Positions 1 to 64,000 of a stretch of DNA of 64,000 bases are shown here, piece after piece. The position numbers were made by a program, and so were the translations under genes. Below the pieces are notes generated by a model that was given only the letters and a program-made list of their open reading frames with translations, was not told where the DNA came from and made no database searches. This DNA comes from an uncultured Actinomycetota bacterium (lineage in GTDB: Bacteria; Actinomycetota; Actinomycetes; Streptosporangiales; Streptosporangiaceae), in the NCBI GenBank assembly GCA_963817625.1, contig CAWFPK010000020.1, forward strand, positions 40,185 through 104,184. The letters are read 5' to 3'. The number at the start of each line of letters is the position of its first letter. The first letter of the stretch is position 1.

Positions 1-477
1 GCCGTCGGCCGCGTCGGGGTCGAGCAGGCCGCGGGAGCGGCGGGCGGCCATCGCCATGCCGACCGCGTTCGTCAGGCCCTGGCCGAGCGGGCCGGTAGTG
101 GTCTCGACGCCAGGCGTCAGGCCATGCTCGGGATGCCCAGGAGTGATGCTGCCCCAGGTGCGCAGTTGGCGCAGGTCATCCAGGGTGAGTCCGTAACCGG
201 ACAAGTAGAGCTGGATGTACAAGGTCAGGCTAGAATGACCGCACGACAGTACGAACCGGTCACGACCCGGCCAATCGGGGTCGGCCGGGTCATGTCGCAT
301 GACTCGCTGGTAGAGCAGGTAGGCCGCTGGCGCCAGGCTCATCGCCGTGCCAGGATGGCCAGAGCCTGCCCGCTGCACCGCATCCATCGCCAGCACCCGG
401 GTCAGGTCTACTGCCCTGGCGTCGGCCGCTGTCCATTCAAGTTCGGTATTCGTCTGGCTGGTCAACTCTCGCACCAT
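1..477 (-). CDS. tkt: transketolase, N-terminal part (gene continues past the window start)
   Basis: Own minus-strand translation from ATG at 475-477 gives MVRELTSQTNTELEWTAADARAVDLTRVLAMDAVQRAGSGHPGTAMSLAPAAYLLYQ...SCGHSSLTLYIQLYLSGY...TTTGPLGQGL, a typical TPP-binding transketolase N-terminus. It is absent from the ORF track because it runs off the edge. Confidence 0.9.
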   Translation of the reverse strand, partial: MVRELTSQTNTELEWTAADARAVDLTRVLAMDAVQRAGSGHPGTAMSLAPAAYLLYQRVMRHDPADPDWPGRDRFVLSCGHSSLTLYIQLYLSGYGLTLDDLRQLRTWGSITPGHPEHGLTPGVETTTGPLGQGLTNAVGMAMAARRSRGLLDPDAADG

Positions 478-550
478 TCTGCATCCGATCGACAAGGGCC
501 AGATCTGACCCTATCGCCCGGAGCGAGGTGGCCTGGGCTGGCCTAGCGCC

Positions 551-1330
551 TCATTCGGGCAGCGTTCCAAGGAAATTCACGATCGCCGTGTTGACTTGCA
601 CCGGATGGCTGACGTTGGCCGCGTGCGTGCCTGCGTCGATCACGCTGAAGGTGACCGGCCCGGCTAGCCCGGCGCGCATCTGCTCCGCCTTCGCCATAGG
701 GATGGCCGCATCGTCAGTTCCATGCACGATTAGCGCCGGGCAGCTGATCTCGCCTAGCCTCGCGGTCAGGTCGTCCCGGTTGATCAGAGCGCCGAACGCC
801 AGGCTGAACTGCTCCCTGTCGCCCGCCGCCCATTTGGCGTACCACTCGTCCCAGTTGCCAGGCCCGAGGATGATGGCCGAGACAACCTCTTGCACCGGTG
901 CCGGGCCGGCGTCCATCCAGATTTCGTGCAGTTGCTGATAACTTTCGGCATTTGCCGGGTCTTCCAGCCCAGCCTGGGTATCGATCAAGATCAGGCCGCG
1001 GACCCGCTGCGGTGCCGACAGCGCGGCGCGGAGGCTGAGGAAGCCGCCCTGCGACATGCCGCCGAGCACGGCTCGCTCGATGCCTAGGTGGTCGAGCAGG
1101 GCGAGCACGTCGTTGGCCGAGTCCCAATAGCTGAATGGCCCGGTGGCCACTGTGCCGCCGTGGCCGCGCTCATCCCAGGTGATCACCCGGTAGTGGGGTG
1201 CCAGCGCCGCGACCTGCTCGTCGAACATGGACCGATCCATCAAGATGCCGTGGCTCAGCACCACGACCGGCCCGGCACCACCGGAATCGGAATAGCTAAC
1301 GTGAGTACCGTTTATCGGGGCGGTCGGCAT
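551..1330 (-). CDS. alpha/beta-fold hydrolase
   Basis: ORF 551..1396. The likely start is the internal ATG at 1330 (MPTAPINGTHVSY). It has an HG-type oxyanion region (VVLSHGILMD) and a nucleophile elbow GMSQGG. Confidence 0.8.
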   Translation of the reverse strand: MPTAPINGTHVSYSDSGGAGPVVVLSHGILMDRSMFDEQVAALAPHYRVITWDERGHGGTVATGPFSYWDSANDVLALLDHLGIERAVLGGMSQGGFLSLRAALSAPQRVRGLILIDTQAGLEDPANAESYQQLHEIWMDAGPAPVQEVVSAIILGPGNWDEWYAKWAAGDREQFSLAFGALINRDDLTARLGEISCPALIVHGTDDAAIPMAKAEQMRAGLAGPVTFSVIDAGTHAANVSHPVQVNTAIVNFLGTLPE

Positions 1331-1340
1331 ATGCCGGACG

Positions 1341-2315
1341 CTACCGTACCCCTGCGCTCGCGGCCACCGGCTCGCCCTGCGCGTCGGCCGGGTCAAGCAC
1401 CGAGCCCCGGTCGCTGAGCGCGAAGTTCAGCCGGAGCACCGCGATCCAGATCAGCGCGGTGTTGGCGACATGGAGCCAGACCAGGCCAGCGGGCAGGCCG
1501 GAGAAGTACTGCACGTAACCGAGCACGCCCTGGATGCCGATCAGCGCGAGCACCAGCCAGCCAAGCCGGATCGCGCGGGGCGGGGATGGCGTGAAGTGCA
1601 AGCAGGCGACCAGCATCACCGCGACGGTGCCGAGCACCCAGCCGATGTCGGCATGCAGTTGGGTCACCCCTGACAGCGGCAGGAAGTGGTACCGCTGCAC
1701 GTCGGCAGCGCCAGCCAGCGGACCTGATCCGGTTACCAGCGTGCCAGCCAGCATCATCACGGCCGTCACAGCGATCAGGAATCTGGCGACCAGCCGCACC
1801 AGCGGCTGGGTAAGCGGTTGTGCCCGCCCGGTACCTTGAGTGCACCTGACGTGCAGCGCCACCGCTGCGGCGAGCACCGGCAAGGTGGCGATGAAGTGCA
1901 GCGATACCCAAAATGGTGCGAGCTTGGTCAGCACCACGATGCCGCCGATGATCGCCTGCAAGGCGATGCCGGCTGGCTGCGCGGCGGCCAGCCAGACCAG
2001 GTCACGACGACGCTGGCCGTTCGGGCGGTACTGCCACGCCGCGATGAAGACCACGATGGCGATGACGAAGATCAGGTCAGTTGCCAGCCGGTTGCCGAAC
2101 TCCACCCAACGGTGAATTAGTGGGTCGCCGGTCACGCCGGAGGCGATCAGGCTGGCGTTGGTGCACTTAGGCCAGGTGGTGCAGCCGAGGCCGGACTCGC
2201 TCAGCCTGACCGCGCCGCCGGTCCAGATGATCAGCGCGGAGGTGATCACTCCGGCCAGCGCGAACCTGCGCATGGCAACCGGGCTCGGATGGATCAGGGC
2301 GGACACGAAGCTCAT
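1341..2315 (-). CDS. ctaA: heme A synthase (COX15/CtaA family)
   Basis: ORF 1341..2384, probable start MSFVSALIHP (2315). It is a polytopic membrane protein with a CtaA-like N-terminus (GGAVRLSESGLGCTTWPKC). The position next to tkt is the usual actinobacterial arrangement. Confidence 0.8.
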   Translation of the reverse strand: MSFVSALIHPSPVAMRRFALAGVITSALIIWTGGAVRLSESGLGCTTWPKCTNASLIASGVTGDPLIHRWVEFGNRLATDLIFVIAIVVFIAAWQYRPNGQRRRDLVWLAAAQPAGIALQAIIGGIVVLTKLAPFWVSLHFIATLPVLAAAVALHVRCTQGTGRAQPLTQPLVRLVARFLIAVTAVMMLAGTLVTGSGPLAGAADVQRYHFLPLSGVTQLHADIGWVLGTVAVMLVACLHFTPSPPRAIRLGWLVLALIGIQGVLGYVQYFSGLPAGLVWLHVANTALIWIAVLRLNFALSDRGSVLDPADAQGEPVAASAGVR

Positions 2316-3283
2316 GCTATTGCCCCAGCTGCGCCAAACGCGGCACCGGCACTGGCGACGACGACGCAGCCGATGGCTAGCCACTGCAGTCCGAGCAGCG
2401 CCTGGCCGAGCAGGACGACGCCGACCAGCGCGGCCACGGCCGGCTCAAGGCTCATCCAGATGCCGAACGCCCTGGCTGACACCCGGCGCAGCGTTTCCAG
2501 TTCAAAGCCGTAAGGGATCACTGAGGACAGCAATCCGATAACGACCCCCACGCCAAGCACGGCCGGCCGCAATAGCGCCGTCCCGGCGCTGGCCACTGCC
2601 ACCGGAGTGATCGCTATCGCCGCCACGGTCATCGCGATGACCAGGCCGGACGAGCCGGAGAACCGCTTGCCTGTGGCTGCGGACAGCAGGATGTAGCAGG
2701 CCCAGGAAAGGCCAGCGAGCAGAGCGTAGCCGACGCCGACCAGGACCGTGTGGGTGGCAGATCCGGCTCCGTACCTGGCCGCGGTCGAACTGAAAGTGGC
2801 GGCCGAAACGCCTGCGGTGCCGAGCAACGCTACGCCGGTGCCGGCCAGCGCGACCCAGATCAGATCGATCAGCCGTCGCGAGGTAGCGATCGCGACGCCG
2901 AGCGGGCCAAGGAACTCGATAGTGACGGCGATGCCGAGCGGGATCCTGGCGAACGCCTGGTAGATCGAGAAGTTCATGATCGCGAGCGTCAGGCCGAAGC
3001 AGCCGACAACGGCCGCATCGGACCAGGCCCGATCGGCAATGACGCCGCGGCCGGCCTTGATCGCTGGCCGCGCGCCGATACCAATCAGGATCAGGCACCC
3101 GGTCCACAGCCGCAGTCCGGTCAGCCCGGCCGCCGAGACGGTGCCGAACATGCGGGCCGCGAGGCCCGCCCCGACTTGCACGCTGATGATGCCGGCGGCG
3201 AGCAGCGCCGGGGATGGCACCGCGCGCAGCGCGCTCCGCTGCGCGTTGGCGGGCGGCGCTGTCGGCTCGGACAGCGAGATCAC
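2312..3283 (-). CDS. EamA/DMT-family transporter
   Basis: 323-aa ORF, about 10 hydrophobic segments, Gly/Ala-rich repeats typical of EamA duplications. ATGA overlap with ctaA. Confidence 0.75.
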   Translation of the reverse strand: MISLSEPTAPPANAQRSALRAVPSPALLAAGIISVQVGAGLAARMFGTVSAAGLTGLRLWTGCLILIGIGARPAIKAGRGVIADRAWSDAAVVGCFGLTLAIMNFSIYQAFARIPLGIAVTIEFLGPLGVAIATSRRLIDLIWVALAGTGVALLGTAGVSAATFSSTAARYGAGSATHTVLVGVGYALLAGLSWACYILLSAATGKRFSGSSGLVIAMTVAAIAITPVAVASAGTALLRPAVLGVGVVIGLLSSVIPYGFELETLRRVSARAFGIWMSLEPAVAALVGVVLLGQALLGLQWLAIGCVVVASAGAAFGAAGAIA

Positions 3284-3285
3284 CG

Positions 3286-4059
3286 CTACTCCCAGCGGAA
3301 GGTACGAGCGGCGACGGTGATGCTGATGACGGCCCAGCAGGCCAGTACCAGCAGGTCCTTGGCTGGCCAGCCAGTGCCATAACGCAGTGCGGCCCGCACT
3401 CCGTCGGACATCGCGCCTGATGGCAGCAACAGCAACGCCGGCCGGATGGCGGGCGGGAACTTGGACAACGGGAAGAGCACTCCGCCGATTCCGAGTAGTA
3501 CCAGGTACACCAGGTTGGCGGCGGCCAGCGTCGCCTCGGCCCTCAGCGTCCCGGCCATCAGCATGGCCAGGCCGCTGAAGGCCGCGCTGCCAAGCGCCAG
3601 CACGAGCAGCGCGGCGAGCACAGCAACAGGGGTAACCACCGGATGCCAGCCGAGCAGCAGGCTAACCGCGACAATCAGCACGACCTGGGCAGCCTGCACC
3701 GTAAGCACCGAGACCGCCTTTGCGCCGATCAGGCCGGTGCGCGACAGGGGGGTCGAGCCGAGCCGCTTGAGCACGCCGTATCGGCGCTCGAACGCGGTGC
3801 CGATGGCCAAACTGGTGAAGGAGGTGGACAAGATCGCGAGCGCCAGAATGCCGGGAGCGATAAAGCTGATCCGGCTGCCTGGCCCGACGCTGACCAGTGC
3901 TTCCGAGCTGAACACCACCAGCAGCAGCACCGGGATGATCAGCGTGAGCAGCAACTGCTCGCCATTTCTCAGCAGGATGCGAACTTCGAGACCGGCCTGG
4001 GCGCCGACCATGGCCGGCAGCCGGGCCGCGCCCGGTGCCGGGGCTGGCCAGTCAGTCAC
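3286..4059 (-). CDS. ABC-2 type transporter permease
   Basis: 257-aa polytopic ORF immediately downstream of, and overlapping by 4 nt with, an ABC ATPase gene. Same arrangement as the conserved actinobacterial ctaA-adjacent exporter. Confidence 0.8.
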   Translation of the reverse strand: MTDWPAPAPGAARLPAMVGAQAGLEVRILLRNGEQLLLTLIIPVLLLVVFSSEALVSVGPGSRISFIAPGILALAILSTSFTSLAIGTAFERRYGVLKRLGSTPLSRTGLIGAKAVSVLTVQAAQVVLIVAVSLLLGWHPVVTPVAVLAALLVLALGSAAFSGLAMLMAGTLRAEATLAAANLVYLVLLGIGGVLFPLSKFPPAIRPALLLLPSGAMSDGVRAALRYGTGWPAKDLLVLACWAVISITVAARTFRWE

Positions 4060-4982
4060 GATCGCAGCTCCCGTCCGGTGAGCTCAAGGAAGACGTCCTC
4101 TAGGGTACGGCTCTCGATCTGCAGGTTCCTGGCCAGGACGCCCTGCTCCGCGCACCAGGCGGTAACGGTCGCGACTACCTGCGGGTCCACCCCGGCAGTC
4201 AGCTCGATCAGGTACTGACCGGCCGGTGATTCCTTGGCGACGCTGTCTGACGGCAGCGCGGCGAGCAGGCCAGCCAGCTCAAGCGCTGGCTCGGCGGCGA
4301 ACCGCAGTTGCCGCTCAGCTCCGGTCAGCTGGGCCGGACTGCCCGCAGCCACGACCTTCCCGTGGTCCACGATCACCACTTGATCGGCGAGCCGTTCGGC
4401 CTCCTCCAGGTAGTGCGTGGTCAGCACGATCGTGGCCCCAGCCGCGCGCAGCCCATTGACCAGGTCCCAGGTGGCGTGCCTGGCCTGCGCATCGAGTCCG
4501 GCGGTCGGCTCGTCAAGAAAGACCAGCTCAGGGCGGCCGATGATGGCGGCGGCAAGCGACAGCCGCTGCTGCTGCCCACCGGACAGCCGGCGAAATGGCG
4601 TGCGCGCCGAGCCGGTGAGCCCGAGCTGGTCCATCAGCAGGGCCGGATCGAGCGGCTCAGCGTAGAACTTCGCCAGCACTTTCAGATAGTCACTGGCTCG
4701 GGCTGCGGTCGGGATGCCGCCTTGCTGCAACATGACGCCGACCCGCGGCCGCAGCGCCCTGGCATCGCGCACCGGGTCGAGCCCGAGTATCCGCACGGTG
4801 CCGGCGTCGGGCCGCCGGTAGCCTTCGCAGACCTCGATAGTGGTGGTCTTACCAGCGCCGTTAGGCCCGAGCACGGCAGTGACCTGGCCGCGCTCGGCGC
4901 GCATCGACAGGTCGGCAACAGCCTGGGTGCGGCCGTAATTCTTGACCAGGCCGCAGATATCGACGGCCGGTGCATCGCTCAC
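4056..4982 (-). CDS. ABC transporter ATP-binding protein
   Basis: Walker A GPNGAGKTT, signature LSGGQQQR, Walker B LVFLDEP. ORF track start 5108. GTG at 4980-4982 (VSDAPAVDICGLVKNYG) is the more plausible start. Confidence 0.85.
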   Translation of the reverse strand: MSDAPAVDICGLVKNYGRTQAVADLSMRAERGQVTAVLGPNGAGKTTTIEVCEGYRRPDAGTVRILGLDPVRDARALRPRVGVMLQQGGIPTAARASDYLKVLAKFYAEPLDPALLMDQLGLTGSARTPFRRLSGGQQQRLSLAAAIIGRPELVFLDEPTAGLDAQARHATWDLVNGLRAAGATIVLTTHYLEEAERLADQVVIVDHGKVVAAGSPAQLTGAERQLRFAAEPALELAGLLAALPSDSVAKESPAGQYLIELTAGVDPQVVATVTAWCAEQGVLARNLQIESRTLEDVFLELTGRELRS

Positions 4983-5101
4983 GCACGCGAGTCTAGGGGC
5001 GAACTTGCATGCTCGGTGAAAATGCCCCTGCCTGGCGGAGTACTGTCTGTCAGCCCGGAATGATAATTTCGCTAAGGCTGCGGGCGCGCCGAGGAGCATC
5101 G

Positions 5102-6337
5102 ATGACACGGGTCTTGTGGGACGGGGATGGCACCGTGCGCCGCGCGCTCCGGTCGATCGTCGGCGACCCGAACCTCGGGGCGACGGCGCTGTCCGAGCCG
5201 CATCTGATGACCAACCTGCTCAAGGACCTGCTGCCAGATGAGCCCAGGGAGTCGGCAGTGCTGATCGCTGCCGCTCAGGTCGGCCTGCCTGATGTGCTGC
5301 AAGGTCACCTGGCTGAGGGCATGGACCTTGGCACCGCATCGAGGCTGACCGCCGGCTGGTTCGCCAAGCGGATGCCGTTTACCAAAGACGCATGCAGCTG
5401 GGTGGTCGGCGAGATCGCGATCGCGATCGGCGTGGACCCGACCGCGCTGGCCGACGTCACCATGCCAGACACGGTGCCGTACGTGGTGAGCTTCGACGAC
5501 GGCTACGAGATCGAAGAGGCCGGAGTCGTCATCGGCTGGGGCGACAACGACGAAGGCGAGACCGACATACCTACCGGGCTGGACAGCGTCATCGCCGTCG
5601 CGGCCGGCTGGTACCACAGCCTGGCCGTCACCGGCGATGGCAAGGTGGTGGCCTGGGGGAGCAGCGCCAGGGGCATGATCGACGTGCCAGCTGGCTTGTC
5701 CGGTGTCATCGCGGTCGCGGCCGGGCAGTACCACAGCCTGGCACTGACCGCCGCGGGAAACGTCGTGGCCTGGGGCGGCAACGGTTACGGACAGTGCGCC
5801 GTGCCGGTCGGCCTGGCCGGGGTGACCTCGATCGCGGCCGGCTCTGATCACAGCCTCGCGGTGTCGCAAGGCCGGGTGATCGCCTGGGGTGGCCACGGAA
5901 CTGGCCAGACCAACGTGCCCGACCTGCCCGTGGTGACGGCGGTCGCGGCGGGAGCCGGGCACAGCCTCGCGCTCACCGAGGACGGCACCGTGATCGGCTG
6001 GGGGCTCAATGACTTCGGCGAGATCTCCGTGCCGGCCGGGCTGGCCGGAGTGGTAGCGATCACCGCCGGAGTCAATCAGTCAGCGGCGGTCACCGGCGAT
6101 GGCAAGGTGGTCGCCTGGGGCCGCCAGGATTACGGCGTCACCGCCGTGCCGCCTGACCTCGCCGACGTTGTCGCCATCTCGGGCAACGGCACGCACTGCC
6201 TGGCGCTCACCAGCGACGGCCTAGTGCGGGGCTGGGGCAGCAATGACTGCGGCGAGGCTGACGTGCCCGCAGTGCTGTCCGGCGTCACCGCGATAGCGGC
6301 CGGCTACGGGCACAGCCTCGCGGTCATGCCGGACTAA
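5102..6337 (+). CDS. RCC1-repeat (beta-propeller) protein with unknown ~130-aa N-terminal domain
   Basis: ORF 5009..6337, ATG at 5102 (MTRVLWDG). It has seven tandem ~50-aa repeats of the form V(I/V)AWG.N..GQ..VP..L..V..IAAG..HSLA(L/V). Confidence 0.8.
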   Translation: MTRVLWDGDGTVRRALRSIVGDPNLGATALSEPHLMTNLLKDLLPDEPRESAVLIAAAQVGLPDVLQGHLAEGMDLGTASRLTAGWFAKRMPFTKDACSWVVGEIAIAIGVDPTALADVTMPDTVPYVVSFDDGYEIEEAGVVIGWGDNDEGETDIPTGLDSVIAVAAGWYHSLAVTGDGKVVAWGSSARGMIDVPAGLSGVIAVAAGQYHSLALTAAGNVVAWGGNGYGQCAVPVGLAGVTSIAAGSDHSLAVSQGRVIAWGGHGTGQTNVPDLPVVTAVAAGAGHSLALTEDGTVIGWGLNDFGEISVPAGLAGVVAITAGVNQSAAVTGDGKVVAWGRQDYGVTAVPPDLADVVAISGNGTHCLALTSDGLVRGWGSNDCGEADVPAVLSGVTAIAAGYGHSLAVMPD

Positions 6338-6345
6338 GAGCTCAG

Positions 6346-7800
6346 TTACCCGGCGACGAAATCGGCCAGCCGGGCGGACTGGTCCAGCCTGCTCGGCTCG
6401 TGCATGTACATCATGTGGCCGGACTCGTAATAGGCGAACTCGATGTTGCCAGTCAGCTCAGCCGGGATGGCCAAGTGCGCGAAGTCGGTCTGCGCCGCGA
6501 AGTACGGCGTTGCCGCGTCGTAGTAGCCGCAGGCCACGTGGATCCTCAGGTGCGGGTTGACCCGGATGGCCTCGGCCAGCTTGTCGAGCACGTACAGGTG
6601 CTTGGCCTCGAATTCCTTGTAGGACCAGGGGTGCACCCGATCGGTGAGCACCTCGTAGTTCAGGTCATTGGCGTAGCCAAGCTCGGCTCGTACGTAGTGG
6701 TTGAGCACGGCGGCGTAGGGCCCGACGATGGCGTCGATGGACGGGTCGGTGGTCCACCGCTCGCGGCCGTAGTTGCTGTCCCAGCCAAGGAACCGGCCGT
6801 CAATCCGGCCGACCGTACGGCGCCGGTCGCGCAGCAACTCGGTGAGGAACCTGATGTGCTCAGGGCGCAGGTCGATCCGGTCGACGTAATCCGCGCTCAG
6901 GCCGGTCAACTCGGCAACCTTCGCGATCGCCGCCGCCCGCTCGTCGGCGCTGGCCCTGGCACCGAGGCCAAGTACCCGCCGGTACTCGCCAGCCGCGAAG
7001 GCCTCAGCCTCGTCCAGGTGCTCGCGCAGCGGCCGGTCGCTGGTCTTGCCGTGGTAATGCGCGATCGCCGCATAAGTCGGCAGGTAGCTCACGAACGGCT
7101 CGTCGTTACCCGGCGTGAACATGATCGAGCCGCCGTCCAGGAAGGTGGAGAGCAGGATCAGCCCGTTGAGATACAGGCTGGCGCGCTCCTGCAGGTACCT
7201 GGCGAGGCCAGCGGCCCTGGTGGTGCCGTACGACTCACCGCAGAGGTACTTGGGTGACATCCACCGGTTGTGCCGGGTGGTCCACAGCCTGATCACCTCG
7301 CCAACCGACTCGATGTCAGCGCCGTAGCCATGGAAGTCCTTGGACTTCTCGCCTTTGACCGCGCGCGAGTAGCCGGTGGACACCGGGTCGATGAAGACCA
7401 GGTCGGAGTGCCTGAGCAGGGTCTGCTCGTTATCCGCGATGCCGTAGGGCGGCGGGAGCAGGTCGCCGGCGTCGCCCATCAGCACCCGGCGCGGGCCGAG
7501 CAGCCCGAGGTGCAGCCAGATGCTGGCCGAGCCAGGGCCGCCGTTGAATGCGAAGGTCACCGGCCTGCGACCGCGCTCCGTCTCGTCGACGTCAAGAACG
7601 TAGGAGACCATGAAAACCTCGGCCTTGGGCTCGGCCCCGTCGAACTTGTCGTCGGTGTGGCCCTCAGTCCTGAGCACGATCCGCCCGGCGGTGGCGGTGT
7701 ACTTCAGCTCAGTCCCGTCGACTGTGATCGAGTGCTCGGTAGTGACCAGGTCGTCGGCGGGCTCCGGCTTCTTGCTCTCCTGTGGCACCTCGTCCGGCAT
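6346..7800 (-). CDS. S10-family serine carboxypeptidase-like peptidase
   Basis: ORF 6346..7818, likely start MPDEVPQ (7800). Motifs FNGGPGSASIWLHLG and GESYGT (nucleophile Ser). Confidence 0.75.
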   Translation of the reverse strand: MPDEVPQESKKPEPADDLVTTEHSITVDGTELKYTATAGRIVLRTEGHTDDKFDGAEPKAEVFMVSYVLDVDETERGRRPVTFAFNGGPGSASIWLHLGLLGPRRVLMGDAGDLLPPPYGIADNEQTLLRHSDLVFIDPVSTGYSRAVKGEKSKDFHGYGADIESVGEVIRLWTTRHNRWMSPKYLCGESYGTTRAAGLARYLQERASLYLNGLILLSTFLDGGSIMFTPGNDEPFVSYLPTYAAIAHYHGKTSDRPLREHLDEAEAFAAGEYRRVLGLGARASADERAAAIAKVAELTGLSADYVDRIDLRPEHIRFLTELLRDRRRTVGRIDGRFLGWDSNYGRERWTTDPSIDAIVGPYAAVLNHYVRAELGYANDLNYEVLTDRVHPWSYKEFEAKHLYVLDKLAEAIRVNPHLRIHVACGYYDAATPYFAAQTDFAHLAIPAELTGNIEFAYYESGHMMYMHEPSRLDQSARLADFVAG

Positions 7801-7978
7801 TGTCGCTCCCAATAGCACAGCATCGTTGGCGTGGACTTCGCAGGATGCTAACGGGTGCGCCCACTGCGTTCGACACCGGAGTCCGGCAAGCTCAGCGAGC
7901 GAACCTGGGTCACGAACCTGGCGGTAGCTGCTTGATCGACGCGCCGACCTGGTCGGCCTAGCAGCCTGACCAGGCTAC

Positions 7979-8680
7979 TCAGGACCGCCGCTGCCCGGCT
8001 GCCTCGATCAGGGCGTGGAAGATGCTGTGCTCATCGCCAGCTTCAGGATGCCACTGCACGCCGATGGCCAAGGAAGCCTGGTCGAGTTCGAAAGCCTCGA
8101 TCAGCCCGTCTTCGGCCCAGGCGGTAGCGACCAGTCCGTCGGCTAGTCGGTCGACGCCCTGATGGTGATGCGTCGGGACGACGGCTGGCCCGGTGCCGAT
8201 GATGGCGGCGAGCCGGCTGGCCGGATCTACGCTGACCTTGTGCTCGCCCATAGCGCCCGGCACAGGGGAATGCCCGTCGTGGCCGACAACGTCGGGCAGG
8301 TGCTGTATCAACGTCCCGCCCAGCGCCACGTTGATGAGTTGCATGCCCCGGCAGATCCCGAGTACCGGGCGGCCGATGCTGAGGGCCGCGCGGAAGAGCG
8401 CGAACTCGGCTGCGTCCCGATCGGGCCGCATTACCACGGTCTGCGGATCAGGCGCGGCACCGTAGCGGTGCGGCTCGACGTCAGGGCCGCCGGAGATGAT
8501 CAACCCGTCGAGCGCGCTCACCACGTCATCGATGCCAGCCACCGGCGAGAGCAGCACCGGAACGCCGCCGGCCTCGGCGACCCGGTCCACGTAGTTCTGC
8601 GGCAGCAAGGTGGCCCGCTGATCCCAGACGCCCCAGCGGGCGACCTCGCTGTAAGCACTTATTCCGATGACTGGCCTCAT
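7979..8680 (-). CDS. class-I glutamine amidotransferase / peptidase C26 gamma-glutamyl hydrolase (PuuD-like)
   Basis: 233 aa. Catalytic Cys context GICRGMQLIN and C-terminal GVQWHPE motif. Confidence 0.8.
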   Translation of the reverse strand: MRPVIGISAYSEVARWGVWDQRATLLPQNYVDRVAEAGGVPVLLSPVAGIDDVVSALDGLIISGGPDVEPHRYGAAPDPQTVVMRPDRDAAEFALFRAALSIGRPVLGICRGMQLINVALGGTLIQHLPDVVGHDGHSPVPGAMGEHKVSVDPASRLAAIIGTGPAVVPTHHHQGVDRLADGLVATAWAEDGLIEAFELDQASLAIGVQWHPEAGDEHSIFHALIEAAGQRRS

Positions 8681-9441
8681 AGCGGCGTCACGTAAGCTCC
8701 GGCGATGCCGCCGTCCACCAGGAACTGCGACGCTGTGATAAAGGACGAGTCGTCACTAGCCAAGAAGGCCACCGCAGCCGCGATCTCATCCGGCTGCGCG
8801 AACCGGCCCATCGGCACGTGCACGAGCCTGCGCGCTGCCCGCTCAGGATCTTTGGCGAACAGCTCACGCAGCAGTGGCGTGTCGACCGGGCCTGGGCAGA
8901 GCGCGTTGATCCTGATGCCCTCGCGGGCGAACTGCACCCCAAGTTCGCGGCTCATCGCCAGCACACCGCCCTTGGAGGCGGTGTAGGAGATTTGCGAGGT
9001 CGCAGCGCCGAGCACGGCAACGAACGAGGCCGTATTGATGATCGAGCCCTTACCCGCCTGCCGCATATGCGGGATGACGTACTTGCAGCACAAGTAGACC
9101 GAGGTCAGGTTCACTTCCTGGACGTGGCGCCAGGCGTCGATGCCGGTGGTCAGGATGGAGTCGTCCTCAGGCGGCGAGATCCCCGCGTTGTTGAACGCGA
9201 TGTCGATCCGTCCGTACTCCGCCGCGACGCCATCGAATAGCTGCCGCACCTCGGTCTCGCTGGCGACGTCGGCCCGGACGAACCTGCCACCGACCTGCGC
9301 CGCCGCGGCCGCGCCGGCTTGCTCGTCGATGTCGACGGCGACGATCGTGGCCCCTTCGGCGGCCATCCGCTTCGCACTGGCCAGCCCGATCCCGCTGCCC
9401 GCGCCGGTCACGACAGCGACTCGGTCCTGCAAGCGCTGCAT
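8677..9441 (-). CDS. short-chain dehydrogenase/reductase
   Basis: TGAGSGIG cofactor motif and YTASKGG (YxxxK). 4-nt overlap with the downstream gene. Confidence 0.85.
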   Translation of the reverse strand: MQRLQDRVAVVTGAGSGIGLASAKRMAAEGATIVAVDIDEQAGAAAAAQVGGRFVRADVASETEVRQLFDGVAAEYGRIDIAFNNAGISPPEDDSILTTGIDAWRHVQEVNLTSVYLCCKYVIPHMRQAGKGSIINTASFVAVLGAATSQISYTASKGGVLAMSRELGVQFAREGIRINALCPGPVDTPLLRELFAKDPERAARRLVHVPMGRFAQPDEIAAAVAFLASDDSSFITASQFLVDGGIAGAYVTPL

Positions 9442-9448
9442 GTTGCTC

Positions 9449-10810
9449 CTAATCGGTTGAGATGAACACGTTCTTGGTCTCGGTGAACGCCTCGAGTGCG
9501 TCGGGCCCGAGCTCCCGGCCGAGCCCTGACTGCTTGAACCCGCCGAACGGCGTCCAGTACCGCACCGAGCTGTGCGAATTCACCGAGAGGTTGCCGGCCT
9601 CGATCGCCCGCGCTACCCGGATTGCCCGGCCCACGTCGCGGGTCCAGATCGAGCCTGACAGCCCGTAGGGGGTGTCGTTGGCGATCTCGATCGCCTGCGC
9701 CTCGTCGTCAAAGGGCGTGACCGTGACCACCGGCCCGAAGACCTCCTCAGTGTAGGCAGGCGCATCGAATCCGATCGGCGCCAGCACGGTCGGCGGATAC
9801 CACCATCCTGGGCGCTGCGGCGCGTTGCCACGGAATGCCACTGGCGCGCCTTCAGGCACATAAGCAGCAACGTGGTCGCGGTGGCTGGCCGAGATCAACG
9901 GCCCCATCTCGGTGTCAGTTGATGCCGGGTCCCCGACCTTGACGCCTTTGACGGCCGGCTCAAGCAACTCCATGAATCGCTCGAACGCGCTCGCTTGCAC
10001 GAGAATGCGCGACCGAGCGCAGCAATCCTGCCCGGCGTTGTCGAAGACCGCGTAAGGCGCGGTTGCCGCTGCCTTCGCCAGGTCGGAGTCAGCGAACACC
10101 ACGTTGGCGCTCTTGCCACCGAGTTCTAGCGTGAGGCGCTTGATCTGCCTGGCGCAGCCCGTCATGATCTGCTGGCCGACCTCGGTCGAGCCGGTGAACA
10201 CGATCTTGCGCACCGCCGGGTGATCCACCAGTCGTTGGCCGACTACCGACCCCTTACCGGGCAGCACCTGGAACACGCCGTCAGGCAGTCCGGCCGCCAG
10301 CGCCAGCTCGCTGACCCTGATCGCGGTCAGCGGAGTCAGCTCGGCGGGCTTGGCGATCACGGCATTTCCGGCCGCCAGTGCCGGGGCGAGCCCCCAGGAC
10401 AGGATCGGCATCGGGAAATTCCATGGCACGATCAGCCCGACCACGCCGAGCGGCTCGGCGAAGGTGACATCGAGGCCGCCTGCGACCGGGATCTGCTTGC
10501 CGATCAGTCGCTCCGGCGCGGCTGAGTAGTACTGGATGACATCCCTGAGCTGGCCGGCCTCCCAGCGGGCGGCGCCGATGGGGTGGCCGGAGTTCGCTAC
10601 CTCAAGCTGAGCCAGCTCCTCGGCATGGGCGTCGACCTCGGCGGCGAAGCTGCGCAGCAGCTTCGCCCGGTCGCCGGGCGAGACCGCGCGCCAGGTTCGC
10701 TGCGCCACTTCGGCGCGGGCGATTGCGGCGTCTGTCTCCTGCGCTGACGTGCCAGGAACGGTCGTGACGACCTGTTCGGTGGCAGGGTTGAGCACGGTGA
10801 AGCTCGACAT
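9449..10810 (-). CDS. NAD(P)-dependent aldehyde dehydrogenase
   Basis: 453 aa. ELGGKSA and catalytic Cys region NAGQDCCA, FTGST(E)VG motif. Confidence 0.9.
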   Translation of the reverse strand: MSSFTVLNPATEQVVTTVPGTSAQETDAAIARAEVAQRTWRAVSPGDRAKLLRSFAAEVDAHAEELAQLEVANSGHPIGAARWEAGQLRDVIQYYSAAPERLIGKQIPVAGGLDVTFAEPLGVVGLIVPWNFPMPILSWGLAPALAAGNAVIAKPAELTPLTAIRVSELALAAGLPDGVFQVLPGKGSVVGQRLVDHPAVRKIVFTGSTEVGQQIMTGCARQIKRLTLELGGKSANVVFADSDLAKAAATAPYAVFDNAGQDCCARSRILVQASAFERFMELLEPAVKGVKVGDPASTDTEMGPLISASHRDHVAAYVPEGAPVAFRGNAPQRPGWWYPPTVLAPIGFDAPAYTEEVFGPVVTVTPFDDEAQAIEIANDTPYGLSGSIWTRDVGRAIRVARAIEAGNLSVNSHSSVRYWTPFGGFKQSGLGRELGPDALEAFTETKNVFISTD

Positions 10811-10820
10811 GGTCCCCTCG

Positions 10821-12194
10821 TTACAGCCGCTCGAAGCCCCGGCGCAGCTCCCAGTCGGTGACTGCGGAATCGAACGCGGCCAGTTCTACCTTCGCATAGT
10901 TCGCGTAATGCGCTGCGACCTCAGCCCCGAACGCTTGCGTTACAAAATCTGATTTTTCCCACAGTTCCAATGCGTCCCTGAGCGTGTGCGGCACCTTAGG
11001 CCCGGTGTCGGCATAGGCATTGCCGGTGAACGCGGGTTCGAGCGGTAGCTCATGGTCGATGCCGTACAGCCCGGCAGCGATCATAGCCGCGACTGCGAGG
11101 TACGGGTTGACATCGCCGCCCGGAGTGCGGTTCTCCACCCGGAGCGAGTGACCGTGGCCGACCAGGCGCAGCGCGCAGGTCCGGTTGTCAACCCCCCAGC
11201 GGATCGCCGTCGGAGCGAAGCTGCCAGGCACGAAGCGCTTGTAGGAGTTGACGTTGGGGGCGTAGGCCAGCGCCAGCTCGCGCAAGAACGCGAGCTGGCC
11301 GGCCAGGAAGTGTTCGCCGAGCTTGGACAGGCCGTGCGCGCCTTGACCGGCCATGATCGCCTCGTCGTCCTGCGTCCTGATCGACAAGTGGATGTGACAG
11401 GAATTGCCCTCGCGCAGGTTGGGCTTGGCCATGAAAGTGAGCGACATATCTTCCTGCGCCGCGATCTCCTTGGCGCCCGTCTTGTAGACCGAGTGGTTGT
11501 CGCAAGTGGTGACCACCTCGGCGTAGCGGAAGGCGATCTCGTGCTGGCCGAGGTTGCACTCGCCTTTGGCCGACTCCACATACAGGCCCGCCGCCATCAT
11601 TCCGCCGGTGATCCGGCGCAGCAGCGGGTCGACCCTAGTGGTGCCCAGGATTGAGTAGTCGACGTTGTACTGGTTGGCCGGGATCAGGTTCACGAAGTTC
11701 TTGTCGCTGGCCTGCTCATAGCTGTCCTTGTAGACGATGAACTCAAGCTCGGTGCCGGCCAGCGCTAGCCAGCCGCGCTCATGGAGGCGGGCCACCTGAG
11801 CCTGGAGGATCTGACGCGGTGAGGCGACCACCGGGCTGTCATCCATCCAGGTCAGGTCGGCGAGCACAAGAGCGGTGGCTGGCAGCCATGGCACCCGGCG
11901 CAGGGTCGACAGGTCGGGCTTGAGCATGAAGTCGCCGTAGCCGCGCTCCCACGAGGACATCGCGTACCCGGGCACGGTGTTCATGTCGACGTCCACCGCG
12001 AGCAGGTAGTTGCAACCCTCGGCTGCGTGCGGCACGACCTCTTCGATGAAGTACTCCGCTGACAACCGCTTGCCTTGCAGCCGTCCCTGCATGTCGGTGA
12101 AAGCGAGGGTGACGGTGTCGATCTCACCCCGCTCGTAGCCGCCACGCAGGTCATCCAAGCTCAGCATGCCGCGCCGTGGGCTGGTGCCAGTCAA
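10821..12194 (-). CDS. glutamine-synthetase-family gamma-glutamyl ligase (GlnA4/PuuA-like)
   Basis: 457 aa with a GS catalytic-domain pattern (NSCHIHLS, NRTCALRL, ENRTPGGDVNPYL). The first codon is TTG at 12192-12194; an alternative ATG lies at 12167. Confidence 0.85.
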   Translation of the reverse strand: MTGTSPRRGMLSLDDLRGGYERGEIDTVTLAFTDMQGRLQGKRLSAEYFIEEVVPHAAEGCNYLLAVDVDMNTVPGYAMSSWERGYGDFMLKPDLSTLRRVPWLPATALVLADLTWMDDSPVVASPRQILQAQVARLHERGWLALAGTELEFIVYKDSYEQASDKNFVNLIPANQYNVDYSILGTTRVDPLLRRITGGMMAAGLYVESAKGECNLGQHEIAFRYAEVVTTCDNHSVYKTGAKEIAAQEDMSLTFMAKPNLREGNSCHIHLSIRTQDDEAIMAGQGAHGLSKLGEHFLAGQLAFLRELALAYAPNVNSYKRFVPGSFAPTAIRWGVDNRTCALRLVGHGHSLRVENRTPGGDVNPYLAVAAMIAAGLYGIDHELPLEPAFTGNAYADTGPKVPHTLRDALELWEKSDFVTQAFGAEVAAHYANYAKVELAAFDSAVTDWELRRGFERL

Positions 12195-12196
12195 CG

Positions 12197-13762
12197 TCAG
12201 ACCTCGAGTTCCCGTTCGATAGCGGCCAGTTCTTCAGCGGTGCCCTGGACCTTAGGCCCGGTGAACCACTTACGCGCCGAGACTAGCCAGTAGATGCCGG
12301 CGTAGCCGATCACCACCACGACCGCCACTACCGCGTAGTTGAAGGTGTCAAGGTCCAGCGTTCCGCCGCTGGTCACCGGGCCGAACTGGGGAAGCATGAA
12401 CAAGATCGTGATGGCCGCGACCCAGACGACGGAGATCCAGCCGATCGGGGCGCTCCACCGGCCCAGGCTCCAGGGGCCTGGCACGAAGCGCGAGCCTTGC
12501 AGCCGGCGCAGCAGGGTGGGCAGCACGTAGGCGATGTACAGGCCGATCACCGCGATCGAGGTGACCGCGCCGTAGGCGACGCCATTCCACAGGTAGGGCA
12601 GGCCGAGTATCAGCGCGCCGACGGCGCCGAGCCAGATCGCGTTAGTTGGCGTCCTGGTCCGCTTGTTTACCACGTGCCAGATCCGCGAGCCTGGCAGCGC
12701 GCCGTCGCGGGAGAACGCGTAGATCATCCGCGAGTTCGCGGTGATCGAGGACATGCCGCAGAAGAGCTGGGCGCCGATCGCGATCAGCAGCAGGAACTTC
12801 GCGCCGTTCACGCCGATGGCGTCCTGCCAGATCTGGGCCGGAGCAGCGGGGCCAGCGGCGGCCTCGCCGAGGTACTTCGCGCCACCGACCGTGCCCTGGA
12901 TCGCGAAGGTCATGCCAAGCAACAGCACGAAGCCCGCGATCAGGGAGACGAGGATCGACATCACGATGCCGCGTGGCCCAGCGGTGGCTGCCTGGTGCGT
13001 CTCCTCGGTCATGTGCGCGGAAGCGTCGTAGCCGGTGAAGGTGTACTGCGCGGTGAGCAAGCCGATCGGGATGATGTACCACCAGCCGATGTTCAGGCCG
13101 CTGTTGTTGAACAGGCCGGTGAAGACGTCCTTGGCGGGCAGGTGGTGGGCCGGCACGAACACCAGCACCACGACGATGACGAGCACGCCCAGAATGTGCC
13201 ACCAGACACTGATGTCGTTAAGCCTGGCCACCAACCGGATGCCGAACTGGTTGAGCGTGCCGTGCAGCAACAGGACCAGCGCGAAGATCAGGATCGTCTG
13301 CCAGTGCGCCTCGCCCATCCCGAACTCCAGGTTCAGGAACGCGTTGATGAAGAAGGCGGCGCCGAAGTCGATGCCGGCGGTGACCGCGACCTGGCCGATG
13401 AAGTTGAACCAGCCGGTGAACCAGGACCAGGCCGGCCCGTTCTTCGGCGCGAGCTTCGCCGCCCAGTAGTACAGGCCGCCGGCCGTCGGATAGCTGGAGC
13501 ACACCTCTGCCATCGCCAGCCCGACCAGGAGCGTCATGACGCCGACCCCGAGCCAGCCCCAGACGATGACCGCCGGGCCGCCCAGGTCCATGCCGAAGTA
13601 GAACAAGGTCAGGCAGCCAGACAGGATGGAAATGATCGTGAACGAGACGGCGAAGTTCGAGAACCCCGACATCCGCCGCACGAGTTCCTGTGCGTAGCCG
13701 AGTTTGTGCAGCGTCTCTTCGTCGCTCAGGGCGACGGCGGGCGCCTGATCATTGACCGACAC
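12197..13762 (-). CDS. APC-family amino acid/amine permease
   Basis: 521-aa polytopic ORF, first gene of the gamma-glutamylation operon. Confidence 0.85.
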   Translation of the reverse strand: MSVNDQAPAVALSDEETLHKLGYAQELVRRMSGFSNFAVSFTIISILSGCLTLFYFGMDLGGPAVIVWGWLGVGVMTLLVGLAMAEVCSSYPTAGGLYYWAAKLAPKNGPAWSWFTGWFNFIGQVAVTAGIDFGAAFFINAFLNLEFGMGEAHWQTILIFALVLLLHGTLNQFGIRLVARLNDISVWWHILGVLVIVVVLVFVPAHHLPAKDVFTGLFNNSGLNIGWWYIIPIGLLTAQYTFTGYDASAHMTEETHQAATAGPRGIVMSILVSLIAGFVLLLGMTFAIQGTVGGAKYLGEAAAGPAAPAQIWQDAIGVNGAKFLLLIAIGAQLFCGMSSITANSRMIYAFSRDGALPGSRIWHVVNKRTRTPTNAIWLGAVGALILGLPYLWNGVAYGAVTSIAVIGLYIAYVLPTLLRRLQGSRFVPGPWSLGRWSAPIGWISVVWVAAITILFMLPQFGPVTSGGTLDLDTFNYAVVAVVVVIGYAGIYWLVSARKWFTGPKVQGTAEELAAIERELEV

Positions 13763-13803
13763 GACGTGCTCCTAGTGGGGTCTGGTCGCTGGTGCAGCTT
13801 TAA

Positions 13804-13821
13804 TGGTCTAATAACAGACCA
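13804..13821. promoter_or_regulatory. candidate FadR/GntR-type operator (TGGTCT-N6-AGACCA)
   Basis: Perfect 6+6 inverted repeat TGGTCTAATAACAGACCA in an AT-rich patch of the divergent permease/regulator intergenic region. It has the GT-Nx-AC core typical of GntR-family sites. Confidence 0.4.
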
Positions 13822-13954
13822 ATTGATGGTGTAGTCCGGTTGGAAGTCAAGAGGGCGGGCAAAGAAATCGCCAGACTCCGGCACGCGGGTATGGGGAGGC
13901 CTGCGTGCCGGACTTGGCGTGCACTCGATCGCCGCTGACCGCGAAGGATGTGAT

Positions 13955-14686
13955 ATGACCATCGGCGTTGACCTGACGGCCTTGTTGCGCCCGGTGCGGG
14001 AGGGAAACGCCTTCGAGGAGACCGTCGAGCGGCTGCTGACGATCATCAAGCTTGGCCTGGTGGCACCGGGGGAGCGGTTCCCGCCCGAGCGAGAGCTGGC
14101 CGCCAAGCTCGGGATCAGCCGCCTGACGCTGCGTGAAGCGATAAGCGAGCTGAACCAGGCCGGCTACGTGGAGTCCAGACGGGGTCGGCTCGGTGGCACC
14201 TTCATCACCTACACCAGGCCAGCTCCGAGCGTGACCGAGCTGCGCCGGCTCGCGCACGAGGATGGCGACAAGCTGACCGACGCGCTGACGTTTCGCTTCG
14301 CGGTCGAAACTGGTGCCGCCGATATGCTCGCCCAGCGACTCGCTACTGGCGGAGGCGACGCCCAGCGGGCCGCGTTGCTCAGTCGGCTGGCCGACGTCAA
14401 CGGAGCCGGCCTGGCTGACTACCGGCGGCTCGATACCCTGTTCCACTTGTCGATCGCCGAGCTGACCGGGTCTAGCTTGCTGTCCACCGCTTGCGCCGAT
14501 GCCAGGATGCGACTCAACGACCTGCTCAACGCGATCCCGGTGCTGAAGCTGAACATCGCCCACTCAGCAGCGCAGCACGCCGAGATCGTGGATGCGATCG
14601 TGGCCGGCGAGTCTGAGCGGGCCAGAGTCGCGGTGGCCGAGCATCTGGCCGGGACCGGCGCCCTGCTGCGCGGCTTTCTTGGGTAG
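13955..14686 (+). CDS. FadR/GntR-family transcriptional regulator
   Basis: ORF 13919..14686, likely ATG at 13955. wHTH ERELAAKLGISRLTLREAISELNQAGYVESRRG followed by a helical FCD-like C-terminal domain. Confidence 0.8.
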   Translation: MTIGVDLTALLRPVREGNAFEETVERLLTIIKLGLVAPGERFPPERELAAKLGISRLTLREAISELNQAGYVESRRGRLGGTFITYTRPAPSVTELRRLAHEDGDKLTDALTFRFAVETGAADMLAQRLATGGGDAQRAALLSRLADVNGAGLADYRRLDTLFHLSIAELTGSSLLSTACADARMRLNDLLNAIPVLKLNIAHSAAQHAEIVDAIVAGESERARVAVAEHLAGTGALLRGFLG

Positions 14687-14689
14687 GCA

Positions 14690-15919
14690 CTAGCCCAGGC
14701 TGATCACCATGTGGTCAGGGCCGCGCAGGTTGAAGTTCGGCTTGTAACGCAGCGAAGCCTCGTCCAGCTCAGGCCGGGTGGCGCGGGATGCGATCGCACG
14801 CAGCGCGATGGCCGCCTCCAGCCTCGCCAGCGGAGCGCCCAGGCAAAAATGCGGGCCGGCCGCGAAGGCGAGGTGCTCGCTGGTGCCTCGGGCGGTGCTG
14901 CGGCCGGTGCCGCGGTGCAAGTCGAACACGTCGGGGTCGGTGAACACCCGCTCGTCCCGCCCGGTCGCGGCGAGAAGCAGCAGCAAGATCGCGCCGTCGG
15001 GGAAGGTAGCGCCGTCCAGGGACATGCCCTTGGTCGCGATCCTTGCGGTCAGCTGGACCGGAGAGTCGTAGCGCAAGGTCTCTTCCACCGCTGCGCTGGC
15101 CAGTGCAGGTTCGGCCATCAGGGCGGCGAGCTGATCGGGATGGCGCAGCAGCGCGAGCATCGCGTTGCAGATCAGCCCGACGGTGGTCTCGTGCCCGGCC
15201 ACGAGCAGCAGCACGCAGGTGGCGATCAGCTCGTCGATCGTCAGCCGCTGGCCCTCGTCCTCTGCCTTGATCAGCTCGGTCAGCAGGTCATTGCCTGCCT
15301 TAGCCCGCCTCGCCGCGATCAGCTCGGTGAAGTAGTCGCGGAATTCCATCGCGGCCTGATCGGCTGCGGCCACCTCGGCTGGGTCAGGGGTGCCGAAGCT
15401 CGGCTGCACCGAGTGGGCCAGCCGGGCCGACCAGCCGGCGAAGGTGGCGTGGTCCTGCGGCGGGACGCCGAGCAACTCGGAGATGATCCGCACCGGCAGC
15501 GGGTAGGCGAGCTGGCTGACCAGCTCAATGTCGCCTGAGGTAGCGCCGAGCAGTTCGTCGGTAAGCTCACTGATGCGCGGTGCCAGCGTGCTGACCACGC
15601 GCGGGGTGAACGCCTTGGACACCAGCCGGCGCAGCCTGGTGTGATCGGGTGGGTCAAGCGAGAGGAACGAGCTGCGCCGTCTGGTGTTCTCCCGCTGAGC
15701 CGGGGCGAGTGCCGACTTGTCCCGCTCGCTGCTAGCCTTCGGGTCGCGCAAGATGCGCGAGCAGTCCGCGTACCGGCCGAAGACGATCAGCGCGCCGTCG
15801 AGCTCGGTGAATGGCGACGCCTGGCGCATCCTGGCGTAGAGCGGATAGGGATCGGCGATCACGCTCGGGTCGGCCAGGCTGATCAGCTCGGCCAGGCCAG
15901 GCGCGGTGTCGGCGGTCAT
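14690..15919 (-). CDS. cytochrome P450
   Basis: 409 aa. Heme-binding loop FAAGPHFCLGAPLA, I-helix LLLVAGHETT, ExxR (ETLR). Confidence 0.9.
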   Translation of the reverse strand: MTADTAPGLAELISLADPSVIADPYPLYARMRQASPFTELDGALIVFGRYADCSRILRDPKASSERDKSALAPAQRENTRRRSSFLSLDPPDHTRLRRLVSKAFTPRVVSTLAPRISELTDELLGATSGDIELVSQLAYPLPVRIISELLGVPPQDHATFAGWSARLAHSVQPSFGTPDPAEVAAADQAAMEFRDYFTELIAARRAKAGNDLLTELIKAEDEGQRLTIDELIATCVLLLVAGHETTVGLICNAMLALLRHPDQLAALMAEPALASAAVEETLRYDSPVQLTARIATKGMSLDGATFPDGAILLLLLAATGRDERVFTDPDVFDLHRGTGRSTARGTSEHLAFAAGPHFCLGAPLARLEAAIALRAIASRATRPELDEASLRYKPNFNLRGPDHMVISLG

Positions 15920-16770
15920 CGGGCGGCCTGCGGCGAGGGGACCCCGATCGGATTGGGGAACGGCAGCTCAGCGCCGCACGCGATCGCGATCGGCGTCATC
16001 ACCTCAGTCAGCTCTGCGGTCAGGGCGGCGTCGTGCCAGGGCCTCGCGGCTGCTCGGTCGGTGGCGCGCTCGACGTCGGCGCGCAGCTCCTTGCCGCTCT
16101 CGGTCAGCTCGCCGTCCATGCTGAGCAGGCCGCGGCTGGTGAGCCTGGCCGTGGCCGCGTCCCACTCGTCATCGGTCCAGCCGCGCAGTGGCTGCATTCG
16201 CGCACGCGGCAGCCTGACTGTGCTTTGCAGCGCGAGTACTTCGCAGCCGTCAATGTCGGCGGCGAGCAGCGCGGCGAAGTGCCCGTCGCCTCGGTGCTCG
16301 CGCAGCAAGGTCGTCGCGTGCCAGAGCCGCGCGTACGGCTCGTCGGGCCTAGGGAGCGCCGCGTTCGCGCTGGCCAGCACCCGGCCCGCGCAGCCGAGCC
16401 CGGCCAGTGCCGACGTCAGCAGGTCAGCCGCCCGCTCGATCTCGACGTCCGCGTCGGCCAGAATCCGATGCAATGCCTTGGTGGCGCCGGCCTGCCTGAC
16501 CGCCAGTGCCCGCTCTGGCGCGATCAGGTCCCATACCGCTGGTAGCGCCCTGGTGACCATCGCGGGCGCGAAGTTGTAGAACGAGGCGATCACCGGGGCC
16601 GCTCCCACCCGACCGAGCGGCGCTGATCGCCCAGCGAAGTAACCGCGCCAGAATCCGCGCAGCCCCGCATCCTCGAACGCGGCCTTGGCCTCGGCGGCGA
16701 AGTAAGTGACCGCGTGCACCGGCTCGCACAGCATCCACATCCGCCGCGCGAGCTGCTCAACCCTGTCCAC
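15916..16770 (-). CDS. conserved actinobacterial hypothetical protein (SCO6745-like helical protein)
   Basis: ORF 15916..16818. The first ~16 codons translate the G-rich tract, so GTG at 16770 or ATG at 16740 is more plausible. 4-nt overlap with the P450 gene suggests co-transcription. Confidence 0.55.
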   Translation of the reverse strand: MDRVEQLARRMWMLCEPVHAVTYFAAEAKAAFEDAGLRGFWRGYFAGRSAPLGRVGAAPVIASFYNFAPAMVTRALPAVWDLIAPERALAVRQAGATKALHRILADADVEIERAADLLTSALAGLGCAGRVLASANAALPRPDEPYARLWHATTLLREHRGDGHFAALLAADIDGCEVLALQSTVRLPRARMQPLRGWTDDEWDAATARLTSRGLLSMDGELTESGKELRADVERATDRAAARPWHDAALTAELTEVMTPIAIACGAELPFPNPIGVPSPQAAR

Positions 16771-16784
16771 CACGACTCCTCTCA

Positions 16785-16855
16785 CCCCCACCCCCGACCA
16801 TAACCCCACCACCCCCACCCAACCCCGCCCCCCACCCGCCCCCCACCCCCCACCC
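16785..16855. repeat. C-run tract (G-quadruplex-prone on minus strand)
   Basis: At least 10 runs of C3-C6 within ~70 nt (ccccc a ccccc gaccataa cccc acca ccccc a ccc aa cccc g cccccc a ccc g cccccc a cccccc a ccc). Confidence 0.7.
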
Positions 16856-16860
16856 GCGCC

Positions 16861-16922
16861 GACAGCACCGTCGTCCCCGAGGTGCTGTCAGGTGCGCACC
16901 GTCGGCGCGTTGGTGCTGTTGG
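16861..16922. repeat. two tandem 31-bp hairpin repeat units (left copy)
   Basis: gacagcaccgtcgtccccgaggtgctgtcag + gtgcgcaccgtcggcgcgttggtgctgttgg. They are 27/31 and 29/31 identical to the units at 17917-18009. Each unit contains the inverted repeat GCACC...GGTGC. Confidence 0.8.
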
Positions 16923-16960
16923 GGTGGGGAGTGTCAGTGGCTCGTGGGACCGTTGGGTTT

Positions 16961-17920
16961 ATGAGACAGGTATCTGAGGGGGTTGATCGGGCGGTCGCTC
17001 GGCTCTTACATCAGCAGGGCGGGGTCGTGAGCCGGGCTCAGTTGCTCGAGGCGGGGTGGACGCTGGCCGCCCTCCGCTACCGCACCCGCGCGGACGGGCC
17101 GTGGCGACCGGTGCTGCCCGGAATCTACCTGAATCACAATGGCCCGCTGGCCGGCGGCCAGCGGGAGCTCGCCGCCGTTCTTTACGCTGGCAGGGAATGT
17201 GTTATTACTGGTCAGGCCGCTCTGCTTCGGCAGGGCGTGCGCGCTCCGCTGACCGACTTCATCGATGTGCTGGTCCCGGACTCGATAAAGGTGCAGAGCA
17301 CTGGATTTGTTCGCACTCATCGGACCATCAGGATGCCGTCCGATTCCTGGCTGCGTGACGGCGTCCGGTGGGCACCGGTCGATCGCGCAGTTGCCGATGC
17401 CGCTCGCGGTCCGCTCGAGCTTCGCGACGTCAGGGCATTGGTCGCTGACGCCGTCCAGCGTCAGCGGTGCACGGTCAGCCAGCTTGCTACGGAACTGCGG
17501 GCCGGCCCGAGCCGGGGATCGGCCGCCTTGCGATTGGCGCTGGAGGAGGTGGCCGACGGTGTCGCTTCGGTGGCCGAAGGCGACCTCAGAAAGCTGATCA
17601 AATCCGGGCGACTCCCCGAGCCGTTGTATAACCCCAAGCTTTATCTCGGCTCAGAATTCCTGGCCCAGCCAGATGTGTGGTGGCGCGATTTCGGGGTCGC
17701 CGGTGAGGTCGATTCCCGCGAGTGGCATCTGTCACCTGATCAATGGGCTAGGACCATGACCAGGCATGCGAAGATGACCGCGCACGGCATTTTCGTGCTC
17801 CATTTCACTCCCAAGCGGATCAAGCTCGACGCCGCCCAGGTACTGACGGAATTGCGCTCGGCCATCGAAGCTGGCCGCCAGCGCCCGCCCCTGCCCATCC
17901 GCGTGCATCCCACTTCGTGA
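16961..17920 (+). CDS. DUF559/Vsr-like endonuclease-fold protein with AbiEi-like N-terminal wHTH
   Basis: ORF 16706..17920. The Pro/Thr-rich first 85 codons are a C-tract artefact, so the real start is ATG 16961 (MRQVSEGVDRAVARLLHQQGGVVSRAQLLEAGW). The C-terminus (GEVDSREWHLSPDQWARTMTRHAKMTAHGIFVLHFTPKRI) resembles DUF559 proteins. Confidence 0.65.
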   Translation: MRQVSEGVDRAVARLLHQQGGVVSRAQLLEAGWTLAALRYRTRADGPWRPVLPGIYLNHNGPLAGGQRELAAVLYAGRECVITGQAALLRQGVRAPLTDFIDVLVPDSIKVQSTGFVRTHRTIRMPSDSWLRDGVRWAPVDRAVADAARGPLELRDVRALVADAVQRQRCTVSQLATELRAGPSRGSAALRLALEEVADGVASVAEGDLRKLIKSGRLPEPLYNPKLYLGSEFLAQPDVWWRDFGVAGEVDSREWHLSPDQWARTMTRHAKMTAHGIFVLHFTPKRIKLDAAQVLTELRSAIEAGRQRPPLPIRVHPTS

Positions 17921-18009
17921 GCACCGTCGCCCCTGAGGTGCTGTCAGGTGAGCACCGTCGCCCCTGAGGTGCTGTCAGGTGAGCACCGTCGGCCCGTTGG
18001 TGCTGTTGG
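17917..18009. repeat. three tandem 31-bp hairpin repeat units (right copy)
   Basis: gtgagcaccgtcgcccctgaggtgctgtcag occurs twice (identical), then gtgagcaccgtcggcccgttggtgctgttgg. The units span the stop codons of both convergent genes. Confidence 0.85.
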
Positions 18010-18979
18010 ATTGGGCCATTAGGGTGATGAGGTCGTAGGCGACGGTGGCGGCGGCGATGGTGGTGAGCTCGGCGTGGTCGTAAGCGGGAGCGACTTCCAC
18101 CACGTCAGCGCCGACTAGCTGGAGGCCGGTCAGGCCGCGCAGCACCCTGAGCAACTCCCGGCTGGTCAGACCGCCAGCCTCCGGGGTGCCTGTGCCCGGC
18201 GCCATCGATGGGTCGAGCACGTCGATGTCGACCGACAGGTAGACGGGCAGATCGCCGACCCGGTCGGCGATCGCGTCGATGGTGCCCCTGATGCCCAGGT
18301 CATCGACGTCGCTGGTGCGCAGGGTGCGGAAGCCGAACCTGCGGTCATCGGCCAGGTCGGCCTCGCCGTAGATCGGGCCACGGATGCCGACGTGGATCGA
18401 GTGGTCCTCGACCAGCAAGCCTTGCTCGAAGGCCCGGCGGAAGATGGTGCCGTGCGTCGTCGGCGCGTTGAAGTAGGTGTCCCAGGTGTCCAGGTGCGCG
18501 TCGAAGTGCACCAGCGCGACTGGCCCGTGCTGCGCCGTCACCGCCTGCAGTAGCGGCAACGCGATGGTGTGGTCACCGCCAATCGAGACCACCCGGCGAT
18601 CGCCGGTCACCAGCTCAGCGGCATGGTCACGGATCTGGGTCATCGCCGTCGCGATGTCGAACGGCGTCACTGCCACATCGCCGGCGTCGGCCACCTGAAT
18701 CGCCTGGAATGGTGCGAGGCCAAGCTCCACGTGATAGCCGGGCCGCAGATGCCGCGAAGCCTGCCTGACCGCCATCGGCCCGAACCGCGCGCCCGGCCGG
18801 TAGGAGGTTCCGTTGTCGAAGGGAACGCCGAGGATCGCCACGTCGTAGTCGGTGACCCGGTCGATCTCTGGCAGCCGGGCGAAGGTCGCCGATCCGGCGA
18901 AGCGGGGGACGAGGCGGCCGTCGACTGGTCCGGTTGGTTCGGCTGACAAGGAAATTCCTCCGGAAGGATTGAAAGTCAA
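17975..18979 (-). CDS. ureohydrolase-family enzyme (agmatinase/guanidinobutyrase-like)
   Basis: 334 aa. Mn-binding motifs GGDHTI, DAHLDTWD, SVDIDVLDP. Confidence 0.85.
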   Translation of the reverse strand: MTFNPSGGISLSAEPTGPVDGRLVPRFAGSATFARLPEIDRVTDYDVAILGVPFDNGTSYRPGARFGPMAVRQASRHLRPGYHVELGLAPFQAIQVADAGDVAVTPFDIATAMTQIRDHAAELVTGDRRVVSIGGDHTIALPLLQAVTAQHGPVALVHFDAHLDTWDTYFNAPTTHGTIFRRAFEQGLLVEDHSIHVGIRGPIYGEADLADDRRFGFRTLRTSDVDDLGIRGTIDAIADRVGDLPVYLSVDIDVLDPSMAPGTGTPEAGGLTSRELLRVLRGLTGLQLVGADVVEVAPAYDHAELTTIAAATVAYDLITLMAQSNSTNGPTVLT

Positions 18980-19731
18980 GCTCGGGTTCTCGTGACGCCG
19001 CCGGTTGGTTGCAGCACCTGGCCGACGAATGCGCTGCCGCCGGGTCCGGCTAGGAAGGCGACCGCGCCGGCGATGTCGGCCACCGTGGCGAGCTGGCCGG
19101 TCGGGATCAGCTCCCGGTACTGCTGGCGCATCTCATCCAGGCTGATCCCTGCATCGTCCGCGTCGACCTGAAGCTGCTCGGTGTCGATGTAAGACGGGGC
19201 GATCGCGTTGGTCAGGATGCCCAGCGGTGCCAGTTCCCGGCCGAGTCCCTTGGCCAAGGCGACCAGGCCGGCCTTGGACGCCGCGTAGGCGGTGGCATTC
19301 GGGTGCCCGATCACGCCCCAGCCTGAGGCGATCAGCACGATCCGGCCACCGCCAGCGCGGCGCATCGGCGGGATGACAGCCTGCACCAGGCGGAAATGGC
19401 CGGACAGGTTGACGTCGATCTGCCGCCACCAGCGGGCTGGCTCTTGGGTAAGGAACGGTCCCATCTCCATCGCGGCGGCGTTGGCCACCAGCACGTCGAT
19501 CCGGCCGTACGCGTCGATCACGGCCGCCGCCATCGCCACTACCACCTCGGGATCGGCGATGTCGCCCGGCACAGCCAGGCCGCCGATCCGGTCGGCCAGC
19601 TGAGCCAGCCTGTTGTCGGTGGCGATATCGTTCACCGCGACAGTGAAGCCGTCGGCTGCCAGCCTGAGTGCGGTAGCGTGGCCGAGGCCTTGGGCGGCAC
19701 CGGTCACGAGTGCGACCTTCTCCGTCGTCAT
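18976..19731 (-). CDS. short-chain dehydrogenase/reductase
   Basis: ORF 18976..19881, real start ATG 19731 (MTTEKVALVTGAAQGLG). YAASKAG active-site motif. Confidence 0.85.
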   Translation of the reverse strand: MTTEKVALVTGAAQGLGHATALRLAADGFTVAVNDIATDNRLAQLADRIGGLAVPGDIADPEVVVAMAAAVIDAYGRIDVLVANAAAMEMGPFLTQEPARWWRQIDVNLSGHFRLVQAVIPPMRRAGGGRIVLIASGWGVIGHPNATAYAASKAGLVALAKGLGRELAPLGILTNAIAPSYIDTEQLQVDADDAGISLDEMRQQYRELIPTGQLATVADIAGAVAFLAGPGGSAFVGQVLQPTGGVTRTRA

Positions 19732-19733
19732 GG

Positions 19734-20441
19734 TCAGATCACCGCCCCGGCGTTGGGTGACAATACTTCGCCGCAGTACAGCTGGCCCTCGGTCGCCAGG
19801 TAATAGACCGTGGCCGCGACCTCCGCCGGTGTGACCAGTCGGCCGAGCGGGAGCGTGGCGAGATAGTCCGGCTTGCGCCACAGCGAGTCGGGTGCGAGCA
19901 GTGGGGTGTCAGTCGGCCCCGGCGCTACCGCGTTCACCCGGATCTTGGTCCCCGCGAACTCAGCCGCCAGTGACTTGATCAGCCCGAGCACCGCTCCCTT
20001 GGCCGCGACGTAATGCAAGTCGGTAGCACTGCCGCCGAGAGCCAACTCCGAGGAGATCGCGATGACCGAGCCGCTGTTCCTTGCCTGCAGGTAGGGGAGG
20101 GCCGCGGCCAGGGTGTTGACTGTGCCGCCGAGGATGACCTGCAGCATCGAGTCCCACTGCGCCTTTGCTATGGCCCAGACGTCAATGCCTTCTTCGTAGT
20201 AGCCCGCAGCGGTCACGACCACGTCAATGTGGCCGAAGGTCGCCGCGGCGGCGTCGACCGCCGCGCGGACGGCGGCGGCGTCGGTGACGTCAGCCTGAGC
20301 GGACCGGTCAGTAGCTGACGGCCGTAGGTCAATGCCCGCTGTCCGCCAGCCGCTGGCGCGGAACAACGCCGCCGTGGCTGCGCCGATGCCGCTTGCGGCA
20401 CCGGTGATGACCGCGACCTTGGCTGTATCGCTGTCGCTCAC
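19734..20441 (-). CDS. short-chain dehydrogenase/reductase
   Basis: 235 aa. TGAASGIG and YVAAKGA motifs. Confidence 0.85.
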   Translation of the reverse strand: MSDSDTAKVAVITGAASGIGAATAALFRASGWRTAGIDLRPSATDRSAQADVTDAAAVRAAVDAAAATFGHIDVVVTAAGYYEEGIDVWAIAKAQWDSMLQVILGGTVNTLAAALPYLQARNSGSVIAISSELALGGSATDLHYVAAKGAVLGLIKSLAAEFAGTKIRVNAVAPGPTDTPLLAPDSLWRKPDYLATLPLGRLVTPAEVAATVYYLATEGQLYCGEVLSPNAGAVI

Positions 20442-21907
20442 TCGCCCTCCGCATCGGTCACGACCGGGGTAAAGCCGGTGGTGGCGGCCTGGCCGCCGGG
20501 CCGGAAGATATAGCTGGAGACGGCGACCCCGATGATGCCGAGCACCACGATGACCAGGACGATGCCCCAGTTCAGATACCAGACGCCGCCGTAAGTGTTA
20601 CGCGGCCAGGCGATGTTGATGATCTCGACGATCATCCAGGCGGCCGCGAAATAAGTGACGGTCGCCGCGGCCTTGCCCATCGAGACCGGGCCAGCAGTCC
20701 AGTTGCCCCGCAGCCTGGTCACGGCCGCGCCGACCACCGGCAGTGCGTAGGAGACGAAGAAGCCGGCTGTCGCCGCGCTGAGCAGCAAGGTGAACGCGTT
20801 CGCGTTGTGGATGAACAGCAGCACTCCGGCGACGATCAACGTCAGGGCGATGGCGTGTCTGGGCAGTCGCTCAGGTCCGCTCAGCTTGCTGAGCAGGCCA
20901 GAGGCTGGCAGCTCGCGAGCCCTGGCACTGGCCCAGATAGAGCGCGAGACCGCGGCCTGCACGGCGATCATCGACGCGGTGAAGCCGATGGTCAGCATCA
21001 CCAGCAACAACCGGCCGGTGGCTGAGCCAAGGCGGGTCTCCAGCGTAGTCGCGATCGGGTTGCCGTCCTTGCCCGCCAGCACCGCGCCCAGGTCGGGCAA
21101 CGCCAAGATCAAGCCAAGCGTGGCGAACATGACCAGCAGGCCAGCTGCGAGCAACGACAGGCTAATCGCCTTGGGCAGCACGTGCCTGGCGCCCTTGACC
21201 TCCTCGGCGATCGAGCCGGCCGACTCGAACCCGACGAAGGAGAAGCCGATGAACGCCACGATCGTCAGGAACGGCCCGAACAGCCAGCCAGCACCATGCG
21301 CCGTGCCGGCACCATCGAACAGGAACGAGAAAGAGTGGGTGCGGTTAAAGAAGAGCAGCGCGATGCCGATGCCGAGGGAGGCGATCAGCTCGGCGGTCAT
21401 CGAGATGTACAGCAGGCCCTTGAGAAACTTGCTGCCGATCATGTTCGCGAAGGTGCCGAAGAGCAGCACACCAAGCGCGAGCAGGCTGGTCTGCGTTTCG
21501 GTGAGCGAGTCGAGCCCGATCGCCGGGCCGAAGAACTGAGCGGCCGCGAGCGCGACGGTGGCCAGCGCGATCGTCAGCCCCCAGCTGTAGGCCCAGTTCG
21601 CGAACCAGCCGTACCTGGCGCCGAACAGTTCGCGTGCCCAGGCGTAGACGCTGCCCTGGAATGGCCACTTGGAGACCAGGTCGCCGAAGACACCGGTGAC
21701 CGCGAGTTGGCCGATAAGCACGACGGGGAAGCCCCAGAAGAACGCCGGCCCGGCCGCGAGCAGGCCGATGAAGAAGACCGAGTAGATCCCGACGATGGGC
21801 GACACGTCGGAGAACGCGAGCGCGAACGCTGACCGGAGGGTGAAATCGCGGACAGGGGTGTGTGACAGGTCTGACGTCACGGCCTGCTCAGGCGCTATCT
21901 CCGCCAT
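20438..21907 (-). CDS. APC-family amino acid/amine permease
   Basis: ORF 20438..22006, likely start MAEIAPEQ (21907). Polytopic. Confidence 0.8.
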   Translation of the reverse strand: MAEIAPEQAVTSDLSHTPVRDFTLRSAFALAFSDVSPIVGIYSVFFIGLLAAGPAFFWGFPVVLIGQLAVTGVFGDLVSKWPFQGSVYAWARELFGARYGWFANWAYSWGLTIALATVALAAAQFFGPAIGLDSLTETQTSLLALGVLLFGTFANMIGSKFLKGLLYISMTAELIASLGIGIALLFFNRTHSFSFLFDGAGTAHGAGWLFGPFLTIVAFIGFSFVGFESAGSIAEEVKGARHVLPKAISLSLLAAGLLVMFATLGLILALPDLGAVLAGKDGNPIATTLETRLGSATGRLLLVMLTIGFTASMIAVQAAVSRSIWASARARELPASGLLSKLSGPERLPRHAIALTLIVAGVLLFIHNANAFTLLLSAATAGFFVSYALPVVGAAVTRLRGNWTAGPVSMGKAAATVTYFAAAWMIVEIINIAWPRNTYGGVWYLNWGIVLVIVVLGIIGVAVSSYIFRPGGQAATTGFTPVVTDAEGE

Positions 21908-22895
21908 GCCGGCCTCCTTCGGTGTCGTTGTCAGTTGCTGGGCGGGCGATCCAGTAGGCCGCGTCGGGCAGCACGGGCTTAGGCAGCGTCCTCGGCTTGA
22001 GGTCAAGGCTGGCGATGTGCTGCGCGAGGTCGCCGACGGTGGTGATCCACAGGTCAGGCAAAGCGGCCATCTGCTCGATCAGTTGCTCAAGCGCGTACGC
22101 CCGAGCGGGTCGGCCGGATAGGAAGGGATGGCAGGTGAGCACGAACGCGGCGCCGATTTTGTGGTAGGCCGTCAGCTCAAGCGACCACATCTGCAGTGCC
22201 TTGGCTGGGCTTTCGATCACGCCTGAGCCGATCAGGTCGGGCACGAAGGCGTACTGCTCCCAGTCGTCCAGGCCCCACCACACCGGGATCTCGGCCAAGC
22301 TGGTATCGCCGACCGCGAGCCGGTAGGGATAGTCGGCGTCCATCAGGCTGGAGTCGTAGACGAAGCCGCGATCGGCTAGCAACTGCGGCGTGTGGTAGGT
22401 CAGCTCCCACATCGGTGCCCGGTACCCGATCGGCCGGACGCCGGCCACGTCCCAGAGGGCTTGCAGACCCAAGTCGAGCATGTCGGCCTCGGTCTTGGCG
22501 TCCATGCCGATGGTGTTCTCGTGGAAATAGGAATGGTGCGCGATCTCGTGTCCGGCTTCAGCGATCGAGCGCACGGCGGCGGGATAGCGGTGTGCTGAGT
22601 AGCCAGGAACGAAGAAGGTGGCCCGCACCTGATGCCTGGCCAGCAGGTCGAGAATCCTGGGCAGCCCGGCCAGCGGCCCGTAAGCCTGGTGGCTCATCGG
22701 GCTCATCCGGTGGATTGAATTAATGTCGGCGGTCAGTGCCGCTGCCTCGGCATCGAGGTCGAAGGTAAGGCAGGCCGCGGCCGTGTAGCCCGCTGGCCAC
22801 GCCACTGGCCCGGCCGGACCGACGTGCTGGCCAGGTGCTGAGCAGAGCTGCCGTTCATGCCGGCAAGCATCGTGGCTGGTGGGGCCATTGACCAT
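21888..22895 (-). CDS. polysaccharide deacetylase (NodB-homology) family hydrolase
   Basis: 335 aa. FFVPGYSA...HEIAHHSYFHE metal/His motifs typical of the family, which also includes PuuE-type amidohydrolases. Confidence 0.7.
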   Translation of the reverse strand: MVNGPTSHDACRHERQLCSAPGQHVGPAGPVAWPAGYTAAACLTFDLDAEAAALTADINSIHRMSPMSHQAYGPLAGLPRILDLLARHQVRATFFVPGYSAHRYPAAVRSIAEAGHEIAHHSYFHENTIGMDAKTEADMLDLGLQALWDVAGVRPIGYRAPMWELTYHTPQLLADRGFVYDSSLMDADYPYRLAVGDTSLAEIPVWWGLDDWEQYAFVPDLIGSGVIESPAKALQMWSLELTAYHKIGAAFVLTCHPFLSGRPARAYALEQLIEQMAALPDLWITTVGDLAQHIASLDLKPRTLPKPVLPDAAYWIARPATDNDTEGGRHGGDSA

Positions 22896-22997
22896 CCGAC
22901 TGCGGCGCAGACTTCCCGAACGTACTCATAACGTGGTATGACGGTGGATCACGCCCAGGCCGGATGCGGCTCGGTCTACCCGCGCGGGAGGGCAGGA

Positions 22998-24557
22998 ATG
23001 ACGATGACCGTCCGCGGCCTGCTCGCGCAGCCGCGACTTGAACTCGCCCTGGTCGGCGGTGCCTCAGGACTGGACAGGGAGATCACTTGGGCGCATATCT
23101 CTGATCTGGCCGCGCCCTGGGACTATCTGGGCCCAAGTGAACTACTGCTGACCAATGGCACTGGCATCGGGTCAGCGCCGGCCGATCAGGTGCACTTCGC
23201 CGAGCGGCTGGCCAGCATTCAGGCCAGCGGGCTGGTCATTGGCCTTGGCACCGGCGGACCGCCGGTCACCGCCGAGCTGGCCAGGCGGTCAGGTGAGCTT
23301 GAGCTGCCGTTGTTGACCGTGCCTTACTCGGTGCGGTTCAGCGACATCGCGCGCACGGTCGCCGAAGGCAACGATCAGGCCGGACCCATGCCGCTTGATG
23401 ATCTGGCCCGCTTCTACGACGTGCTGCGGCTGTCGCTGGCGGCCGGCGACCTAGGCCCGGCGACCTTCGACGCGCTTGGCCAGCAGCTTGACCTGCGGTT
23501 GCACCTGATTGACGCGGAGACCGGCGCGTCGGTGTTCGACGACGAGGTCGTGCTGCCGCTCGGTCCGGCGCTCGTTCGTTGCGTGGCTGACCACGGGCAC
23601 GCTATCCCTGGTCTGCTGCGGCTGAGCCGGGACGGCAGCCTGGACGGCGAAGTCTGCGCGCTGGCGGTGGCGATTCCTGGTAATTCAGCTATCGCCTTGG
23701 TGGCTGAGCCGCTCGGCGCACGGTTGCCGACAGCGGCGATCTTGCAGCACGTGGCTATCGCCGGAGCGGTGCAGCTCGCGCAGCTAGTCGCGCAGCGCCA
23801 GCGGCTCCGTCGGCAAGGCGGTGAGTTGCTCGATCAACTGCTCGACCGGCGTCATAGCTGGCGGGTCAGCGGCGCGGCTGGGCTGGCCGGGCTCGACCCG
23901 GCGGTCGGTGTGCTGCTGGCCCTCCGGCCGGTGCGGCCAGGTGCTGAAGATGCCCTGCACCGCAGTTGCGCGCGCGCGCACGTCCCCAGCCTGCTACTGC
24001 GGCGCGGGACTGAGCTGTACGCGGCCGTGCCGCAGGCGGCGATCACCGCACTGCTGCCGCGACTGGCCGAGCTCGGCAGCCGGGTCGGCGTGAGCGACCT
24101 GCTTGGCGTGGCCGAGCGGGTGCCGGACGCGGCGGAGGAGGCGGTCTGGGCGCTGGGCATCGCGGAGGCGAACGACCTGGCGGTGGCGCGGTGCGGCGAT
24201 GGTGCCGGATTGCTGATGCCAAGAACGCCGGTCGAGGCGCAGCTGCTTGTGGATAACGTGCTCGGGGTGCTGCTGGCGCACGACCGGGAGCACGGCACCC
24301 AATACCTGGCGACGGTTCGGGCATTCATCAGGGCCGATGGTTCCTGGCAGCGCGCCGCCATCGAGGTGCACGTGCACAAGCAGACCCTCGGCTACCGGTT
24401 GCGTAAGGTGGAGGAGCTAACCGGGCGTGGGTTTTCCCGCACTGAGCATCTTGCTCACTGGTGGTTCGCTTTGCAGGCATTTGACCTGCTGACGGCCTGT
24501 CGCCGGGAGTTAGGGCAGGGTCAGTTTGCAGGGCGGGAACGAATTACGGCACAATGA
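22998..24557 (+). CDS. PucR-family transcriptional regulator
   Basis: ORF 22938..24557, ATG at 22998 (MTMTVRGLLAQPRLELALVGG). C-terminal HTH KQTLGYRLRKVEELTGR. Divergent from the ureohydrolase operon. Confidence 0.8.
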   Translation: MTMTVRGLLAQPRLELALVGGASGLDREITWAHISDLAAPWDYLGPSELLLTNGTGIGSAPADQVHFAERLASIQASGLVIGLGTGGPPVTAELARRSGELELPLLTVPYSVRFSDIARTVAEGNDQAGPMPLDDLARFYDVLRLSLAAGDLGPATFDALGQQLDLRLHLIDAETGASVFDDEVVLPLGPALVRCVADHGHAIPGLLRLSRDGSLDGEVCALAVAIPGNSAIALVAEPLGARLPTAAILQHVAIAGAVQLAQLVAQRQRLRRQGGELLDQLLDRRHSWRVSGAAGLAGLDPAVGVLLALRPVRPGAEDALHRSCARAHVPSLLLRRGTELYAAVPQAAITALLPRLAELGSRVGVSDLLGVAERVPDAAEEAVWALGIAEANDLAVARCGDGAGLLMPRTPVEAQLLVDNVLGVLLAHDREHGTQYLATVRAFIRADGSWQRAAIEVHVHKQTLGYRLRKVEELTGRGFSRTEHLAHWWFALQAFDLLTACRRELGQGQFAGRERITAQ

Positions 24558-24570
24558 TGTTGTGAAAAAC

Positions 24571-25354
24571 ATGGGACAGCACGGCTCCGCAACCGCGGCC
24601 GCCGCTCAGGACCCCGAGCGCAGCCTGCGCACGCCGGGTTCTGAGCAGGGCACGCGCGCCCGGATCGCCCGGCTGATCCTGGAGAACGGTCCGGTCAGTG
24701 CGGCGGCGCTTGGCACCACGCTCGGGTTGACCCCGGCGGCGGTGCGCCGTCATCTCGACCAGTTGCTTGATGGCGGCATGATCGAAAGCCGGTCAGCCCG
24801 GGTGTACGGCAACCGAGGCCGGGGCAGGCCAGCCCGGGTGTTCGCGATTACCGATGCGGGCCGCAGTGCTTTCGAGCACACCTATGACGATCTGGCGACC
24901 AGCGCGCTGCAGGTTCCTGGCCGAGCGCGCCGGCGATGCGGCCGTCAGCGAATTCGCCCGGCGTCAGGTGGCCGAGCTTGAACGTAAGTACCGGCCGGTG
25001 GTTGCCGCCGCGCCCGCTGGCGGTAAGGTCAGGGCGCTCGCCGAAGCGCTCTCCGCCGATGGTTATGCGGCCACTGCCACGGCCTTGGGCCATGGGGTAG
25101 CCGCCGCTGGTGAGCAACTTTGCCAGCATCACTGCCCGGTGGCGCACGTTGCGGCCGAGTATCCGCAGCTGTGCGAGGCGGAGACCGAGGCGTTCGGACG
25201 GCTGCTCGGCACCCCGGTACAGCGCCTCGCCACGATCGCTCATGGCGATGGCATGTGCACGACGCACGTCACCGCCCCGTCGCTGCGGGGCAGTACCACA
25301 ACTGCTAGCAATGCCAGCAGCGCCGATACCGAGGTCGGAGGCCTGTCCGCATGA
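24571..25354 (+). pseudogene. sufR: SufR-type ArsR/DeoR-like Fe-S regulator, reading frame broken once
   Basis: The N-terminus in the frame of ORF 24526 (ARIARLILENGPVSAAALGTTLGLTPAAVRRHLDQL...AFEHTYDDLATSAL) continues in the frame of ORF 24854 (RFLAERAGDAAVSEF...CQHHCPVAHVAAEYPQLCEAE). One extra nt near 24908-24911. Confidence 0.8.
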
Positions 25355-26766
25355 CTACTACCGTCCGCCCAGAGCTTGAAGGCCTGGACCGATACAAGTT
25401 CGGCTGGGCCGACTCCGACGTCGCCGGCGCCACCGCGCGCCGCGGCCTGTCCGAGGAGGTCGTTCGCGACATCTCGGCCAAGAAGGACGAGCCTGAGTGG
25501 ATGCTCGAAGCTGCGGCTCCGCGGCCTTGAGCTGTTCCACCGCAAGCCCATGCCGACCTGGGGCTCTGACCTGTCCGGCATCGACTTCGACAACATCAAG
25601 TACTTCGTCCGCTCGACCGAGAAGCAGGCGGCGAGCTGGGACGACCTGCCCGCCGACATCAAGAGCACCTACGACCGGCTGGGCATCCCCGAGGCGGAGA
25701 AGCAGCGGCTGATCGCCGGCGTCGCGGCGCAGTACGAGTCCGAGGTCGTCTACCACAAGATCCGCGAGGACCTTGAGGAGAAGGGCGTCATCTTCCTGGA
25801 CACCGACACCGCGCTCGCGAGCACCCGGAGCTGTTCCGGCGAGTACTTCGGCACGGTGATCCCGGCCGGCGACAACAAGTTCGCCGCGCTGAACACCGCG
25901 GTCTGGTCCGGCGGCTCCTTCATCTACGTGCCGAAGGGCGTGCACGTCGACATCCCGCTGCAGGCCTACTTCCGGATCAACACCGAGAACATGGGCCAGT
26001 TCGAGCGGACGCTGATCATCGTCGACGAGGACGCCTACGTGCACTACGTCGAGGGCTGCACGGCGCCGATCTACTCGTCGGACTCGCTGCACTCGGCGGT
26101 GGTGGAGATCATCGTCAAGAAGGGCGCTCGCTGCCGGTACACGACGATCCAGAACTGGTCGAACAACGTCTACAACCTGGTCACCAAGCGGGCGGTGGCC
26201 CAGGCGGGCGCGACCATGGAGTGGATCGACGGCAACATCGGCTCCAAGGTGACGATGAAGTACCCGGCCGTCTACCTGATGGGCGAGCGCGCCAAGGGCG
26301 AGACGCTGTCGGTGGCCTTCGCCGGCGAAGGCCAGCACCAGGACGCCGGCGCCAAGATGGTGCACTGCGCGCCGAACACCTCATCGACGATCGTGTCGAA
26401 GTCGGTCGCCCGAGGCGGCGGCCGCACCTCCTACCGCGGCCTGGTCCAGGTGCAGGAGGGCGCCGAGCACTCCAAGTCGACGGTCAAGTGCGACGCGCTG
26501 CTGGTCGACACGATCAGCCGGTCGCGACACCTACCCGTACGTCGACGTGCGCGAGGACGACGTCGAGATGGGTCACGAGGCGACGGTCTCGAAGATCTCG
26601 CGAGGATCAGCTGTTCTACCTGATGAGCCGAGGGATGACCGAGGACGAGGCGATGGCGATGATCGTGCGCGGCTTCGTCGAGCCGATCGCCCGCGAGCTG
26701 CCGATGGAGTACGCGCTTGAGCTCAACCGGCTGATCGAGCTGCAGATGGAAGGGGCGGTCGGCTGA
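25351..26766 (+). pseudogene. sufB: Fe-S cluster assembly protein SufB, about 5 frame breaks
   Basis: [19 protein letters not shown]... starts at ATG 25351. The frame changes near 25510 (+1), 25835 (-1), 25862 (+1), 26527 (+1) and 26612 (+1). When stitched, the text is canonical SufB through ...[15 protein letters not shown]. Confidence 0.85.
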
Positions 26767-27924
26767 TGAGCTCGCTCGCAGGGGCCGTCGAATCGGTCGG
26801 CCCCGTGTCTGGCTTGCACGGATCGGGCTCCTTCGATCCGTCCGATTTTGCGGTGCCGACGGGGCGTGAGGAGCAGTGGCGGTTTACGCCGCTGCGTCGG
26901 CTGCCGGGCACTGCACGACGATGCGCCGCTGGATCGTCGGCAAGGTTGGGGTCGAAGTCAGTGCCGATTCCGACATCACCGTTGAAAATGCAGAGCGCGC
27001 TGATGCTCGGATCGGCACCGCCCTCGTGCCGTCGGACCGGGTGAGCGCTCGGGCGTTCGCCGGTTTCCGCGAAGCAACAATCGTGGCCGTCCCCCCTGGC
27101 GTAGTCGCCGCGGCAACCCACTGTCATCAGTGTCGTTGGCGAGTCGGCCGAGCACGCGGCGGCTGGGCACATCGTCGTCGACATTGGAGCGAATGCATCG
27201 GCGGTGGTAGTGCTCGAGTACAGCGGCTCGGCGACGTATGCGGACAACGTCGAGTTCTTGGTGGGGGACGGGGCATCGCTGAGCGTGGTGTCAGCTTGCA
27301 GGACTGGGATGACGACGCGGTCCATCTGTCGTATCAGGCGGCGCTCGTGGGCAAGGACGCGACGTTTGCGCACACGGTGCTGTCGCTCGGCGGGTCGGTG
27401 GTGCGGGTCGCGCCCTCGGTCAAGTACTCCGGCTCCGGGGGGAACGTCGAGCTGCGCGGGCTCTACTTCGCCGACGCCGGACAGCATCTTGAGCACCGGC
27501 TGCTTCGTCGACCACAACGAGCCGAATTGCCGCAGCCGGGTCACCTACAAGGGCGCGCTGCAGGGCGAGGGCGCGCACGCGGTGTGGATCGGAGACGTGC
27601 TCATCCGGACGACTGCTGTCGGGACAGACAGCTATGAGTCAAATCGGAACCTGGTGCTGACTGACGGCACCCGAGTCGACTCGGTGCCGAACCTGGAGAT
27701 CCTGACCGGTGAAGTGGTCAGGGCCGGGCACGCGAGCACGAGCGGGCGACTGGAAGACGAGCATTTGTTTTACCTGATGGCACGCGGCATTCCGATGAAG
27801 GAAGCGCGTCGGCTGGTGATCCGGGGATTCTTCGGCTGAGCTGATCGGCCAGGTGGAAGTGCCTGAGCTGGCTGAGCGGCGTGATGGGCGCCGATCGAGG
27901 CCGAGCTTCGAGAAGGGCATGTAA
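26766..27924 (+). pseudogene. sufD: Fe-S cluster assembly protein SufD, at least 8 frame breaks
   Basis: SufD-like segments alternate among all three plus frames (ORFs 26766, 26876, 27204). Breaks lie near 26908, 26937, 27113, 27295 and 27500, with several more in 27835-27915. Confidence 0.8.
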
Positions 27925-28273
27925 TGACCAGCTTCATCCGCGCCTGCGCGGTCGGCGATTTGCCTGATCTCGGCACGCTCGCGGTCGAGCTGAATCGGCG
28001 ACGCCGCTGGTGCTGGTCAGGAGCGAGGGCGAGATCTTCGCGCTGCGACGAGTTCTGTACTCCACGAGGAGGTGTCGCTGGCGGACGGCGAGGTCTACGA
28101 CCACACCGTCGAGTGCTGGCTGCACGGCTCCTGCTTCGACCTGCGCACCGGCAAGCCGACCGGGCCCCCGGCCAGCAAGCCCGTCGCCGACCTACCCAGT
28201 GCGGATCGAGGGTGACGACGTGCTCGTCGGCCTGCCCGCACGGAACCAGGAGACAGTGAATGTCAACCCTTGA
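27924..28273 (+). pseudogene. Rieske [2Fe-2S] ferredoxin of the suf operon, several frame breaks
   Basis: MTSFIRACAVGDLPDLG..., then LVRSEGEIFAL, DEFCT(H)EEVSLADGEVYDHTVECWLHGSCFDLRTGKPTG and YPVRIEGDDVLV lie in different frames. The CxH...CxxH Rieske ligands are recognisable. Confidence 0.75.
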
Positions 28274-29030
28274 GATCCGTGACCTGCACGTGCCGTGTCG
28301 TCCGGGCCGACGGTGAGCAGCCAGGAGATCCTGCGCGGCGTTAACCTGACGGTGGCGTCCGGGCGAGACGCACGCGATCATGGGTCCGAACGGCTCGGGC
28401 AAGTCGACTCTGGCGTACTCCATTGCCGGGCACCCTAAGTACCAGGTCACCAGTGGCAGCGTCACGCTTGACGGAGAAGACGTACTGGCGATGAGCGTCG
28501 ACGCGCGGGCCAGGGCTGGCCTGTTCCTGGCCATGCAGTACCCGGTCGAGGTGCCGGGCGTGACCGTGTCGAACTTCCTGCGCACGGCAGTGACCGCGGT
28601 ACGCGGCGAGGCGCCGAAGCTGCGGGAGTTCGTCAAGGAGCTGCAATGGCGCGATGAAGGCCTGTCCATCGACCCGGCGTTCGCCCAGCGCAACCTCAAC
28701 GAAGGCTTCTCCGGCGGCGAGAAGAAGCGGCACGAGATCCTGCAGCTCGAGCTGCTCAAGCCGAAGATCGCGATCCTGGACGAGACCGACTCGGGTCTCG
28801 ACATCGACGCGCTCAAGGTCGTGTCCGAGGGCATCAACGAGTACCGCGAGAACTCGGATCACGGGGTGCTGCTGATCACCCACTACACCCGGATCCTGCG
28901 CTACGTCCGGCCAGACTTCGTGCACGTCTTCGTCGGCGGCAGGATCGTGGAGGAAGGCGGACCTGAACTGGCTGACGAGCTCGAGGCGAACGGCTACGAG
29001 CGCTTCTTGAACGCTGGGGCGGTCGCATGA
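28260..29030 (+). pseudogene. sufC: Fe-S cluster assembly ATPase SufC, three +1 insertions in the first 105 nt
   Basis: MSTLEIRDLHV (frame 0), VVRADGEQ (+1), QEILRGVNLTVASG (+2), ETHAIMGPNGSGKST... The inserted C residues are at about 28293, 28321 and 28364. The rest (ORF 28380..29030) is intact. Confidence 0.85.
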
Positions 29031-30283
29031 CCTTCGACGTCGCCAGGATCCGCAAGGACTTTCCGATCCTGGATCGGACCGTCCGCGATGGACGGCCGCT
29101 CGTCTATCTGGATAGCGCCAATACCTCGCAGAAGCCGCGCCAGGTGATCGACGCCGATCAGCGACTTCTACGAGCGGCATAACGCCAACATCCACCGGGC
29201 CACGCACGAGCTCGGCGAGGAGGCGACGCAGGCCTACGAAGGCGCCAGGATCAAAGCGGCGCGTTTTCATCGGCACGCCCGACGAGACCGAGGTGGTCTT
29301 CACCAAGAACGTCTCCGAGGCGATCAACCTGGTCGCCTACTCGCTCGGGAATGCGCGGACGGGACAACTCGTGATCAGCCCGGGCGACGAGATCGTCATC
29401 ACCGAGATGGAGCACCACTCCAACATCGTGCCCTGGCAGCTGCTCTGCGAGCGGACCGGCGCCACGCTGCGCTGGTTCAGCGTGACACCGAGACGGCCGG
29501 CTCGACCTTGATCAGGCCGCTGACCTGATCAACGAGCGAACCAAGCTCGTCGCGGTGGCGCATCAGTCGAACGTGCTCGGCACGATCAACCCGGTGCGGC
29601 GAGATCGCCGCGCTGGCGCACGCGGTCGGCGCGCTGGTGCTGGTCGACGCCGCGCAGTCGGTACCGCACGGGCTGGTCGACGTCAGCGCGCTTGATGCCG
29701 ACTTCGTCGGCATTCACCGGTCACAAGATGTGCGGCCCGACCGGCATCGGCGTGCTGTGGGCGCGGCGCGAACTGCTCGATGAGATGCCGCCGTTCCTCG
29801 GCGGCGGCGAGATGATCGAGTCCGTGTGGATGGACCGGTCCACCTATGCTGCGCCACCGCACAAGTTCGAGGCCGGCACCATGCCGATCGCCGAGGCCGT
29901 CGGGCTAGGTGCGGCCATCGACTACCTGAGCGAGCTGGACATGCCCGCCGTTCGTGCGCACGAGCATGAGCTGCTCAGCCAGGCGCTGCAGCGGACTAGG
30001 CGAGATTGCCGGGCTGCGAATACTAGGGCCGACTGAACCGGTGGACCGGGGCGGCGCGATTTCCTTCACCGTCGAGGATGTGCATCCGCACGACCTCAGT
30101 CAGGTGCTTGACGATCGCGGCGTCGCGGTACGGGCTGGGCACCATTGCGCCTGGCCGCTGCACCGTGCGCTCGGGGTGCAGGCCTCCACCCGGGCGAGCT
30201 TCTATCTGTACAACACCTCTGAGGAAGTGCAAGCGCTGGTCGATGGCATCAGAGCGGCGCAGAAGTTCTTCGGAGTGGCATAG
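29027..30283 (+). pseudogene. sufS: cysteine desulfurase SufS, about 7 frame breaks
   Basis: [16 protein letters not shown]... Breaks lie near 29156, 29265, 29494, 29598, 29710 and 29993, all read as +1. Conserved blocks include [22 protein letters not shown] and RAGHHCA. Confidence 0.85.
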
Positions 30284-30354
30284 ATCTTGATGTTTGAGAC
30301 ACAACGGCGCACCGAGGACGGAACACCCCGCTATGCCGTGATGTTGGAGGCGGA

Positions 30355-30822
30355 GTGATGCAACTCGAGTCGATGTACCAGGAGATCATCCTGGATCACT
30401 ACCGTCACCCGCACCACAGGGGCCTGCGGGAGCCGTTCGACGCCCAGGTACATCACGTCAATCCGACCTGCGGTGACGAGATCACGCTGCGGGTCACGTT
30501 GAAGGACGCGGGTGGCGAGCCAGCGGTGGCCGACGTGTCGTACGACGCGCTCGGCTGCTCGATCAGCCAGGCCAGCGCTTCGGTGCTGACCGACCTGGTG
30601 ATTGGCAAGCCAGTCAGCGAGGCGATGGATATCAGTGCCGCCTTCGTCGAGCTGATGCATAACCGCGATGCCGAACCGGACGATGAGGTGCTTGGCGACG
30701 CCGTGGTCTTTGCTGGCGTCGCCAAGTACCCAGCGCGGGTCAAGTGCGCGTTGCTTGGCTGGATGGCGTGGAAAGATGCCACTGCACGCGCGCTTGGCGA
30801 GCTGGATGGGGAGCAGAAATGA
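30355..30822 (+). CDS. sufU: SufU/IscU-like Fe-S scaffold / sulfur acceptor
   Basis: 155 aa, intact. NPTCGDE, GCSIS and KYPARVKCA Cys ligand motifs. Confidence 0.9.
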   Translation: MMQLESMYQEIILDHYRHPHHRGLREPFDAQVHHVNPTCGDEITLRVTLKDAGGEPAVADVSYDALGCSISQASASVLTDLVIGKPVSEAMDISAAFVELMHNRDAEPDDEVLGDAVVFAGVAKYPARVKCALLGWMAWKDATARALGELDGEQK

Positions 30823-31199
30823 CGCAAGCCAACTCAGAAACTGAGTTCGACGCCGACGTAGAGCCGGAGTCCAACTTGAATCCGCAGAGCACCCCGGAGA
30901 TCGATGACCTTCTTGAGGCGTTGCGTGACGTGGTGGACCCTGAGCTTGGCGTGAACGTGGTCGACCTCGGCTTGGTCTATGGCGTCAGCCTGGATGCCGA
31001 GCGGGTCGCCACCGTGGACATGACCCTGACTAGCGCTGCCTGCCCGCTCACCGACGTGATCGAGGATCAGGCTCAGGCTGCGCTGGAGGGCCTGGTGAGC
31101 GGCTTTCGGATCAACTGGGTTTGGCTGCCGCCGTGGGGCCCGGAGAAGATCACCGAAGATGGCCGCGAGCAGTTGCGCGCACTCGGCTTCAACGTCTGA
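30819..31199 (+). CDS. DUF59/SufT-like metal-sulfur cluster assembly factor
   Basis: ORF 30744..31199, ATG at 30819 with an ATGA overlap to sufU. VVDPELGVNVVDLGLVY...TLTSAACPL. Confidence 0.85.
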   Translation: MTQANSETEFDADVEPESNLNPQSTPEIDDLLEALRDVVDPELGVNVVDLGLVYGVSLDAERVATVDMTLTSAACPLTDVIEDQAQAALEGLVSGFRINWVWLPPWGPEKITEDGREQLRALGFNV

Positions 31200-31208
31200 G
31201 CACTGGTC

Positions 31209-31868
31209 ATGACCCCTGGCCCGGCCCGCAGGCTCGAAGTCGCGCCGGGTCGGTTTCCGGGCTGGATCGAGTCGTTCGGCGAGCGGCACGGGTCGGTAAC
31301 GGTAGCGAGCGATGCTGAGGCGGCGACCTTTTCCTCGGCCGACGGTGCCGTTGCCCGCTGCCTAGTCCCGTTTCCGCCGCTGGCCGAGGTTCGCGATCCT
31401 GACGCCGCCAGCCTCGCGAAACTGATAGCCGAGCACGCCTGCGCCGACCGCGTCGTCGGCGTTTTCCTGGTGCGGCTTGGCGGCTACGCCGCCGGAGTGT
31501 TCACCGGCACCGGTCCGATACTGGTCGCCTCGAAGGTCGGCAGCAGGCTCGTGCACGGGCGCAGTGCGGCCGGCGGCCAGTCCCAGCAGCGATTCGCCCG
31601 GCGCCGCGAAAATCAGGCCCGTCAGGCACTGGGTGCTGCTGCCGATACCGCGGCGGCCGTCTTTGGCCCTTATCAACTTGATGCGCTGGTGCTCGGCGGC
31701 GACCGCCGGGCGTTCACCATGATCAGGAACGATGCCCGGCTCGCGGCCTACTTCACGGTCGCGGTCGATGCGTTCTTGACCGTGCCCGATCCCCGGTTGG
31801 CCGTGCTCAAAGAAGCACCTAAGCTCTTCCGGTCCATCAAGATCACCTTGTCCGAGCCAGCCAAGTAA
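31209..31868 (+). CDS. acVLRF1-family (Vms1/eRF1-like) peptidyl-tRNA hydrolase
   Basis: 219 aa. GGQ-type loop SAAGGQSQQRFARRREN within an eRF1-like core. The family assignment is from memory of actinobacterial VLRF1 proteins. Confidence 0.65.
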   Translation: MTPGPARRLEVAPGRFPGWIESFGERHGSVTVASDAEAATFSSADGAVARCLVPFPPLAEVRDPDAASLAKLIAEHACADRVVGVFLVRLGGYAAGVFTGTGPILVASKVGSRLVHGRSAAGGQSQQRFARRRENQARQALGAAADTAAAVFGPYQLDALVLGGDRRAFTMIRNDARLAAYFTVAVDAFLTVPDPRLAVLKEAPKLFRSIKITLSEPAK

Positions 31869-32062
31869 CTCGCCGACGGGTGGTCGAACAGTAGGGGGTC
31901 CGCCTTAGTTGAAAAGTGGTCTGATATCAGATTGATGCGCATTTGAAAGTGACGAATGGCAGCAGTCAAGCGCACCGTTGCGGTCGAAACAACGCTGGCG
32001 TACAGTGCCACTGACGCCAGGATAGATAAACTAACGACAATTCGGCCAGTTAGGCACGTTGA

Positions 32063-32983
32063 ATGCGTTATGTCTACCTCGATCACACAACTGAACCTCT
32101 CGATGTCCTGGGCAAGCTTCATGGTCGTCTCATCAATGACCGTTCACAATTGCAAGTATCAGGGTTGCTTCTGCACACCTGCCATCGCGTCGAGTGGTGC
32201 TCGGCCGCAGGCGGCGCCCCTCCGGTACCTGAACTTGCCTCGGGCACAGAAACATTAGGCGCACGGCGAGCGCTTAGTCGTCTCAGCAAGATCGCGGCCG
32301 GAGTGATGTCCATCATCGTCGGCGACAGACTCGTCTTCAACCAGGTGCTCGAAGCGGGATCTCAGCTTGATAGCACCTCCGCGGAATACGTCCTTCTCCA
32401 CCGCGCTCTGGGAATCGCCCGCCAGGCCCGGCAGCGGTTCGGCCTAGAGCCGGTAATTGACTACGGCGACATGCCAAGGACGCTGAGGTCTATCGACTCA
32501 CATCAGGGTCGTGCGCCAGTCGCGCGCCTCGTGGTGGTCGGCGGCGGCATGCTGGCACAAGCCATTGCGCTAAGATCTGGCCCCGCTTATGGCAACGTCG
32601 TTTTGGTGACAAGAAATACCTCGCGCCTGCACAAGACATTGCACTCCAGTATGGACGCCAGCGTGCGTGCTAAAGTCGTGAGCCCAGCCGCGGCAATGGC
32701 AGAAGCCGCTCGCGAGCCGTTTGATCTTGCGCTCACTTCTACCAGCACCAACCGTACCTACCTACGCTACATAGACACGTTGACGGCTCATCCCAACCTC
32801 GGCCGAGCGCTCGACTACCGAGCCACGCCGGCACTGCCCCGCGCTACCCACAAATATGGGCACATCTCCGACGCGGACATCCTGCGGCAGGTAATCGAGG
32901 CCAACCGCGTCGTAGCGGATCGCGCACGAGAAGCAAGCGGCTGGATCGACCGCGTGACTGATGAGGTGGAGGATGTGTCGTGA
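32063..32983 (+). CDS. glutamyl-tRNA reductase (HemA)-like oxidoreductase lacking the C-terminal dimerisation domain
   Basis: 306 aa. It aligns by eye to E. coli HemA block by block: [12 protein letters not shown] ~ [23 protein letters not shown] ~ VVLSTCNRTELY (nucleophile Cys); [24 protein letters not shown] ~ [31 protein letters not shown] ~ [19 protein letters not shown] ~ [19 protein letters not shown] ~ ISSTASPLP. Confidence 0.7.
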   Translation: [306 protein letters not shown]

Positions 32984-33780
32984 CCGGCGGCATCGATCGC
33001 CCGCGGCGAATATCCTCTCCGACTGGAGATCTTGCGGCCGAGGCGGCGCGTTGTGCCCAGGTCATATTTGGCAACGAACTGCTTGCCGCGTTCGTAGGCG
33101 GCTCTCGCGCGGTCGGCCGTCAACGTAATGACAGCGATATAGACGCATTCGTCTTGATCGAACGTGGCGATCGCGACAAGGAAACTCAATACGCCGTAGC
33201 GCTCAAGACGCTGCACGAAGCTAACGGTCTGATGTTTGACCACTATGGCGAGATATTTGATCGCGCGACGCTTGAGTCGCTACTGAGTTTCACCGAACTG
33301 GTCGACCAGACGGTACCCTGGATGAGAAGCGAGGCACCTTGTTATCGAGGTAACTGCCTTCTTTCGATCTATCGAAAGGGCAGGGTCGTTCTTGAGTTTC
33401 TTGCGGCCCCGAAGATCGAGGTGCTCGATCCGCATGGAGCGCTCTCCAGACTCGAATACCGAGCTCAGCGTCATTTGGCTGGACACCCAACTGACCTGCC
33501 GTCACCGTCCGCCATAGTGAATCTCGACCACGACACAAAGCAGCGCCTGCTACGGGACCTGTGGAGACCAGGCAAGAGCAATTCGGATGGGCTAGACACG
33601 CCAATCGGAGTAGGTCTACGACGTTGGTTTGGTAGTGAGCTAACTCAGCGCCGCCAATACGTCTCCCTTGACCAGCTGCCCGATGTCGGACCCGGTACCG
33701 CACTTGATTGCCCGCTGTCACGAGAATCAACACCGCAACAAGTCGCGTACTACGCGCAATGCCTAGCGTGGCCTACCTAA
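32980..33780 (+). CDS. Pol-beta-superfamily nucleotidyltransferase domain protein
   Basis: 266 aa. GTGA start/stop overlap with the upstream gene. NTase signature GGSRAVGRQRNDSDIDAFV (GS-x10-DxD). The ~180-aa C-terminal region is unassigned. Confidence 0.65.
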   Translation: MTGGIDRPRRISSPTGDLAAEAARCAQVIFGNELLAAFVGGSRAVGRQRNDSDIDAFVLIERGDRDKETQYAVALKTLHEANGLMFDHYGEIFDRATLESLLSFTELVDQTVPWMRSEAPCYRGNCLLSIYRKGRVVLEFLAAPKIEVLDPHGALSRLEYRAQRHLAGHPTDLPSPSAIVNLDHDTKQRLLRDLWRPGKSNSDGLDTPIGVGLRRWFGSELTQRRQYVSLDQLPDVGPGTALDCPLSRESTPQQVAYYAQCLAWPT

Positions 33781-33826
33781 TGAGCGAGAGTAAGCCAGTA
33801 ATATTAGTCGAGGAATCGAGGTAGCC

Positions 33827-34930
33827 GTGGTCCCGCAGACAATCAACTGGTCCCACTTCCAGGAACTTTCCCTGTCGGCCAGACGGGATGCGCTTACTAA
33901 GGGATATGACTCGCCTGACACCTCACGCGCCGTCACGGAGATCATATCTAAAGCCGCAGGCGGTCACCTGTCAAATACTACTCCCTTGCGCGACCTCCAG
34001 CGGGTGCTCGATCAACTCCGTGCGCTGCCGCCGGGTATAGAACGGGTTTGCGGCATGAACGCGTTCGTACGGACGTTGGGCCGTCCGGAGAACCTAGCGT
34101 CGCTGTTGGATGTGCTCCGATCCTCTCTCAACAAAGACGACGAATTCGAAGCTACATTGTCGGAAAGATCGCGCCGCGGCCGGATGCATTGTATTTACGG
34201 CTGGGCCGGGCAGAGCTTGATGCTGGCATCTCATCCCGATCCGACGATTGGAACTGAGACTCCGGCTCAAGACATGACTTTCATCGGATATCCGCCGGCC
34301 GAGTGGGATATGAGTATTCATATCTGGCAGCCAAACCCCGGAGCGATCGGCTTCGCTTCTACCAAGCGGGTCGAACCTTCCGTGATCGTTGAGCCGCCGC
34401 ACTCGCATCCGTTCTCCTTCGTGTCCTACGTAGCGAAAGGACAAATGCATCAATCTATCTACGCCACAGCGGCGGCGCATCAGGACGACAGTTATGCGAA
34501 CGGCAGTCGATACTCGGGAGTTATCCTGCAGGAAGTCGATGGCGTATGGCCACCACATGAGGACTACACTCCCAAACGACTGCGCACCGTTGAAGATCGG
34601 ATCCAACTATGCGAGGGAGACAGCTACTTCCTGCCGTCGAACGCGATCCATGACGTGGAGATCGATCGGCAATCGGCCGCCGATAAACCCACTATCACGC
34701 TCTTTCTGTGTGCCGAGGCAACGGTCAAGCCGAAAGCATACCTAGCACCAGAGATGGCCGATTTCCATCGATTGAATCCCGACCTAAAAGAGGTCGCGGT
34801 CGCGTTGTCGCCGTCGCAGTGGGACGAGAAGCTCCGACTCGTCGCGAGTTATCTGCGGGGCGAGGCCGCTAGCCTCCGGCTAGCTGACGTGGTGCGCTGC
34901 AATAGCACCTACGGCTTCATGCACGTGTGA
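33827..34930 (+). CDS. cupin-like protein of unknown function
   Basis: 367 aa, GTG start. C-terminal half has cupin-type motifs EPPHSHPFSFVSY and GDSYFLPSNAIHDVE. The N-terminal ~170 aa has no recognisable motif. Confidence 0.5.
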   Translation: MVPQTINWSHFQELSLSARRDALTKGYDSPDTSRAVTEIISKAAGGHLSNTTPLRDLQRVLDQLRALPPGIERVCGMNAFVRTLGRPENLASLLDVLRSSLNKDDEFEATLSERSRRGRMHCIYGWAGQSLMLASHPDPTIGTETPAQDMTFIGYPPAEWDMSIHIWQPNPGAIGFASTKRVEPSVIVEPPHSHPFSFVSYVAKGQMHQSIYATAAAHQDDSYANGSRYSGVILQEVDGVWPPHEDYTPKRLRTVEDRIQLCEGDSYFLPSNAIHDVEIDRQSAADKPTITLFLCAEATVKPKAYLAPEMADFHRLNPDLKEVAVALSPSQWDEKLRLVASYLRGEAASLRLADVVRCNSTYGFMHV

Positions 34931-34966
34931 CAGCGAAGCCCGACCTGGCGTGGTACCGCTTACGCC

Positions 34967-35752
34967 ATGAACAATAGGTGGATCGAGCTTGAGGGCGCTG
35001 CCAATGTCCGTGACCTGGGCGGACTTGCGACGGTCGATGGCCGCCAGACGTTGCCGAGACGTCTGCTGCGATCAGACAACCTGCAAGACCTCACTCCACC
35101 CGACATTCGGACGCTGGTCGTTGACATCGGCCTGACGACGATCATCGATCTTCGCAGTACCGGCGAACTGGCGTCCGAGGGGCCGGCGCCGCTCGACCAG
35201 GTACGGTCGGTGCGCCACCTCCATCGCTCCATCCAGGCAGAGCCGGGAATGTCCGCTGACGGTGCCGTCGAGGTAACGCTGGTGAGCCAGGTCGATCAGA
35301 CGTCGAACAATACTGCGCCGATCGGTGCCCACTACCTCGGGTATCTGCGGCAAAGGCGGGCTCAAGTTGTCGCTGCGCTGCGCGATATCGCGGCAGCTCC
35401 TGGCGCGGCGATCGTGCATTGCGCCGCCGGGACGGATCGGACTGGCGTGGTTGTCGCGCTGGCGCTTCGCGCCGTCGGCGTCGGCACGGATGCGGTGGCG
35501 GCTGACTACGCGGCCAGCGGAGAACGCCTCGCCGCAGTATTCGATCGGCTGCGGCTGTCATCGACGTACTCGGCCAGCAGCCCGGCGAGGTCCGCCGACT
35601 CGCAACGGCCCCAGCCTGAGACGATGGCGAGGTTTCTCGGAGAACTCGACTCACGATACGGCGGCGTGGTCAAGTGGCTCGCGGCCCATGGCTTCGGTGC
35701 CGAAGACGTGCACAGGCTCCGCGTCAAGCTGCTGGGCTCCGGGTCGCCGTGA
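34967..35752 (+). CDS. protein-tyrosine-phosphatase-like (Y_phosphatase3-type, CX5R) phosphatase
   Basis: 261 aa. N-terminal NVRDLGG and active-site loop HCAAGTDRTG. Confidence 0.7.
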   Translation: MNNRWIELEGAANVRDLGGLATVDGRQTLPRRLLRSDNLQDLTPPDIRTLVVDIGLTTIIDLRSTGELASEGPAPLDQVRSVRHLHRSIQAEPGMSADGAVEVTLVSQVDQTSNNTAPIGAHYLGYLRQRRAQVVAALRDIAAAPGAAIVHCAAGTDRTGVVVALALRAVGVGTDAVAADYAASGERLAAVFDRLRLSSTYSASSPARSADSQRPQPETMARFLGELDSRYGGVVKWLAAHGFGAEDVHRLRVKLLGSGSP

Positions 35753-35826
35753 GGCCGCCAGCGCCTGGGCTCGCTGCGCGGCCGTAGCGGGCTCAGGGTG
35801 ACAGAACGTTGCGGTATATTGGCTCG

Positions 35827-37464
35827 ATGTTGACAGTCGAAACACGTGATCGACTTGTGCCCTTTACCGGCCTAACTCCTGAGTCCTTGGAGCAGCGCTA
35901 TCCACCGCGATCACTGCGCGCTGGTGCTGAGGTCACTCGGTTCGCACCCAGCCCGACCGGTTATGTGCACGTCGGCGGCATCCTGGTAGCACTAATTGCC
36001 CAGTCTATGGCGGCTTCCACTGGTGGTGTCTTCATTCTGAGAATAGAGGACACCGACCAGAGCCGCTATGTTGACGATGCCGTGCCGCAACTGTTTCGCG
36101 CCCTTGAATACTTCAGGCTGCTTCCCGACGAGAGCATCAAGGCCGGCGACTATGGGCCTTACCAGCAGAGCGCTCGTCACGAAATCTACGACACCTATAT
36201 TAGATCACTCCTAGAGAAGGATCGTGCCTATCCTTGCTTTTGCTCCGCAGCTGACCTGAAGCTCATGACTGAGCGCCAGCAGGCGGCGGGAGTCCCAGCC
36301 GGGTACTGGGGAGAGTGGGCCAAGTGCCGTACCTTGAGCGAGGCGGCGGTTGTCGAACAGTTGGATAGCGGAGCAGCCCACGTTATTCGTTTCCGCGCAC
36401 CTGAGTTCACGGGCAAGAGGATTCACTATGTCGACCGTGTGCGCGGTCAGATGGAAATTGACGACAACCGAAACGATGTCGTCATCCGCAAGACTGTTGG
36501 CCTGCCAACCTATCATCTTGCGCACCCAATCGACGATCACCTCATGCGAGTAACCACCGTCGTGCGAGCGGACGAGTGGTTGTCTTCGGTCCCACTGCAC
36601 CTCCAGCTATTCGCAGCGCTCGACTTTGAGCCGTTGCCCTATGGGCACATCGCCCCAATTCTCATGATGGATGGGCGAAGCCGGCGGAAGCTTAGTAAGC
36701 GAAAAGACCCGCAGGCGAATGTAGATTTCTATTTGACCTCGGGATTCCCGGTGGAGGGCGTGCTCTGTTATCTGCGCGGCTTGGCCAATAGTCGATTGCA
36801 GGACATGCCGTGGCGTGAGGTACTGGCGGCGGAGATCATTCTTAGCGAATGCTCTTCCAGTGGACAGTTGCTTGACCTCGACAAACTAGCCTACATATGC
36901 CGCGAGGTGATCGCGGACCTGACCATCCCGGAGATCGCGGAACGCCTTGGGGAGTGGGCCAGGGCCAATGATGAGCGGATAGCTAAGGTACTGGCCGAGA
37001 ATCCGGATTCAGTACTAAAAGCTCTCACTATTGAGGAATTCGCGCCAGGCCACGCGCGTAAGGATCTCGCCAAGTGGTCCGAATTCGATGAAAAGTACGG
37101 GTTTTTGCTGCCAGAGCTCTTCCAGGTAGTCCACGATCCAGCTGACGCAAGGTTCGCGTCGCTCGCGCCAGATCTGGTCCTTAAAATGGCTGCTACCGTC
37201 GCTGAGAAATATCAACATGCTGGCGACGCGGCGACCTGGTTTGATCAGATACGAAGGGCGGCCGCAGATCTGGGATTTGCCGCCACCGCCGGCGAGTATC
37301 GTAGCAATCCGGAGAAATTCCACGGCGCGCTAAAAGACGCTGCCAACGTGATCCGAGTTTTGCTGACTGGGCGTACCCGAAGTCCGGATCTCTATCAGGT
37401 CTCGCGGGTTCTGGGCGGAGAAGAAGTCCTTCGAAGGTTGACCTCTCTGCCCGATCTAGCCTGA
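35827..37464 (+). CDS. glutamate--tRNA ligase paralogue (full length)
   Basis: ORF 35809..37464 (TTG), ATG at 35827. Class-I motifs FAPSPTGYVHVGG (HIGH-type), LRIEDTDQSRY and KLSKRK (KMSKS-type). A ~200-aa C-terminal helical domain is present. Confidence 0.8.
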   Translation: MLTVETRDRLVPFTGLTPESLEQRYPPRSLRAGAEVTRFAPSPTGYVHVGGILVALIAQSMAASTGGVFILRIEDTDQSRYVDDAVPQLFRALEYFRLLPDESIKAGDYGPYQQSARHEIYDTYIRSLLEKDRAYPCFCSAADLKLMTERQQAAGVPAGYWGEWAKCRTLSEAAVVEQLDSGAAHVIRFRAPEFTGKRIHYVDRVRGQMEIDDNRNDVVIRKTVGLPTYHLAHPIDDHLMRVTTVVRADEWLSSVPLHLQLFAALDFEPLPYGHIAPILMMDGRSRRKLSKRKDPQANVDFYLTSGFPVEGVLCYLRGLANSRLQDMPWREVLAAEIILSECSSSGQLLDLDKLAYICREVIADLTIPEIAERLGEWARANDERIAKVLAENPDSVLKALTIEEFAPGHARKDLAKWSEFDEKYGFLLPELFQVVHDPADARFASLAPDLVLKMAATVAEKYQHAGDAATWFDQIRRAAADLGFAATAGEYRSNPEKFHGALKDAANVIRVLLTGRTRSPDLYQVSRVLGGEEVLRRLTSLPDLA

Positions 37465-37576
37465 TCCGGCCGGCCCAGGCGGCATCGACCGGGCAGCTCG
37501 CCCATCTGGCCCTATGCCCGGTTTAGGTGATTAGCCCGGGCAGTGGCGGGTCAGGTCAGGCGTGCGCCGAACCCTT

Positions 37577-38143
37577 CTATGAGGTCATCCCGCCGAGGCC
37601 GACTAGACCTCTGGCCAGCTCGATCTCGCCTAGATGGCGCAGTCCGTGCTGGTAGAGCCAGCATTCGAAGCCGTCGAGCACGGTGATGCCGGCCGGCCCG
37701 GCGCAGCGGGCGCTGTAGGTGTCGGCGACGACTGGCGGGAAGGGCCTGGTGATGATCACCGGAGTGAGAGCGGCCACTTCGATCGTGTCCAGGTGGGCTT
37801 CGGTGCGGTCGAAGACCTCGCGCTGATAGTCGATGAACGCCTGGTAGTCGCCAATCTGCTGCCGCTCCATCTCCGCTACGGTGCGTTCTTTGCCGTGGTC
37901 AGGTACCGCCATCTGGACCCGGTCCTGCCACTGGTCGGTCCAGATCGGCGGCTGGCCGGTCAGGAACAGAAAGCTGGCATCTTCCATGTTGGTGTAGTGA
38001 AACAAGGAGAAGGCGATCGGCAGGACACCAGGCCGTTCCAGATGGTTGACGTGATCCACGGTCATCGTGCTGACCGCCTGGTAGTACAGCGAGTGCATGG
38101 TTCGCATGCGGCGCTGAAGCGAGTCGAGCAGCAGGTCGGTCAT
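37577..38143 (-). CDS. DinB-family four-helix-bundle protein
   Basis: 188 aa. The helical protein has spaced His residues (HSLYY, HVNH, HLGE). The family call is tentative. Confidence 0.45.
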   Translation of the reverse strand: MTDLLLDSLQRRMRTMHSLYYQAVSTMTVDHVNHLERPGVLPIAFSLFHYTNMEDASFLFLTGQPPIWTDQWQDRVQMAVPDHGKERTVAEMERQQIGDYQAFIDYQREVFDRTEAHLDTIEVAALTPVIITRPFPPVVADTYSARCAGPAGITVLDGFECWLYQHGLRHLGEIELARGLVGLGGMTS

Positions 38144-38248
38144 GGCAGCAACTGTAGACCGAAATGCGCAGGGTTCTTGTCCAGGCCGACGGCGCGGGCC
38201 GAGGCTACGTACTGCAGGTCATGGTGCGGATTCGCGTCGGCGTCAGCA

Positions 38249-38899
38249 CTAACCACGGGTGAAGTTTGCCACCGCCGCCTGCCAGTCGATCACCACGTTC
38301 TCCCTGATGGTGTTCGGCAGGAACTTGCCAGGCACCTTGGATCCTGGAAAGACCAGCGGCAAGCCCTCAGGCGGCACTGGGTTGCCGACCTGGATCTGGT
38401 ACGGGGCCTCGCCTGGCGCCATGATCGTCAGCGTGAACGCGTACATGTCGTAGCCGGAGATCGAGCTCTTAACTCCGAGCGGCTGGGACGCGATGATCAC
38501 CACCTCGCACGCGGTGCCGCGGTCCAGGATGTCCTGGGCGGTGATCTTGCCTGCCGTCTGCGCCAGCCTGACCGTCGGCGGCTCGGTGCTGAAGTCGATG
38601 CCCACCCGTGAGTGGTCGCTCGGGTCCACCCTGACGGTGACGACGGTACGTCCAGGCTGAATGTCGGAGATCGCGTACACCGGGACGCGCTTGCGCACCT
38701 GAGCCTGGAACGGCGGGGTGTCGTCCAAGTAGACGACCAGGTCGAACAGGCATAGCTGCTCGGGCGGCGCGCCACCGTGCTGCACCGAGGTGCCGGTGAT
38801 CTGGACGTTCATTACCTCGGCTCGGCCAAGCTGGCCCATCAGCATCAGCTGCTGGTCATCGCCGCCTATCGCGGTCTTCATCTTGTTAAGAAAGCCCAT
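38249..38899 (-). CDS. hypothetical protein
   Basis: 216-aa ORF with good coding appearance in the high-GC background. No recognisable motif and no TM segment. Confidence 0.5.
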   Translation of the reverse strand: MGFLNKMKTAIGGDDQQLMLMGQLGRAEVMNVQITGTSVQHGGAPPEQLCLFDLVVYLDDTPPFQAQVRKRVPVYAISDIQPGRTVVTVRVDPSDHSRVGIDFSTEPPTVRLAQTAGKITAQDILDRGTACEVVIIASQPLGVKSSISGYDMYAFTLTIMAPGEAPYQIQVGNPVPPEGLPLVFPGSKVPGKFLPNTIRENVVIDWQAAVANFTRG

Positions 38900-38999
38900 T
38901 GCCTGGTGCCCCTTTCGCTAGCTGCCACGATCAGGCTATGTGCACATTTCCGCAGCTAACTGGGTATCGGGGTCTCTAATCAGTCTCGCCTGAGTCCGC

Positions 39000-39479
39000 T
39001 CACGGAGGTGAGATGTGCGGCGGCTTGCCGTTGCCGAAGGCCCAGCCTTCGACCCAGCCAGCCTTGGGGTGATAGCTGCTTGCGCCGACCTTGCTGTAGG
39101 TCCACTTACCGTGCGGCTTAGCGTGCCAGTAGGACCAGTAGGCCGAGGCCGGAGCGCCATTGCAGCTGTTGGGCCGGTGGTCGATCGTGCAGATGAAGCC
39201 GGGCAACCTGGGCACGAACGTGTACCTGAAGCCAGCCGCTTTCAACGCGGCCAGCCCGGTGGCCGGCTTCTTGCGATCACAGCCGAGCTTGACCGAGCCG
39301 TGGAACGCCTTGAAGTCGACTACGACCGTGACCCCCGTCTTGCCCGTGCACGCGGCCGCATAGGCCGGCGTTGCTCGGGCCACCCCCGCTGCCAGCGCGG
39401 CCGCCAGCAGCACCGAGATCACGATCATGGACAACCCCGTCCGACCAGCGAGCGGCCGGGCCAGCACCCGGGCGGTCAT
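39000..39479 (-). CDS. secreted DUF4430-like (transcobalamin C-terminal-domain-like) protein
   Basis: 159 aa with a signal peptide (LSMIVISVLLAAALAAGVARATPAYA). It is a paralogue of the 42227..42928 N-terminal domain (VVVDFK..G...L.C......GL.AL...G...........GFIC.I.........YW.YW.......W.YS..GA..Y.P..G..EGWAFG). Confidence 0.6.
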   Translation of the reverse strand: MTARVLARPLAGRTGLSMIVISVLLAAALAAGVARATPAYAAACTGKTGVTVVVDFKAFHGSVKLGCDRKKPATGLAALKAAGFRYTFVPRLPGFICTIDHRPNSCNGAPASAYWSYWHAKPHGKWTYSKVGASSYHPKAGWVEGWAFGNGKPPHISPP

Positions 39480-40528
39480 GCCGCGCAGCCCAGGTGCGGA
39501 GCGCCATCGCGGGCGCCGTGCGCGCTCAGCTTGGCCAAGCTGACGTCGGCGACCCCGAGCAATCCTTGGGCGGTCGCGTCGTCGGCTGTGCTGGCGAGAA
39601 ATCCGGTCTTGTCGAAGGCGATGGCGCCGACCTGGCTAGCCTTGCCCGAGCAGCCAACTTGCAGGCTCAGCAAGAACTTGGCGGCGCGAGCGGCCCGCCT
39701 GGTCCAGCCGGCCGCAGCGAAGGCTTGGCCGGCCAGCCCGGTGCTGTTCGCGTTCGGTGCGGCGCTCGCCGATGCGGCGAAGCCGCCGTTCGCGCGCTGC
39801 GCCTTCGCCAGCCAGCGCAGCCCGCGCGTGGCCGCGCCGGTGCGGCCGGCCACCAGCAGCGCTTGCACCGCCATGCCGGTCGCGTCAGCGTCGCTCGTAC
39901 AGGTCTTGTGCCCGAAGTACAGCGGGAAGCCGCCGTTCTCGCACTCGGTGCCGACCAGGTAGCTGACCGCCGAGGCTGGTGCCTGGCCCGACCGGGCCAC
40001 CGCAATGATCGCCAGCGCCTGGCTGAAGGCGTTGCTGTAATCACCGAACGACGAATGGTCAGAGTAACGGCCAGACTTGGTGAGCAGGTTGGCCAGCCGG
40101 GCGAGCAGGTTAACGCCGCCGAATTTGGCCGGGTTCAGCCCCCTGACCTCCGCGGCCAGCGCCACCTTGGCGGTTGCTCCGGCGTAGGAAGAGCTGGTGC
40201 CGTCGCCGATGTAGTTCGACAGCACCTTCGGCTGCTCAAGCCAAGTGGTAGCACGGGTGGCGTAGTCGTTGGCGGTGCGGGTCGCGGCAAAGGCGAGAAT
40301 CGCGTCAATGGTCTCGCCCTGGTTCGGGTAATCGACGCCTTTGTAGCTGGTGGTGAAATGGCTCCGGCCGGTGAGTTCGCGAGCGAGCCAGCCTGCCGCG
40401 GCCTGACCTCTGGTCGGAGCGGGCACCGGGGTGGCGGCGCTGGCCGCTGCGGCAGGTACGCCAAGGACCGCCGCAGCGATGGTGGCGGCGAGCGGGACAA
40501 TAAGAACGAAAGCTGGGCACCGGGTCAT
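39476..40528 (-). CDS. secreted prenyltransferase/squalene-oxidase-repeat (alpha/alpha-toroid) protein
   Basis: 350 aa with a signal peptide. Repeated QW-like motifs (YLVGTECENGGF, WLAKAQRANGGF, FLLSLQ). Paralogue of 41031..42230. Confidence 0.7.
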   Translation of the reverse strand: MTRCPAFVLIVPLAATIAAAVLGVPAAAASAATPVPAPTRGQAAAGWLARELTGRSHFTTSYKGVDYPNQGETIDAILAFAATRTANDYATRATTWLEQPKVLSNYIGDGTSSSYAGATAKVALAAEVRGLNPAKFGGVNLLARLANLLTKSGRYSDHSSFGDYSNAFSQALAIIAVARSGQAPASAVSYLVGTECENGGFPLYFGHKTCTSDADATGMAVQALLVAGRTGAATRGLRWLAKAQRANGGFAASASAAPNANSTGLAGQAFAAAGWTRRAARAAKFLLSLQVGCSGKASQVGAIAFDKTGFLASTADDATAQGLLGVADVSLAKLSAHGARDGAPHLGCAA

Positions 40529-40599
40529 TCCATTGGCCCCTTTCCGGTCCGGTTTTCCGGGACCGGACCCGCGGGGAGCCCAGACTCCGGCCCGCGGAC

Positions 40600-40750
40600 C
40601 ACGACGGGTGGGGAGTGCGTCGCGACGATCGTGGGTAACCGGGCTCGCCGACCTCGATGGGCCGTTTTACCGTTGCGGGTCAGCGCCGGGATCTCACCGG
40701 ACTTCCCCCACCAAGTCGCCTGTTGAGTTGTACTTGCTCATGCCAGACGT
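40600..40750 (-). promoter_or_regulatory. cobalamin riboswitch (minus strand)
   Basis: The reverse complement reads GGTGGGGGAAGTCCGGTGAGATCCCGGCGCTGACCCGCAACGGTAAAACGG...GGCGAGCCCGGTTACCC, which gives the conserved core (GGGAAg.CCGGTGaGAtCCGG.GC.GaCCCGCaAC.GT) plus a B12-box-like element. A TTGACA-N17-GACAGT promoter-like pair lies at 40780-40752, and an RBS-sequestering hairpin precedes ATG 40528. Confidence 0.75.
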
Positions 40751-40796
40751 TACTGTCTCCCACCGTCGCGGCGCTGTCAACACCTGCGTTGACCCT

Positions 40797-40960
40797 GCCA
40801 GTGCCGGTGTGATCAGATGGGGCGTCAATGTAGTCAGGGGAAGCCGGTCAGATTCCGGCACTGGCCCGCAGCCGTGGGTCCGCACGTCGTGCGGGCGAGT
40901 CGGAGCACCTGGCGTGACAGCAATAGTCGTCTTAGCGTCGTCGCGGACCACGGCGCGGAA
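40797..40960 (+). promoter_or_regulatory. cobalamin riboswitch (plus strand)
   Basis: GCCAG...AGGGGAAGCCGGTCAGATTCCGGCACTGGCCCGCAGCCGTGGG...GAGTCGGAGCACCTGGC. The conserved core and B12 box are present, and P1 can close as GCCAG (40797)/CTGGC (40909). It lies 70-230 nt upstream of ATG 41031. Confidence 0.75.
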
Positions 40961-41030
40961 CGTTCAGGTTTCCCGAAGGGCCGGGCGGATCTGAGGTTTC
41001 GCTACGCGGGGCCGCCCCTACGGGAGAGTC

Positions 41031-42230
41031 ATGCCGCTCGCACTGGCCAGTCGGCAGGCTGCCCGTTGCCTGGCCGTCGCCGCCACCGCGCTGGTGCTAG
41101 CGACCTGGGCCGCGCTGCCGCCCGCGCACGCGGCCGGCCCAGTTCGGCCTAACCTGGTCGCCGGGACCGCCTACCTGGTCAAGCCCGGCAATCTGATCGA
41201 CCGCCATTTCTACGAGTCCTTCCCGCACACCGCCGACTTCGGTCTCACCATTGACGCCGCGCTCGCCCTCGCCGCGACCGATGACAACAAGGCAATTCTG
41301 GAAAAAATCGTCGACTTCATCGCCCATGACGGTCGGGATCCGGCTGGTAAGACGGTGAATTACTGGACCGGGATCGGCACCGCGTACGCAGCCGGCGGTG
41401 CCATGGGCAAGGAGGCGCTGCTGGCCGAAGTCGTGGGCGCTAACCCGCGCGACTTCGGCGGGCACAATCTGATCGCCGCGTTGGCTGGGTCGGTCTGCCG
41501 GGCCGCGTCGCCCGGCTCATCAGGTCCGTGCGCCGGGCCGGGTAACTACCGCAACGCCACCTCGGTATTCGATCAGGCCTACGGCATCTTGGCCCAGCTT
41601 CGCGCCGGTCAGGCGAGGCAGGCCGCCGCGCCGATCGCCTTCCTTGAAGGCCTGCGAAATTCGGACGGCTCGTTTCCCAGCCTGATCCCTGACAGCCACG
41701 ATCACGACGTGGACAGCACCGCGATGGCAGTGATGGCACTGGCGCTGGTGCCGACCGCGCGGGCGCGGGCCGACGTCGCGGCCGGGCAGGCCTGGATCGC
41801 GAGCCGTCAGCAAGCTTCCGGCGGATTCCTTGGCAGCGGCGGAGTGTCGATCAACTCGACTGGGCTGGCCATCCAGGCGCTTTCGTTGCTGGCGGCTCGC
41901 TACCTGGCGCCGATCGGGCGGGCCGAGGCTTTCCTCGCCACCGCGCAGAACGTCGACGGCGGCTTCAGCGCCTATGCGGGCCAGCGCGACTCCAATGTGC
42001 GGGCGAGCACGCAGGCGCTGAGTGGCGCGGTCGGCATCTCGTTCGGCACCATGCGCCGCGTACTCACGCCCACTGCGACCAGGGACCATGGCGGCCGGGC
42101 CGGCGGCTGGCTGGCGATCGGCGTGCTGCTGATCGCGGCGATGACGGCCCTGGCGTTCGCGCTGCGCCGTCGTCGGCGAACCGAGCCTGGTCAGAACGTC
42201 CGCACGGTACGTGACCGGGTCGAACCATGA
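41031..42230 (+). CDS. membrane-anchored prenyltransferase/squalene-oxidase-repeat (alpha/alpha-toroid) protein
   Basis: 399 aa with a signal peptide. QW-like repeats AFLEGLRNSDGSF, AWIASRQQASGGF, AFLATAQNVDGGF. C-terminal TM segment plus RRRRR stop-transfer (GWLAIGVLLIAAMTALAFALRRRRR). Confidence 0.75.
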   Translation: MPLALASRQAARCLAVAATALVLATWAALPPAHAAGPVRPNLVAGTAYLVKPGNLIDRHFYESFPHTADFGLTIDAALALAATDDNKAILEKIVDFIAHDGRDPAGKTVNYWTGIGTAYAAGGAMGKEALLAEVVGANPRDFGGHNLIAALAGSVCRAASPGSSGPCAGPGNYRNATSVFDQAYGILAQLRAGQARQAAAPIAFLEGLRNSDGSFPSLIPDSHDHDVDSTAMAVMALALVPTARARADVAAGQAWIASRQQASGGFLGSGGVSINSTGLAIQALSLLAARYLAPIGRAEAFLATAQNVDGGFSAYAGQRDSNVRASTQALSGAVGISFGTMRRVLTPTATRDHGGRAGGWLAIGVLLIAAMTALAFALRRRRRTEPGQNVRTVRDRVEP

Positions 42231-42928
42231 GCCGCCTGGCCGTGGCCGGCCTCGCTGCGGCCTGCTGCCTGTGGGTCGCGCTCGGCAGCGCCTGGCCAGC
42301 CGTGGCGGCGGCTCGCCCGGTCGGCGATTGCACGACCACGACGGGTGCGACGCTCATTGTCGACTTCAAGCCGTGGGGCGGCCCGGTCCTGCGCGCTTGC
42401 GGCAGCACGCCGACTACTGGCTGGAGGCTGCTCAACCAGGGTGGCTGGGCTACCGCAGGCGATGCCCACGATGGCCCTGGCTTTATCTGCCGGATCAGCT
42501 ATGCGGGCTTCAGGCACGGCGCCTTCTACCCGACGGCCGCGAAGCAGGCGTGCGTTGACACCCCGCCTGGCAATGCGTACTGGGCTTACTGGATGGCCGG
42601 GCCTGGCCAGAACACCTGGCACTACAGCCAGGAAGGGGCCGCCAGCTATCACCCGCAGCCCGGCAGCATTAGCTTGTGGGCATTCGGCGGTACTAGCATC
42701 ACCGGGACCTCGGGCAGTGCCAGGCCGAAAGTGAGCCCGGATGAGTTGCGCCGCGAGGTCGCGGCGGCCAGCCCGGCGCTGACGAGCGCACCGCCGGCCG
42801 CGCCGCCGGCCGGGAACGGCGGATCGGCCGGGCCGACAGTGCTGGTGCTCCTGGTGGTGGCCATGCTGGCGGTGGCCGCAGCCGCCGGGACGTGGCGGCG
42901 CCGGACGCGGGCCCGGGCGCTCGGGTGA
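42227..42928 (+). CDS. membrane-anchored DUF4430-like protein
   Basis: 233 aa. Signal peptide, a domain paralogous to 39000..39479, a Pro/Ala linker and a C-terminal TM anchor (PTVLVLLVVAMLAVAAAAGTWRRRTR). ATGA overlap with the upstream gene. Confidence 0.65.
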   Translation: MSRLAVAGLAAACCLWVALGSAWPAVAAARPVGDCTTTTGATLIVDFKPWGGPVLRACGSTPTTGWRLLNQGGWATAGDAHDGPGFICRISYAGFRHGAFYPTAAKQACVDTPPGNAYWAYWMAGPGQNTWHYSQEGAASYHPQPGSISLWAFGGTSITGTSGSARPKVSPDELRREVAAASPALTSAPPAAPPAGNGGSAGPTVLVLLVVAMLAVAAAAGTWRRRTRARALG

Positions 42929-44088
42929 ACGGCCGGCTGCCTCGGGCGCTGCACCCGGTGGCCTGGTGGGCCTGGGCGACTGGCCTCGCCACGGCGGCCA
43001 GCCGGACGAGCAACCCGTTGCTGCTGGTGCTGATCTTCGCGGTGCTCGGGCTAGTCGTCGCCCTGCGCCGGTCGCAGGCACCGTGGGCACGCGGATATCG
43101 CTTCTACCTTCTGATGGCCGGCCTCGTGGTCGGCATCAGAGTGGCCTTCAGCATCGTGTTCGCCAGTGACGGCACAGCCGGCCAAGACATTTTGTTTCGG
43201 CTCCCGGTCTTTCCGATGCCCAGCTGGTTCGCGGGAGTTCACGTTGGCGGGCCAGTCACGGCGGCGGCGATGCTGTCATCGGCAGTCGACGGGATTCGGC
43301 TGGCGTGCCTGTTGTGCTGCATCGGTGCCGCGAATACGCTGGCGAACCCCAAGCGGGCGCTGCGCGCACTGCCCGGTGCGCTCTATGAGCTAGGCGTCGC
43401 GGTCACGGTCGCGCTTTCGGTCGCGCCGCAGCTGGTGGAGAGCGCCGTCCGGGTGCGGGCCGCGCGGCGGCTTCGCGGCGAGACCGGCCGGCGGTTCTGG
43501 GCGCTGCGTACCATCGCTATCCCGGTGCTGCAAGATGCGCTTGACCGGTCCTTGTGGCTGGCGGCCGCGATGGACGCGCGCGGGTACGGGCGCACGGCTG
43601 GTGCGAGTCGGACGAGCCGTCGGCTCACCAGCGCCTGCCTGCTCACTGGACTGGCCGCGTTGTGCCTCGGCGGCTACGGGCTGCTTGATCCGACGGTGCC
43701 GCAGGGGGTCGGGGCTGGCGGCTTCATCGCCGGGGCGGCGCTGAGCGTGGCCGGGCTCGCGCTCGGCGGCCGGCGGGTGTCGCGCAGCCGGTACCAGCCT
43801 GATCCTTGGCGCTGGCCGGAATGGGTGGTGGCCGGCTCCGGGCTCGGCTGCGCGGTCGTGCTGTGCGTCAACCTAGGCTACGGCCCGGCGTCGCTGAACC
43901 CGGCTTTTTATCCGCTGCACTGGCCCACCCTGCCCTTGCTGCCGGCGCTGGCGATCCTGGTGACCGCCGTGGCAGCGGTCGCCGCGCCGCCGGTCGCGGT
44001 TGCTGGTCCGGTGCCTGCTCCTGCGCCTGAAGTAGTAGCGATGGGGGTGGCCAGTGATCGAGTTCGACCGGATGGGCTTGCGGTATGA
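42925..44088 (+). CDS. ECF transporter T component (CbiQ family)
   Basis: ORF 42892..44088. GTG at 42925 gives a GTGA overlap with the upstream stop. Polytopic, with the EcfT coupling motif AAAMDARGYG. Confidence 0.75.
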   Translation: MNGRLPRALHPVAWWAWATGLATAASRTSNPLLLVLIFAVLGLVVALRRSQAPWARGYRFYLLMAGLVVGIRVAFSIVFASDGTAGQDILFRLPVFPMPSWFAGVHVGGPVTAAAMLSSAVDGIRLACLLCCIGAANTLANPKRALRALPGALYELGVAVTVALSVAPQLVESAVRVRAARRLRGETGRRFWALRTIAIPVLQDALDRSLWLAAAMDARGYGRTAGASRTSRRLTSACLLTGLAALCLGGYGLLDPTVPQGVGAGGFIAGAALSVAGLALGGRRVSRSRYQPDPWRWPEWVVAGSGLGCAVVLCVNLGYGPASLNPAFYPLHWPTLPLLPALAILVTAVAAVAAPPVAVAGPVPAPAPEVVAMGVASDRVRPDGLAV

Positions 44089-45676
44089 CGACGCGACCAG
44101 GCCGGTGCTGACCGACATCAGCCTGCGGATCGATGAAGGCGAGTTGTGCCTGGTGGTCGGGCCGACCGGCAGCGGCAAGTCGACGCTGCTCGGTGCCATC
44201 AACGGGCTGGTGCCGCATTTCACCGGTGGCACGCTGACCGGGCGGGTGCGGGTCGCTGGCCGGGACACGGCCAAGTTCCCGCCCCGCGAGCTGGCCGACG
44301 TGGTCGGCGTGGTCGGCCAAGATCCGCTGGCCGGGTTCGTCACCGACACGGTCACGAGGAGCTCGCCTACACGATGGAGCAGCTGGCCGTCGATCCCGGC
44401 GCGATGCGCGCCCGGGTGCGAGGAGACGCTCGACCTGCTCGGCATCGCCGAGCTGCGGCACCGGGCCTTCGCGCACGCTGTCGGGTGGCCAGCAGCAGCG
44501 GGTCGCCATCGGCGCGGTGCTGACCGCGCATCCGGCGGTGCTCGTGCTTGACGAGCCGACCTCGGCGCTCGACCCGACCAGCGCAGAGGAGGTGCTGGCG
44601 GCGATCACCCGGCTGGTGCACGACCTCGGCATCACGGTTGTGCTGGCCGAGCACCGGCTGGAGCGAGTGGTGCCCTACGCGGATCGGCTGGTGTATCTGG
44701 CCGGAGACGGGACGGCCGTGGCTGGCGAGCCGGCCACGGTGCTTGCCGCGGCGACGATCTGCCCGCCGGTGGTGGAGCTCGGCAAGCTGGCCGGCTGGAA
44801 GCCGCTGCCGCTGTCGGTGCGCGATGCCCGGCGGCGTGCGCCTGAGCTGCGGCGGGCGTTGCCGCAGCAGCCGCCTGCCGGGGCAGCACGGCCAGTGCGG
44901 GAGGCAACCGCGCTCACCGCGCGGGGGATCGTGGTGCGCTACGGATCAGTTGTCGCGGTGCGCGGGGTCGGGTTGACGTTGCGGGCGGGCGAGATTACCG
45001 CTCTGATGGGGCGGAACGGCTCTGGGAAGTCGTCGCTGCTGTGGGCGCTGCAAGGATCTGGGCGGCGAGCTGGCGGCACGGTGGCGGTTGGCCCGTTGGC
45101 TGCGGACCCCGGGAAGCAGTCGGCGGCCGCGGCCAGGCGGCTGGTCGGCCTGGTCCCGCAGACGGCGGCTGACCTGCTGTATCTCGACACGGTGCGGGCT
45201 GAGCTCGGGCACGCTGACCGGGACGCCGGGCGGGGCCGGCGGGGCCGCGCTTGCCCTACTCCATGCGATCGCGCCCGGGATTGAATTGGATAGTCATCCT
45301 CGAGATCTGTCCGAGGGCCAACAACTCGCCCTTGTGCTGGCAATCCAGCTGGCGGCCGGCCCGGCGGTGCTCGCTGCTCGATGAGCCGACGCGCGGACTT
45401 GACTATCCAGCCAAGGCGGCGCTGACCAGGGCGCTCGACCAGCTCGCCCGGCGTGGGCACGCGATCGTGATCGCGACCCACGACGTCGAGTTCGCCACCC
45501 GCAGCCGCGATCGGGTCATCGTGATGGCCGAAGGCGAGATCGTGGCCGACGGCGAGGCCGCGACCGTGCTGACCGCATCGCCGACCTTCGCGCCGCAGGT
45601 GGCCAAGGTGCTGGCGCCGCTGCCGTACCTGACCATGGACCAGGTGGCGGCCGCACTTGGACGGGTGCGGGCGTGA
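44054..45676 (+). pseudogene. ECF transporter fused double ATPase (EcfA-EcfA'), about 5 frame breaks
   Basis: Two ABC cassettes (GPTGSGKST/LSGGQQQR/VLVLDEP and GRNGSGKSS/LSEGQQ/LLDEPTRGLD) are spread over ORFs 44054, 44146, 44517, 45088 and 45251. Breaks lie near 44350, 44419, 44470, 45235 and 45372. Confidence 0.8.
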
Positions 45677-46549
45677 CGCGCTGGCGGGCCGACGGTCTTG
45701 CGGTCGCGATCCGGGTGCGGCGGCGGTCGGTGCTGGCGATCGGGCTGGCGTCATTTCTCGGGTTGATCGCGTTTTGCTGGCCGCTTGTGATCGCGCCAAG
45801 CTCGGCGGCCTCGGCCGACACCTGCGCCGCTGATGTTCGGCGTGCTGCTGCTCGGCGTCGTTGCCGTAGTGTTCGCCGAGCTCGCCGACGGCGGCATCGA
45901 CGCCAAGGCTATCGCCATGCTCGGCGTGCTGGCCGCGATCAACGCGGCGATCCGGCCGCTTGGCGGCGGCACGGCCGGGGTCGAGACAGTGTTCTTCCTG
46001 CTGGTGCTGGCTGGGCGAGTGTTCGGTGCGGGATTCGGGTTCGCGCTCGGCTGCACGTCCCTGTTCGCGTCGGCCTTGCTGACCGGCGGCGTCGGCCCGT
46101 GGATGCCCTACCAGATGTTCGGCTGCGCCTGGATCGGCATGCTGGCGGGCCTGCTGCCGCCGCTGCGCGGCAAGCTCGAAGTGCTCATGCTCGCGGCGTA
46201 CGGGGCGGTGAGCGGGTACCTGTTCGGGTTGCTGCTCAACTTGAGCTTCTGGCCATTCTCCGTCGACCAGTCGAGCTCGATCGCCTACCGGCCAGGACTG
46301 GCGTTCGCTGATCAGCTCCACCGGTACCTGCTGTTTGACGCGAGCACGTCGCTGGGCTGGGACACCGGTCGGGCCATCACGACCGCACTGGCCATCATGA
46401 TCATCGGGCCGTCGGCGCTGAGCGCCTTCCGCCGAGCCGCCCGTCGCGCCAACTTCCAGCCCACCGTGGCGTTCGAGCCGGCCCTGACGGCTAGCTCAAC
46501 GGCCGTGGCGGTGCGGTCGGGGGATGGCGGCGTCTCGGTCGGTGATTAG
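45673..46549 (+). pseudogene. ECF-type substrate-capture (S) membrane protein, one frame break
   Basis: The N-terminus in ORF 45673 (…SVLAIGLASFLGLIAFCWPLVIAPSSAASAD) continues in ORF 45833 (PAPLMFGVLLLGVVAVVFAEL...). One extra nt near 45820. GTGA overlap with the ATPase gene. Confidence 0.65.
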
Positions 46550-47026
46550 CTTTTCCAGGTGGGTCAAGCGGTCGTCAAGGTCATGGGTGGTGACCACGTC
46601 GGCGAGGGCAAGCCGGACGGCCGCCATTTCCCTGGCCAGGAACTCGGCGTCGTCCTGGGTGCGGGCAGTCACCTGCCGGTCCCGTTCGATGCTGGCCCGA
46701 TCGCGTTCATCTTGGCGGTTCTGGGCGAGCAGGATCAGCGGGGCGGCGTAGGCCGCCTGGGTGGAAAAAGCCAGATTCAGCAAGATGAACGGGTATGGGT
46801 CCCAGTGTCGGACGATGCCGACCGTGTTCAGCGCGATCCACACGATGACGAACACGGTCTGACCGACCAGGTAGCGCCCGGTGCCTAGGAATCGGGCGAT
46901 GCCCTCGGACATCCGGCCGAAGAAGTCGGCGTCGTACCTGGCGCTGATCCGAGGCGCCGAGCCCCGGGGCGCGGTGAGATCGCCGCCGTCGGTGAGCCGG
47001 TGGGGTGGGACAAATTGCATTCTCAT
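46496..47026 (-). CDS. DUF1003 membrane protein
   Basis: ORF 46496..47119, ATG at 47026 with an ATGA overlap to the upstream gene. DPYPFILLNLAFSTQAAYAAPLILLAQNRQ signature. Confidence 0.75.
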   Translation of the reverse strand: MRMQFVPPHRLTDGGDLTAPRGSAPRISARYDADFFGRMSEGIARFLGTGRYLVGQTVFVIVWIALNTVGIVRHWDPYPFILLNLAFSTQAAYAAPLILLAQNRQDERDRASIERDRQVTARTQDDAEFLAREMAAVRLALADVVTTHDLDDRLTHLEKLITDRDAAIPRPHRHGR

Positions 47027-48242
47027 GTGGTGTCGCTCTTTCGCCAGCCGGTCGGCAGGATGCGGTCGAGTACGTCGTCGACGGTGATGGCGCCGAGCAG
47101 GCGGCAGGCCTCGTCGCACACTGCCACGCCGATCAGGTTGTAGGCGGCCATCCGCCTGGCCACTTCCCTTTCAGTCAGCTCAGGCCGGACGAACCCGCTC
47201 TCCTCCACGCACTCGCCGACGGTGGCCGACGGCGGCGTCCTTACCAGCCGCTGGAAGCCGACCGTGCCCAGGTAACGGCCCGTCGGCGTGACCGATGGCG
47301 GCTCGCAGACGAAGACCTGCGCGGCCACGGTCGGCGCTAGCTCGGGCACCCTGATCTGGGCTAGGACCTCGGCAACGGGGGTATCAGGCGACACGATCAG
47401 CGGATGCGACGTCATCAAGCCGCCAGCCGTGGTCGCGTCGTACCTGAGCAGCCGCCGAAGATCGTCCGCCTGCACCTTCTCCATCGCGGCCAGCAGCCGC
47501 TCACGCTGCTCGGCCGGCATCTCGGCGAGCAAGTCAGCGGCATCGTCTGGCTCCATCTCCTCGACCACATCGGCGGTGCGCTCGATGTTCAGTCCCGCTA
47601 GCAGCCTTAGCTGATCTTGCTCAGGCATCTCCTCAAGCAGGTCGGCGAGCTCCTCGTCGTGCAGCGCCTCGGCTAGCTCCTTGCGCCGCGCGGCCGACAT
47701 GACTTCGACCGCGTTGGCCAGATCGGTCGGGTGCATCTCCCGCAAGCCGATGAGCTGCTCGGCGAGGGGCCGGCCTTGAACAGGTCAGGGTACTTGTCCC
47801 AGGGCACGATGACGGTGGTGTGGTGCCGCAGACTGAGGCCGAGGGTCAGCCCGTGCCCGATGGCGAGCGCCGATACCTCCCAGCCGCCACGCCGGCTGCT
47901 GGATGCCGTGATGCCGATGTCCATCACTCGACCCGCGCCCGCTCGCTGTCCGTAGAGCTCGGACCCCAGCAGTTCGCCGGTGCGCTGGTTGAAGCGGCGC
48001 AGGTCGATAGTGCCGCCCCTGAGCCGGACGCCGTCAATCGAGATCTCAGCGATCCGGCCGAGGTTGACGAAGATCTGGCGTCGCTGCAGCGTGACGACTA
48101 GGCCGAGCACCCACGGCGGCTCGCCACCGGCGGATGGCAAGATCACCACGTCGCGAACCCGGCCGATGGCCACCCCGTCGCCGTCGAGCAACTGGCGGCC
48201 GGTCAGCCGAGAGGTGAAAACGGGCGATGCGGTCATGGTCAC
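47023..48242 (-). pseudogene. PRC-barrel / MgtE-N / CBS-pair protein, split by one frameshift
   Basis: ORF 47673..48242 (PRC-barrel-like, ...VIVPWDKYPDLFKAG) and ORF 47023..47745 (LREMHPTDLANAVEVM...CBS pair) join if 1 nt is restored in the G/C run at 47764-47775. Confidence 0.7.
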
Positions 48243-48319
48243 CTATGCTGCCCCACCCGGCGGGCGGAAACTCGGCTGCCCCGGCACTAGCAGATGCTAG
48301 TGAGCCTGGGCTGTTCGCG

Positions 48320-49102
48320 CTACCGCGCCGGCCCGGCGATCCTGGCCGCCAGCAGTACAGGAATGATCGTCAGGCCGATGACGATGGTCACCACCGCGTT
48401 AACCTCAGGTAGCTGCTGGCCGAGCCGCAGGGCACCGAAGATCCAGATCGGAAGGGTGTTTTGCGCGCCCGAGGTAAAGACCGTGACGATCACCTCGTCG
48501 AAGGACAGCGCGAACGCCAGCAGCGCACCGGAGACCAGCGCCGTCGCGACCGATGGCAACGTGATGTAGAGCTGGGTCTGCCAACCGCGCGCGCCGAGGT
48601 CCGCTGATGCCTCGGCTTGCGATCGAGGCATCCGCCGCAGGCGGGCGATCACGTTATTAAAGACCATGACAATGCAGAAAGTCGCGTGGCCGATCACGAT
48701 CGTCCACAGCGACAACTCGATGCGGGTGAAGCTGAAAAAGGAGTTGAGCGCTAGTCCGGTGATGATTCCTGGCAGCGCGATCGGCAGGATCAGCAGAAAC
48801 GAAATGCCGTCCCGGCCGAAGAAGGTGAACCTGTGCAGCGCGTAAGCGACGGCCGAGCCGAGCACTAGCGCGATCCCTGTGGCCAGCAAGCCGACCTTGA
48901 CCGACAGCAGGAAGGCGGTCCTGACCTGCTGGTCATGCCAGGCGACGCTGAACCAGTGCAGCGTCAGCCCCTGGATCGGCCAGCTCTCGACCGTCGCCGG
49001 GTCGAAGGCGTAGAGCACGATCAGCCCGATCGGCACGAACAGGAACAGCAGGACGAGCACGACCCACAGCCGCAGCGCCAGCTTCAGCCCGCGCGATTCC
49101 AT
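48320..49102 (-). CDS. ABC polyamine-type importer permease (PotC-like)
   Basis: Start MESRGLKLALRLWVV at 49102, inside the long ORF 48320..49945. The EAA loop is recognisable (EASADLGARGWQT). Confidence 0.8.
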   Translation of the reverse strand: MESRGLKLALRLWVVLVLLFLFVPIGLIVLYAFDPATVESWPIQGLTLHWFSVAWHDQQVRTAFLLSVKVGLLATGIALVLGSAVAYALHRFTFFGRDGISFLLILPIALPGIITGLALNSFFSFTRIELSLWTIVIGHATFCIVMVFNNVIARLRRMPRSQAEASADLGARGWQTQLYITLPSVATALVSGALLAFALSFDEVIVTVFTSGAQNTLPIWIFGALRLGQQLPEVNAVVTIVIGLTIIPVLLAARIAGPAR

Positions 49103-49995
49103 CACAGCTCCTTGAACGCGCCGAGCGCCCGGGCGCCAAGCAGGTAACCGATCATGATGACGATCGGCACGAGCGCCATGGCCGCGCCCAGCGGGACGTT
49201 GTTGGACAGGAAGCTCGTATAGGCGACCGAGCCGATGAACACCGAGTTGGTGCCGCCGAGCAGTTCTGGGGTGATGTAGTCGCCGAGCGTCAGCGAGAAC
49301 GTGAAGATGGATCCGGCCACGATGCCGGGCAGCGCCAGCGGCAGGATGACCGACCAGGTGGTGCGCAAGGTCCGGCCGCCTAGATCCTGCGATGCCTCGA
49401 TCATGGATGCCGGGATCCGATCCAAGGCGGCGTAGACCGGGATCACCAGGTAGGGCAGCCAGATGTAGCAGAACGCGATGAAGACGGCCCAGTTGGTGTC
49501 GATCAGGCTCAGCGGGCCGAGCGCCACCTTCCCCAGGCTCCAGTTGAGCAGGCCGTCCTTGGTAAAGATCAGCTGCCAGGCATACACCTTGGCCAGGTAA
49601 CTCGCCCACAGCGGCAGCAGCGTCGCTACATACAAGATGGTCCTGGTGCGCCTGGACGCGATCCGCGCCATGTAGTAGGCGAACGGCAGCGCGATGACGA
49701 TGTCCACCACGGTGACGGCTGCCGCCATGCCGACAGTGCGCGCGATGACCTGCAGGTAAGCGGACGTGCTGACGATCTCGGTGAGGTTGCTGAGGGTCCA
49801 GACATGCACCAGATTTCCGGTGAAGGAATTGGTCTCCCAGAAGGCGGTGATCAGCAGCACCACCAGGGACGCCAGATAGATCAGCAGGAACCAGGCCAGC
49901 GGCGGCGTGAGCAGCAACGTCGCCAGTGCCCACGGCCGGCGCCACAAGACGCCGCCGATCCCAGCGCCGGGGCGGCCGCGGCGCCGGTCCGCCAC
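49102..49995 (-). CDS. ABC polyamine-type importer permease (PotB-like)
   Basis: ORF 49102..50166, plausible GTG start at 49995. EAA loop EASQDLGGRTLRT. Confidence 0.8.
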   Translation of the reverse strand: MADRRRGRPGAGIGGVLWRRPWALATLLLTPPLAWFLLIYLASLVVLLITAFWETNSFTGNLVHVWTLSNLTEIVSTSAYLQVIARTVGMAAAVTVVDIVIALPFAYYMARIASRRTRTILYVATLLPLWASYLAKVYAWQLIFTKDGLLNWSLGKVALGPLSLIDTNWAVFIAFCYIWLPYLVIPVYAALDRIPASMIEASQDLGGRTLRTTWSVILPLALPGIVAGSIFTFSLTLGDYITPELLGGTNSVFIGSVAYTSFLSNNVPLGAAMALVPIVIMIGYLLGARALGAFKEL

Positions 49996-50018
49996 GTCCG
50001 CCCCGGTCTGGTCCTGGC

Positions 50019-51248
50019 CTACTTGACCTGGGTATTCCACGCAGTCACCCACTGGGAATACGGCACGCAGTCCGACTTGCCGTTGTCGCAGGTCGCGATC
50101 GGCGTCTTCCACAGCTCGATCGAGTTCAAGTAGGCGGCTGGCGCATTCGCGTGGTACTCGGCGCACGACCCTGGCTGCATCTTATTCATGTAGCCGCAGG
50201 CCAACATGTTGTCCGGGGTCTCGCCGTAGTTCAGCGCCTGTTCGGCCTGCACCTTCGGGGTGCTGATGTAACGCATCCACATGTAGGCGCAATTCGGGTG
50301 CGGTGCCTTGGCGGCGAGCATCCAGGTGTCGGCCCAGCCGGTGGCGCCCTCACTTGGGACCACCGAGCCGATCGCGAACTTGTCCGCCTTCAGCGCGCTC
50401 ACTTGGTAGGGCCAGCCGGCCCCGAGCGTGACGTCGCCGTTCTTGAAAGCCGAGATCTCCTGCGAAGCCAGGTCCCAGTACGACTTGAGCAGCGGGCGCT
50501 GGTCAGCCAGCAGCTTGACGGCAGCGGCGAACTGCGGCTGGGTCAGCTCGTAGGGGTCAGAGATGCCCAGGCTCGGCTGGTGCGTCTTGAGGTACAAAGC
50601 CGCGTCGGCGATCTGGATCGGGTTGTCTGGGACGGTGATCTGGCCCTTGTACTTCGAGTTGTAGATGACGCTCCACGAGGTGGGCGGCGTCGGGAACGCC
50701 TTCTTGCTGTACATCAGCACGTTCGGGCCCCACTGCAGGGAGACGCCGTAGTGCACGCCGTTGACGGTGTTGAACGCTGGTGACTTGAACTGCGGGAAGA
50801 AGTCCTTCCAGCTTGGAATCAGGTTGATGTTGACTGGGCGGGCATCACCACCGTAGATGATGCGCAGGTCGGCATCGCCGGACGAGGACACCATGTCGTA
50901 CTGGCCGCCGCCGCCGTTGGCCATCAGCGCGACCATCTCATCAGAGGTGTTGGCGTACTTGGCATTCACCGTGCAGCCAGTCTGCTGCTCGAACGGCTTG
51001 ACCCATTCCGGCTGCAGGTAGCCGGCCCAGGCAATCAGGTTGAGCTGGCCTTCGCCCTTGCCGATGTGCTTGAGCACGGGCAGATTGGCCGTCGGGACGG
51101 CGCCGGTCGGTGCACCGCCGCCGGACCCGCCAGCTCCGCCGCTCGGAGTGCCGCCGCTGCTGCTGCAGCCAGCCGCCAGCAATGCGGTAAGGCCGAGTAC
51201 CGCGATGCCCCCTGCGAGCCGCCGGTACGTTCGGGGTTGCCTGATCAT
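50019..51248 (-). CDS. periplasmic-type polyamine/amine-binding lipoprotein (PotD/PotF-like)
   Basis: ORF 50019..51383, ATG at 51248 (MIRQPRTYRRLAGGIAVLGLTALLAAGCSSS) with lipobox LAAGC. Confidence 0.8.
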   Translation of the reverse strand: MIRQPRTYRRLAGGIAVLGLTALLAAGCSSSGGTPSGGAGGSGGGAPTGAVPTANLPVLKHIGKGEGQLNLIAWAGYLQPEWVKPFEQQTGCTVNAKYANTSDEMVALMANGGGGQYDMVSSSGDADLRIIYGGDARPVNINLIPSWKDFFPQFKSPAFNTVNGVHYGVSLQWGPNVLMYSKKAFPTPPTSWSVIYNSKYKGQITVPDNPIQIADAALYLKTHQPSLGISDPYELTQPQFAAAVKLLADQRPLLKSYWDLASQEISAFKNGDVTLGAGWPYQVSALKADKFAIGSVVPSEGATGWADTWMLAAKAPHPNCAYMWMRYISTPKVQAEQALNYGETPDNMLACGYMNKMQPGSCAEYHANAPAAYLNSIELWKTPIATCDNGKSDCVPYSQWVTAWNTQVK

Positions 51249-51270
51249 CTTGTGCCTGCCCTTCCGCGCG

Positions 51271-52320
51271 TCATGGTTGGCGCGCGTCCTGCACTTGCGG
51301 AATGGTGCTGGCCTGGCTCGGCAGCCAGGAGATCCGAGCTCGTGCTCCGGCGACTCCGTCGGCGGCTTGCGGAGACTGCTCATTTTGCCGGGCGACGACG
51401 AGCTCGCCGCCCGCGTCCAGGTCGATCACGTATCTGGTGAAGACGCCCAGGTAGATGACGTCGCGGATGACGCCGGCCTCGACGTGCGCGCCTGCCGCTG
51501 GCGCCACGCCGTCGGCGAGCAGGCTGATCTTCTCCGGCCGGATCGTCAGGTGCACGCCCTCGCGTTCGATGACGTTCGACGTTCCGATGAACCCGGCGAC
51601 GAACTCGGTCTGCGGTCGCTCGTACACCTCAAGCGGCGTACCGACCTGCTCGATCCTGCCCTGGTGCAGCACGGCGATCCGGTCGCTCATCGAGAGCGCT
51701 TCTTCCTGGTCGTGCGTCACGTAGACGAAGGTGATGCCCACCTGGCGTTGCACGTGCGCGAGCTCAAGCTGCATGTCCTGGCGCAGTTTGAGGTCGAGTG
51801 CGCCCAGTGGCTCATCAAGCAGCAGCACCTGCGGCTGGTTCACGATCGCCCGGGCAAGCGCGACCCGCTGGCGCTGGCCGCCGGACAGCTGCGCGGGCCT
51901 GCGTGCACCGAGCCCGGAAAGGCGCACCATCTCAAGCGCGCGCATCGCCCTGGTCCGGCGTTCGGCCTTAGGCACCTTCTTGACCCGGAGGCCGTACTCG
52001 ATGTTTTGCAGCAGCGTCAGGTGCGGGAACAGCGCGTAATCCTGGAACACTGTGTTGACGTTCCTGGCGTACGGCGGGACGCGGGAAATGTCCTGGCCAC
52101 TTAGTTCGATCGTGCCGTCGTCAGGTCGGTCGAATCCGGCGATCAGCCGTAGCAAGGTGGTCTTGCCTGACCCAGACGGCCCGAGCAGCGTGAAGAATTC
52201 GCCCGCCCCGATCTCCAGGTCCACCCCGTCGAGAGCGGTAAAGTCGCCGAAGCGCTTGCGAAGCCCGCGGACCCGGATGGCGGGACGTGCTGCACTAGCC
52301 TGGCCATCCGCGGCAGGCAA
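51271..52320 (-). CDS. ABC importer ATPase (PotA-like, with C-terminal regulatory domain)
   Basis: [26 protein letters not shown] start at 52320. Confidence 0.85.
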
Positions 52321-52409
52321 CGCAGAACTAGCGTTTCTCGGTCATTCGGCATGTTGTACCACGCTCAGTCCGAACGGACAACGATCAGGTATGCAGCTCG
52401 CTGGATTGT

Positions 52410-52445
52410 TATATTAGTAATATATGTGCGATATTCGGTCACATA
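52410..52445. promoter_or_regulatory. AT-rich operator-like palindromes
   Basis: TATATTA-g-TAATATA (52410-52424) is immediately followed by ATGTG-N11-CACAT (52425-52445), in the divergent potA/BVMO intergenic region. Confidence 0.35.
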
Positions 52446-52524
52446 CCGCGCTGTTCTGGTTCATAGCGACTCGCGCCCGCGAGTTATTCTGCCGATGCTA
52501 GGTTCGCCGGACCGAGGAGGGCAC

Positions 52525-53997
52525 ATGCCCGAGCGCTCGTCCTACCGAGTCGTCATCATCGGTGCCGGATTCGGCGGCATCGGCATGGCGCTTGCGCTGC
52601 AACGAGCAGGCATCGACGACTTCTTGATCGTGGACAGTGGCGAAGGACTTGGCGGGACTTGGCGCGACAACACCTACCCAGGTGCCGCTTGCGATGTGCC
52701 GTCGAGTCTGTACTCCTACTCCTTCCGGCCCGAGCGCTGGACTCGCCGCTTCCCGACCCAGCCAGAGACGCTCGGCTACCTTCGCACGGTGGCGACCGAG
52801 CACGACCTGGACCGCAAGCTGCGCTTGCGCGCACGAGTGGAGGCCGCGAGCTTTGATGAATCCAGTGCTCAATGGACCATCACGCTCGCGGGCGGTGAGC
52901 AACTCGTCGCCCGCGCAGTAGTCAGCGCGGTCGGCCAGCTCAACCGGCCAAGGATTCCCGAGCTTGCCGGTCAGGCTGACTTCACCGGGCCATCGTGGCA
53001 CTCGGCCCGCTGGAATCATGACGTCGATCTCACCGGCAAGCGAGTGGCCGTGATCGGCACCGGGGCCAGCGCGATTCAGTTCGTGCCTGAGGTCGCGAAG
53101 GTCGCCGCGCACGTGGACGTCTACCAGCGCAGCGCCCCCTACGTGCTGCCCAAGCCGGATCGGCCCTACCGCGCGGCCGAGCACACCGTGTACGAGCGGC
53201 TCCCGCTGGTGCGCAAGGCCGACCGACTGCGCACCTTCCTGACCGGGGAGGTGCTCACCAGTGGCTTCGTGCTGTCGCCCAAGATGCTGGCCATCCCCAT
53301 GCGGCTGTGGCACCGCCAGCTCAACGAGCAGGTCGCCGATCCTGACCTGCGGGGCAAGTGCGTGCCGAACTACCTGATGGGCTGCAAGCGAGTGCTCTTC
53401 TCCAACGACTGGTATCCGACCCTGGCCAGGTCCAACGTCGAACTGGTCACCGATCCGATCGGCCGGCTTGCGGCCGGCGGAGTGATCGGCGCGGATGAGA
53501 CCTTCCGCCCGGCCGACGTCGTCGTCTACGGAACTGGCTTCCATACCCTGGACTTCCTGGCGCCAATGAGGATTATCGGCCTGAACGGGCGTGAGCTGAA
53601 TGACGCCTGGCGCGATGGCGTACAGGCGTACCTCGGCATCTCGGTGGCTGGCTTCCCTAATTTCTTCATGCTGTACGGCCCGCACACCAATCTGGGCGGC
53701 AATTCGATCATCTACATGCTTGAGAGCCAGATCCGCTACACGGCCAGCGCTATCTCGGCATTGCACCGGGAGCGCCTGGACTGGCTGGACGTGCGGCCGG
53801 AGGTGCAGCGGGCGTTCAACGCCTGGGTGGCCAGGGCCAGCAGCAAGTCGGTGTGGGAGAGCGGCTGCACCAACTGGTACACCACGGCGGCCGGCCGCAA
53901 CATCAACAATTGGCCCGACTACACCTTCAGCTACCGGCACCGGGTGCGGCACTTCGAGCTAGCCAAGTACCGGCTGATGCCGAGGCGGGCCGCATGA
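52525..53997 (+). CDS. Baeyer-Villiger-type flavin monooxygenase
   Basis: ATG at 52525 (MPERSSYRVVIIGAGFGGIG). BVMO fingerprint FTGPSWHSARW (FxGxxxHxxxW) and a second Rossmann motif GTGASAIQ. Confidence 0.85.
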   Translation: MPERSSYRVVIIGAGFGGIGMALALQRAGIDDFLIVDSGEGLGGTWRDNTYPGAACDVPSSLYSYSFRPERWTRRFPTQPETLGYLRTVATEHDLDRKLRLRARVEAASFDESSAQWTITLAGGEQLVARAVVSAVGQLNRPRIPELAGQADFTGPSWHSARWNHDVDLTGKRVAVIGTGASAIQFVPEVAKVAAHVDVYQRSAPYVLPKPDRPYRAAEHTVYERLPLVRKADRLRTFLTGEVLTSGFVLSPKMLAIPMRLWHRQLNEQVADPDLRGKCVPNYLMGCKRVLFSNDWYPTLARSNVELVTDPIGRLAAGGVIGADETFRPADVVVYGTGFHTLDFLAPMRIIGLNGRELNDAWRDGVQAYLGISVAGFPNFFMLYGPHTNLGGNSIIYMLESQIRYTASAISALHRERLDWLDVRPEVQRAFNAWVARASSKSVWESGCTNWYTTAAGRNINNWPDYTFSYRHRVRHFELAKYRLMPRRAA

Positions 53998-54889
53998 ACC
54001 TGCCGCCTGCGCTGCTCCGACCCGGCGTCAGGCAACTGCGCCGCCATGTGCTCAATCCGGCCCTGCCGTGGGCGACCCAGCGGACCAGGCTGGACAAGTT
54101 CGCGCAAGCCTCGCCGCCGCCGCGCGGTGCCAAGGTCACCAACCGGGACGTGGGAGGAATCCAGGCCGAGGTCGTGACGGCTCGGCCTGGGAGCGTGGCA
54201 GGCACGGTCGTGCACTTCCATGGCGGCGGCTACTGCGTGGGTTCGGCCGCCATGGCCCGCGGCTGGGGGGCGGTGGTCAGCGCCAAGACTGGCTGCCAGG
54301 TACTGCTGCCCGACTACCGGTTGGCACCCGAGCACCCGCATCCCGCCGCGCTTGATGACGCCCGCCTGGTGCTCACGGCGCTTGCCAGCGAGGCGACTAC
54401 CGGGCCGGTCGTGGTCTCCGGCGACTCGGCAGGCGGCGGCTTGGCCCTGGCGCTGCTGCTCGCGCTCAGGGACGAGGGCCAGTCGATGCCTGCCGCTGCA
54501 TCCTGCTGTCGCCGTGGCTCGATTTGTCCGTCGACCGGCACGCCGACCGGCACCTGGTACGTAAGGACATCCTGCTCGACCCGGATTGGCTGGCCGAATG
54601 CGCCAGCGCGTACGCCGGATCAGCGCCAAGGACCGCCCAGGCGATCTCGCCGTTGCTGGCCGACCTGCACGGCTTGCCACCGCTGCTGGTCCAGGCCGGC
54701 ACCAATGAGCTGCTCGCCCCTGACGCCGAGCGGCTGGCCGCCAAAGCATCGCAAGCCGGCCTCGATGTCAGCTATACCCGCTGGCCGGGCCTATGGCATG
54801 ACTTCGCGCTGCAGCCAGGCCTGCTCGCGGCCGCCGACAGCGCGGCCGATCAGGCCGCCTGGTTTGTCAAGCAGGTGACGGCTAGCTAG
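53994..54889 (+). pseudogene. HSL-family alpha/beta esterase, one frameshift
   Basis: ATGA overlap with the BVMO gene. HFHGGGY oxyanion motif and GDSAGG nucleophile lie in the first frame. The C-terminus (ILLSPWLDLSVD...GLWHDF) continues in ORF 54524. 1 nt is missing near 54498-54500. Confidence 0.75.
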
Positions 54890-54897
54890 TCGGGGGC

Positions 54898-55737
54898 TCA
54901 GCCGATGGCCGACAACGCTTCGGCGAGCGGGGCAAGCACCGCCGGGCTGAGCGGTGGCCGCAGGTACACGATCGCGAGCTGCAGCCCTACCTCAGCGAGT
55001 GCGGTGATCTCGCTGATCGCCGGCTCGACCTCGTTGTTCTCGCCGAGCCTGATGTGGCTCGAGAGCGTGATCTCCGCCGGATCCCGGCCGACGGCGGCAC
55101 AGTGCTCGAACAGCACGTCCCGCTTGCGGGCGAAGACCTCAGGCGACCCGCCGACCGAGTTCCAGTGCTGCGCGTACTTGGCGGTGGTCAGCAACGTCCG
55201 CTTCTCGCCGCTGCCGCCAATGCAGATCGGCGGGTGCGGCTGCTGCGGCCCCTTTGGCTCGTTGCGGGCGTCCTTGAGCTGGTAGTACTGGCCATCGAAG
55301 GTAGTGGCCTGCTGCGAGAGCAGTCCGATCAGCACCTGACAGACCTCTTCGAACCGGTCGCTGCGCTCGCGCGGGGTGCCGAGCTCAATCCCGTAAGCGC
55401 CGGATTCTTCCTCATTCCAGCCCGCGCCGATCCCGATCTCCAGCCGGCCGTCCGAGATGATGTCGATGGTGGCGGCCATTTTGGCCAGCACAGCCGGGTG
55501 CCGGTAGTGGATGCCGGTCACCATATTGCCGATGCGCAGCCGGCTGGTCGCTTGTGCGAGCGCGGTCAGCACGCTCCAGCCCTCCAGGCATGGTCCGGTG
55601 GAGTCGCCCATGATCGGATAGAAGTGATCAAATACCCAGCCTGACTCGAATACCTCGATCTGGTCGGCCTCCTGCCAGACCGCGAGCAGTTCGGCCCAGG
55701 TGGTGTTTTGCTGAGCGGTTTTGAAAGCAAAGCGCAC
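54898..55737 (-). CDS. LLM-class F420-dependent oxidoreductase
   Basis: ORF 54898..55866, GTG at 55737 (VRFAFKTAQQNTTWAELLAVWQEADQIEVFESGWVFDHFYPI), a typical luciferase-like monooxygenase N-terminus. Confidence 0.75.
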   Translation of the reverse strand: MRFAFKTAQQNTTWAELLAVWQEADQIEVFESGWVFDHFYPIMGDSTGPCLEGWSVLTALAQATSRLRIGNMVTGIHYRHPAVLAKMAATIDIISDGRLEIGIGAGWNEEESGAYGIELGTPRERSDRFEEVCQVLIGLLSQQATTFDGQYYQLKDARNEPKGPQQPHPPICIGGSGEKRTLLTTAKYAQHWNSVGGSPEVFARKRDVLFEHCAAVGRDPAEITLSSHIRLGENNEVEPAISEITALAEVGLQLAIVYLRPPLSPAVLAPLAEALSAIG

Positions 55738-55780
55738 TGCATCTCTCCCTAAGGGAACTGACTGTTGGCGCGGCCGGCGC

Positions 55781-57226
55781 TTAGGCGGGCACCTCGGATC
55801 GATCTCCTGCCCAGTACGTGTGGAACGAACCGGCCTGATCAATGCGCTGGTACGTGTGCGCGCCAAAGTTATCCCGCAACCCCTGGATCAGGGCTGCGGG
55901 CAGTCGGTCCCGGCGCAGCCCGTCGTAGTAGGCAAGCGAGGAAGAGAAGGCTGGCGTCGGCACGCCAGCCAGTGCGGCATCAGCCACCACCCGGCGCCAG
56001 CTCGCGACTCCGGCCGACACGGCCGCGGCGAAGTACGGTGCGACCAGCAGGCTCGGCAGGGTCGGCTGATCGTCGTAGGCCTCCCTGATCCGGTTCAGGA
56101 AGCGTGCCCTGATGATGCAGCCGCCTCGCCAGATGGTGGCCATGGCGCCGCGGTCGATGTCCCAGTCGTACTCGTCGCTGCCGGCCTGGATCTGGTCGAA
56201 GCCCTGGGCGTAGGCGACGACCTTGGAGGCGTAGAGCGCCTTGCGTACGTCCTCGGTGAAGGCGGCCGGGTCATCGATCGCGAACGGGCTCAGCTCGCTG
56301 CCGTAGGCGCGGCGGGCGGCCTCCCGCTGATCGGCGTGACCGGACAGCGAGCGCGCGAAGGTCGCCTCAGCGATGCCGGTGATGGGGATGCCGAGGTCGA
56401 GTGCGCTCTGCACGGTCCACCGGCCAGTGCCTTTCTGCTCGGCCTGGTCGAGCACGACGTCGATGAACGGCTGGCCGGTTGCCGCGTCCGCGTGGCCGAG
56501 TACGTCGGCGGTGATCTCGATCAGGAAGGACTCAAGATCGCCTTCATTCCAGGTGCGGAACGTATCGGCGAGCTGCGCAGGAGTCGCGCCGGTGCCCGAC
56601 CTGAGCAGGTCGTAGGCCTCGGCGATGAGCTGCATGTCGGCGTACTCGATGCCGTTGTGCACCATCTTCACGAAGTGCCCGGCGCCGTCAGGGCCGACGT
56701 GCACGCAGCAAGGAGTGCCATCGACTTTGGCGGCGATCGCCTCGAACATCGGGCCGAGCGTCTGGTAGGACTCAGCCGAGCCGCCGGGCATGATGCTGGG
56801 GCCGTTCAGCGCGCCTTCCTCGCCACCAGACACCCCGGAGCCGACGAAGTGCAGGTCGCGGCGTCGCAGCTCGCTCTCACGGCGGCGGGTGTCGGTGTAG
56901 TGCGCGTTACCGCAGTCGATGACGATGTCGCCGGGATCGAGCAGCGGCACCAACTCGTTGATCACCGCATCGGTCGGCTCGCCGGCCTTGACCATGATGA
57001 TGATCGCTCGCGGCCGCTGCAGCGACGCGACGAAGTCCTTGGTGCTCTCGCTCGGCACGAACGTGCCTTCGTGGCCGTGCTCGGCGACCAGGCTCCTGGT
57101 GCGCTCTGGCGAGCGGTTATGCAGTGCCACCTGATAGCCGTGCCTAGCGAGGTTGCGGGCGAGATTGCGACCCATCACTGCCAGGCCGGTGACGCCGATC
57201 TGCGCGGTTACTTGAGTCTTGGTCAT
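55781..57226 (-). CDS. gnd: 6-phosphogluconate dehydrogenase (decarboxylating)
   Basis: ORF 55781..57583, ATG at 57226 (MTKTQVTAQIGVTGLAVMGRNLARNL); an alternative ATG lies at 57235. Conserved Gnd blocks run throughout. Confidence 0.9.
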   Translation of the reverse strand: MTKTQVTAQIGVTGLAVMGRNLARNLARHGYQVALHNRSPERTRSLVAEHGHEGTFVPSESTKDFVASLQRPRAIIIMVKAGEPTDAVINELVPLLDPGDIVIDCGNAHYTDTRRRESELRRRDLHFVGSGVSGGEEGALNGPSIMPGGSAESYQTLGPMFEAIAAKVDGTPCCVHVGPDGAGHFVKMVHNGIEYADMQLIAEAYDLLRSGTGATPAQLADTFRTWNEGDLESFLIEITADVLGHADAATGQPFIDVVLDQAEQKGTGRWTVQSALDLGIPITGIAEATFARSLSGHADQREAARRAYGSELSPFAIDDPAAFTEDVRKALYASKVVAYAQGFDQIQAGSDEYDWDIDRGAMATIWRGGCIIRARFLNRIREAYDDQPTLPSLLVAPYFAAAVSAGVASWRRVVADAALAGVPTPAFSSSLAYYDGLRRDRLPAALIQGLRDNFGAHTYQRIDQAGSFHTYWAGDRSEVPA

Positions 57227-57301
57227 GGACAACATCCTGGCACGCGCCTGACCCGTCGGCACCGGCCTGACCCGGCAGCGGCGGCAAAGACGCAGGCCGG
57301 C

Positions 57302-59192
<1,891 letters not shown>

Positions 59193-59200
59193 TCCCGCGT

Positions 59201-59241
59201 CAGCCGGCCCTGATTCCGCACGCGGGTACCAGGGCCGGCTG
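59201..59241. terminator. bidirectional hairpin between convergent genes
   Basis: A perfect 12-bp stem CAGCCGGCCCTG / CAGGGCCGGCTG with a 17-nt loop. There is no clear U-run, so this is an I-shaped, actinobacterial-style terminator. Confidence 0.55.
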
Positions 59242-59255
59242 AGCCTTAACCGCCT

Positions 59256-62200
59256 TTAGTGTGCGTCAATCATGGCGGTGATGGTGCCCGAGTGCACCTG
59301 CACCGGCGTTGCCGCGGCCTGCGTCGCGGCACCATCGAACCACTGGGTGTGGTACGAACTCACGCCGCAGCCAGCACTGAACTCGACGGTGTAATGGCCA
59401 GGCGTCAGGCCGTCGAGCTGGTAACTGCCGTTGGCGGCGGTCGGCGCGAGCACCGGCAGGCCGCCGCCCGCAGGAAAGGCGATCGCGCAGACCTGCGCAG
59501 TCGGCGTGCCCGACACCTCGACGGTGCCGGAGATCCCGCCGTCGGCCGCCAAGGTAGCGTCGACTCCCGTACTGACGGCGCCGGCGGCCACCCGGACGAC
59601 ATCAGCCTTGGCCTTGGCCGATTGCCCGTTGAACCACTGCGGCGCAAAGCCGCCGACGCCGACTGGGCAGTTGCCGGTGAACTCAATCCGGTACTTGCCC
59701 GGTGCCAGGCCGACGATCTGATATTGGCCCCACGCCCCGGTTCGCCCAAGTCCCTGCAGGCCAGAGCCTGTGGCTGGAACAGCTTCAGCGCAGATGGCCG
59801 GCGCGTGCCGCACTGGATCGCCGCCGTCCACGGTGCCGGTGATCATGCCCGCCTTAGGCAAGGTCAAGTTGGCGATCACCGGCTTCGCCGCGGTCACCGT
59901 GATCGGTACCTGCTCGCTCGCGAGCGGCGAAGACCGCAAGCACGAGAAGAAGGCCAACTCGTAATGCCCGGGCAGCAAATGCTTGATCAGGAACCTGCCG
60001 TTGCCGTGGGTGGACACGAGCCGCTGTAGGTCTCCTGACGAATCGAGTGCGCCGACGCACTCGACTGCGACCGGCCGTTTGGTAATGCCCGAGCTGACCT
60101 GTCCGGACACCTGCTGACCAGCCGACATCACCGGGTCGATCCCGGTGACGGCATGCCCGCTGGTGACCGTGATCGTGGTCGCCGACCGCTGGTCGCCAGC
60201 GTGCTTGTACCAGGTGGTCGCGTACGCTTGGCCGTTGCACGGGAGGAACTCGACCCGGTACTGCCCAGCGGCCAGGCCCCTGATCAGGTAATGACCGTTC
60301 AGGCTTGAGCCGCCGCCGGTCAGCGCGGCGATCAGGGGGCCGCCGCGCGGCACCTGGCCATTCAGCCCGAGCGGTACGGCGCAGATGCCGCGCAGCGGTG
60401 CGCCGGTGGTCGACCTGATCACGCCGGTGATCGATCCGGCCGGTAGCATCCTGGCACTAGCCTCGATCGGCTCACCTGCGCCCACCGACACCCAGGCCGG
60501 GCCGCCAGTGGTGGAGCCTGGCTGGAACCATTGCGCCGCGTAGTTACGGCTGGCTTTGCTGCAGCCGGCGAACGAAATGCCGTACTGACCCGGTGACAAA
60601 TTGGCGATTCGGTACCTGCCGGTCGGACCTGATAGGCCGGCGGCTACGCCAGGTACCACGCCGAGACCGTCGAGCAGCAGGCCGATCGGCGTCTGGCCAG
60701 CGCCGGCGAAGGACTGCGGCGTGGTCGCCGAGACGCAGATGCGGGGTAGCGCCGAGCCCGACTGGCTCGTGACCTTGCCGGTGATCGTGGCACCAGGCTG
60801 CAGGGCCGCGTCGATGCCGGTGAGGGACGTTCCCGCGGCGACGGTCACGCTCGTTGGCACGATCTGCTGGTCGTCGTAGAACTGCGGAGCGTAGCTGCCC
60901 TTATTGCCGCAGCCCCCAGTGAACTGGACTTGATAGCGCCCGGCGGGCAACCCAGGAACGGTGTACTTGCCCTCGCTATTGGTCGCGGATTGGCTGCCGA
61001 CGTTAGCGCCATCGGCGACGACGCAGATTCCGGCGATCGGTGCCGCGCTGGTGTCGGTGACCGTACCGGAGATCGATGAGGCCAGTGCTAGTACGACGTT
61101 CAGCCTGGTGGTCTGGCCGGCCTTCACGGCGAGTTGGTGCGGATAGGTCTCGCCGAGATAGTCGCCCGAGTTGCCGCCGCAGGGCTGGAAGTAAAGCGCG
61201 TATTTGCCGCTGGGCACACCGGTGAGGGTGAAGCTCCCATGTTTGTCTGAGGTGCCGTGCGCCGGCTCGAGGATCTGGGCGCCGCCCGCGGCCGGTACGA
61301 CGAGAAACGCAGACCTTGCTTAGCTCGGGACCATGGCTGCTGCCGCCCCTGATCGTGCCGGCGATGATGGCGCCAGGGCCGAGCTTGCCGTCAATCCCGG
61401 TGACGCTGTGCTGGCCCAGGTGCAAGACGGTTGCCTTGCCGAAGGTAGTGACGCCCTTCCACCACTGCGGCGCGTAGTTAGCCTTGCTGGCACACCCGTT
61501 GGTGAAGGCGACCCGGTACTTGCCTGGCCGCAAGCTACCGGCCGGGAAGCGGTAGCTCCCGTCGCGCGATGTCCCGATGCCCTCGCCGCTCTCGCTGTCG
61601 GCGGTGCGGTTAATCACGAAGGCGCACATGCCGGCGAGTGGATGCCCAGAGGCCGAGCGCACCACGCCGGAAAGCTCTGGGCGCTGCCCGCTCCTGGCAT
61701 CGGCCGTAGCCAGGCGGCGCAGTCTCGCGCTGGTTGCCAGGCTGATGGTCATCTGGCTGGTCGGCACCAGCGTGACGGGCCGCAGGATGGTCGGCTTGCC
61801 TGGTGTGATCAGCACGACCGTGCCGCCGGCCAGGGTCGTGGTGCCGCCGTAGAACTGGTCGAAGTAGCTGGCAGGCCGACGGCAGTCGCTGTACCTGAGC
61901 CGATATCGACCGGGCCGCAGGCCAGTGATCAAGTACCGGCCGCCGGCCGAGGCAGTGGCCAATCGGCTGCCGCTTTGGCCACTGGCGACGACGCAGGCGC
62001 CGTCCAGTCCGCGCTGACCGGCGCCCAGGATCAGGCCAGTCACTGAGCCAGTCGCGTCGGCAAGGGGAGTGGCAACTCCTGCGGTCGGCGCAGCGATCGT
62101 GCTCGCCGCAGCCCGATGAGGCGCGACTCCTACCAGCGAGGCAGCGACGATGGCAGTAGCTGCGAGCGCGGTGCCGCGCCGCGCGACTGCCTGGGCTGTC

Positions 62201-62289
62201 AGCCCAAATGGATGATTCACAGCGACGACCCTAGACCTAATTGCCGTAATACCTGCGGTTGTCAAGAAAGCTCCACGCCTTCCCATCAC
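59256..62289 (-). pseudogene. large secreted protein with about 10 carboxypeptidase-regulatory-like (CarboxypepD_reg) repeats, one frameshift
   Basis: ORFs 61003..62289 and 59256..61217 join in a third frame (…KVCVS / VVPAAGGAQILEPAHGTSDKHGSFTLTGVPSGKY…) with one indel near 61299-61307. The repeated motif is G.Y.(I/L).GL.PG.Y.(V/I).F..C. Confidence 0.7.
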
Positions 62290-62411
62290 CGGCGGTTTTG
62301 TGATCGCGGCTACCTCGCCTTATCTCGCCAGTGACGCACTGCGCGGCGGGGTTGCAGGGGCGGGGGAGGCGGCGGCGGGGTAAATGCGTCGGCGGTGCGT
62401 GGGTGGTCGGG

Positions 62412-62500
62412 TACACTCGCTGGCATGCAATCGCTCTGCTCTTAACGGAATGCGTGGCGCCCGCGCGGGCGTCCGCCGGCAGATGCCCGTTTTGTCGTAA
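62412..62500 (+). promoter_or_regulatory. candidate leader of the ABC-F gene: -10-like TACACT, 6-codon uORF, GC hairpins + T-run
   Basis: TACACT lies at 62412-62417, with ATG 7 nt downstream. The uORF at 62425..62445 encodes MQSLCS*. The palindrome GCCCGCGCGGGC (62458-62469) and the pair CGGGC...GCCCG are followed by TTTTG (about 62466-62495). Confidence 0.35.
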
Positions 62501-62538
62501 AGTTCCGTTTAGTAAAACTCTGGAGCGAGTGACTTCCG

Positions 62539-64000
62539 ATGATCTCCGTTCACGACGTTGAGTTGCGCGCTGGTGCGCGCCTCCTGATGGAGAACGTGTC
62601 GTTTCAAGTCGCCGGCGGCGACAAGATCGGCCTGGTGGGCAGGAATGGCGCGGGCAAGACGACCTTGCTGAAGGTGCTGGCCGGTGAGGGTCAGCAGGCG
62701 GCGGGCACCGTGCAGGCCGGCGGCACGATCGGCTACCTGCCGCAGGACACCAAGGTTGGTGACCTGAGCGTGCTGGCGACCGATCGGATCCTGCAGGCGC
62801 GCGGCCTGGATGAGGTGCTCGCCGGCCTGCGCAAGGCCGAGCTAGGCATGGCCGAGCTGGATCCGGCCAAGCGAGATAACGCGGTTCGTCGATACGGCCA
62901 GCTTGAAGAGCGGTTCACGGTACTCGGCGGGTACGCAGCCGAGGCGGAGGCTGCGGCGCTGGCTTCCAGCTTGGGCCTGCCGGCCAAGGTGCTCAAGCAG
63001 TCGCTCGGCACCTTGTCTGGCGGTCAGCGGCGCCGGGTGGAGTTGGCCAGGATCTTGTTCGGCGGGTCGAAGACGCTGCTGCTTGATGAGCCGACCAACC
63101 ACCTCGACGCGGATTCGGTCACCTGGCTCCGCGACCATCTGCGCACCTTCCGCGGCGGGCTGATCGTGATCAGCCACGACACCGACCTGCTCGCCGCCGT
63201 GGTCAACAAGGTGTTCCACTTGGACGCTGACCGCACTGTGATCGACATTTACAACGTCGGCTGGCAGGCGTACCTGGATCAACGGGAGACCGACGCGCGG
63301 CGGCGGCGGCGCGAGCGACTGAACGCGGAGCGGCAGGCGGCCGCGCTGAACGCGCAAGCCGACAAGATGCGGGCTAAGGCGACGAAGGCTAAGGCCGCGC
63401 AGAACATGGCCAAACGGGCGGAAAAGCTGCTGGCCGGAGTCAGTGCCGACCGGGCGGCCGATCGGGTCGCCAGGCTCCGTTTTCCTGAGCCAGCGCATTG
63501 CGGGAAGGTGCCGCTGACGGCTGAAGGACTGTCGAAGACCTATGGCTCGACCGAGGTCTTCACTGACGTCGATATGGCTGTCGACAAAGGCGCGCGCATT
63601 GTCGTGCTCGGTCTGAATGGCGCAGGAAAGACGACACTGCTGCGATTGCTGGCCGGTGTCGAGCTTCCTGATACCGGCGAGATCAAACCGGGGCACGGGC
63701 TGCGGATCGGCTACTACGCGCAGGAGCACGAGACCCTGGACAATGCCAGGACCGTGCTCGACAACATGCGGACGGCGGCACCCGAACTGACCGAGGCCGA
63801 TCAGCGCGGCATTCTCGGCTCGTTCCTGTTCTCAGGTGATGATGTCGCCAAGCCGGCCGGCGTGCTGTCCGGCGGCGAGAAAACTAGGCTGGCGCTGGCG
63901 TTGCTGGTGGTGTCGGGCGCGAACGTACTGCTGCTTGACGAGCCGACGAACAACCTCGACCCAGGTAGCCGAGCCGAAATCTTGTCCGCGTTGCGTCGCT
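62539..64000 (+). CDS. ABC-F family ATPase (translation factor / ribosome-protection type), 3' end outside the window
   Basis: Own translation from ATG 62539 gives MISVHDVELRAGARLLMENVSFQVAGGDKIGLVGRNGAGKTT...LSGGQRRR...LLLDEPTNHLD, an Arg/Lys/Ala-rich linker, then GLNGAGKTT...LSGGEKTR...LLLDEPTNNLD. No TM domain. It is absent from the ORF track because it runs off the edge. Confidence 0.88.
   Translation, partial: MISVHDVELRAGARLLMENVSFQVAGGDKIGLVGRNGAGKTTLLKVLAGEGQQAAGTVQAGGTIGYLPQDTKVGDLSVLATDRILQARGLDEVLAGLRKAELGMAELDPAKRDNAVRRYGQLEERFTVLGGYAAEAEAAALASSLGLPAKVLKQSLGTLSGGQRRRVELARILFGGSKTLLLDEPTNHLDADSVTWLRDHLRTFRGGLIVISHDTDLLAAVVNKVFHLDADRTVIDIYNVGWQAYLDQRETDARRRRRERLNAERQAAALNAQADKMRAKATKAKAAQNMAKRAEKLLAGVSADRAADRVARLRFPEPAHCGKVPLTAEGLSKTYGSTEVFTDVDMAVDKGARIVVLGLNGAGKTTLLRLLAGVELPDTGEIKPGHGLRIGYYAQEHETLDNARTVLDNMRTAAPELTEADQRGILGSFLFSGDDVAKPAGVLSGGEKTRLALALLVVSGANVLLLDEPTNNLDPGSRAEILSALRR

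Follow-up and report, generated by a model that had tools for sequence, protein, structure and literature searches.

What is the function of a compact gene group in which a glutamyl-tRNA synthetase (GluRS) paralogue accompanies a truncated relative of glutamyl-tRNA reductase (GluTR)? Such a group, here called the cassette, lies at 32063-37464 of the window, the 64,000-nucleotide stretch of an uncultured Actinomycetota contig that was analyzed. It consists of five genes, all on the plus strand, in a region whose GC and GC3 are lowered. With moderate confidence, we regard it as a compact unit that moves horizontally and encodes the tRNA-dependent synthesis of a specialized metabolite. If this is true, it constitutes an undescribed route that diverts charged tRNA into small-molecule synthesis.

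Gene organization and composition

The five plus-strand open reading frames of the original prediction were all present, as was every motif it had quoted. Adjacent genes are separated by 36-75 nt, and the first two are joined by a GTGA overlap. The acVLRF1 gene on the left ends at 31868, and a weakly matching DinB/mycothiol-transferase-like gene lies on the right. The upstream intergenic region (31869..32062, +) is the part of the locus lowest in GC and is presumed to contain the promoter and leader; it had no match to the sigma-70 consensus or to Rfam. At the cassette edges, no tRNA gene, Rfam element, att-like flanking repeat, or mobility gene was found. No LanB-like enzyme was found nearby, nor any hemL (encoding GSA aminomutase, the third C5-pathway enzyme after GluTR) or other tetrapyrrole gene, as had been predicted. 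The rest of the window contained no LanB-like, second GluRS, or second GluTR-like sequence, and the genes downstream of the cassette are B12-riboswitch-controlled transporters, not genes of tetrapyrrole synthesis.

The reported GC dip is real, although the contrast, originally counted by hand, had been overstated: sliding-window GC was 0.56-0.62 in the cassette vs 0.63-0.70 in the flanks (window mean, 0.666). GC3 sets the cassette apart better than GC does, being 0.58-0.66 in four cassette genes vs 0.76-0.87 in the flanks. Host-like values were obtained for the phosphatase gene (GC 0.664, GC3 0.748), which does not share the low GC ascribed to the whole island.

Two types of cassette

Comparison with other genomes revealed two types. 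Type A, consisting of GluTR-like, nucleotidyltransferase (NTase), cupin, and GluRS genes, was found in this window and at six metagenomic loci; it has atypical GC, and its loci showed no conserved leader upstream of the cassette. Type B, found in Streptomyces, Kitasatospora, Saccharopolyspora, and Nocardia, consists of GluTR-like, FAD enzyme, NTase, two radical-SAM/SPASM enzymes, and GluRS, the GluRS gene being on the opposite strand and separately transcribed. The core of the type B radical-SAM proteins is common with prokaryotic viperins.

Among 19 informative GluTR-like loci, spanning at least five actinomycete genera and several metagenomes, NTase was present in 18 and GluRS within 7 kb in 16. 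The expected co-localization was therefore borne out for these three genes, at about 16-18 of 19 loci, but not for a conserved five-gene unit: the phosphatase occurs in only two of seven type A loci, and type B carries the FAD enzyme and two radical-SAM enzymes in place of the cupin. In one cassette without GluRS, an exporter-like membrane protein and a TetR regulator stand instead. No transporter or regulator conserved with the cassette was found. Other loci carry genes for an amidase, a HAD phosphatase, methyltransferases, GNAT, and NUDIX proteins, and some have neighboring NRPS fragments; one locus of each type has an amidase gene next to GluRS, the two amidases being 66% identical. On this comparison, the accessory genes vary as in biosynthetic clusters. 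One type A locus adjoins barnase/barstar, and a distant GluTR-like gene adjoins an RNase T-like exonuclease and a 2H phosphoesterase.

Three cassettes, all of type B, are borne on plasmids (61-329 kb), which argues that they are not housekeeping genes. A literature search and curated families yielded no description of the cassette, in line with the initial impression. We conclude that the cassette is rare, moves horizontally, and matches no characterized system.

The GluTR-like enzyme and its partners

Among the families anticipated for the five proteins, Y_phosphatase3 and tRNA-synt_1c were matched clearly, GlutR_N, Polbeta, and NTP_transf_2 fell just under threshold, and Cupin_2 was matched weakly. 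The first gene (32063..32983, +) encodes a 306-aa protein scoring 24.4 bits on GlutR_N (Pfam cut-off, 27) and 24 bits on the equivalog model (cut-off, 429). Its family profile matched GluTR of M. kandleri (1gpj, E=4e-13) and Arabidopsis (E=2.5e-8). With its AF2 model (pLDDT 88.7), the six best Foldseek matches were all GluTR, at 15-18% identity in the Foldseek alignments. In the catalytic N-domain, T39-C40-H41-R42-V43-E44 is invariant in the family; the NADPH Rossmann domain carries G160-G161-G162-M-L-A and T183-R184. Also invariant are the positions matching GluTR T47, C48, R50, E52, S94, and Q105, the GxGxxA Rossmann motif, and the Arg of the NADPH 'NRT' motif. The dimerization domain is absent; in the paper on the M. 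kandleri GluTR structure, this domain is reportedly thought to aid tRNA binding. Profile, AF2 model, and Foldseek agree with the predicted truncation, and profile and fold searches both detected the catalytic N-domain. Judged by these sequence and model comparisons, the homology to GluTR is genuine and extends over both the catalytic N-domain and the NADPH domain. Its catalysis may differ from that of GluTR, because in this family an invariant Arg (R73) occupies the position of M. kandleri His84, and His41 that of Asn49. The protein is basic (pI 9.35 here, 9.24 in a type B homologue), whereas the NTase is acidic. The family is tiny, with 14 clusters among 5.8 billion proteins.

The overlapping, translationally coupled second gene (32980..33780, +) encodes a 266-aa Pol-beta-superfamily NTase-like protein, with Polbeta (24.1 bits) and NTP_transf_2 (20.6 bits) slightly under the Pfam cut-offs; the type B orthologue passes NTP_transf_2. 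The motif G40-G41-S42 ... S52-D53-x-D55 and four cysteines (C121, C126, C244, C261) are invariant. PDB profile matches were confined to the minimal NTase motif (~45 residues), and the C-terminal ~180 aa have no assignable fold. This family comprises 13 clusters and is represented in every type A and type B cassette compared.

The product of the third gene (33827..34930, +), 367 aa long, starts with a helical domain (~residues 1-125) and ends in a cupin barrel (Cupin_2, 18 bits). Invariance of H192, H194, H244, and H275 suggests a His-only metal site. The best Foldseek matches of its AF2 model (pLDDT 89.3) were thiol dioxygenases (8vni, CDO, 3-mercaptopropionate dioxygenase; E ~1e-5). Every type A locus has this protein, which is predicted to be the central oxidative enzyme of this cassette type. 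A set of 1.8 billion proteins contained 49 representatives of its family. Homologues elsewhere lie in operons with LeuRS, S66 peptidase, and APH kinase genes, or with LOG, Ham1, and glycosyltransferase genes, and these partners point to aminoacyl or nucleotide substrates.

The fourth gene (34967..35752, +) encodes a 261-aa CX5R phosphatase of the Y_phosphatase3 family (182 bits, Pfam; motif HCAAGTDRTG). The only other type A copy is 66% identical and in the same position (L018/L023); loci L007, L020, L021, and L022 lack it. The phosphatase is thus an accessory member of the cassette.

Two lineages of GluRS

The fifth gene (35809..37464, +) encodes a 551-aa GluRS-family paralogue, or a 545-aa product from a start at 35827, the version called in a public assembly. 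It scored 206 bits on tRNA-synt_1c and 268 bits on TIGR00464, under the cut-off of 290. The HIGH (HVGG) and KMSKS (KLSKR) motifs are intact; there is a ~40-aa N-terminal extension, and the anticodon-binding region is divergent, the Pfam anticodon domain matching only the last 38 residues of type A GluRS. Where T. thermophilus GluRS has PTYHLAN, this protein and its whole clade have PTYHLAH; we take the Asn to be a substrate contact in GluRS. Because of the sub-cut-off score, the divergent anticodon-binding region, and the Asn-to-His change, type A GluRS may not make standard Glu-tRNA-Glu.

The best PDB matches were 9ymm (195 bits) and 1j09 (189 bits), whereas M. tuberculosis GluRS gave only 133 bits. 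The protein falls in a large clade of ~546-aa 'glutamate--tRNA ligase family proteins' and is remote from actinobacterial GluRS of the housekeeping type. Type B GluRS aligned full-length with M. tuberculosis GluRS (300 bits), scored 372 bits on TIGR00464, and has a complete anticodon-binding domain (105 bits). Type A and type B GluRS are 30% identical to each other. Since the two types use different lineages, GluRS was recruited twice to the GluTR-like/NTase pair. Members of the type A clade are also encoded by themselves, with no GluTR-like gene, in further cluster-like regions on Streptomyces plasmids.

Proposed function and alternatives

In the pathway that we favor, the cassette GluRS-family enzyme would, by homology, load glutamate onto tRNA-Glu. 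Cys40 of the GluTR-like enzyme would then attack the Glu-tRNA ester to form a glutamyl-thioester, and NADPH would reduce this. We infer from the conserved catalytic, substrate-binding, and cofactor residues that glutamate-1-semialdehyde or a further reduced form is released and then processed. The coupled NTase might capture this reactive product, most plausibly by activating it or joining a nucleotide to it, but this role is a guess. The His-site cupin would oxidize or rearrange the product in type A, its place being taken in type B by the FAD enzyme and the two radical-SAM/SPASM enzymes. Lineage-specific tailoring or self-protection would be the task of the phosphatase here and, at other loci, of the amidase, HAD phosphatase, methyltransferases, GNAT, and NUDIX. 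The GluRS would supply substrate and may double as an immune copy.

Two known systems resemble parts of this pathway. In valanimycin biosynthesis, the pathway-dedicated SerRS VlmL feeds the aminoacyl-tRNA-dependent VlmA; the cassette likewise sets an aminoacyl-tRNA synthetase (aaRS) beside the presumed consumer of its product in a compact non-housekeeping set, but this consumer is a reductase-type GluTR homologue, not a Fem/GNAT-like transferase, CDPS, or LanB/PEARL enzyme. A 2026 review of aminoacyl-tRNA-dependent enzyme classes does not contain the word reductase and brings in Glu-tRNA only for one CDPS and LanB enzymes (PMC12945691). At the entry of the C5 pathway, GluRS is followed by GluTR (HemA/GtrR), which forms a thioester before hydride transfer (PMC7242693). 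The cassette similarly has GluRS beside a GluTR-fold enzyme with the nucleophile Cys, adjacent Arg, and NADPH Rossmann domain. Unlike the C5 entry, it lacks the dimerization domain, HemL, and tetrapyrrole genes, fails the curated thresholds, has Arg and His at the His84 and Asn49 positions, is linked to NTase and oxidative enzymes, and is rare, mobile, and sometimes plasmid-borne.

A compatible refinement, which we regard as doubtful, is that the pathway product inhibits GluRS and that the cassette GluRS confers immunity, being an insensitive target copy instead of or besides a substrate supplier. Such an inhibitor would be a nucleotide conjugate derived from glutamate and mimicking glutamyl-adenylate, for instance a glutamol-AMP-like compound formed when the NTase adenylylates the reduced glutamate. 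Synthetic glutamol-AMP is said to inhibit GluRS and to have been co-crystallized with the T. thermophilus enzyme. Immunity to antibiotics that target an aaRS (mupirocin, indolmycin, agrocin 84) usually comes from an additional copy of the enzyme, and the gene clusters for these antibiotics and for SB-203208 carry a resistant copy. Altemicidin is another such antibiotic with a resistant aaRS copy in its cluster (reviewed in PMC13518217). As in those clusters, a divergent extra aaRS lies within the cassette or is divergently transcribed from it, and the type A clade recurs alone in other cluster-like regions, like duplicated-target resistance genes. The constancy of NTase as partner of the GluTR-like enzyme, the separate transcription of type B GluRS, its replacement by the exporter-like protein and TetR at one locus, and the nucleotide-handling genes near the cassette or cupin homologues (NUDIX, Ham1, LOG, APH, phosphatases, S66 MccF-family peptidase) are consistent with this idea. 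However, it is wholly inferential: GluTR chemistry ends at the aldehyde, the GluRS has no recognizable resistance-type substitutions, and the literature search turned up neither a natural product that targets GluRS nor a resistant GluRS. Moreover, the product of the cassette aaRS is also the presumed pathway substrate, a supply role for which VlmL is an equally good precedent.

It is unlikely that the pathway is tRNA-free, with the GluRS-family protein adenylating glutamate or transferring it to a non-tRNA acceptor and the GluTR-like protein reducing or transferring a glutamyl ester or thioester instead of Glu-tRNA. The sub-cut-off TIGR00464 score, 38-residue anticodon match, and Asn-to-His change of type A GluRS would fit, as would the loss of the GluTR domain thought to help hold tRNA. 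Yet type B GluRS passes TIGR00464 with its anticodon-binding domain complete, Glu-tRNA is the common denominator of two independently recruited lineages, and the GluTR-like protein is strongly basic. MshC, GluQRS, and the MetRS-like/cupin systems, later shown to be hydrazine synthetases, are models for a non-tRNA acceptor. Precedents for aaRS paralogues acting without tRNA, including MetRS-like paralogues with metal-binding cupins, have been reviewed (Aravind et al., 2010; PMC2922099). As in the latter, an aaRS paralogue of class I is strictly linked in the cassette with a His-site cupin or, in type B, with a flavin monooxygenase. It differs in that the aaRS is GluRS, the cupin is of another family with an N-terminal helical domain, no lysine N6-monooxygenase is present, and the GluTR-like and NTase genes are missing from the MetRS-like systems.

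Quite improbable, in our judgment, is a conflict or defense module acting on tRNA or nucleotides, for example by depleting or modifying Glu-tRNA, by making an antiviral nucleotide, or with NTase and phosphatase acting on RNA ends. The cassette is mobile, compact, and sporadic, with some copies on plasmids, and the barnase/barstar, exonuclease/phosphoesterase, and LOG/SLOG and Ham1 neighbors (the last two beside cupin homologues), together with the viperin-like radical-SAM core, would suit such a role. PADLOC, however, gave no defense match beyond generic NTase and radical-SAM cores, the cassette has no sensor or effector (nuclease, TIR, pore-former), and the neighborhoods are not defense islands; the tailoring enzymes, amidase, methyltransferases, GNAT, NRPS fragments, and exporter/TetR look biosynthetic. 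That the genes are ordinary or back-up housekeeping gltX and hemA, serving 5-aminolevulinate synthesis by the C5 route, is highly improbable: GluRS and GluTR do form the first half of that pathway (PMC7242693), but neither hemL nor another tetrapyrrole gene is nearby, the GluTR-like family is rare and far from GluTR (15-18% identity, no dimerization domain, 24 vs 429 bits), some cassettes are plasmid-borne, type A has atypical GC, and its GluRS is far from the housekeeping type.

A distant member of the truncated GluTR-like family is nfe2, from the nodule formation efficiency locus on plasmid pRmeGR4b of Sinorhizobium meliloti GR4 (115 bits on the GluTR-like profile). It differs from the cassette in having nfe1 and an ornithine cyclodeaminase-family gene as neighbors, with no NTase, cupin, or GluRS, but it keeps the motifs ATCARLEFY and IIGAGMLGQ.

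Gene organization and composition of the cassette

ORF calls returned five plus-strand genes at the coordinates of the original prediction. These are the GluTR-like gene (32063–32983; 306 aa), an NTase gene that overlaps it by GTGA (32980–33780; 266 aa), a gene for a helical and cupin protein (33827–34930; 367 aa), a CX5R phosphatase gene of the Y_phosphatase3 family (34967–35752), and a GluRS-family gene with HIGH-type and KMSKS-type motifs (35809–37464). The cassette is bordered on the left by the acVLRF1 gene, which ends at 31868 (NCBIfam, 238 bits), and on the right by a weak DinB/mycothiol-transferase-like gene on the opposite strand. These two neighbors and the GC content point to Actinomycetota as the source. 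The low-GC island noted originally is a real dip, but its contrast had been overestimated (52–57% vs 72%): by sliding-window analysis, GC was 0.56–0.62 inside the cassette and 0.63–0.70 in the flanks, with a window mean of 0.666. The contrast was clearer in GC3, which was 0.58–0.66 in four cassette genes versus 0.76–0.87 in the flanks. The phosphatase gene was the compositional exception (GC 0.664, GC3 0.748).

The left flank (28380–31868) carries a Suf Fe-S cluster assembly operon, consisting of a SufC-like ATPase, cysteine desulfurase fragments, a SufU-like protein and one further small ORF, followed by the acVLRF1 peptidyl-tRNA hydrolase gene. The putative insertion therefore lies right behind a conserved housekeeping block. 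Neither cassette border holds a tRNA gene, Rfam element, integrase or att-like repeat, and the search for att-like repeats at the flanks gave short chance matches only. A tRNA gene dedicated to the cassette was found neither in the window nor in 15 related loci. Upstream of the cassette, no T-box or riboswitch was matched in Rfam at E ≤ 1, the 5' leader region was not conserved among the type A loci described below, and promoter and terminator scans showed no excess over shuffled expectation. About 3 kb downstream of the cassette are two cobalamin riboswitches in divergent orientation (40633–40708, minus strand; 40793–40930, plus strand). They precede genes for prenyltransferase-like alpha-alpha toroid proteins and for a CbiQ/ABC ATPase/ECF S-component transporter, which presumably serve B12 uptake and have no relation to the cassette.

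A truncated homologue of glutamyl-tRNA reductase

GluTR is a textbook single-purpose enzyme: we know of no role for it beyond catalysing the first committed step of tetrapyrrole synthesis by the C5 route. The 306-aa protein had been predicted to be a GluTR homologue that keeps the catalytic N-domain, the Cys motif and the NADPH motif but lacks the dimerisation domain, and profile, AF2 and Foldseek analyses all agreed with this. By itself the protein scored below the cut-offs of Pfam GlutR_N (24.4 vs 27 bits) and the GluTR equivalog NCBIfam NF000744 (24 vs 429 bits). A profile built from its 13 relatives matched the GluTR of Methanopyrus kandleri at E = 4e-13 (1gpj) and that of Arabidopsis at E = 2.5e-8. 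The AF2 model (pLDDT 88.7) includes a Rossmann domain, and in the fold comparison of 32063–32983 the N-domain fold was present, with the top six Foldseek matches all being GluTR (E = 1.6e-10 to 1.1e-7). These results establish homology to GluTR.

The catalytic and cofactor residues are conserved. T39-C40-H41-R42-V43-E44 aligns with GluTR T47-C48-N49-R50-V51-E52, and TCHR is invariant in 13/13 family sequences; C40 was aligned to M. kandleri Cys48, which is Ser in the crystallised 1gpj chain. S83, Q94 and V95 correspond to the GLES...QV motif, and in the NADPH domain the invariant GGGMLA and T183-R184 align to the GAGEMG and NRT motif of GluTR. Two positions differ throughout the family: where M. 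kandleri has His84 the family has an invariant Arg, and where GluTR has Asn49 it has an invariant His. The protein is basic (pI 9.35). A single terminal helix (282–301) closes its chain of 306 residues, against 399–472 aa for GluTR chains, and it thus has no C-terminal dimerisation domain, which in GluTR sits on a long spinal helix and gives a V-shaped dimer. As claimed originally, hemL and other tetrapyrrole genes are missing nearby: none lies within about 10 kb of the cassette, nor is any such gene conserved across the related loci. The family is rare (14 clusters among 5.8 billion proteins). PGAP annotates its genes as hypothetical proteins and gives the other core genes generic labels ('nucleotidyltransferase domain-containing protein', 'FAD-dependent monooxygenase', 'radical SAM protein').

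Two types of cassette share the GluTR-like, NTase and GluRS genes

Gene contexts came from contig look-ups, from scans of 185,579 species genomes and of metagenomes, and from a plasmid collection. Two arrangements were found. In type A the genes run GluTR-like, NTase, cupin, GluRS; this type is represented by the window and six distinct metagenomic loci (L007, L009 [partial], L018/L023, L020, L021 and L022); its GluTR-like and NTase genes usually overlap. Type B has the order GluTR-like, FAD-dependent oxidoreductase, NTase, two paralogous radical-SAM/SPASM genes and, on the opposite strand, GluRS, and occurs in Streptomyces, Kitasatospora, Saccharopolyspora and Nocardia; its hosts include Streptomyces sp. 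NBC_01591 (CP109327), Kitasatospora griseola (CP173360) and Nocardia sp. NBC_01388. Three type B copies are carried on plasmids (61, 214 and 329 kb), and the cassette is mobile. The linkage is tight and repeated: among 19 informative loci, the GluTR-like gene was accompanied by the NTase in 18 and by the GluRS in 16. The three loci without GluRS are L013, a lone gene; L001, which has an exporter-like protein and a TetR regulator instead; and L009, where the contig stops short of the GluRS position. Of the five families, GluTR-like, NTase and GluRS recur together in both types; the cupin is absent from the type B gene order, and the phosphatase is present in 2/7 type A loci (the window and L018). 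The phosphatase count led us to reject the five-gene set as the conserved unit.

The conserved type B block starts exactly at the GluTR-like gene and stops exactly at GluRS, spanning the six genes. A RiPP route, with the SPASM enzymes acting on a precursor peptide, was rejected, as conservation is confined to this block and no conserved small ORF was found. An amidase gene adjoins GluRS in one type A locus (L007, 5085–6575) and one type B locus (L032, 12210–13733). The two amidase-signature proteins are 66% identical, whereas core genes are only 30–43% identical between the types, suggesting that an accessory gene was shared or exchanged between them. Accessory genes elsewhere encode a HAD phosphatase, methyltransferases, GNAT and NUDIX proteins, and there are NRPS fragments nearby.

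The GluTR-like gene of L013 (Kitasatospora sp. NPDC053057, 9692–10879) stands without the other five type B genes, is 79% identical to that of K. griseola, and is probably a cassette remnant. Directly upstream of the GluRS-less type B cassette of L001 (Streptomyces sp. NBC_01591, 19–9733) are a modular PKS, a 775-aa Lant_dehydr_N (LanB/PEARL-like) protein and a DUF455 protein. Since the LanB-like family includes Glu-tRNA-dependent dehydratases, a second such enzyme may adjoin this cassette.

The GluRS genes belong to two separate lineages

The type A GluRS has intact HVGG and KLSKR motifs, as had been read from the sequence, and matches tRNA-synt_1c at 206 bits. It scored below the TIGR00464 cut-off (268.4 vs 289.95 bits) and is extended at the N-terminus; its anticodon-binding region is divergent, with Pfam Anticodon_2 matching only the last 38 residues. 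It keeps the positions aligned with R5, Y187, R205 and W209 of Thermus thermophilus GluRS, and the position of N191 is His clade-wide; we take these five to be glutamate-pocket residues. Its scores were 189–195 bits against Thermus-type GluRS and 133 bits against M. tuberculosis GluRS. The type B GluRS passed TIGR00464 at 372 bits; its anticodon-binding domain is complete, and it lies closest to the GluRS of M. tuberculosis (300 bits). The two types are 30% identical. These separate lineages indicate that the GluTR-like/NTase pair acquired a GluRS twice. The distance of the type A enzyme from actinobacterial GluRS and the plasmid-borne cassettes suggest indirectly that the cassette GluRS may be an additional copy beside a housekeeping gltX.

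The type A enzyme falls in a large clade of 'glutamate--tRNA ligase family proteins', about 546 aa long and with a PTYH[L/F]AH motif, which has many matches at about 50% identity in soil MAGs. Clade members also stand alone in other cluster-like regions on Streptomyces plasmids, as in L035 (8980–10647; Streptomyces sp. NBC_00704 plasmid) and L036 (8950–10593; S. viridifaciens pKVP1). One lone gene adjoins an MFS transporter, LuxR regulators, an ACP, an adenylate-forming enzyme, a PLP enzyme and hemB; the other comes after VioD, an NRPS, an SDR and an AsnB-like gene. The cassette may illuminate these proteins, which are scattered in actinomycete cluster-like regions.

The NTase, cupin and phosphatase proteins

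The predicted Pol-beta NTase carries the catalytic motif hG[GS]x9-13DxD (GGSRAVGRQRNDSDID), in which G40, G41, S42, D53 and D55 are invariant in 16/16 sequences. Its Pfam scores were just under the cut-offs (Polbeta, 24.1 vs 26.9 bits; NTP_transf_2, 20.6 vs 21 bits). It could be placed in none of the known subfamilies compared (MNT, ANT, CCA-adding, CD-NTase), with PDB profile matches at E = 0.07 or weaker over about 45 residues. The C-terminal two-thirds, which matched no solved family in the PDB profile search, contain four invariant Cys. The family comprises 13 clusters.

In the 367-aa protein, AF2 (pLDDT 89.3) modelled a 125-residue helical domain and a cupin barrel, in agreement with the cupin-like assignment made from the sequence. 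The model's fold, a double-stranded beta-helix, with its predicted His metal site, qualifies the protein as a cupin. In Foldseek the barrel was closest to the 3-His thiol dioxygenases CDO, MDO and mercaptosuccinate dioxygenase (probability 1.00, E about 1e-5, TM on target 0.4–0.56, identity 10–13%), and H192, H194, H244 and H275 are invariant. No PDB chain was matched by sequence, and the protein could not be assigned to a specific thiol dioxygenase family. The phosphatase, likewise anticipated as PTP-like, has the CX5R loop HCAAGTDRTG and matches Pfam Y_phosphatase3 at 182 bits (cut-off 22).

Homologues of the helical and cupin protein were found in other settings. In L026, an ENA metagenome scaffold (1–13832), a 47% identical homologue is part of an operon of overlapping genes in the order LeuRS, 149-aa and 398-aa unknowns, methyltransferase, Amidohydro_2, S66 peptidase, PhyH dioxygenase, APH kinase, cupin, 1271-aa TPR protein and EEP nuclease/phosphatase. 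Its LeuRS is a second link of the cupin family with an aaRS. In L028 (540–5731), the homologue lies between a GT28-like glycosyltransferase and two LOG/SLOG proteins, a Ham1 NTP pyrophosphatase and a GT2 protein, and P0018 (704 aa) is a fusion of a GT28-like glycosyltransferase to the cupin. These settings point to aminoacyl or nucleotide substrates. Other family members, eukaryotic in appearance, have ankyrin or EF-hand N-termini.

A candidate tRNA-dependent pathway and its alternatives

From sequence comparison, we classify the locus as a putative tRNA-dependent specialised-metabolite cassette whose tRNA-consuming enzyme would form a new class. That Glu-tRNA is reductively consumed and the product then processed is, in our judgment, somewhat favored. 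In such a pathway, the cassette GluRS would charge tRNA-Glu, and Cys40 of the basic GluTR-like enzyme would accept the glutamyl group as a thioester, to be reduced by NADPH. The coupled NTase would then trap this reactive intermediate, an amino-aldehyde or amino-alcohol, probably by conjugating it to a nucleotide. Oxidation would follow, by the cupin in type A or by the FAD and radical-SAM enzymes in type B, and the phosphatase, amidase and other accessory enzymes may modify the product or shield its producer. Type B cassettes occur in culturable strains of Streptomyces, Kitasatospora, Nocardia and Saccharopolyspora, which makes the proposal directly testable.

A dedicated aaRS gene has a parallel in valanimycin biosynthesis, in which VlmL is encoded by a pathway-dedicated aaRS gene. 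The aa-tRNA-dependent classes known in natural-product biosynthesis are CDPS, LanB/PEARL, and the Fem/GNAT-type and L/F-type transferases. If the mechanism is true, charged tRNA-Glu would be diverted into a specialised metabolite, and a reductive mechanism would be added to this short list; a 2026 review of aa-tRNA-dependent biosynthetic enzymes includes no reductase (PMC12945691). There is a resemblance to the C5 pathway's first half (PMC7242693), but the cassette differs from GluTR in three defining features, namely the dimerisation domain, the curated thresholds and the partnership with HemL. It is also similar to MetRS-like/cupin systems (PMC2922099). A full-text literature search found no description of the cassette, consistent with the initial view that no characterised system with such a gene set is known.

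As a refinement, the product may be a glutamyl-adenylate mimic and the cassette GluRS its resistant target; the cassette is similar to gene clusters that carry a resistant aaRS copy, and we regard this immunity function as unlikely but worth considering. A fuller version is a shade less likely still: the GluTR-like enzyme would found a fifth aa-tRNA-dependent class, based on reductive off-loading of an amino acid from tRNA into secondary metabolism, it would build together with the 4-Cys NTase a glutamyl-adenylate-mimic GluRS inhibitor, and the GluRS would be immune. This would be the first natural GluRS-directed antibiotic system. It is rather improbable that the glutamyl group has an acceptor other than tRNA. 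The double acquisition of GluRS argues that the shared substrate is Glu-tRNA, which is our strongest argument for this substrate. Still more doubtful is a tRNA- or nucleotide-directed conflict system. PADLOC 2.0 matched the NTase (18–25 bits) and the radical-SAM core (60–69 bits) in a weak and generic manner only, and known defence systems were rejected for lack of meaningful matches to type A or type B proteins. That these are housekeeping gltX and hemA genes is highly improbable, given the rarity, the truncation, the failed equivalog scores, the plasmid location and the lack of hemL nearby.

The GluTR-like family is a conserved, mobile, plasmid-borne offshoot of GluTR that lost the dimerisation domain and HemL and gained its own GluRS twice. 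TCHRVEW and GGGMLA motifs adjoining a 4-Cys NTase provide a handle for genome mining.

Distant relatives of the GluTR-like protein

A Limnocylindrales locus (L017) gave a weak match to the family (28% identity, E = 3e-4). In L024 (3131–5765), a JGI metagenome contig that stops before any downstream partner, a distant GluTR-like gene (30% identity, TCQRIE motif) adjoins an RNase T-like exonuclease and a 2H (LigT-like) phosphoesterase on the opposite strand. A further distant truncated member is nfe2 of the nodule-formation-efficiency locus on Sinorhizobium meliloti GR4 plasmid pRmeGR4b (L033; NC_019847.2, 149759–150694). On the family profile it scored 115 bits, and both its Cys motif (ATCARLEFY) and its Rossmann motif (IIGAGMLGQ) are preserved. 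Its neighbors are nfe1 on one side and an ornithine cyclodeaminase-family gene on the other, with no NTase or GluRS. The cassette may also illuminate this competitiveness gene.

What the first reader, a model, noticed from the sequence alone, without database searches (positions are those of the whole stretch)
39000..46549. Split transcobalamin-like corrinoid capture system: soluble and membrane-anchored (alpha/alpha-toroid + DUF4430-like) pairs feeding an ECF transporter
Each riboswitch controls a pair of secreted proteins. One is a prenyltransferase/squalene-oxidase-repeat alpha/alpha-toroid protein (39476-40528 and 41031-42230). The other is a small domain resembling DUF4430, the bacterial relative of the transcobalamin C-terminal beta-domain (39000-39479 and 42227-42928). 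To my knowledge, eukaryotic B12 carriers (transcobalamin, intrinsic factor, haptocorrin) are built from exactly these two modules, an alpha6/alpha6 barrel plus a beta-domain, fused in one chain. Here the modules appear to be separate polypeptides. The minus-strand pair has signal peptides only, so it is predicted to be released or soluble. Both plus-strand proteins end in a TM helix plus an Arg-rich stop-transfer sequence, so they are predicted to be anchored. They are followed by EcfT, a fused EcfA-A' and an S-type membrane protein. This suggests a relay in which a secreted corrinoid-binding pair hands ligand to an anchored pair and then to the ECF importer. B12 regulation is seen directly in the sequence. 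The structural analogy and the relay are inference.
Basis: partly seen in the sequence, partly recalled or inferred. Interest (0 to 1): 0.7.

Follow-up and report, generated by a model that had tools for sequence, protein, structure and literature searches.

The report
Split transcobalamin-like B12 capture system
Two vitamin-B12-sensing RNA switches control two pairs of exported proteins whose folds match the two halves of the animal B12 carrier transcobalamin, beside a vitamin importer that is broken in this sequence; a similar system was proposed in Lactobacillus, but this widespread actinobacterial version is uncharacterised.

Summary
Two back-to-back cobalamin riboswitches (Rfam RF00174, both above threshold) each drive a toroid gene plus a small gene. 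The minus-strand pair has signal peptides only. The plus-strand pair ends in a TM helix plus Arg cluster and is followed by EcfT, a fused EcfA-A' and an S component.

Two corrections:
- The small proteins do not hit Pfam DUF4430 (0 of 62 family members). However, a confident AlphaFold model (pLDDT 86.5) gives transcobalamin, its isolated beta domain, intrinsic factor and the DUF4430 structure 3u7z as its top 12 PDB matches.
- The ATPase and S genes carry about six frameshifts here, while relatives have them intact. The importer is either decaying in this genome or locally mis-assembled.

The layout is conserved in actinobacteria, and nearly every related locus keeps the riboswitches. Streptomyces-type loci have a single-chain secreted toroid + DUF4430-like protein in the slot held here by the split soluble pair. 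They also encode a true DUF4430 protein, a BtuF-like protein, and sortase-anchored small-toroid fusions.

Best reading: a B12-repressed corrinoid-scavenging module. The soluble-to-anchored relay is untested and is not general. A split transcobalamin-like pair beside an ECF transporter was already proposed for Lactobacillus sakei, so this is a new variant, not a new kind.

The parts
39000..39479 (-). A: small secreted protein, 159 aa. It has a signal peptide, four Cys and no anchor. Its predicted fold is like the transcobalamin beta domain / DUF4430.
   Evidence: ORF; exact copy in an NCBI/ENA record. AF2 model pLDDT 86.5, pTM 0.82. Foldseek top 12 hits are TC, IF and 3u7z. No Pfam DUF4430 hit. 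Weak NCBIfam SCO2322_fam hit, 3.5e-5.
39476..40528 (-). B: secreted alpha/alpha-toroid protein, 350 aa, with a signal peptide and no anchor. Its 3' end overlaps the start of A by 4 nt.
   Evidence: NCBIfam SCO2321_fam 1.5e-33, below that model's cutoff. Pfam SQHop_cyclase_C E 0.017. Paralogue of C, E 7e-19.
40612..40747 (-). Cobalamin riboswitch aptamer in the leader of the B-A operon.
   Evidence: RF00174, 36.7 bits, core at 40633-40708. Family model R1, 100.8 bits.
40793..40931 (+). Cobalamin riboswitch aptamer in the leader of the operon C-D-ecfT-ecfAA'-S.
   Evidence: RF00174, 34.4 bits, full-length match. R1, 116.8 bits.
41031..42230 (+). C: alpha/alpha-toroid protein, 399 aa, with a signal peptide and a C-terminal TM helix followed by RRRRR.
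   Evidence: Pfam Prenyltrans E 9e-8, above cutoff. Weak Cobalamin_bind PF01122 hit, E 0.02. Same gene call on Logan contig L082.
42227..42928 (+). D: small protein, 233 aa, paralogue of A, with a linker and a C-terminal TM helix followed by RRRTR. It overlaps C by 4 nt.
   Evidence: A low-confidence AF2 model still gives TC, IF and 3u7z as the top Foldseek hits. 438 homologues found.
42892..44088 (+). EcfT (CbiQ family) transmembrane component. It is intact; its C-terminal tail runs about 10 codons longer than in relatives.
   Evidence: PF02361 E 4e-8. 70% identical to L004 EcfT over 382 columns. Tail comparison.
44054..45676 (+). Fused EcfA-A' ATPase with two ABC domains, interrupted by about five frameshifting indels in this sequence.
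   Evidence: Pieces hit ABC_tran and ECF_ATPase models. Frame changes. Indel positions relative to L004, L001 and L006. Relatives are intact.
45673..46549 (+). ECF S-type substrate component, about 290 aa when intact. It is interrupted by a +1 indel near 45823.
   Evidence: PF12822 E 4e-5, sub-threshold. The 238-aa fragment equals P0388, which carries a precomputed PF12822 hit; homologues are named 'ECF transporter S component'. Frame change.

Best explanation
This is a B12-repressed corrinoid-scavenging module of actinobacteria.

SHOWN
- Two divergent cobalamin riboswitches each precede a translationally coupled toroid + small-protein pair. All four proteins are exported.
- One pair is free and one is tethered by C-terminal TM anchors.
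- The tethered pair is co-transcribed with a dedicated ECF module (T, fused A-A', S).
- The small protein is predicted to adopt the transcobalamin beta-domain / DUF4430 fold, and the large one is an alpha/alpha toroid.

INFERRED
- Each toroid + small pair clamps a corrinoid between the two proteins, as the alpha and beta domains of transcobalamin, intrinsic factor and haptocorrin do within one chain.
- The membrane-tethered pair concentrates ligand at the S component for ATP-driven import.
- When intracellular cobalamin is high, the riboswitches shut both operons off.
- The free pair may act as a diffusible binder that passes ligand to the tethered pair. This is the weakest step.

In this particular genome the ATPase and S genes are frame-shifted. 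The importer is therefore either a recent pseudogene or locally mis-assembled, while the four binding-protein genes are intact.
For: - Riboswitches. The + strand riboswitch sits directly upstream of the cluster in essentially every related locus with enough flank, usually with a divergent - strand partner.
- Fold of the small protein: AF2 pLDDT 86.5. The Foldseek top 12 are all transcobalamin, its isolated beta domain (5no0: TMq 0.56, TMt 0.62, rmsd 3.7 A, prob 1.00), intrinsic factor, and DUF4430 3u7z (TMt 0.55-0.58). The next hits are generic ubiquitin-like folds with prob <0.3. An independent, poorer model of D gave the same top hits.
- An isolated TC beta domain has been solved bound to cyanocobalamin (PDB 5np4, title).
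- Toroid. hhalign to the human TC alpha domain gives E 0.0018, with matching VDTAAMAGLAF / DVDSTAMAVMAL and QxxDGxF motifs.
- Functional coupling of the two modules: 4-nt gene overlaps; conserved adjacency in 80 loci; natural small-toroid(-toroid) fusions in 53 loci, 49 of them with an L[PA]xTG sortase signal; and fused proteins P0285 and P0352.
- B12 context in Streptomyces-type loci: the divergent riboswitch drives a single-chain secreted toroid + C-terminal DUF4430-like protein (53 loci). A third riboswitch drives a canonical DUF4430 protein (PF14478 E 2e-5, above cutoff). A BtuF-like Peripla_BP_2 gene lies between them.
- ECF parts.
- Precedent: L. sakei lsa1836-1840.
Against: - No sequence-level link between the small family and DUF4430 or TC. 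Pfam finds 0 of 62 members. The PDB profile search finds nothing. hhalign gives E 0.09-0.22 against TC beta, the Streptomyces DUF4430 proteins and the single-chain C-domain.
- Foldseek E-values are only about 1e-2.
- The toroid is far closer to terpene-cyclase-like toroids (2.6e-30) than to TC, which is not in the top 60 PDB hits.
- No structure of a complex and no ligand data exist.
- The S component matches no solved S component, including CbrT, so its substrate is unknown.
- The only experimentally touched relative (L. sakei) was assigned to heme, not B12.
- The ATPase and S genes are disrupted here.
Confidence: 0.6

Rival explanations
1. The system captures another tetrapyrrole, such as heme as proposed for the L. 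sakei homologue-by-architecture, or a corrinoid precursor or cobalt complex, rather than complete cobalamin.
For: The L. sakei lsa1836-1840 deletion and over-expression data were interpreted as heme uptake, and heme docked into the modelled alpha/beta cleft. The S component here is not CbrT-like and matches no solved S component. Cobalamin riboswitches also control cobalt transporters (S. lividans cbiM).
Against: Both operons, and nearly every orthologous locus, carry cobalamin riboswitches. This fits a corrinoid-related cargo better than heme. Neighbours in Streptomyces loci are DUF4430 and BtuF-like proteins. No CbiM/CbiN cobalt-type S unit is present.
Confidence: 0.12
2. The toroid and small proteins are cell-envelope proteins with a role other than ligand capture, for example enzymatic or structural. 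They would be switched on under B12 limitation as part of a B12-sparing response, and the fold resemblance to transcobalamin would be incidental.
For: The toroid family's best PDB matches are class-II terpene-cyclase-like proteins, and it keeps a D-x-D-S-T motif where squalene-hopene cyclases have DxDDTA (own knowledge of the cyclase motif; family consensus). The small domain has no significant sequence similarity to any B12 binder. Beta-grasp-like folds are common (lower hits).
Against: - The proteins are extracytoplasmic and are always encoded with a dedicated ECF importer.
- Repeated independent fusion of small and toroid modules argues for one joint function.
- TC, IF and DUF4430 are the specific top fold hits, clearly separated from generic ubiquitin-like folds.
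- True DUF4430 proteins share the regulon in Streptomyces.
Confidence: 0.1
3. In this particular genome the locus is a decaying remnant. The importer is a pseudogene, so no uptake occurs. The four binding-protein genes are either on the way out or retained for another purpose such as sequestration.
For: About six frameshifting indels lie within about 1.5 kb of ecfAA' and S, mostly outside homopolymers. Independent Logan contigs of the same sample differ from the window by only one (intergenic) indel over 11.3 kb of adjacent sequence. Relatives are intact in 68 of 69 and 50 of 51 loci.
Against: - The source looks like a long-read metagenome bin.
- The only other broken copies (L008, L012) are also MFD long-read MAGs, which suggests assembly error.
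- SNP differences from Logan cluster at GCCGGC sites, typical of methylation-related basecalling error.
- No independent copy of this region exists in the collections searched.
- Apart from the frameshifts, amino-acid identity to relatives stays high (75-86%).
Confidence: 0.4

Closest known systems
Lactobacillus (Latilactobacillus) sakei lsa1836-1840 ECF-like system (Verplaetse et al., bioRxiv 10.1101/864751; read)
   Same: [quoted passage not shown] They are proposed to form a heterodimer that scavenges a tetrapyrrole and hands it to the S component.
   Different: - The L. sakei system was assigned to heme; no cobalamin riboswitch is reported there.
- It has one pair only and no membrane-anchored copies.
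- Its beta-like protein is recognisable by HHpred against TC (99.8%), whereas the family here escapes DUF4430 HMMs.
- The phylum differs.
- Direct sequence comparison was not possible, because no L. sakei sequences were on hand.
Eukaryotic cobalamin carriers transcobalamin, intrinsic factor and haptocorrin (Pfam PF01122 + PF14478; PDB 2bb5, 2pmv, 4kki)
   Same: They combine an alpha/alpha-toroid module with a roughly 100-residue beta module. The small protein's model superposes on the TC beta domain (TM 0.56-0.62). The toroid aligns weakly to TC alpha (E 0.0018).
   Different: - The carriers are one chain in alpha-to-beta order; here the modules are two polypeptides, and natural fusions run beta-to-alpha.
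- There is no significant sequence similarity for the small module.
- PF01122 is only a sub-threshold hit (E 0.02).
- B12 binding is untested.
ECF-CbrT vitamin B12 importer of Lactobacillus delbrueckii (Santos et al. 2018, eLife, PMC5997447)
   Same: It is an ECF-type importer implicated in B12 uptake, with the same T and A module types.
   Different: CbrT works without extracellular binding proteins. The S component here shows no detectable similarity to any solved S component, including CbrT; it gives only a sub-threshold PF12822 match. It is also about 280 aa, rather than about 190.
NCBIfam SCO2321 family membrane protein (NF053823) and SCO2322 family protein (NF040672)
   Same: These are the same two module types (anchored toroid and small protein) in actinomycetes. 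B, C, A and D all hit these models.
   Different: All scores fall far below the family cutoffs (116 and 57 bits against 300; 24 and 21 bits against 85). This is true even for the Streptomyces orthologues of this cluster. These are related paralogous families, not the same one, and the NCBIfam names carry no function.
Surface or secreted ligand-relay systems, such as Gram-positive Isd/hemophore heme relays and Bacteroides BtuG/BtuH B12-binding lipoproteins (own knowledge, not tested here)
   Same: The concept is the same: extracellular high-affinity binders pass a scarce cofactor to a membrane transporter.
   Different: The folds are unrelated. No transfer has been demonstrated here. In most relatives all copies are anchored, so a soluble-to-anchored relay is not a general property.

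Membership tests
Rfam RF00174 cobalamin riboswitch | Covariance-model score at or above the gathering score (31.5 bits) | tested here: met
   36.7 bits on the - strand and 34.4 bits on the + strand. Both have a short P6 region (11-12 nt where the model has 61-62).
Pfam PF14478 DUF4430 (transcobalamin-like C-terminal domain) | HMM match above the gathering score (23.8 bits) | tested here: not met
   No hit for A or D at E<=0.1. None of 62 family members hits at E<=5. As a positive control, the Streptomyces protein L048:1444-2226 scores 25.4 bits, E 2e-5.
Pfam PF14478 DUF4430 (transcobalamin-like C-terminal domain) | Same three-dimensional fold as the TC beta domain and 3u7z | tested here: met
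   The AF2 model (pLDDT 86.5) matches 5no0 at TMq 0.56 / TMt 0.62, prob 1.00, and 3u7z at TMt 0.55-0.58, prob 0.41-0.69. The top 12 hits are exclusively TC, IF and 3u7z. This is a predicted structure, and E-values are only about 1e-2.
Pfam PF14478 DUF4430 (transcobalamin-like C-terminal domain) | Profile-profile sequence similarity to bona fide members | tested here: not met
   hhalign of A2 against human TC beta gives E 0.089 (12 columns). Against Streptomyces DUF4430 proteins it gives E 0.18, and against the single-chain C-domain E 0.22. The profiles had low diversity (Neff 1.6-2.5).
Transcobalamin / intrinsic factor / haptocorrin | Alpha6/alpha6 barrel (PF01122) and beta domain in one polypeptide | tested here: not met
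   The modules are separate genes. PF01122 is only E 0.02, 14.3 bits against a cutoff of 25.
Transcobalamin / intrinsic factor / haptocorrin | Binds cobalamin at the alpha/beta interface | not testable with these tools
   No complex prediction or ligand assay was available.
Alpha/alpha-toroid (Prenyltrans PF00432 / SQHop_cyclase; 6-hairpin class) | HMM match above the gathering score, or a significant profile match to solved toroids | tested here: met
   C scores 32.3 bits on PF00432 against a cutoff of 26.5. The family profile A3 hits squalene-cyclase-like chains at 2.6e-30, and also prenyltransferase beta subunits and complement TED domains. B is sub-threshold alone but is a paralogue of C.
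ECF transporter (group with a dedicated T, A-A' and S) | T component (CbiQ family) present | tested here: met
   PF02361, E 4e-8, 33.6 bits against a cutoff of 25.
ECF transporter (group with a dedicated T, A-A' and S) | Two ABC ATPase domains, intact | tested here: not met
   Both ABC domains are recognisable, but they are spread over several frames by about five indels. Orthologues are single ORFs of about 560 aa.
ECF transporter (group with a dedicated T, A-A' and S) | S component recognisable as such | tested here: inconclusive
   PF12822 scores 24.1 bits in the window fragment and 28.9 bits in the intact L006 orthologue, both below the 30.7 cutoff. The collection's precomputed Pfam column lists PF12822 for the exact fragment, and source names say 'ECF transporter S component'. 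There is no PDB match.
NCBIfam SCO2321_fam / SCO2322_fam | Score above the curated cutoff (300 / 85 bits) | tested here: not met
   B 116 bits, C 57, A 24, D 21. Streptomyces orthologues are also below cutoff.
L. sakei Lsa1836-1840-type system | Operon with ECF S, A-A' and T plus separately encoded secreted TC-alpha-like and TC-beta-like proteins | tested here: met
   Gene content matches the description. Orthology by sequence was not tested, because no L. sakei sequences were available.

The most novel reading that the evidence does not exclude
Actinobacteria assemble a 'two-piece transcobalamin' outside the cell. A free toroid + beta-like pair would act as a diffusible corrinoid carrier (a B12 'hemophore') that docks onto, or hands its ligand to, a membrane-tethered paralogous pair wired to a dedicated ECF importer. 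The split, fused (beta-to-alpha) and single-chain (alpha-to-beta) versions found in one regulon across actinomycetes would then record how the eukaryotic B12 carrier architecture could arise.
Probability: 0.2. Interest if true: 0.8.

Novelty: new variant of a known kind. Interest (0 to 1): 0.55.

Why it matters
How Gram-positive soil actinobacteria, including Streptomyces, acquire corrinoids is poorly defined. The small-protein family is large: 3,214 clusters at 50% identity in a 1.84-billion-protein library, and relatives in at least 427 species representatives. It is almost always under cobalamin riboswitches and has no assigned function. If the pairs bind B12, this would be a bacterial counterpart of transcobalamin built from separate parts. 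It would also add extracellular binding proteins to ECF transporters, which are textbook 'binding-protein-independent' importers. Finally, it would give a genetically tractable model in Streptomyces for the origin of the animal B12 carriers. It also shows that current DUF4430 HMMs miss a whole branch of the fold.

Tried and rejected
- Pfam scans for DUF4430 on A, D and 62 relatives found nothing.
- A profile search of the small family against all PDB sequences gave only noise.
- hhalign of the small family against human TC beta, Streptomyces DUF4430 proteins and the single-chain C-domain was not significant.
- The first AF2 model (D, 62 similar sequences) was poor, at pLDDT 58.8. Adding the A-type paralogues fixed this.
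- Toroid-to-small 'fusions' P0253 and P0286, in TC order, were considered as Rosetta-stone evidence. I rejected them because the junctions look like out-of-frame read-through and P0286 retains an internal signal peptide. Only the small-to-toroid fusions were accepted.
- My first TM-anchor tally for Streptomyces loci was misleading, because the upstream small and toroid hits are one fused ORF. It was redone.
- Attempts to find an independent copy of the frame-shifted region failed. Three exact-product look-ups and a homology search with the S fragment gave only the same NCBI/ENA contig.
- A crude GC3 HMM for window-wide frameshift detection was unreliable.
- The promoter/terminator scan was uninformative.
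- The S component was compared with solved S components, including CbrT, with no hit.
- Literature searches for SCO2321-2325, and for Streptomyces with B12 riboswitch and ECF, found no description of this system.

Full report
WHAT IS IN THE SEQUENCE

The window is 66.6% G+C. Its closest relatives are Streptosporangiaceae/Trebonia-type metagenome bins, about 70% identical at protein level. At the stated coordinates there are four ORFs:
- A: 39000-39479 (-), 159 aa.
- B: 39476-40528 (-), 350 aa.
- C: 41031-42230 (+), 399 aa.
- D: 42227-42928 (+), 233 aa.

B/A and C/D each overlap by the 4-nt ATGA arrangement typical of translational coupling. C and D are called identically on an independently assembled Logan contig, where C carries PF00432. 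A occurs exactly in an NCBI/ENA contig of 563,993 bp.

The 500-nt spacer between B and C holds two divergent cobalamin riboswitches. Rfam RF00174 gives 36.7 bits on the minus strand and 34.4 bits on the plus strand, both above the 31.5-bit gathering score. Each lies about 100 nt upstream of its operon's first start codon.

THE PROTEINS

C hits the Prenyltransferase alpha-alpha toroid model above threshold (E 9e-8). It also gives a weak hit to the eukaryotic cobalamin-binding model PF01122 (E 0.02). B is sub-threshold in Pfam, but it matches NCBIfam SCO2321_fam (1.5e-33) and is 36% identical to C (E 7e-19).

A profile of 47 toroid sequences from related loci hits squalene-cyclase-like PDB chains at 2.6e-30, followed by prenyltransferase beta subunits and complement TED domains. 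Transcobalamin is not among the 60 best. Against the human transcobalamin alpha domain, hhalign gives E 0.0018 over 114 columns, with matching helix motifs. I recalled that alpha-domain sequence from memory; a 40-residue stretch of it agrees with PDB sequences printed. The toroid assignment is therefore solid. 'Transcobalamin-like' holds only at the level of the fold class.

A and D are paralogues (36% identity, E 1e-20). They share four conserved cysteines and a Y-W-x-Y-W ... G-A-x-x-Y-x-P-x-x-G ... W-x-F signature. C and D end in a hydrophobic helix followed by an Arg cluster, and A and B do not. All four begin with signal-peptide-like N-termini (read).

THE DUF4430 QUESTION

- No DUF4430 hit for A or D at E<=0.1.
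- None among 62 family members at E<=5.
- No PDB sequence hit with the family profile.
- Only a 12-column, E 0.089 hhalign match to the human TC beta domain. I verified that recalled sequence as 100% identical to PDB 5no0 and 2bb5.

Structure prediction gives a different picture. A first model of D was poor (pLDDT 58.8), yet its best PDB matches were already transcobalamin, intrinsic factor and 3u7z. A second model, of A, used a 125-sequence alignment of both paralogue families and reached pLDDT 86.5, pTM 0.82. Its twelve best Foldseek hits are exclusively:
- transcobalamin chains;
- the isolated TC beta domain (5no0: TMq 0.56, TMt 0.62, rmsd 3.7 A, probability 1.00);
- intrinsic factor (probability 0.77);
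- the DUF4430 crystal structure 3u7z (TMt 0.55-0.58).

After these comes a clear drop to generic ubiquitin-like folds (probability <0.3). I conclude that the small proteins very probably have the TC-beta/DUF4430 fold. They form a branch that current sequence models do not reach, so they are not Pfam DUF4430 members by the family's own criterion.

THE TRANSPORTER AND ITS FRAMESHIFTS

Downstream of D lies an intact EcfT (CbiQ, E 4e-8). The ATPase is not one ORF. GC3 phase, three-frame translation and tblastn with intact orthologues show the reading frame moving 2, 1, 2, 3, 1, 2. Alignment to three relatives places single-base indels at about 44353, 44414, 44470 and 45376, and a length change near 45242. 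A +1 indel at about 45823 splits the S gene.

Orthologues have a single roughly 560-aa ATPase in 68 of 69 loci and a roughly 280-aa S component in 50 of 51. The two exceptions are long-read MAGs.

Over the adjacent 11.3 kb, two Logan contigs from the same sample differ from the window by seven substitutions and one intergenic indel. Several differences lie at GCCGGC sites. So the indel cluster is local and far above the background rate. I could not find an independent copy of that stretch. Whether this is real gene decay or a local consensus error stays open; I put it at roughly even odds. Either way, the claim that the pairs feed an ECF importer holds for the family, but it is not demonstrated for this genome.

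CONSERVATION AND CONTEXT

The small-protein profile finds 3,214 clusters (50% identity) at E<=1e-3 among 1.84 billion representatives. A pattern-limited scan of species-representative genomes found 427 relatives.

In 80 fetched loci, the anchored small gene is always preceded by a toroid gene and followed by EcfT. A covariance model built from 13 of the riboswitches finds a plus-strand riboswitch immediately upstream of the cluster in essentially every locus with enough flank. Most loci also have a divergent minus-strand riboswitch beside it.

Two layouts exist:
- Streptosporangiaceae-type loci. These repeat the window's layout exactly: a soluble small + toroid pair on one side and an anchored toroid + small pair plus ECF on the other.
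- Streptomyces-, Micromonospora- and Kitasatospora-type loci. The main operon begins with one long ORF that fuses small-toroid(-toroid) and ends in an L[PA]xTG sortase signal (53 loci fused, 49 with the motif). The anchored small protein and the ECF genes follow.

In the second type, the divergent riboswitch drives a 470-aa secreted single-chain protein (53 loci). It has a toroid N-terminal part and a C-terminal domain that is weakly DUF4430 by Pfam (E 0.059). That C-terminal domain is related to a canonical DUF4430 protein by hhalign (E 3.1e-5). The canonical DUF4430 gene (PF14478 E 2e-5, above threshold) sits behind a third riboswitch in 13 loci, next to a BtuF-like Peripla_BP_2 gene.

Neither the single-chain protein nor the canonical DUF4430 protein has a homologue in the window. 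The genomic slot that holds a single-chain, transcobalamin-ordered toroid + DUF4430 protein in Streptomyces therefore holds the split B + A pair here. Together with the repeated natural fusions of small and toroid modules, this is the best evidence available to me that the two modules work as one unit in B12-related chemistry.

MECHANISM, WITH WHAT IS SHOWN AND WHAT IS INFERRED

Shown: B12-riboswitch control, export signals, the anchoring pattern, coupling of the pairs, the ECF linkage, the predicted fold of the small protein, and the toroid fold class.

Inferred:
- Each pair sandwiches a corrinoid as TC does.
- The tethered pair presents ligand to the S component.
- The riboswitches repress both operons when B12 is replete.
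It is plausible by analogy with hemophore systems but rests on no data, and most relatives have no free split pair.

Rivals are heme or other cargo, an unrelated envelope function, and local gene decay. They are set out in the rival-explanations section of this report.

COMPARISON WITH WHAT IS KNOWN, AND NOVELTY

The closest precedent is L. sakei lsa1836-1840. There an ECF S, fused A-A' and T are encoded with two secreted proteins that HHpred assigns to the TC beta and alpha domains. They were modelled as a heterodimer and proposed to scavenge heme, 'instead or additionally to' cobalamin. So the idea of a split transcobalamin-like pair feeding an ECF importer is already published.

What is new here:
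- the actinobacterial family, which DUF4430 HMMs miss;
- the consistent cobalamin-riboswitch control, often two or three riboswitches per locus;
- the duplication into soluble and anchored pairs;
- the spectrum of split, fused and single-chain forms.

NCBI's SCO2321 and SCO2322 family models are related, but they are not met at their cutoffs and carry no function. I found no paper describing this system in the held library.

Verdict: a real, conserved and uncharacterised system; a new variant of a known kind; interest 0.55.

Noticed in passing
window 44049-45823: There are about six to seven single-base or short indels relative to three orthologues: about 44049, 44353, 44414, 44470, 45242, 45376 and 45823. 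They break the ATPase and the S gene, while the flanking genes are intact. They are mostly not in homopolymers. This is either a pseudogene or a local assembly error.
   Followed up: partly
L048 3201-4613 (-), with orthologues in 53 loci (e.g. L074 3102-4514): A secreted 470-aa single-chain protein with a toroid N-terminal part and a DUF4430-like C-terminal domain, in transcobalamin order. It sits under its own cobalamin riboswitch, divergent from the ECF cluster in Streptomyces-type genomes. It may be a bacterial one-chain transcobalamin analogue.
   Followed up: partly
L048 1456-2226 (+) and 2240-3232 (-); similar in 13 loci: A third cobalamin riboswitch is followed by a canonical DUF4430 secreted protein (PF14478 above threshold). 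Next to it is a BtuF-like Peripla_BP_2 protein that appears to lack a signal peptide. Together these form a small 'B12 island' beside the cluster.
   Followed up: partly
L048 4612-7914 (+); 53 loci: The small, toroid and second toroid modules are fused in one roughly 930-aa ORF that ends in LAxTG/LPxTG plus a TM helix and Arg tail. This indicates sortase-mediated wall anchoring. The window's C and D have only a TM + Arg tail and no sortase motif.
   Followed up: yes
window 40612-40747 (-) and 40793-40931 (+): Both aptamers have only 11-12 nt where the Rfam model has a 61-62-nt P6 extension. This resembles the short class-II type of cobalamin riboswitch, reported to prefer methyl- or hydroxocobalamin. 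Ligand selectivity was not tested.
   Followed up: no
window 40539-40603 (-): A sub-threshold match to Rfam RF03006 'M23 RNA' (31.2 bits against a gathering score of 41.2; E 4e-4 locally). It lies between the minus-strand aptamer and the start of B, so it may simply be the expression-platform hairpin.
   Followed up: no
window 37468-37690 and 42801-42808, compared with Logan contigs L081 and L082: Several of the few differences between the window and independent contigs of the same sample fall in GCCGGC / GCCGGCC contexts. This suggests methylation-linked basecalling error in one of the assemblies.
   Followed up: no
proteins P0017, P0054, P0127 and others: Some members of both small-protein families carry a precomputed Pfam accession, PF28005.1. 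It is absent from the local Pfam copy, so a newer Pfam family may already cover this domain. Its name and description could not be checked.
   Followed up: no
L008 (toroid C and ATPase) and L012 (S gene): The only other loci with split cluster genes are also MFD long-read metagenome bins. This hints that frameshifts in this G+C-rich operon can be assembly artefacts.
   Followed up: partly
L039 14325-16048 and L078 1801-3194: Some genomes (Plantactinospora, Dactylosporangium) carry a third, soluble toroid + small pair elsewhere in the neighbourhood. In L039 it has its own riboswitch.
   Followed up: no
window 37577-38143 (-) and 38249-38899 (-): The genes just downstream of A are a DinB/mycothiol-transferase-like protein (NF047843, E 2e-10, below cutoff) and a 216-aa protein with no family hit. 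There is no evidence that they belong to the system.
   Followed up: no
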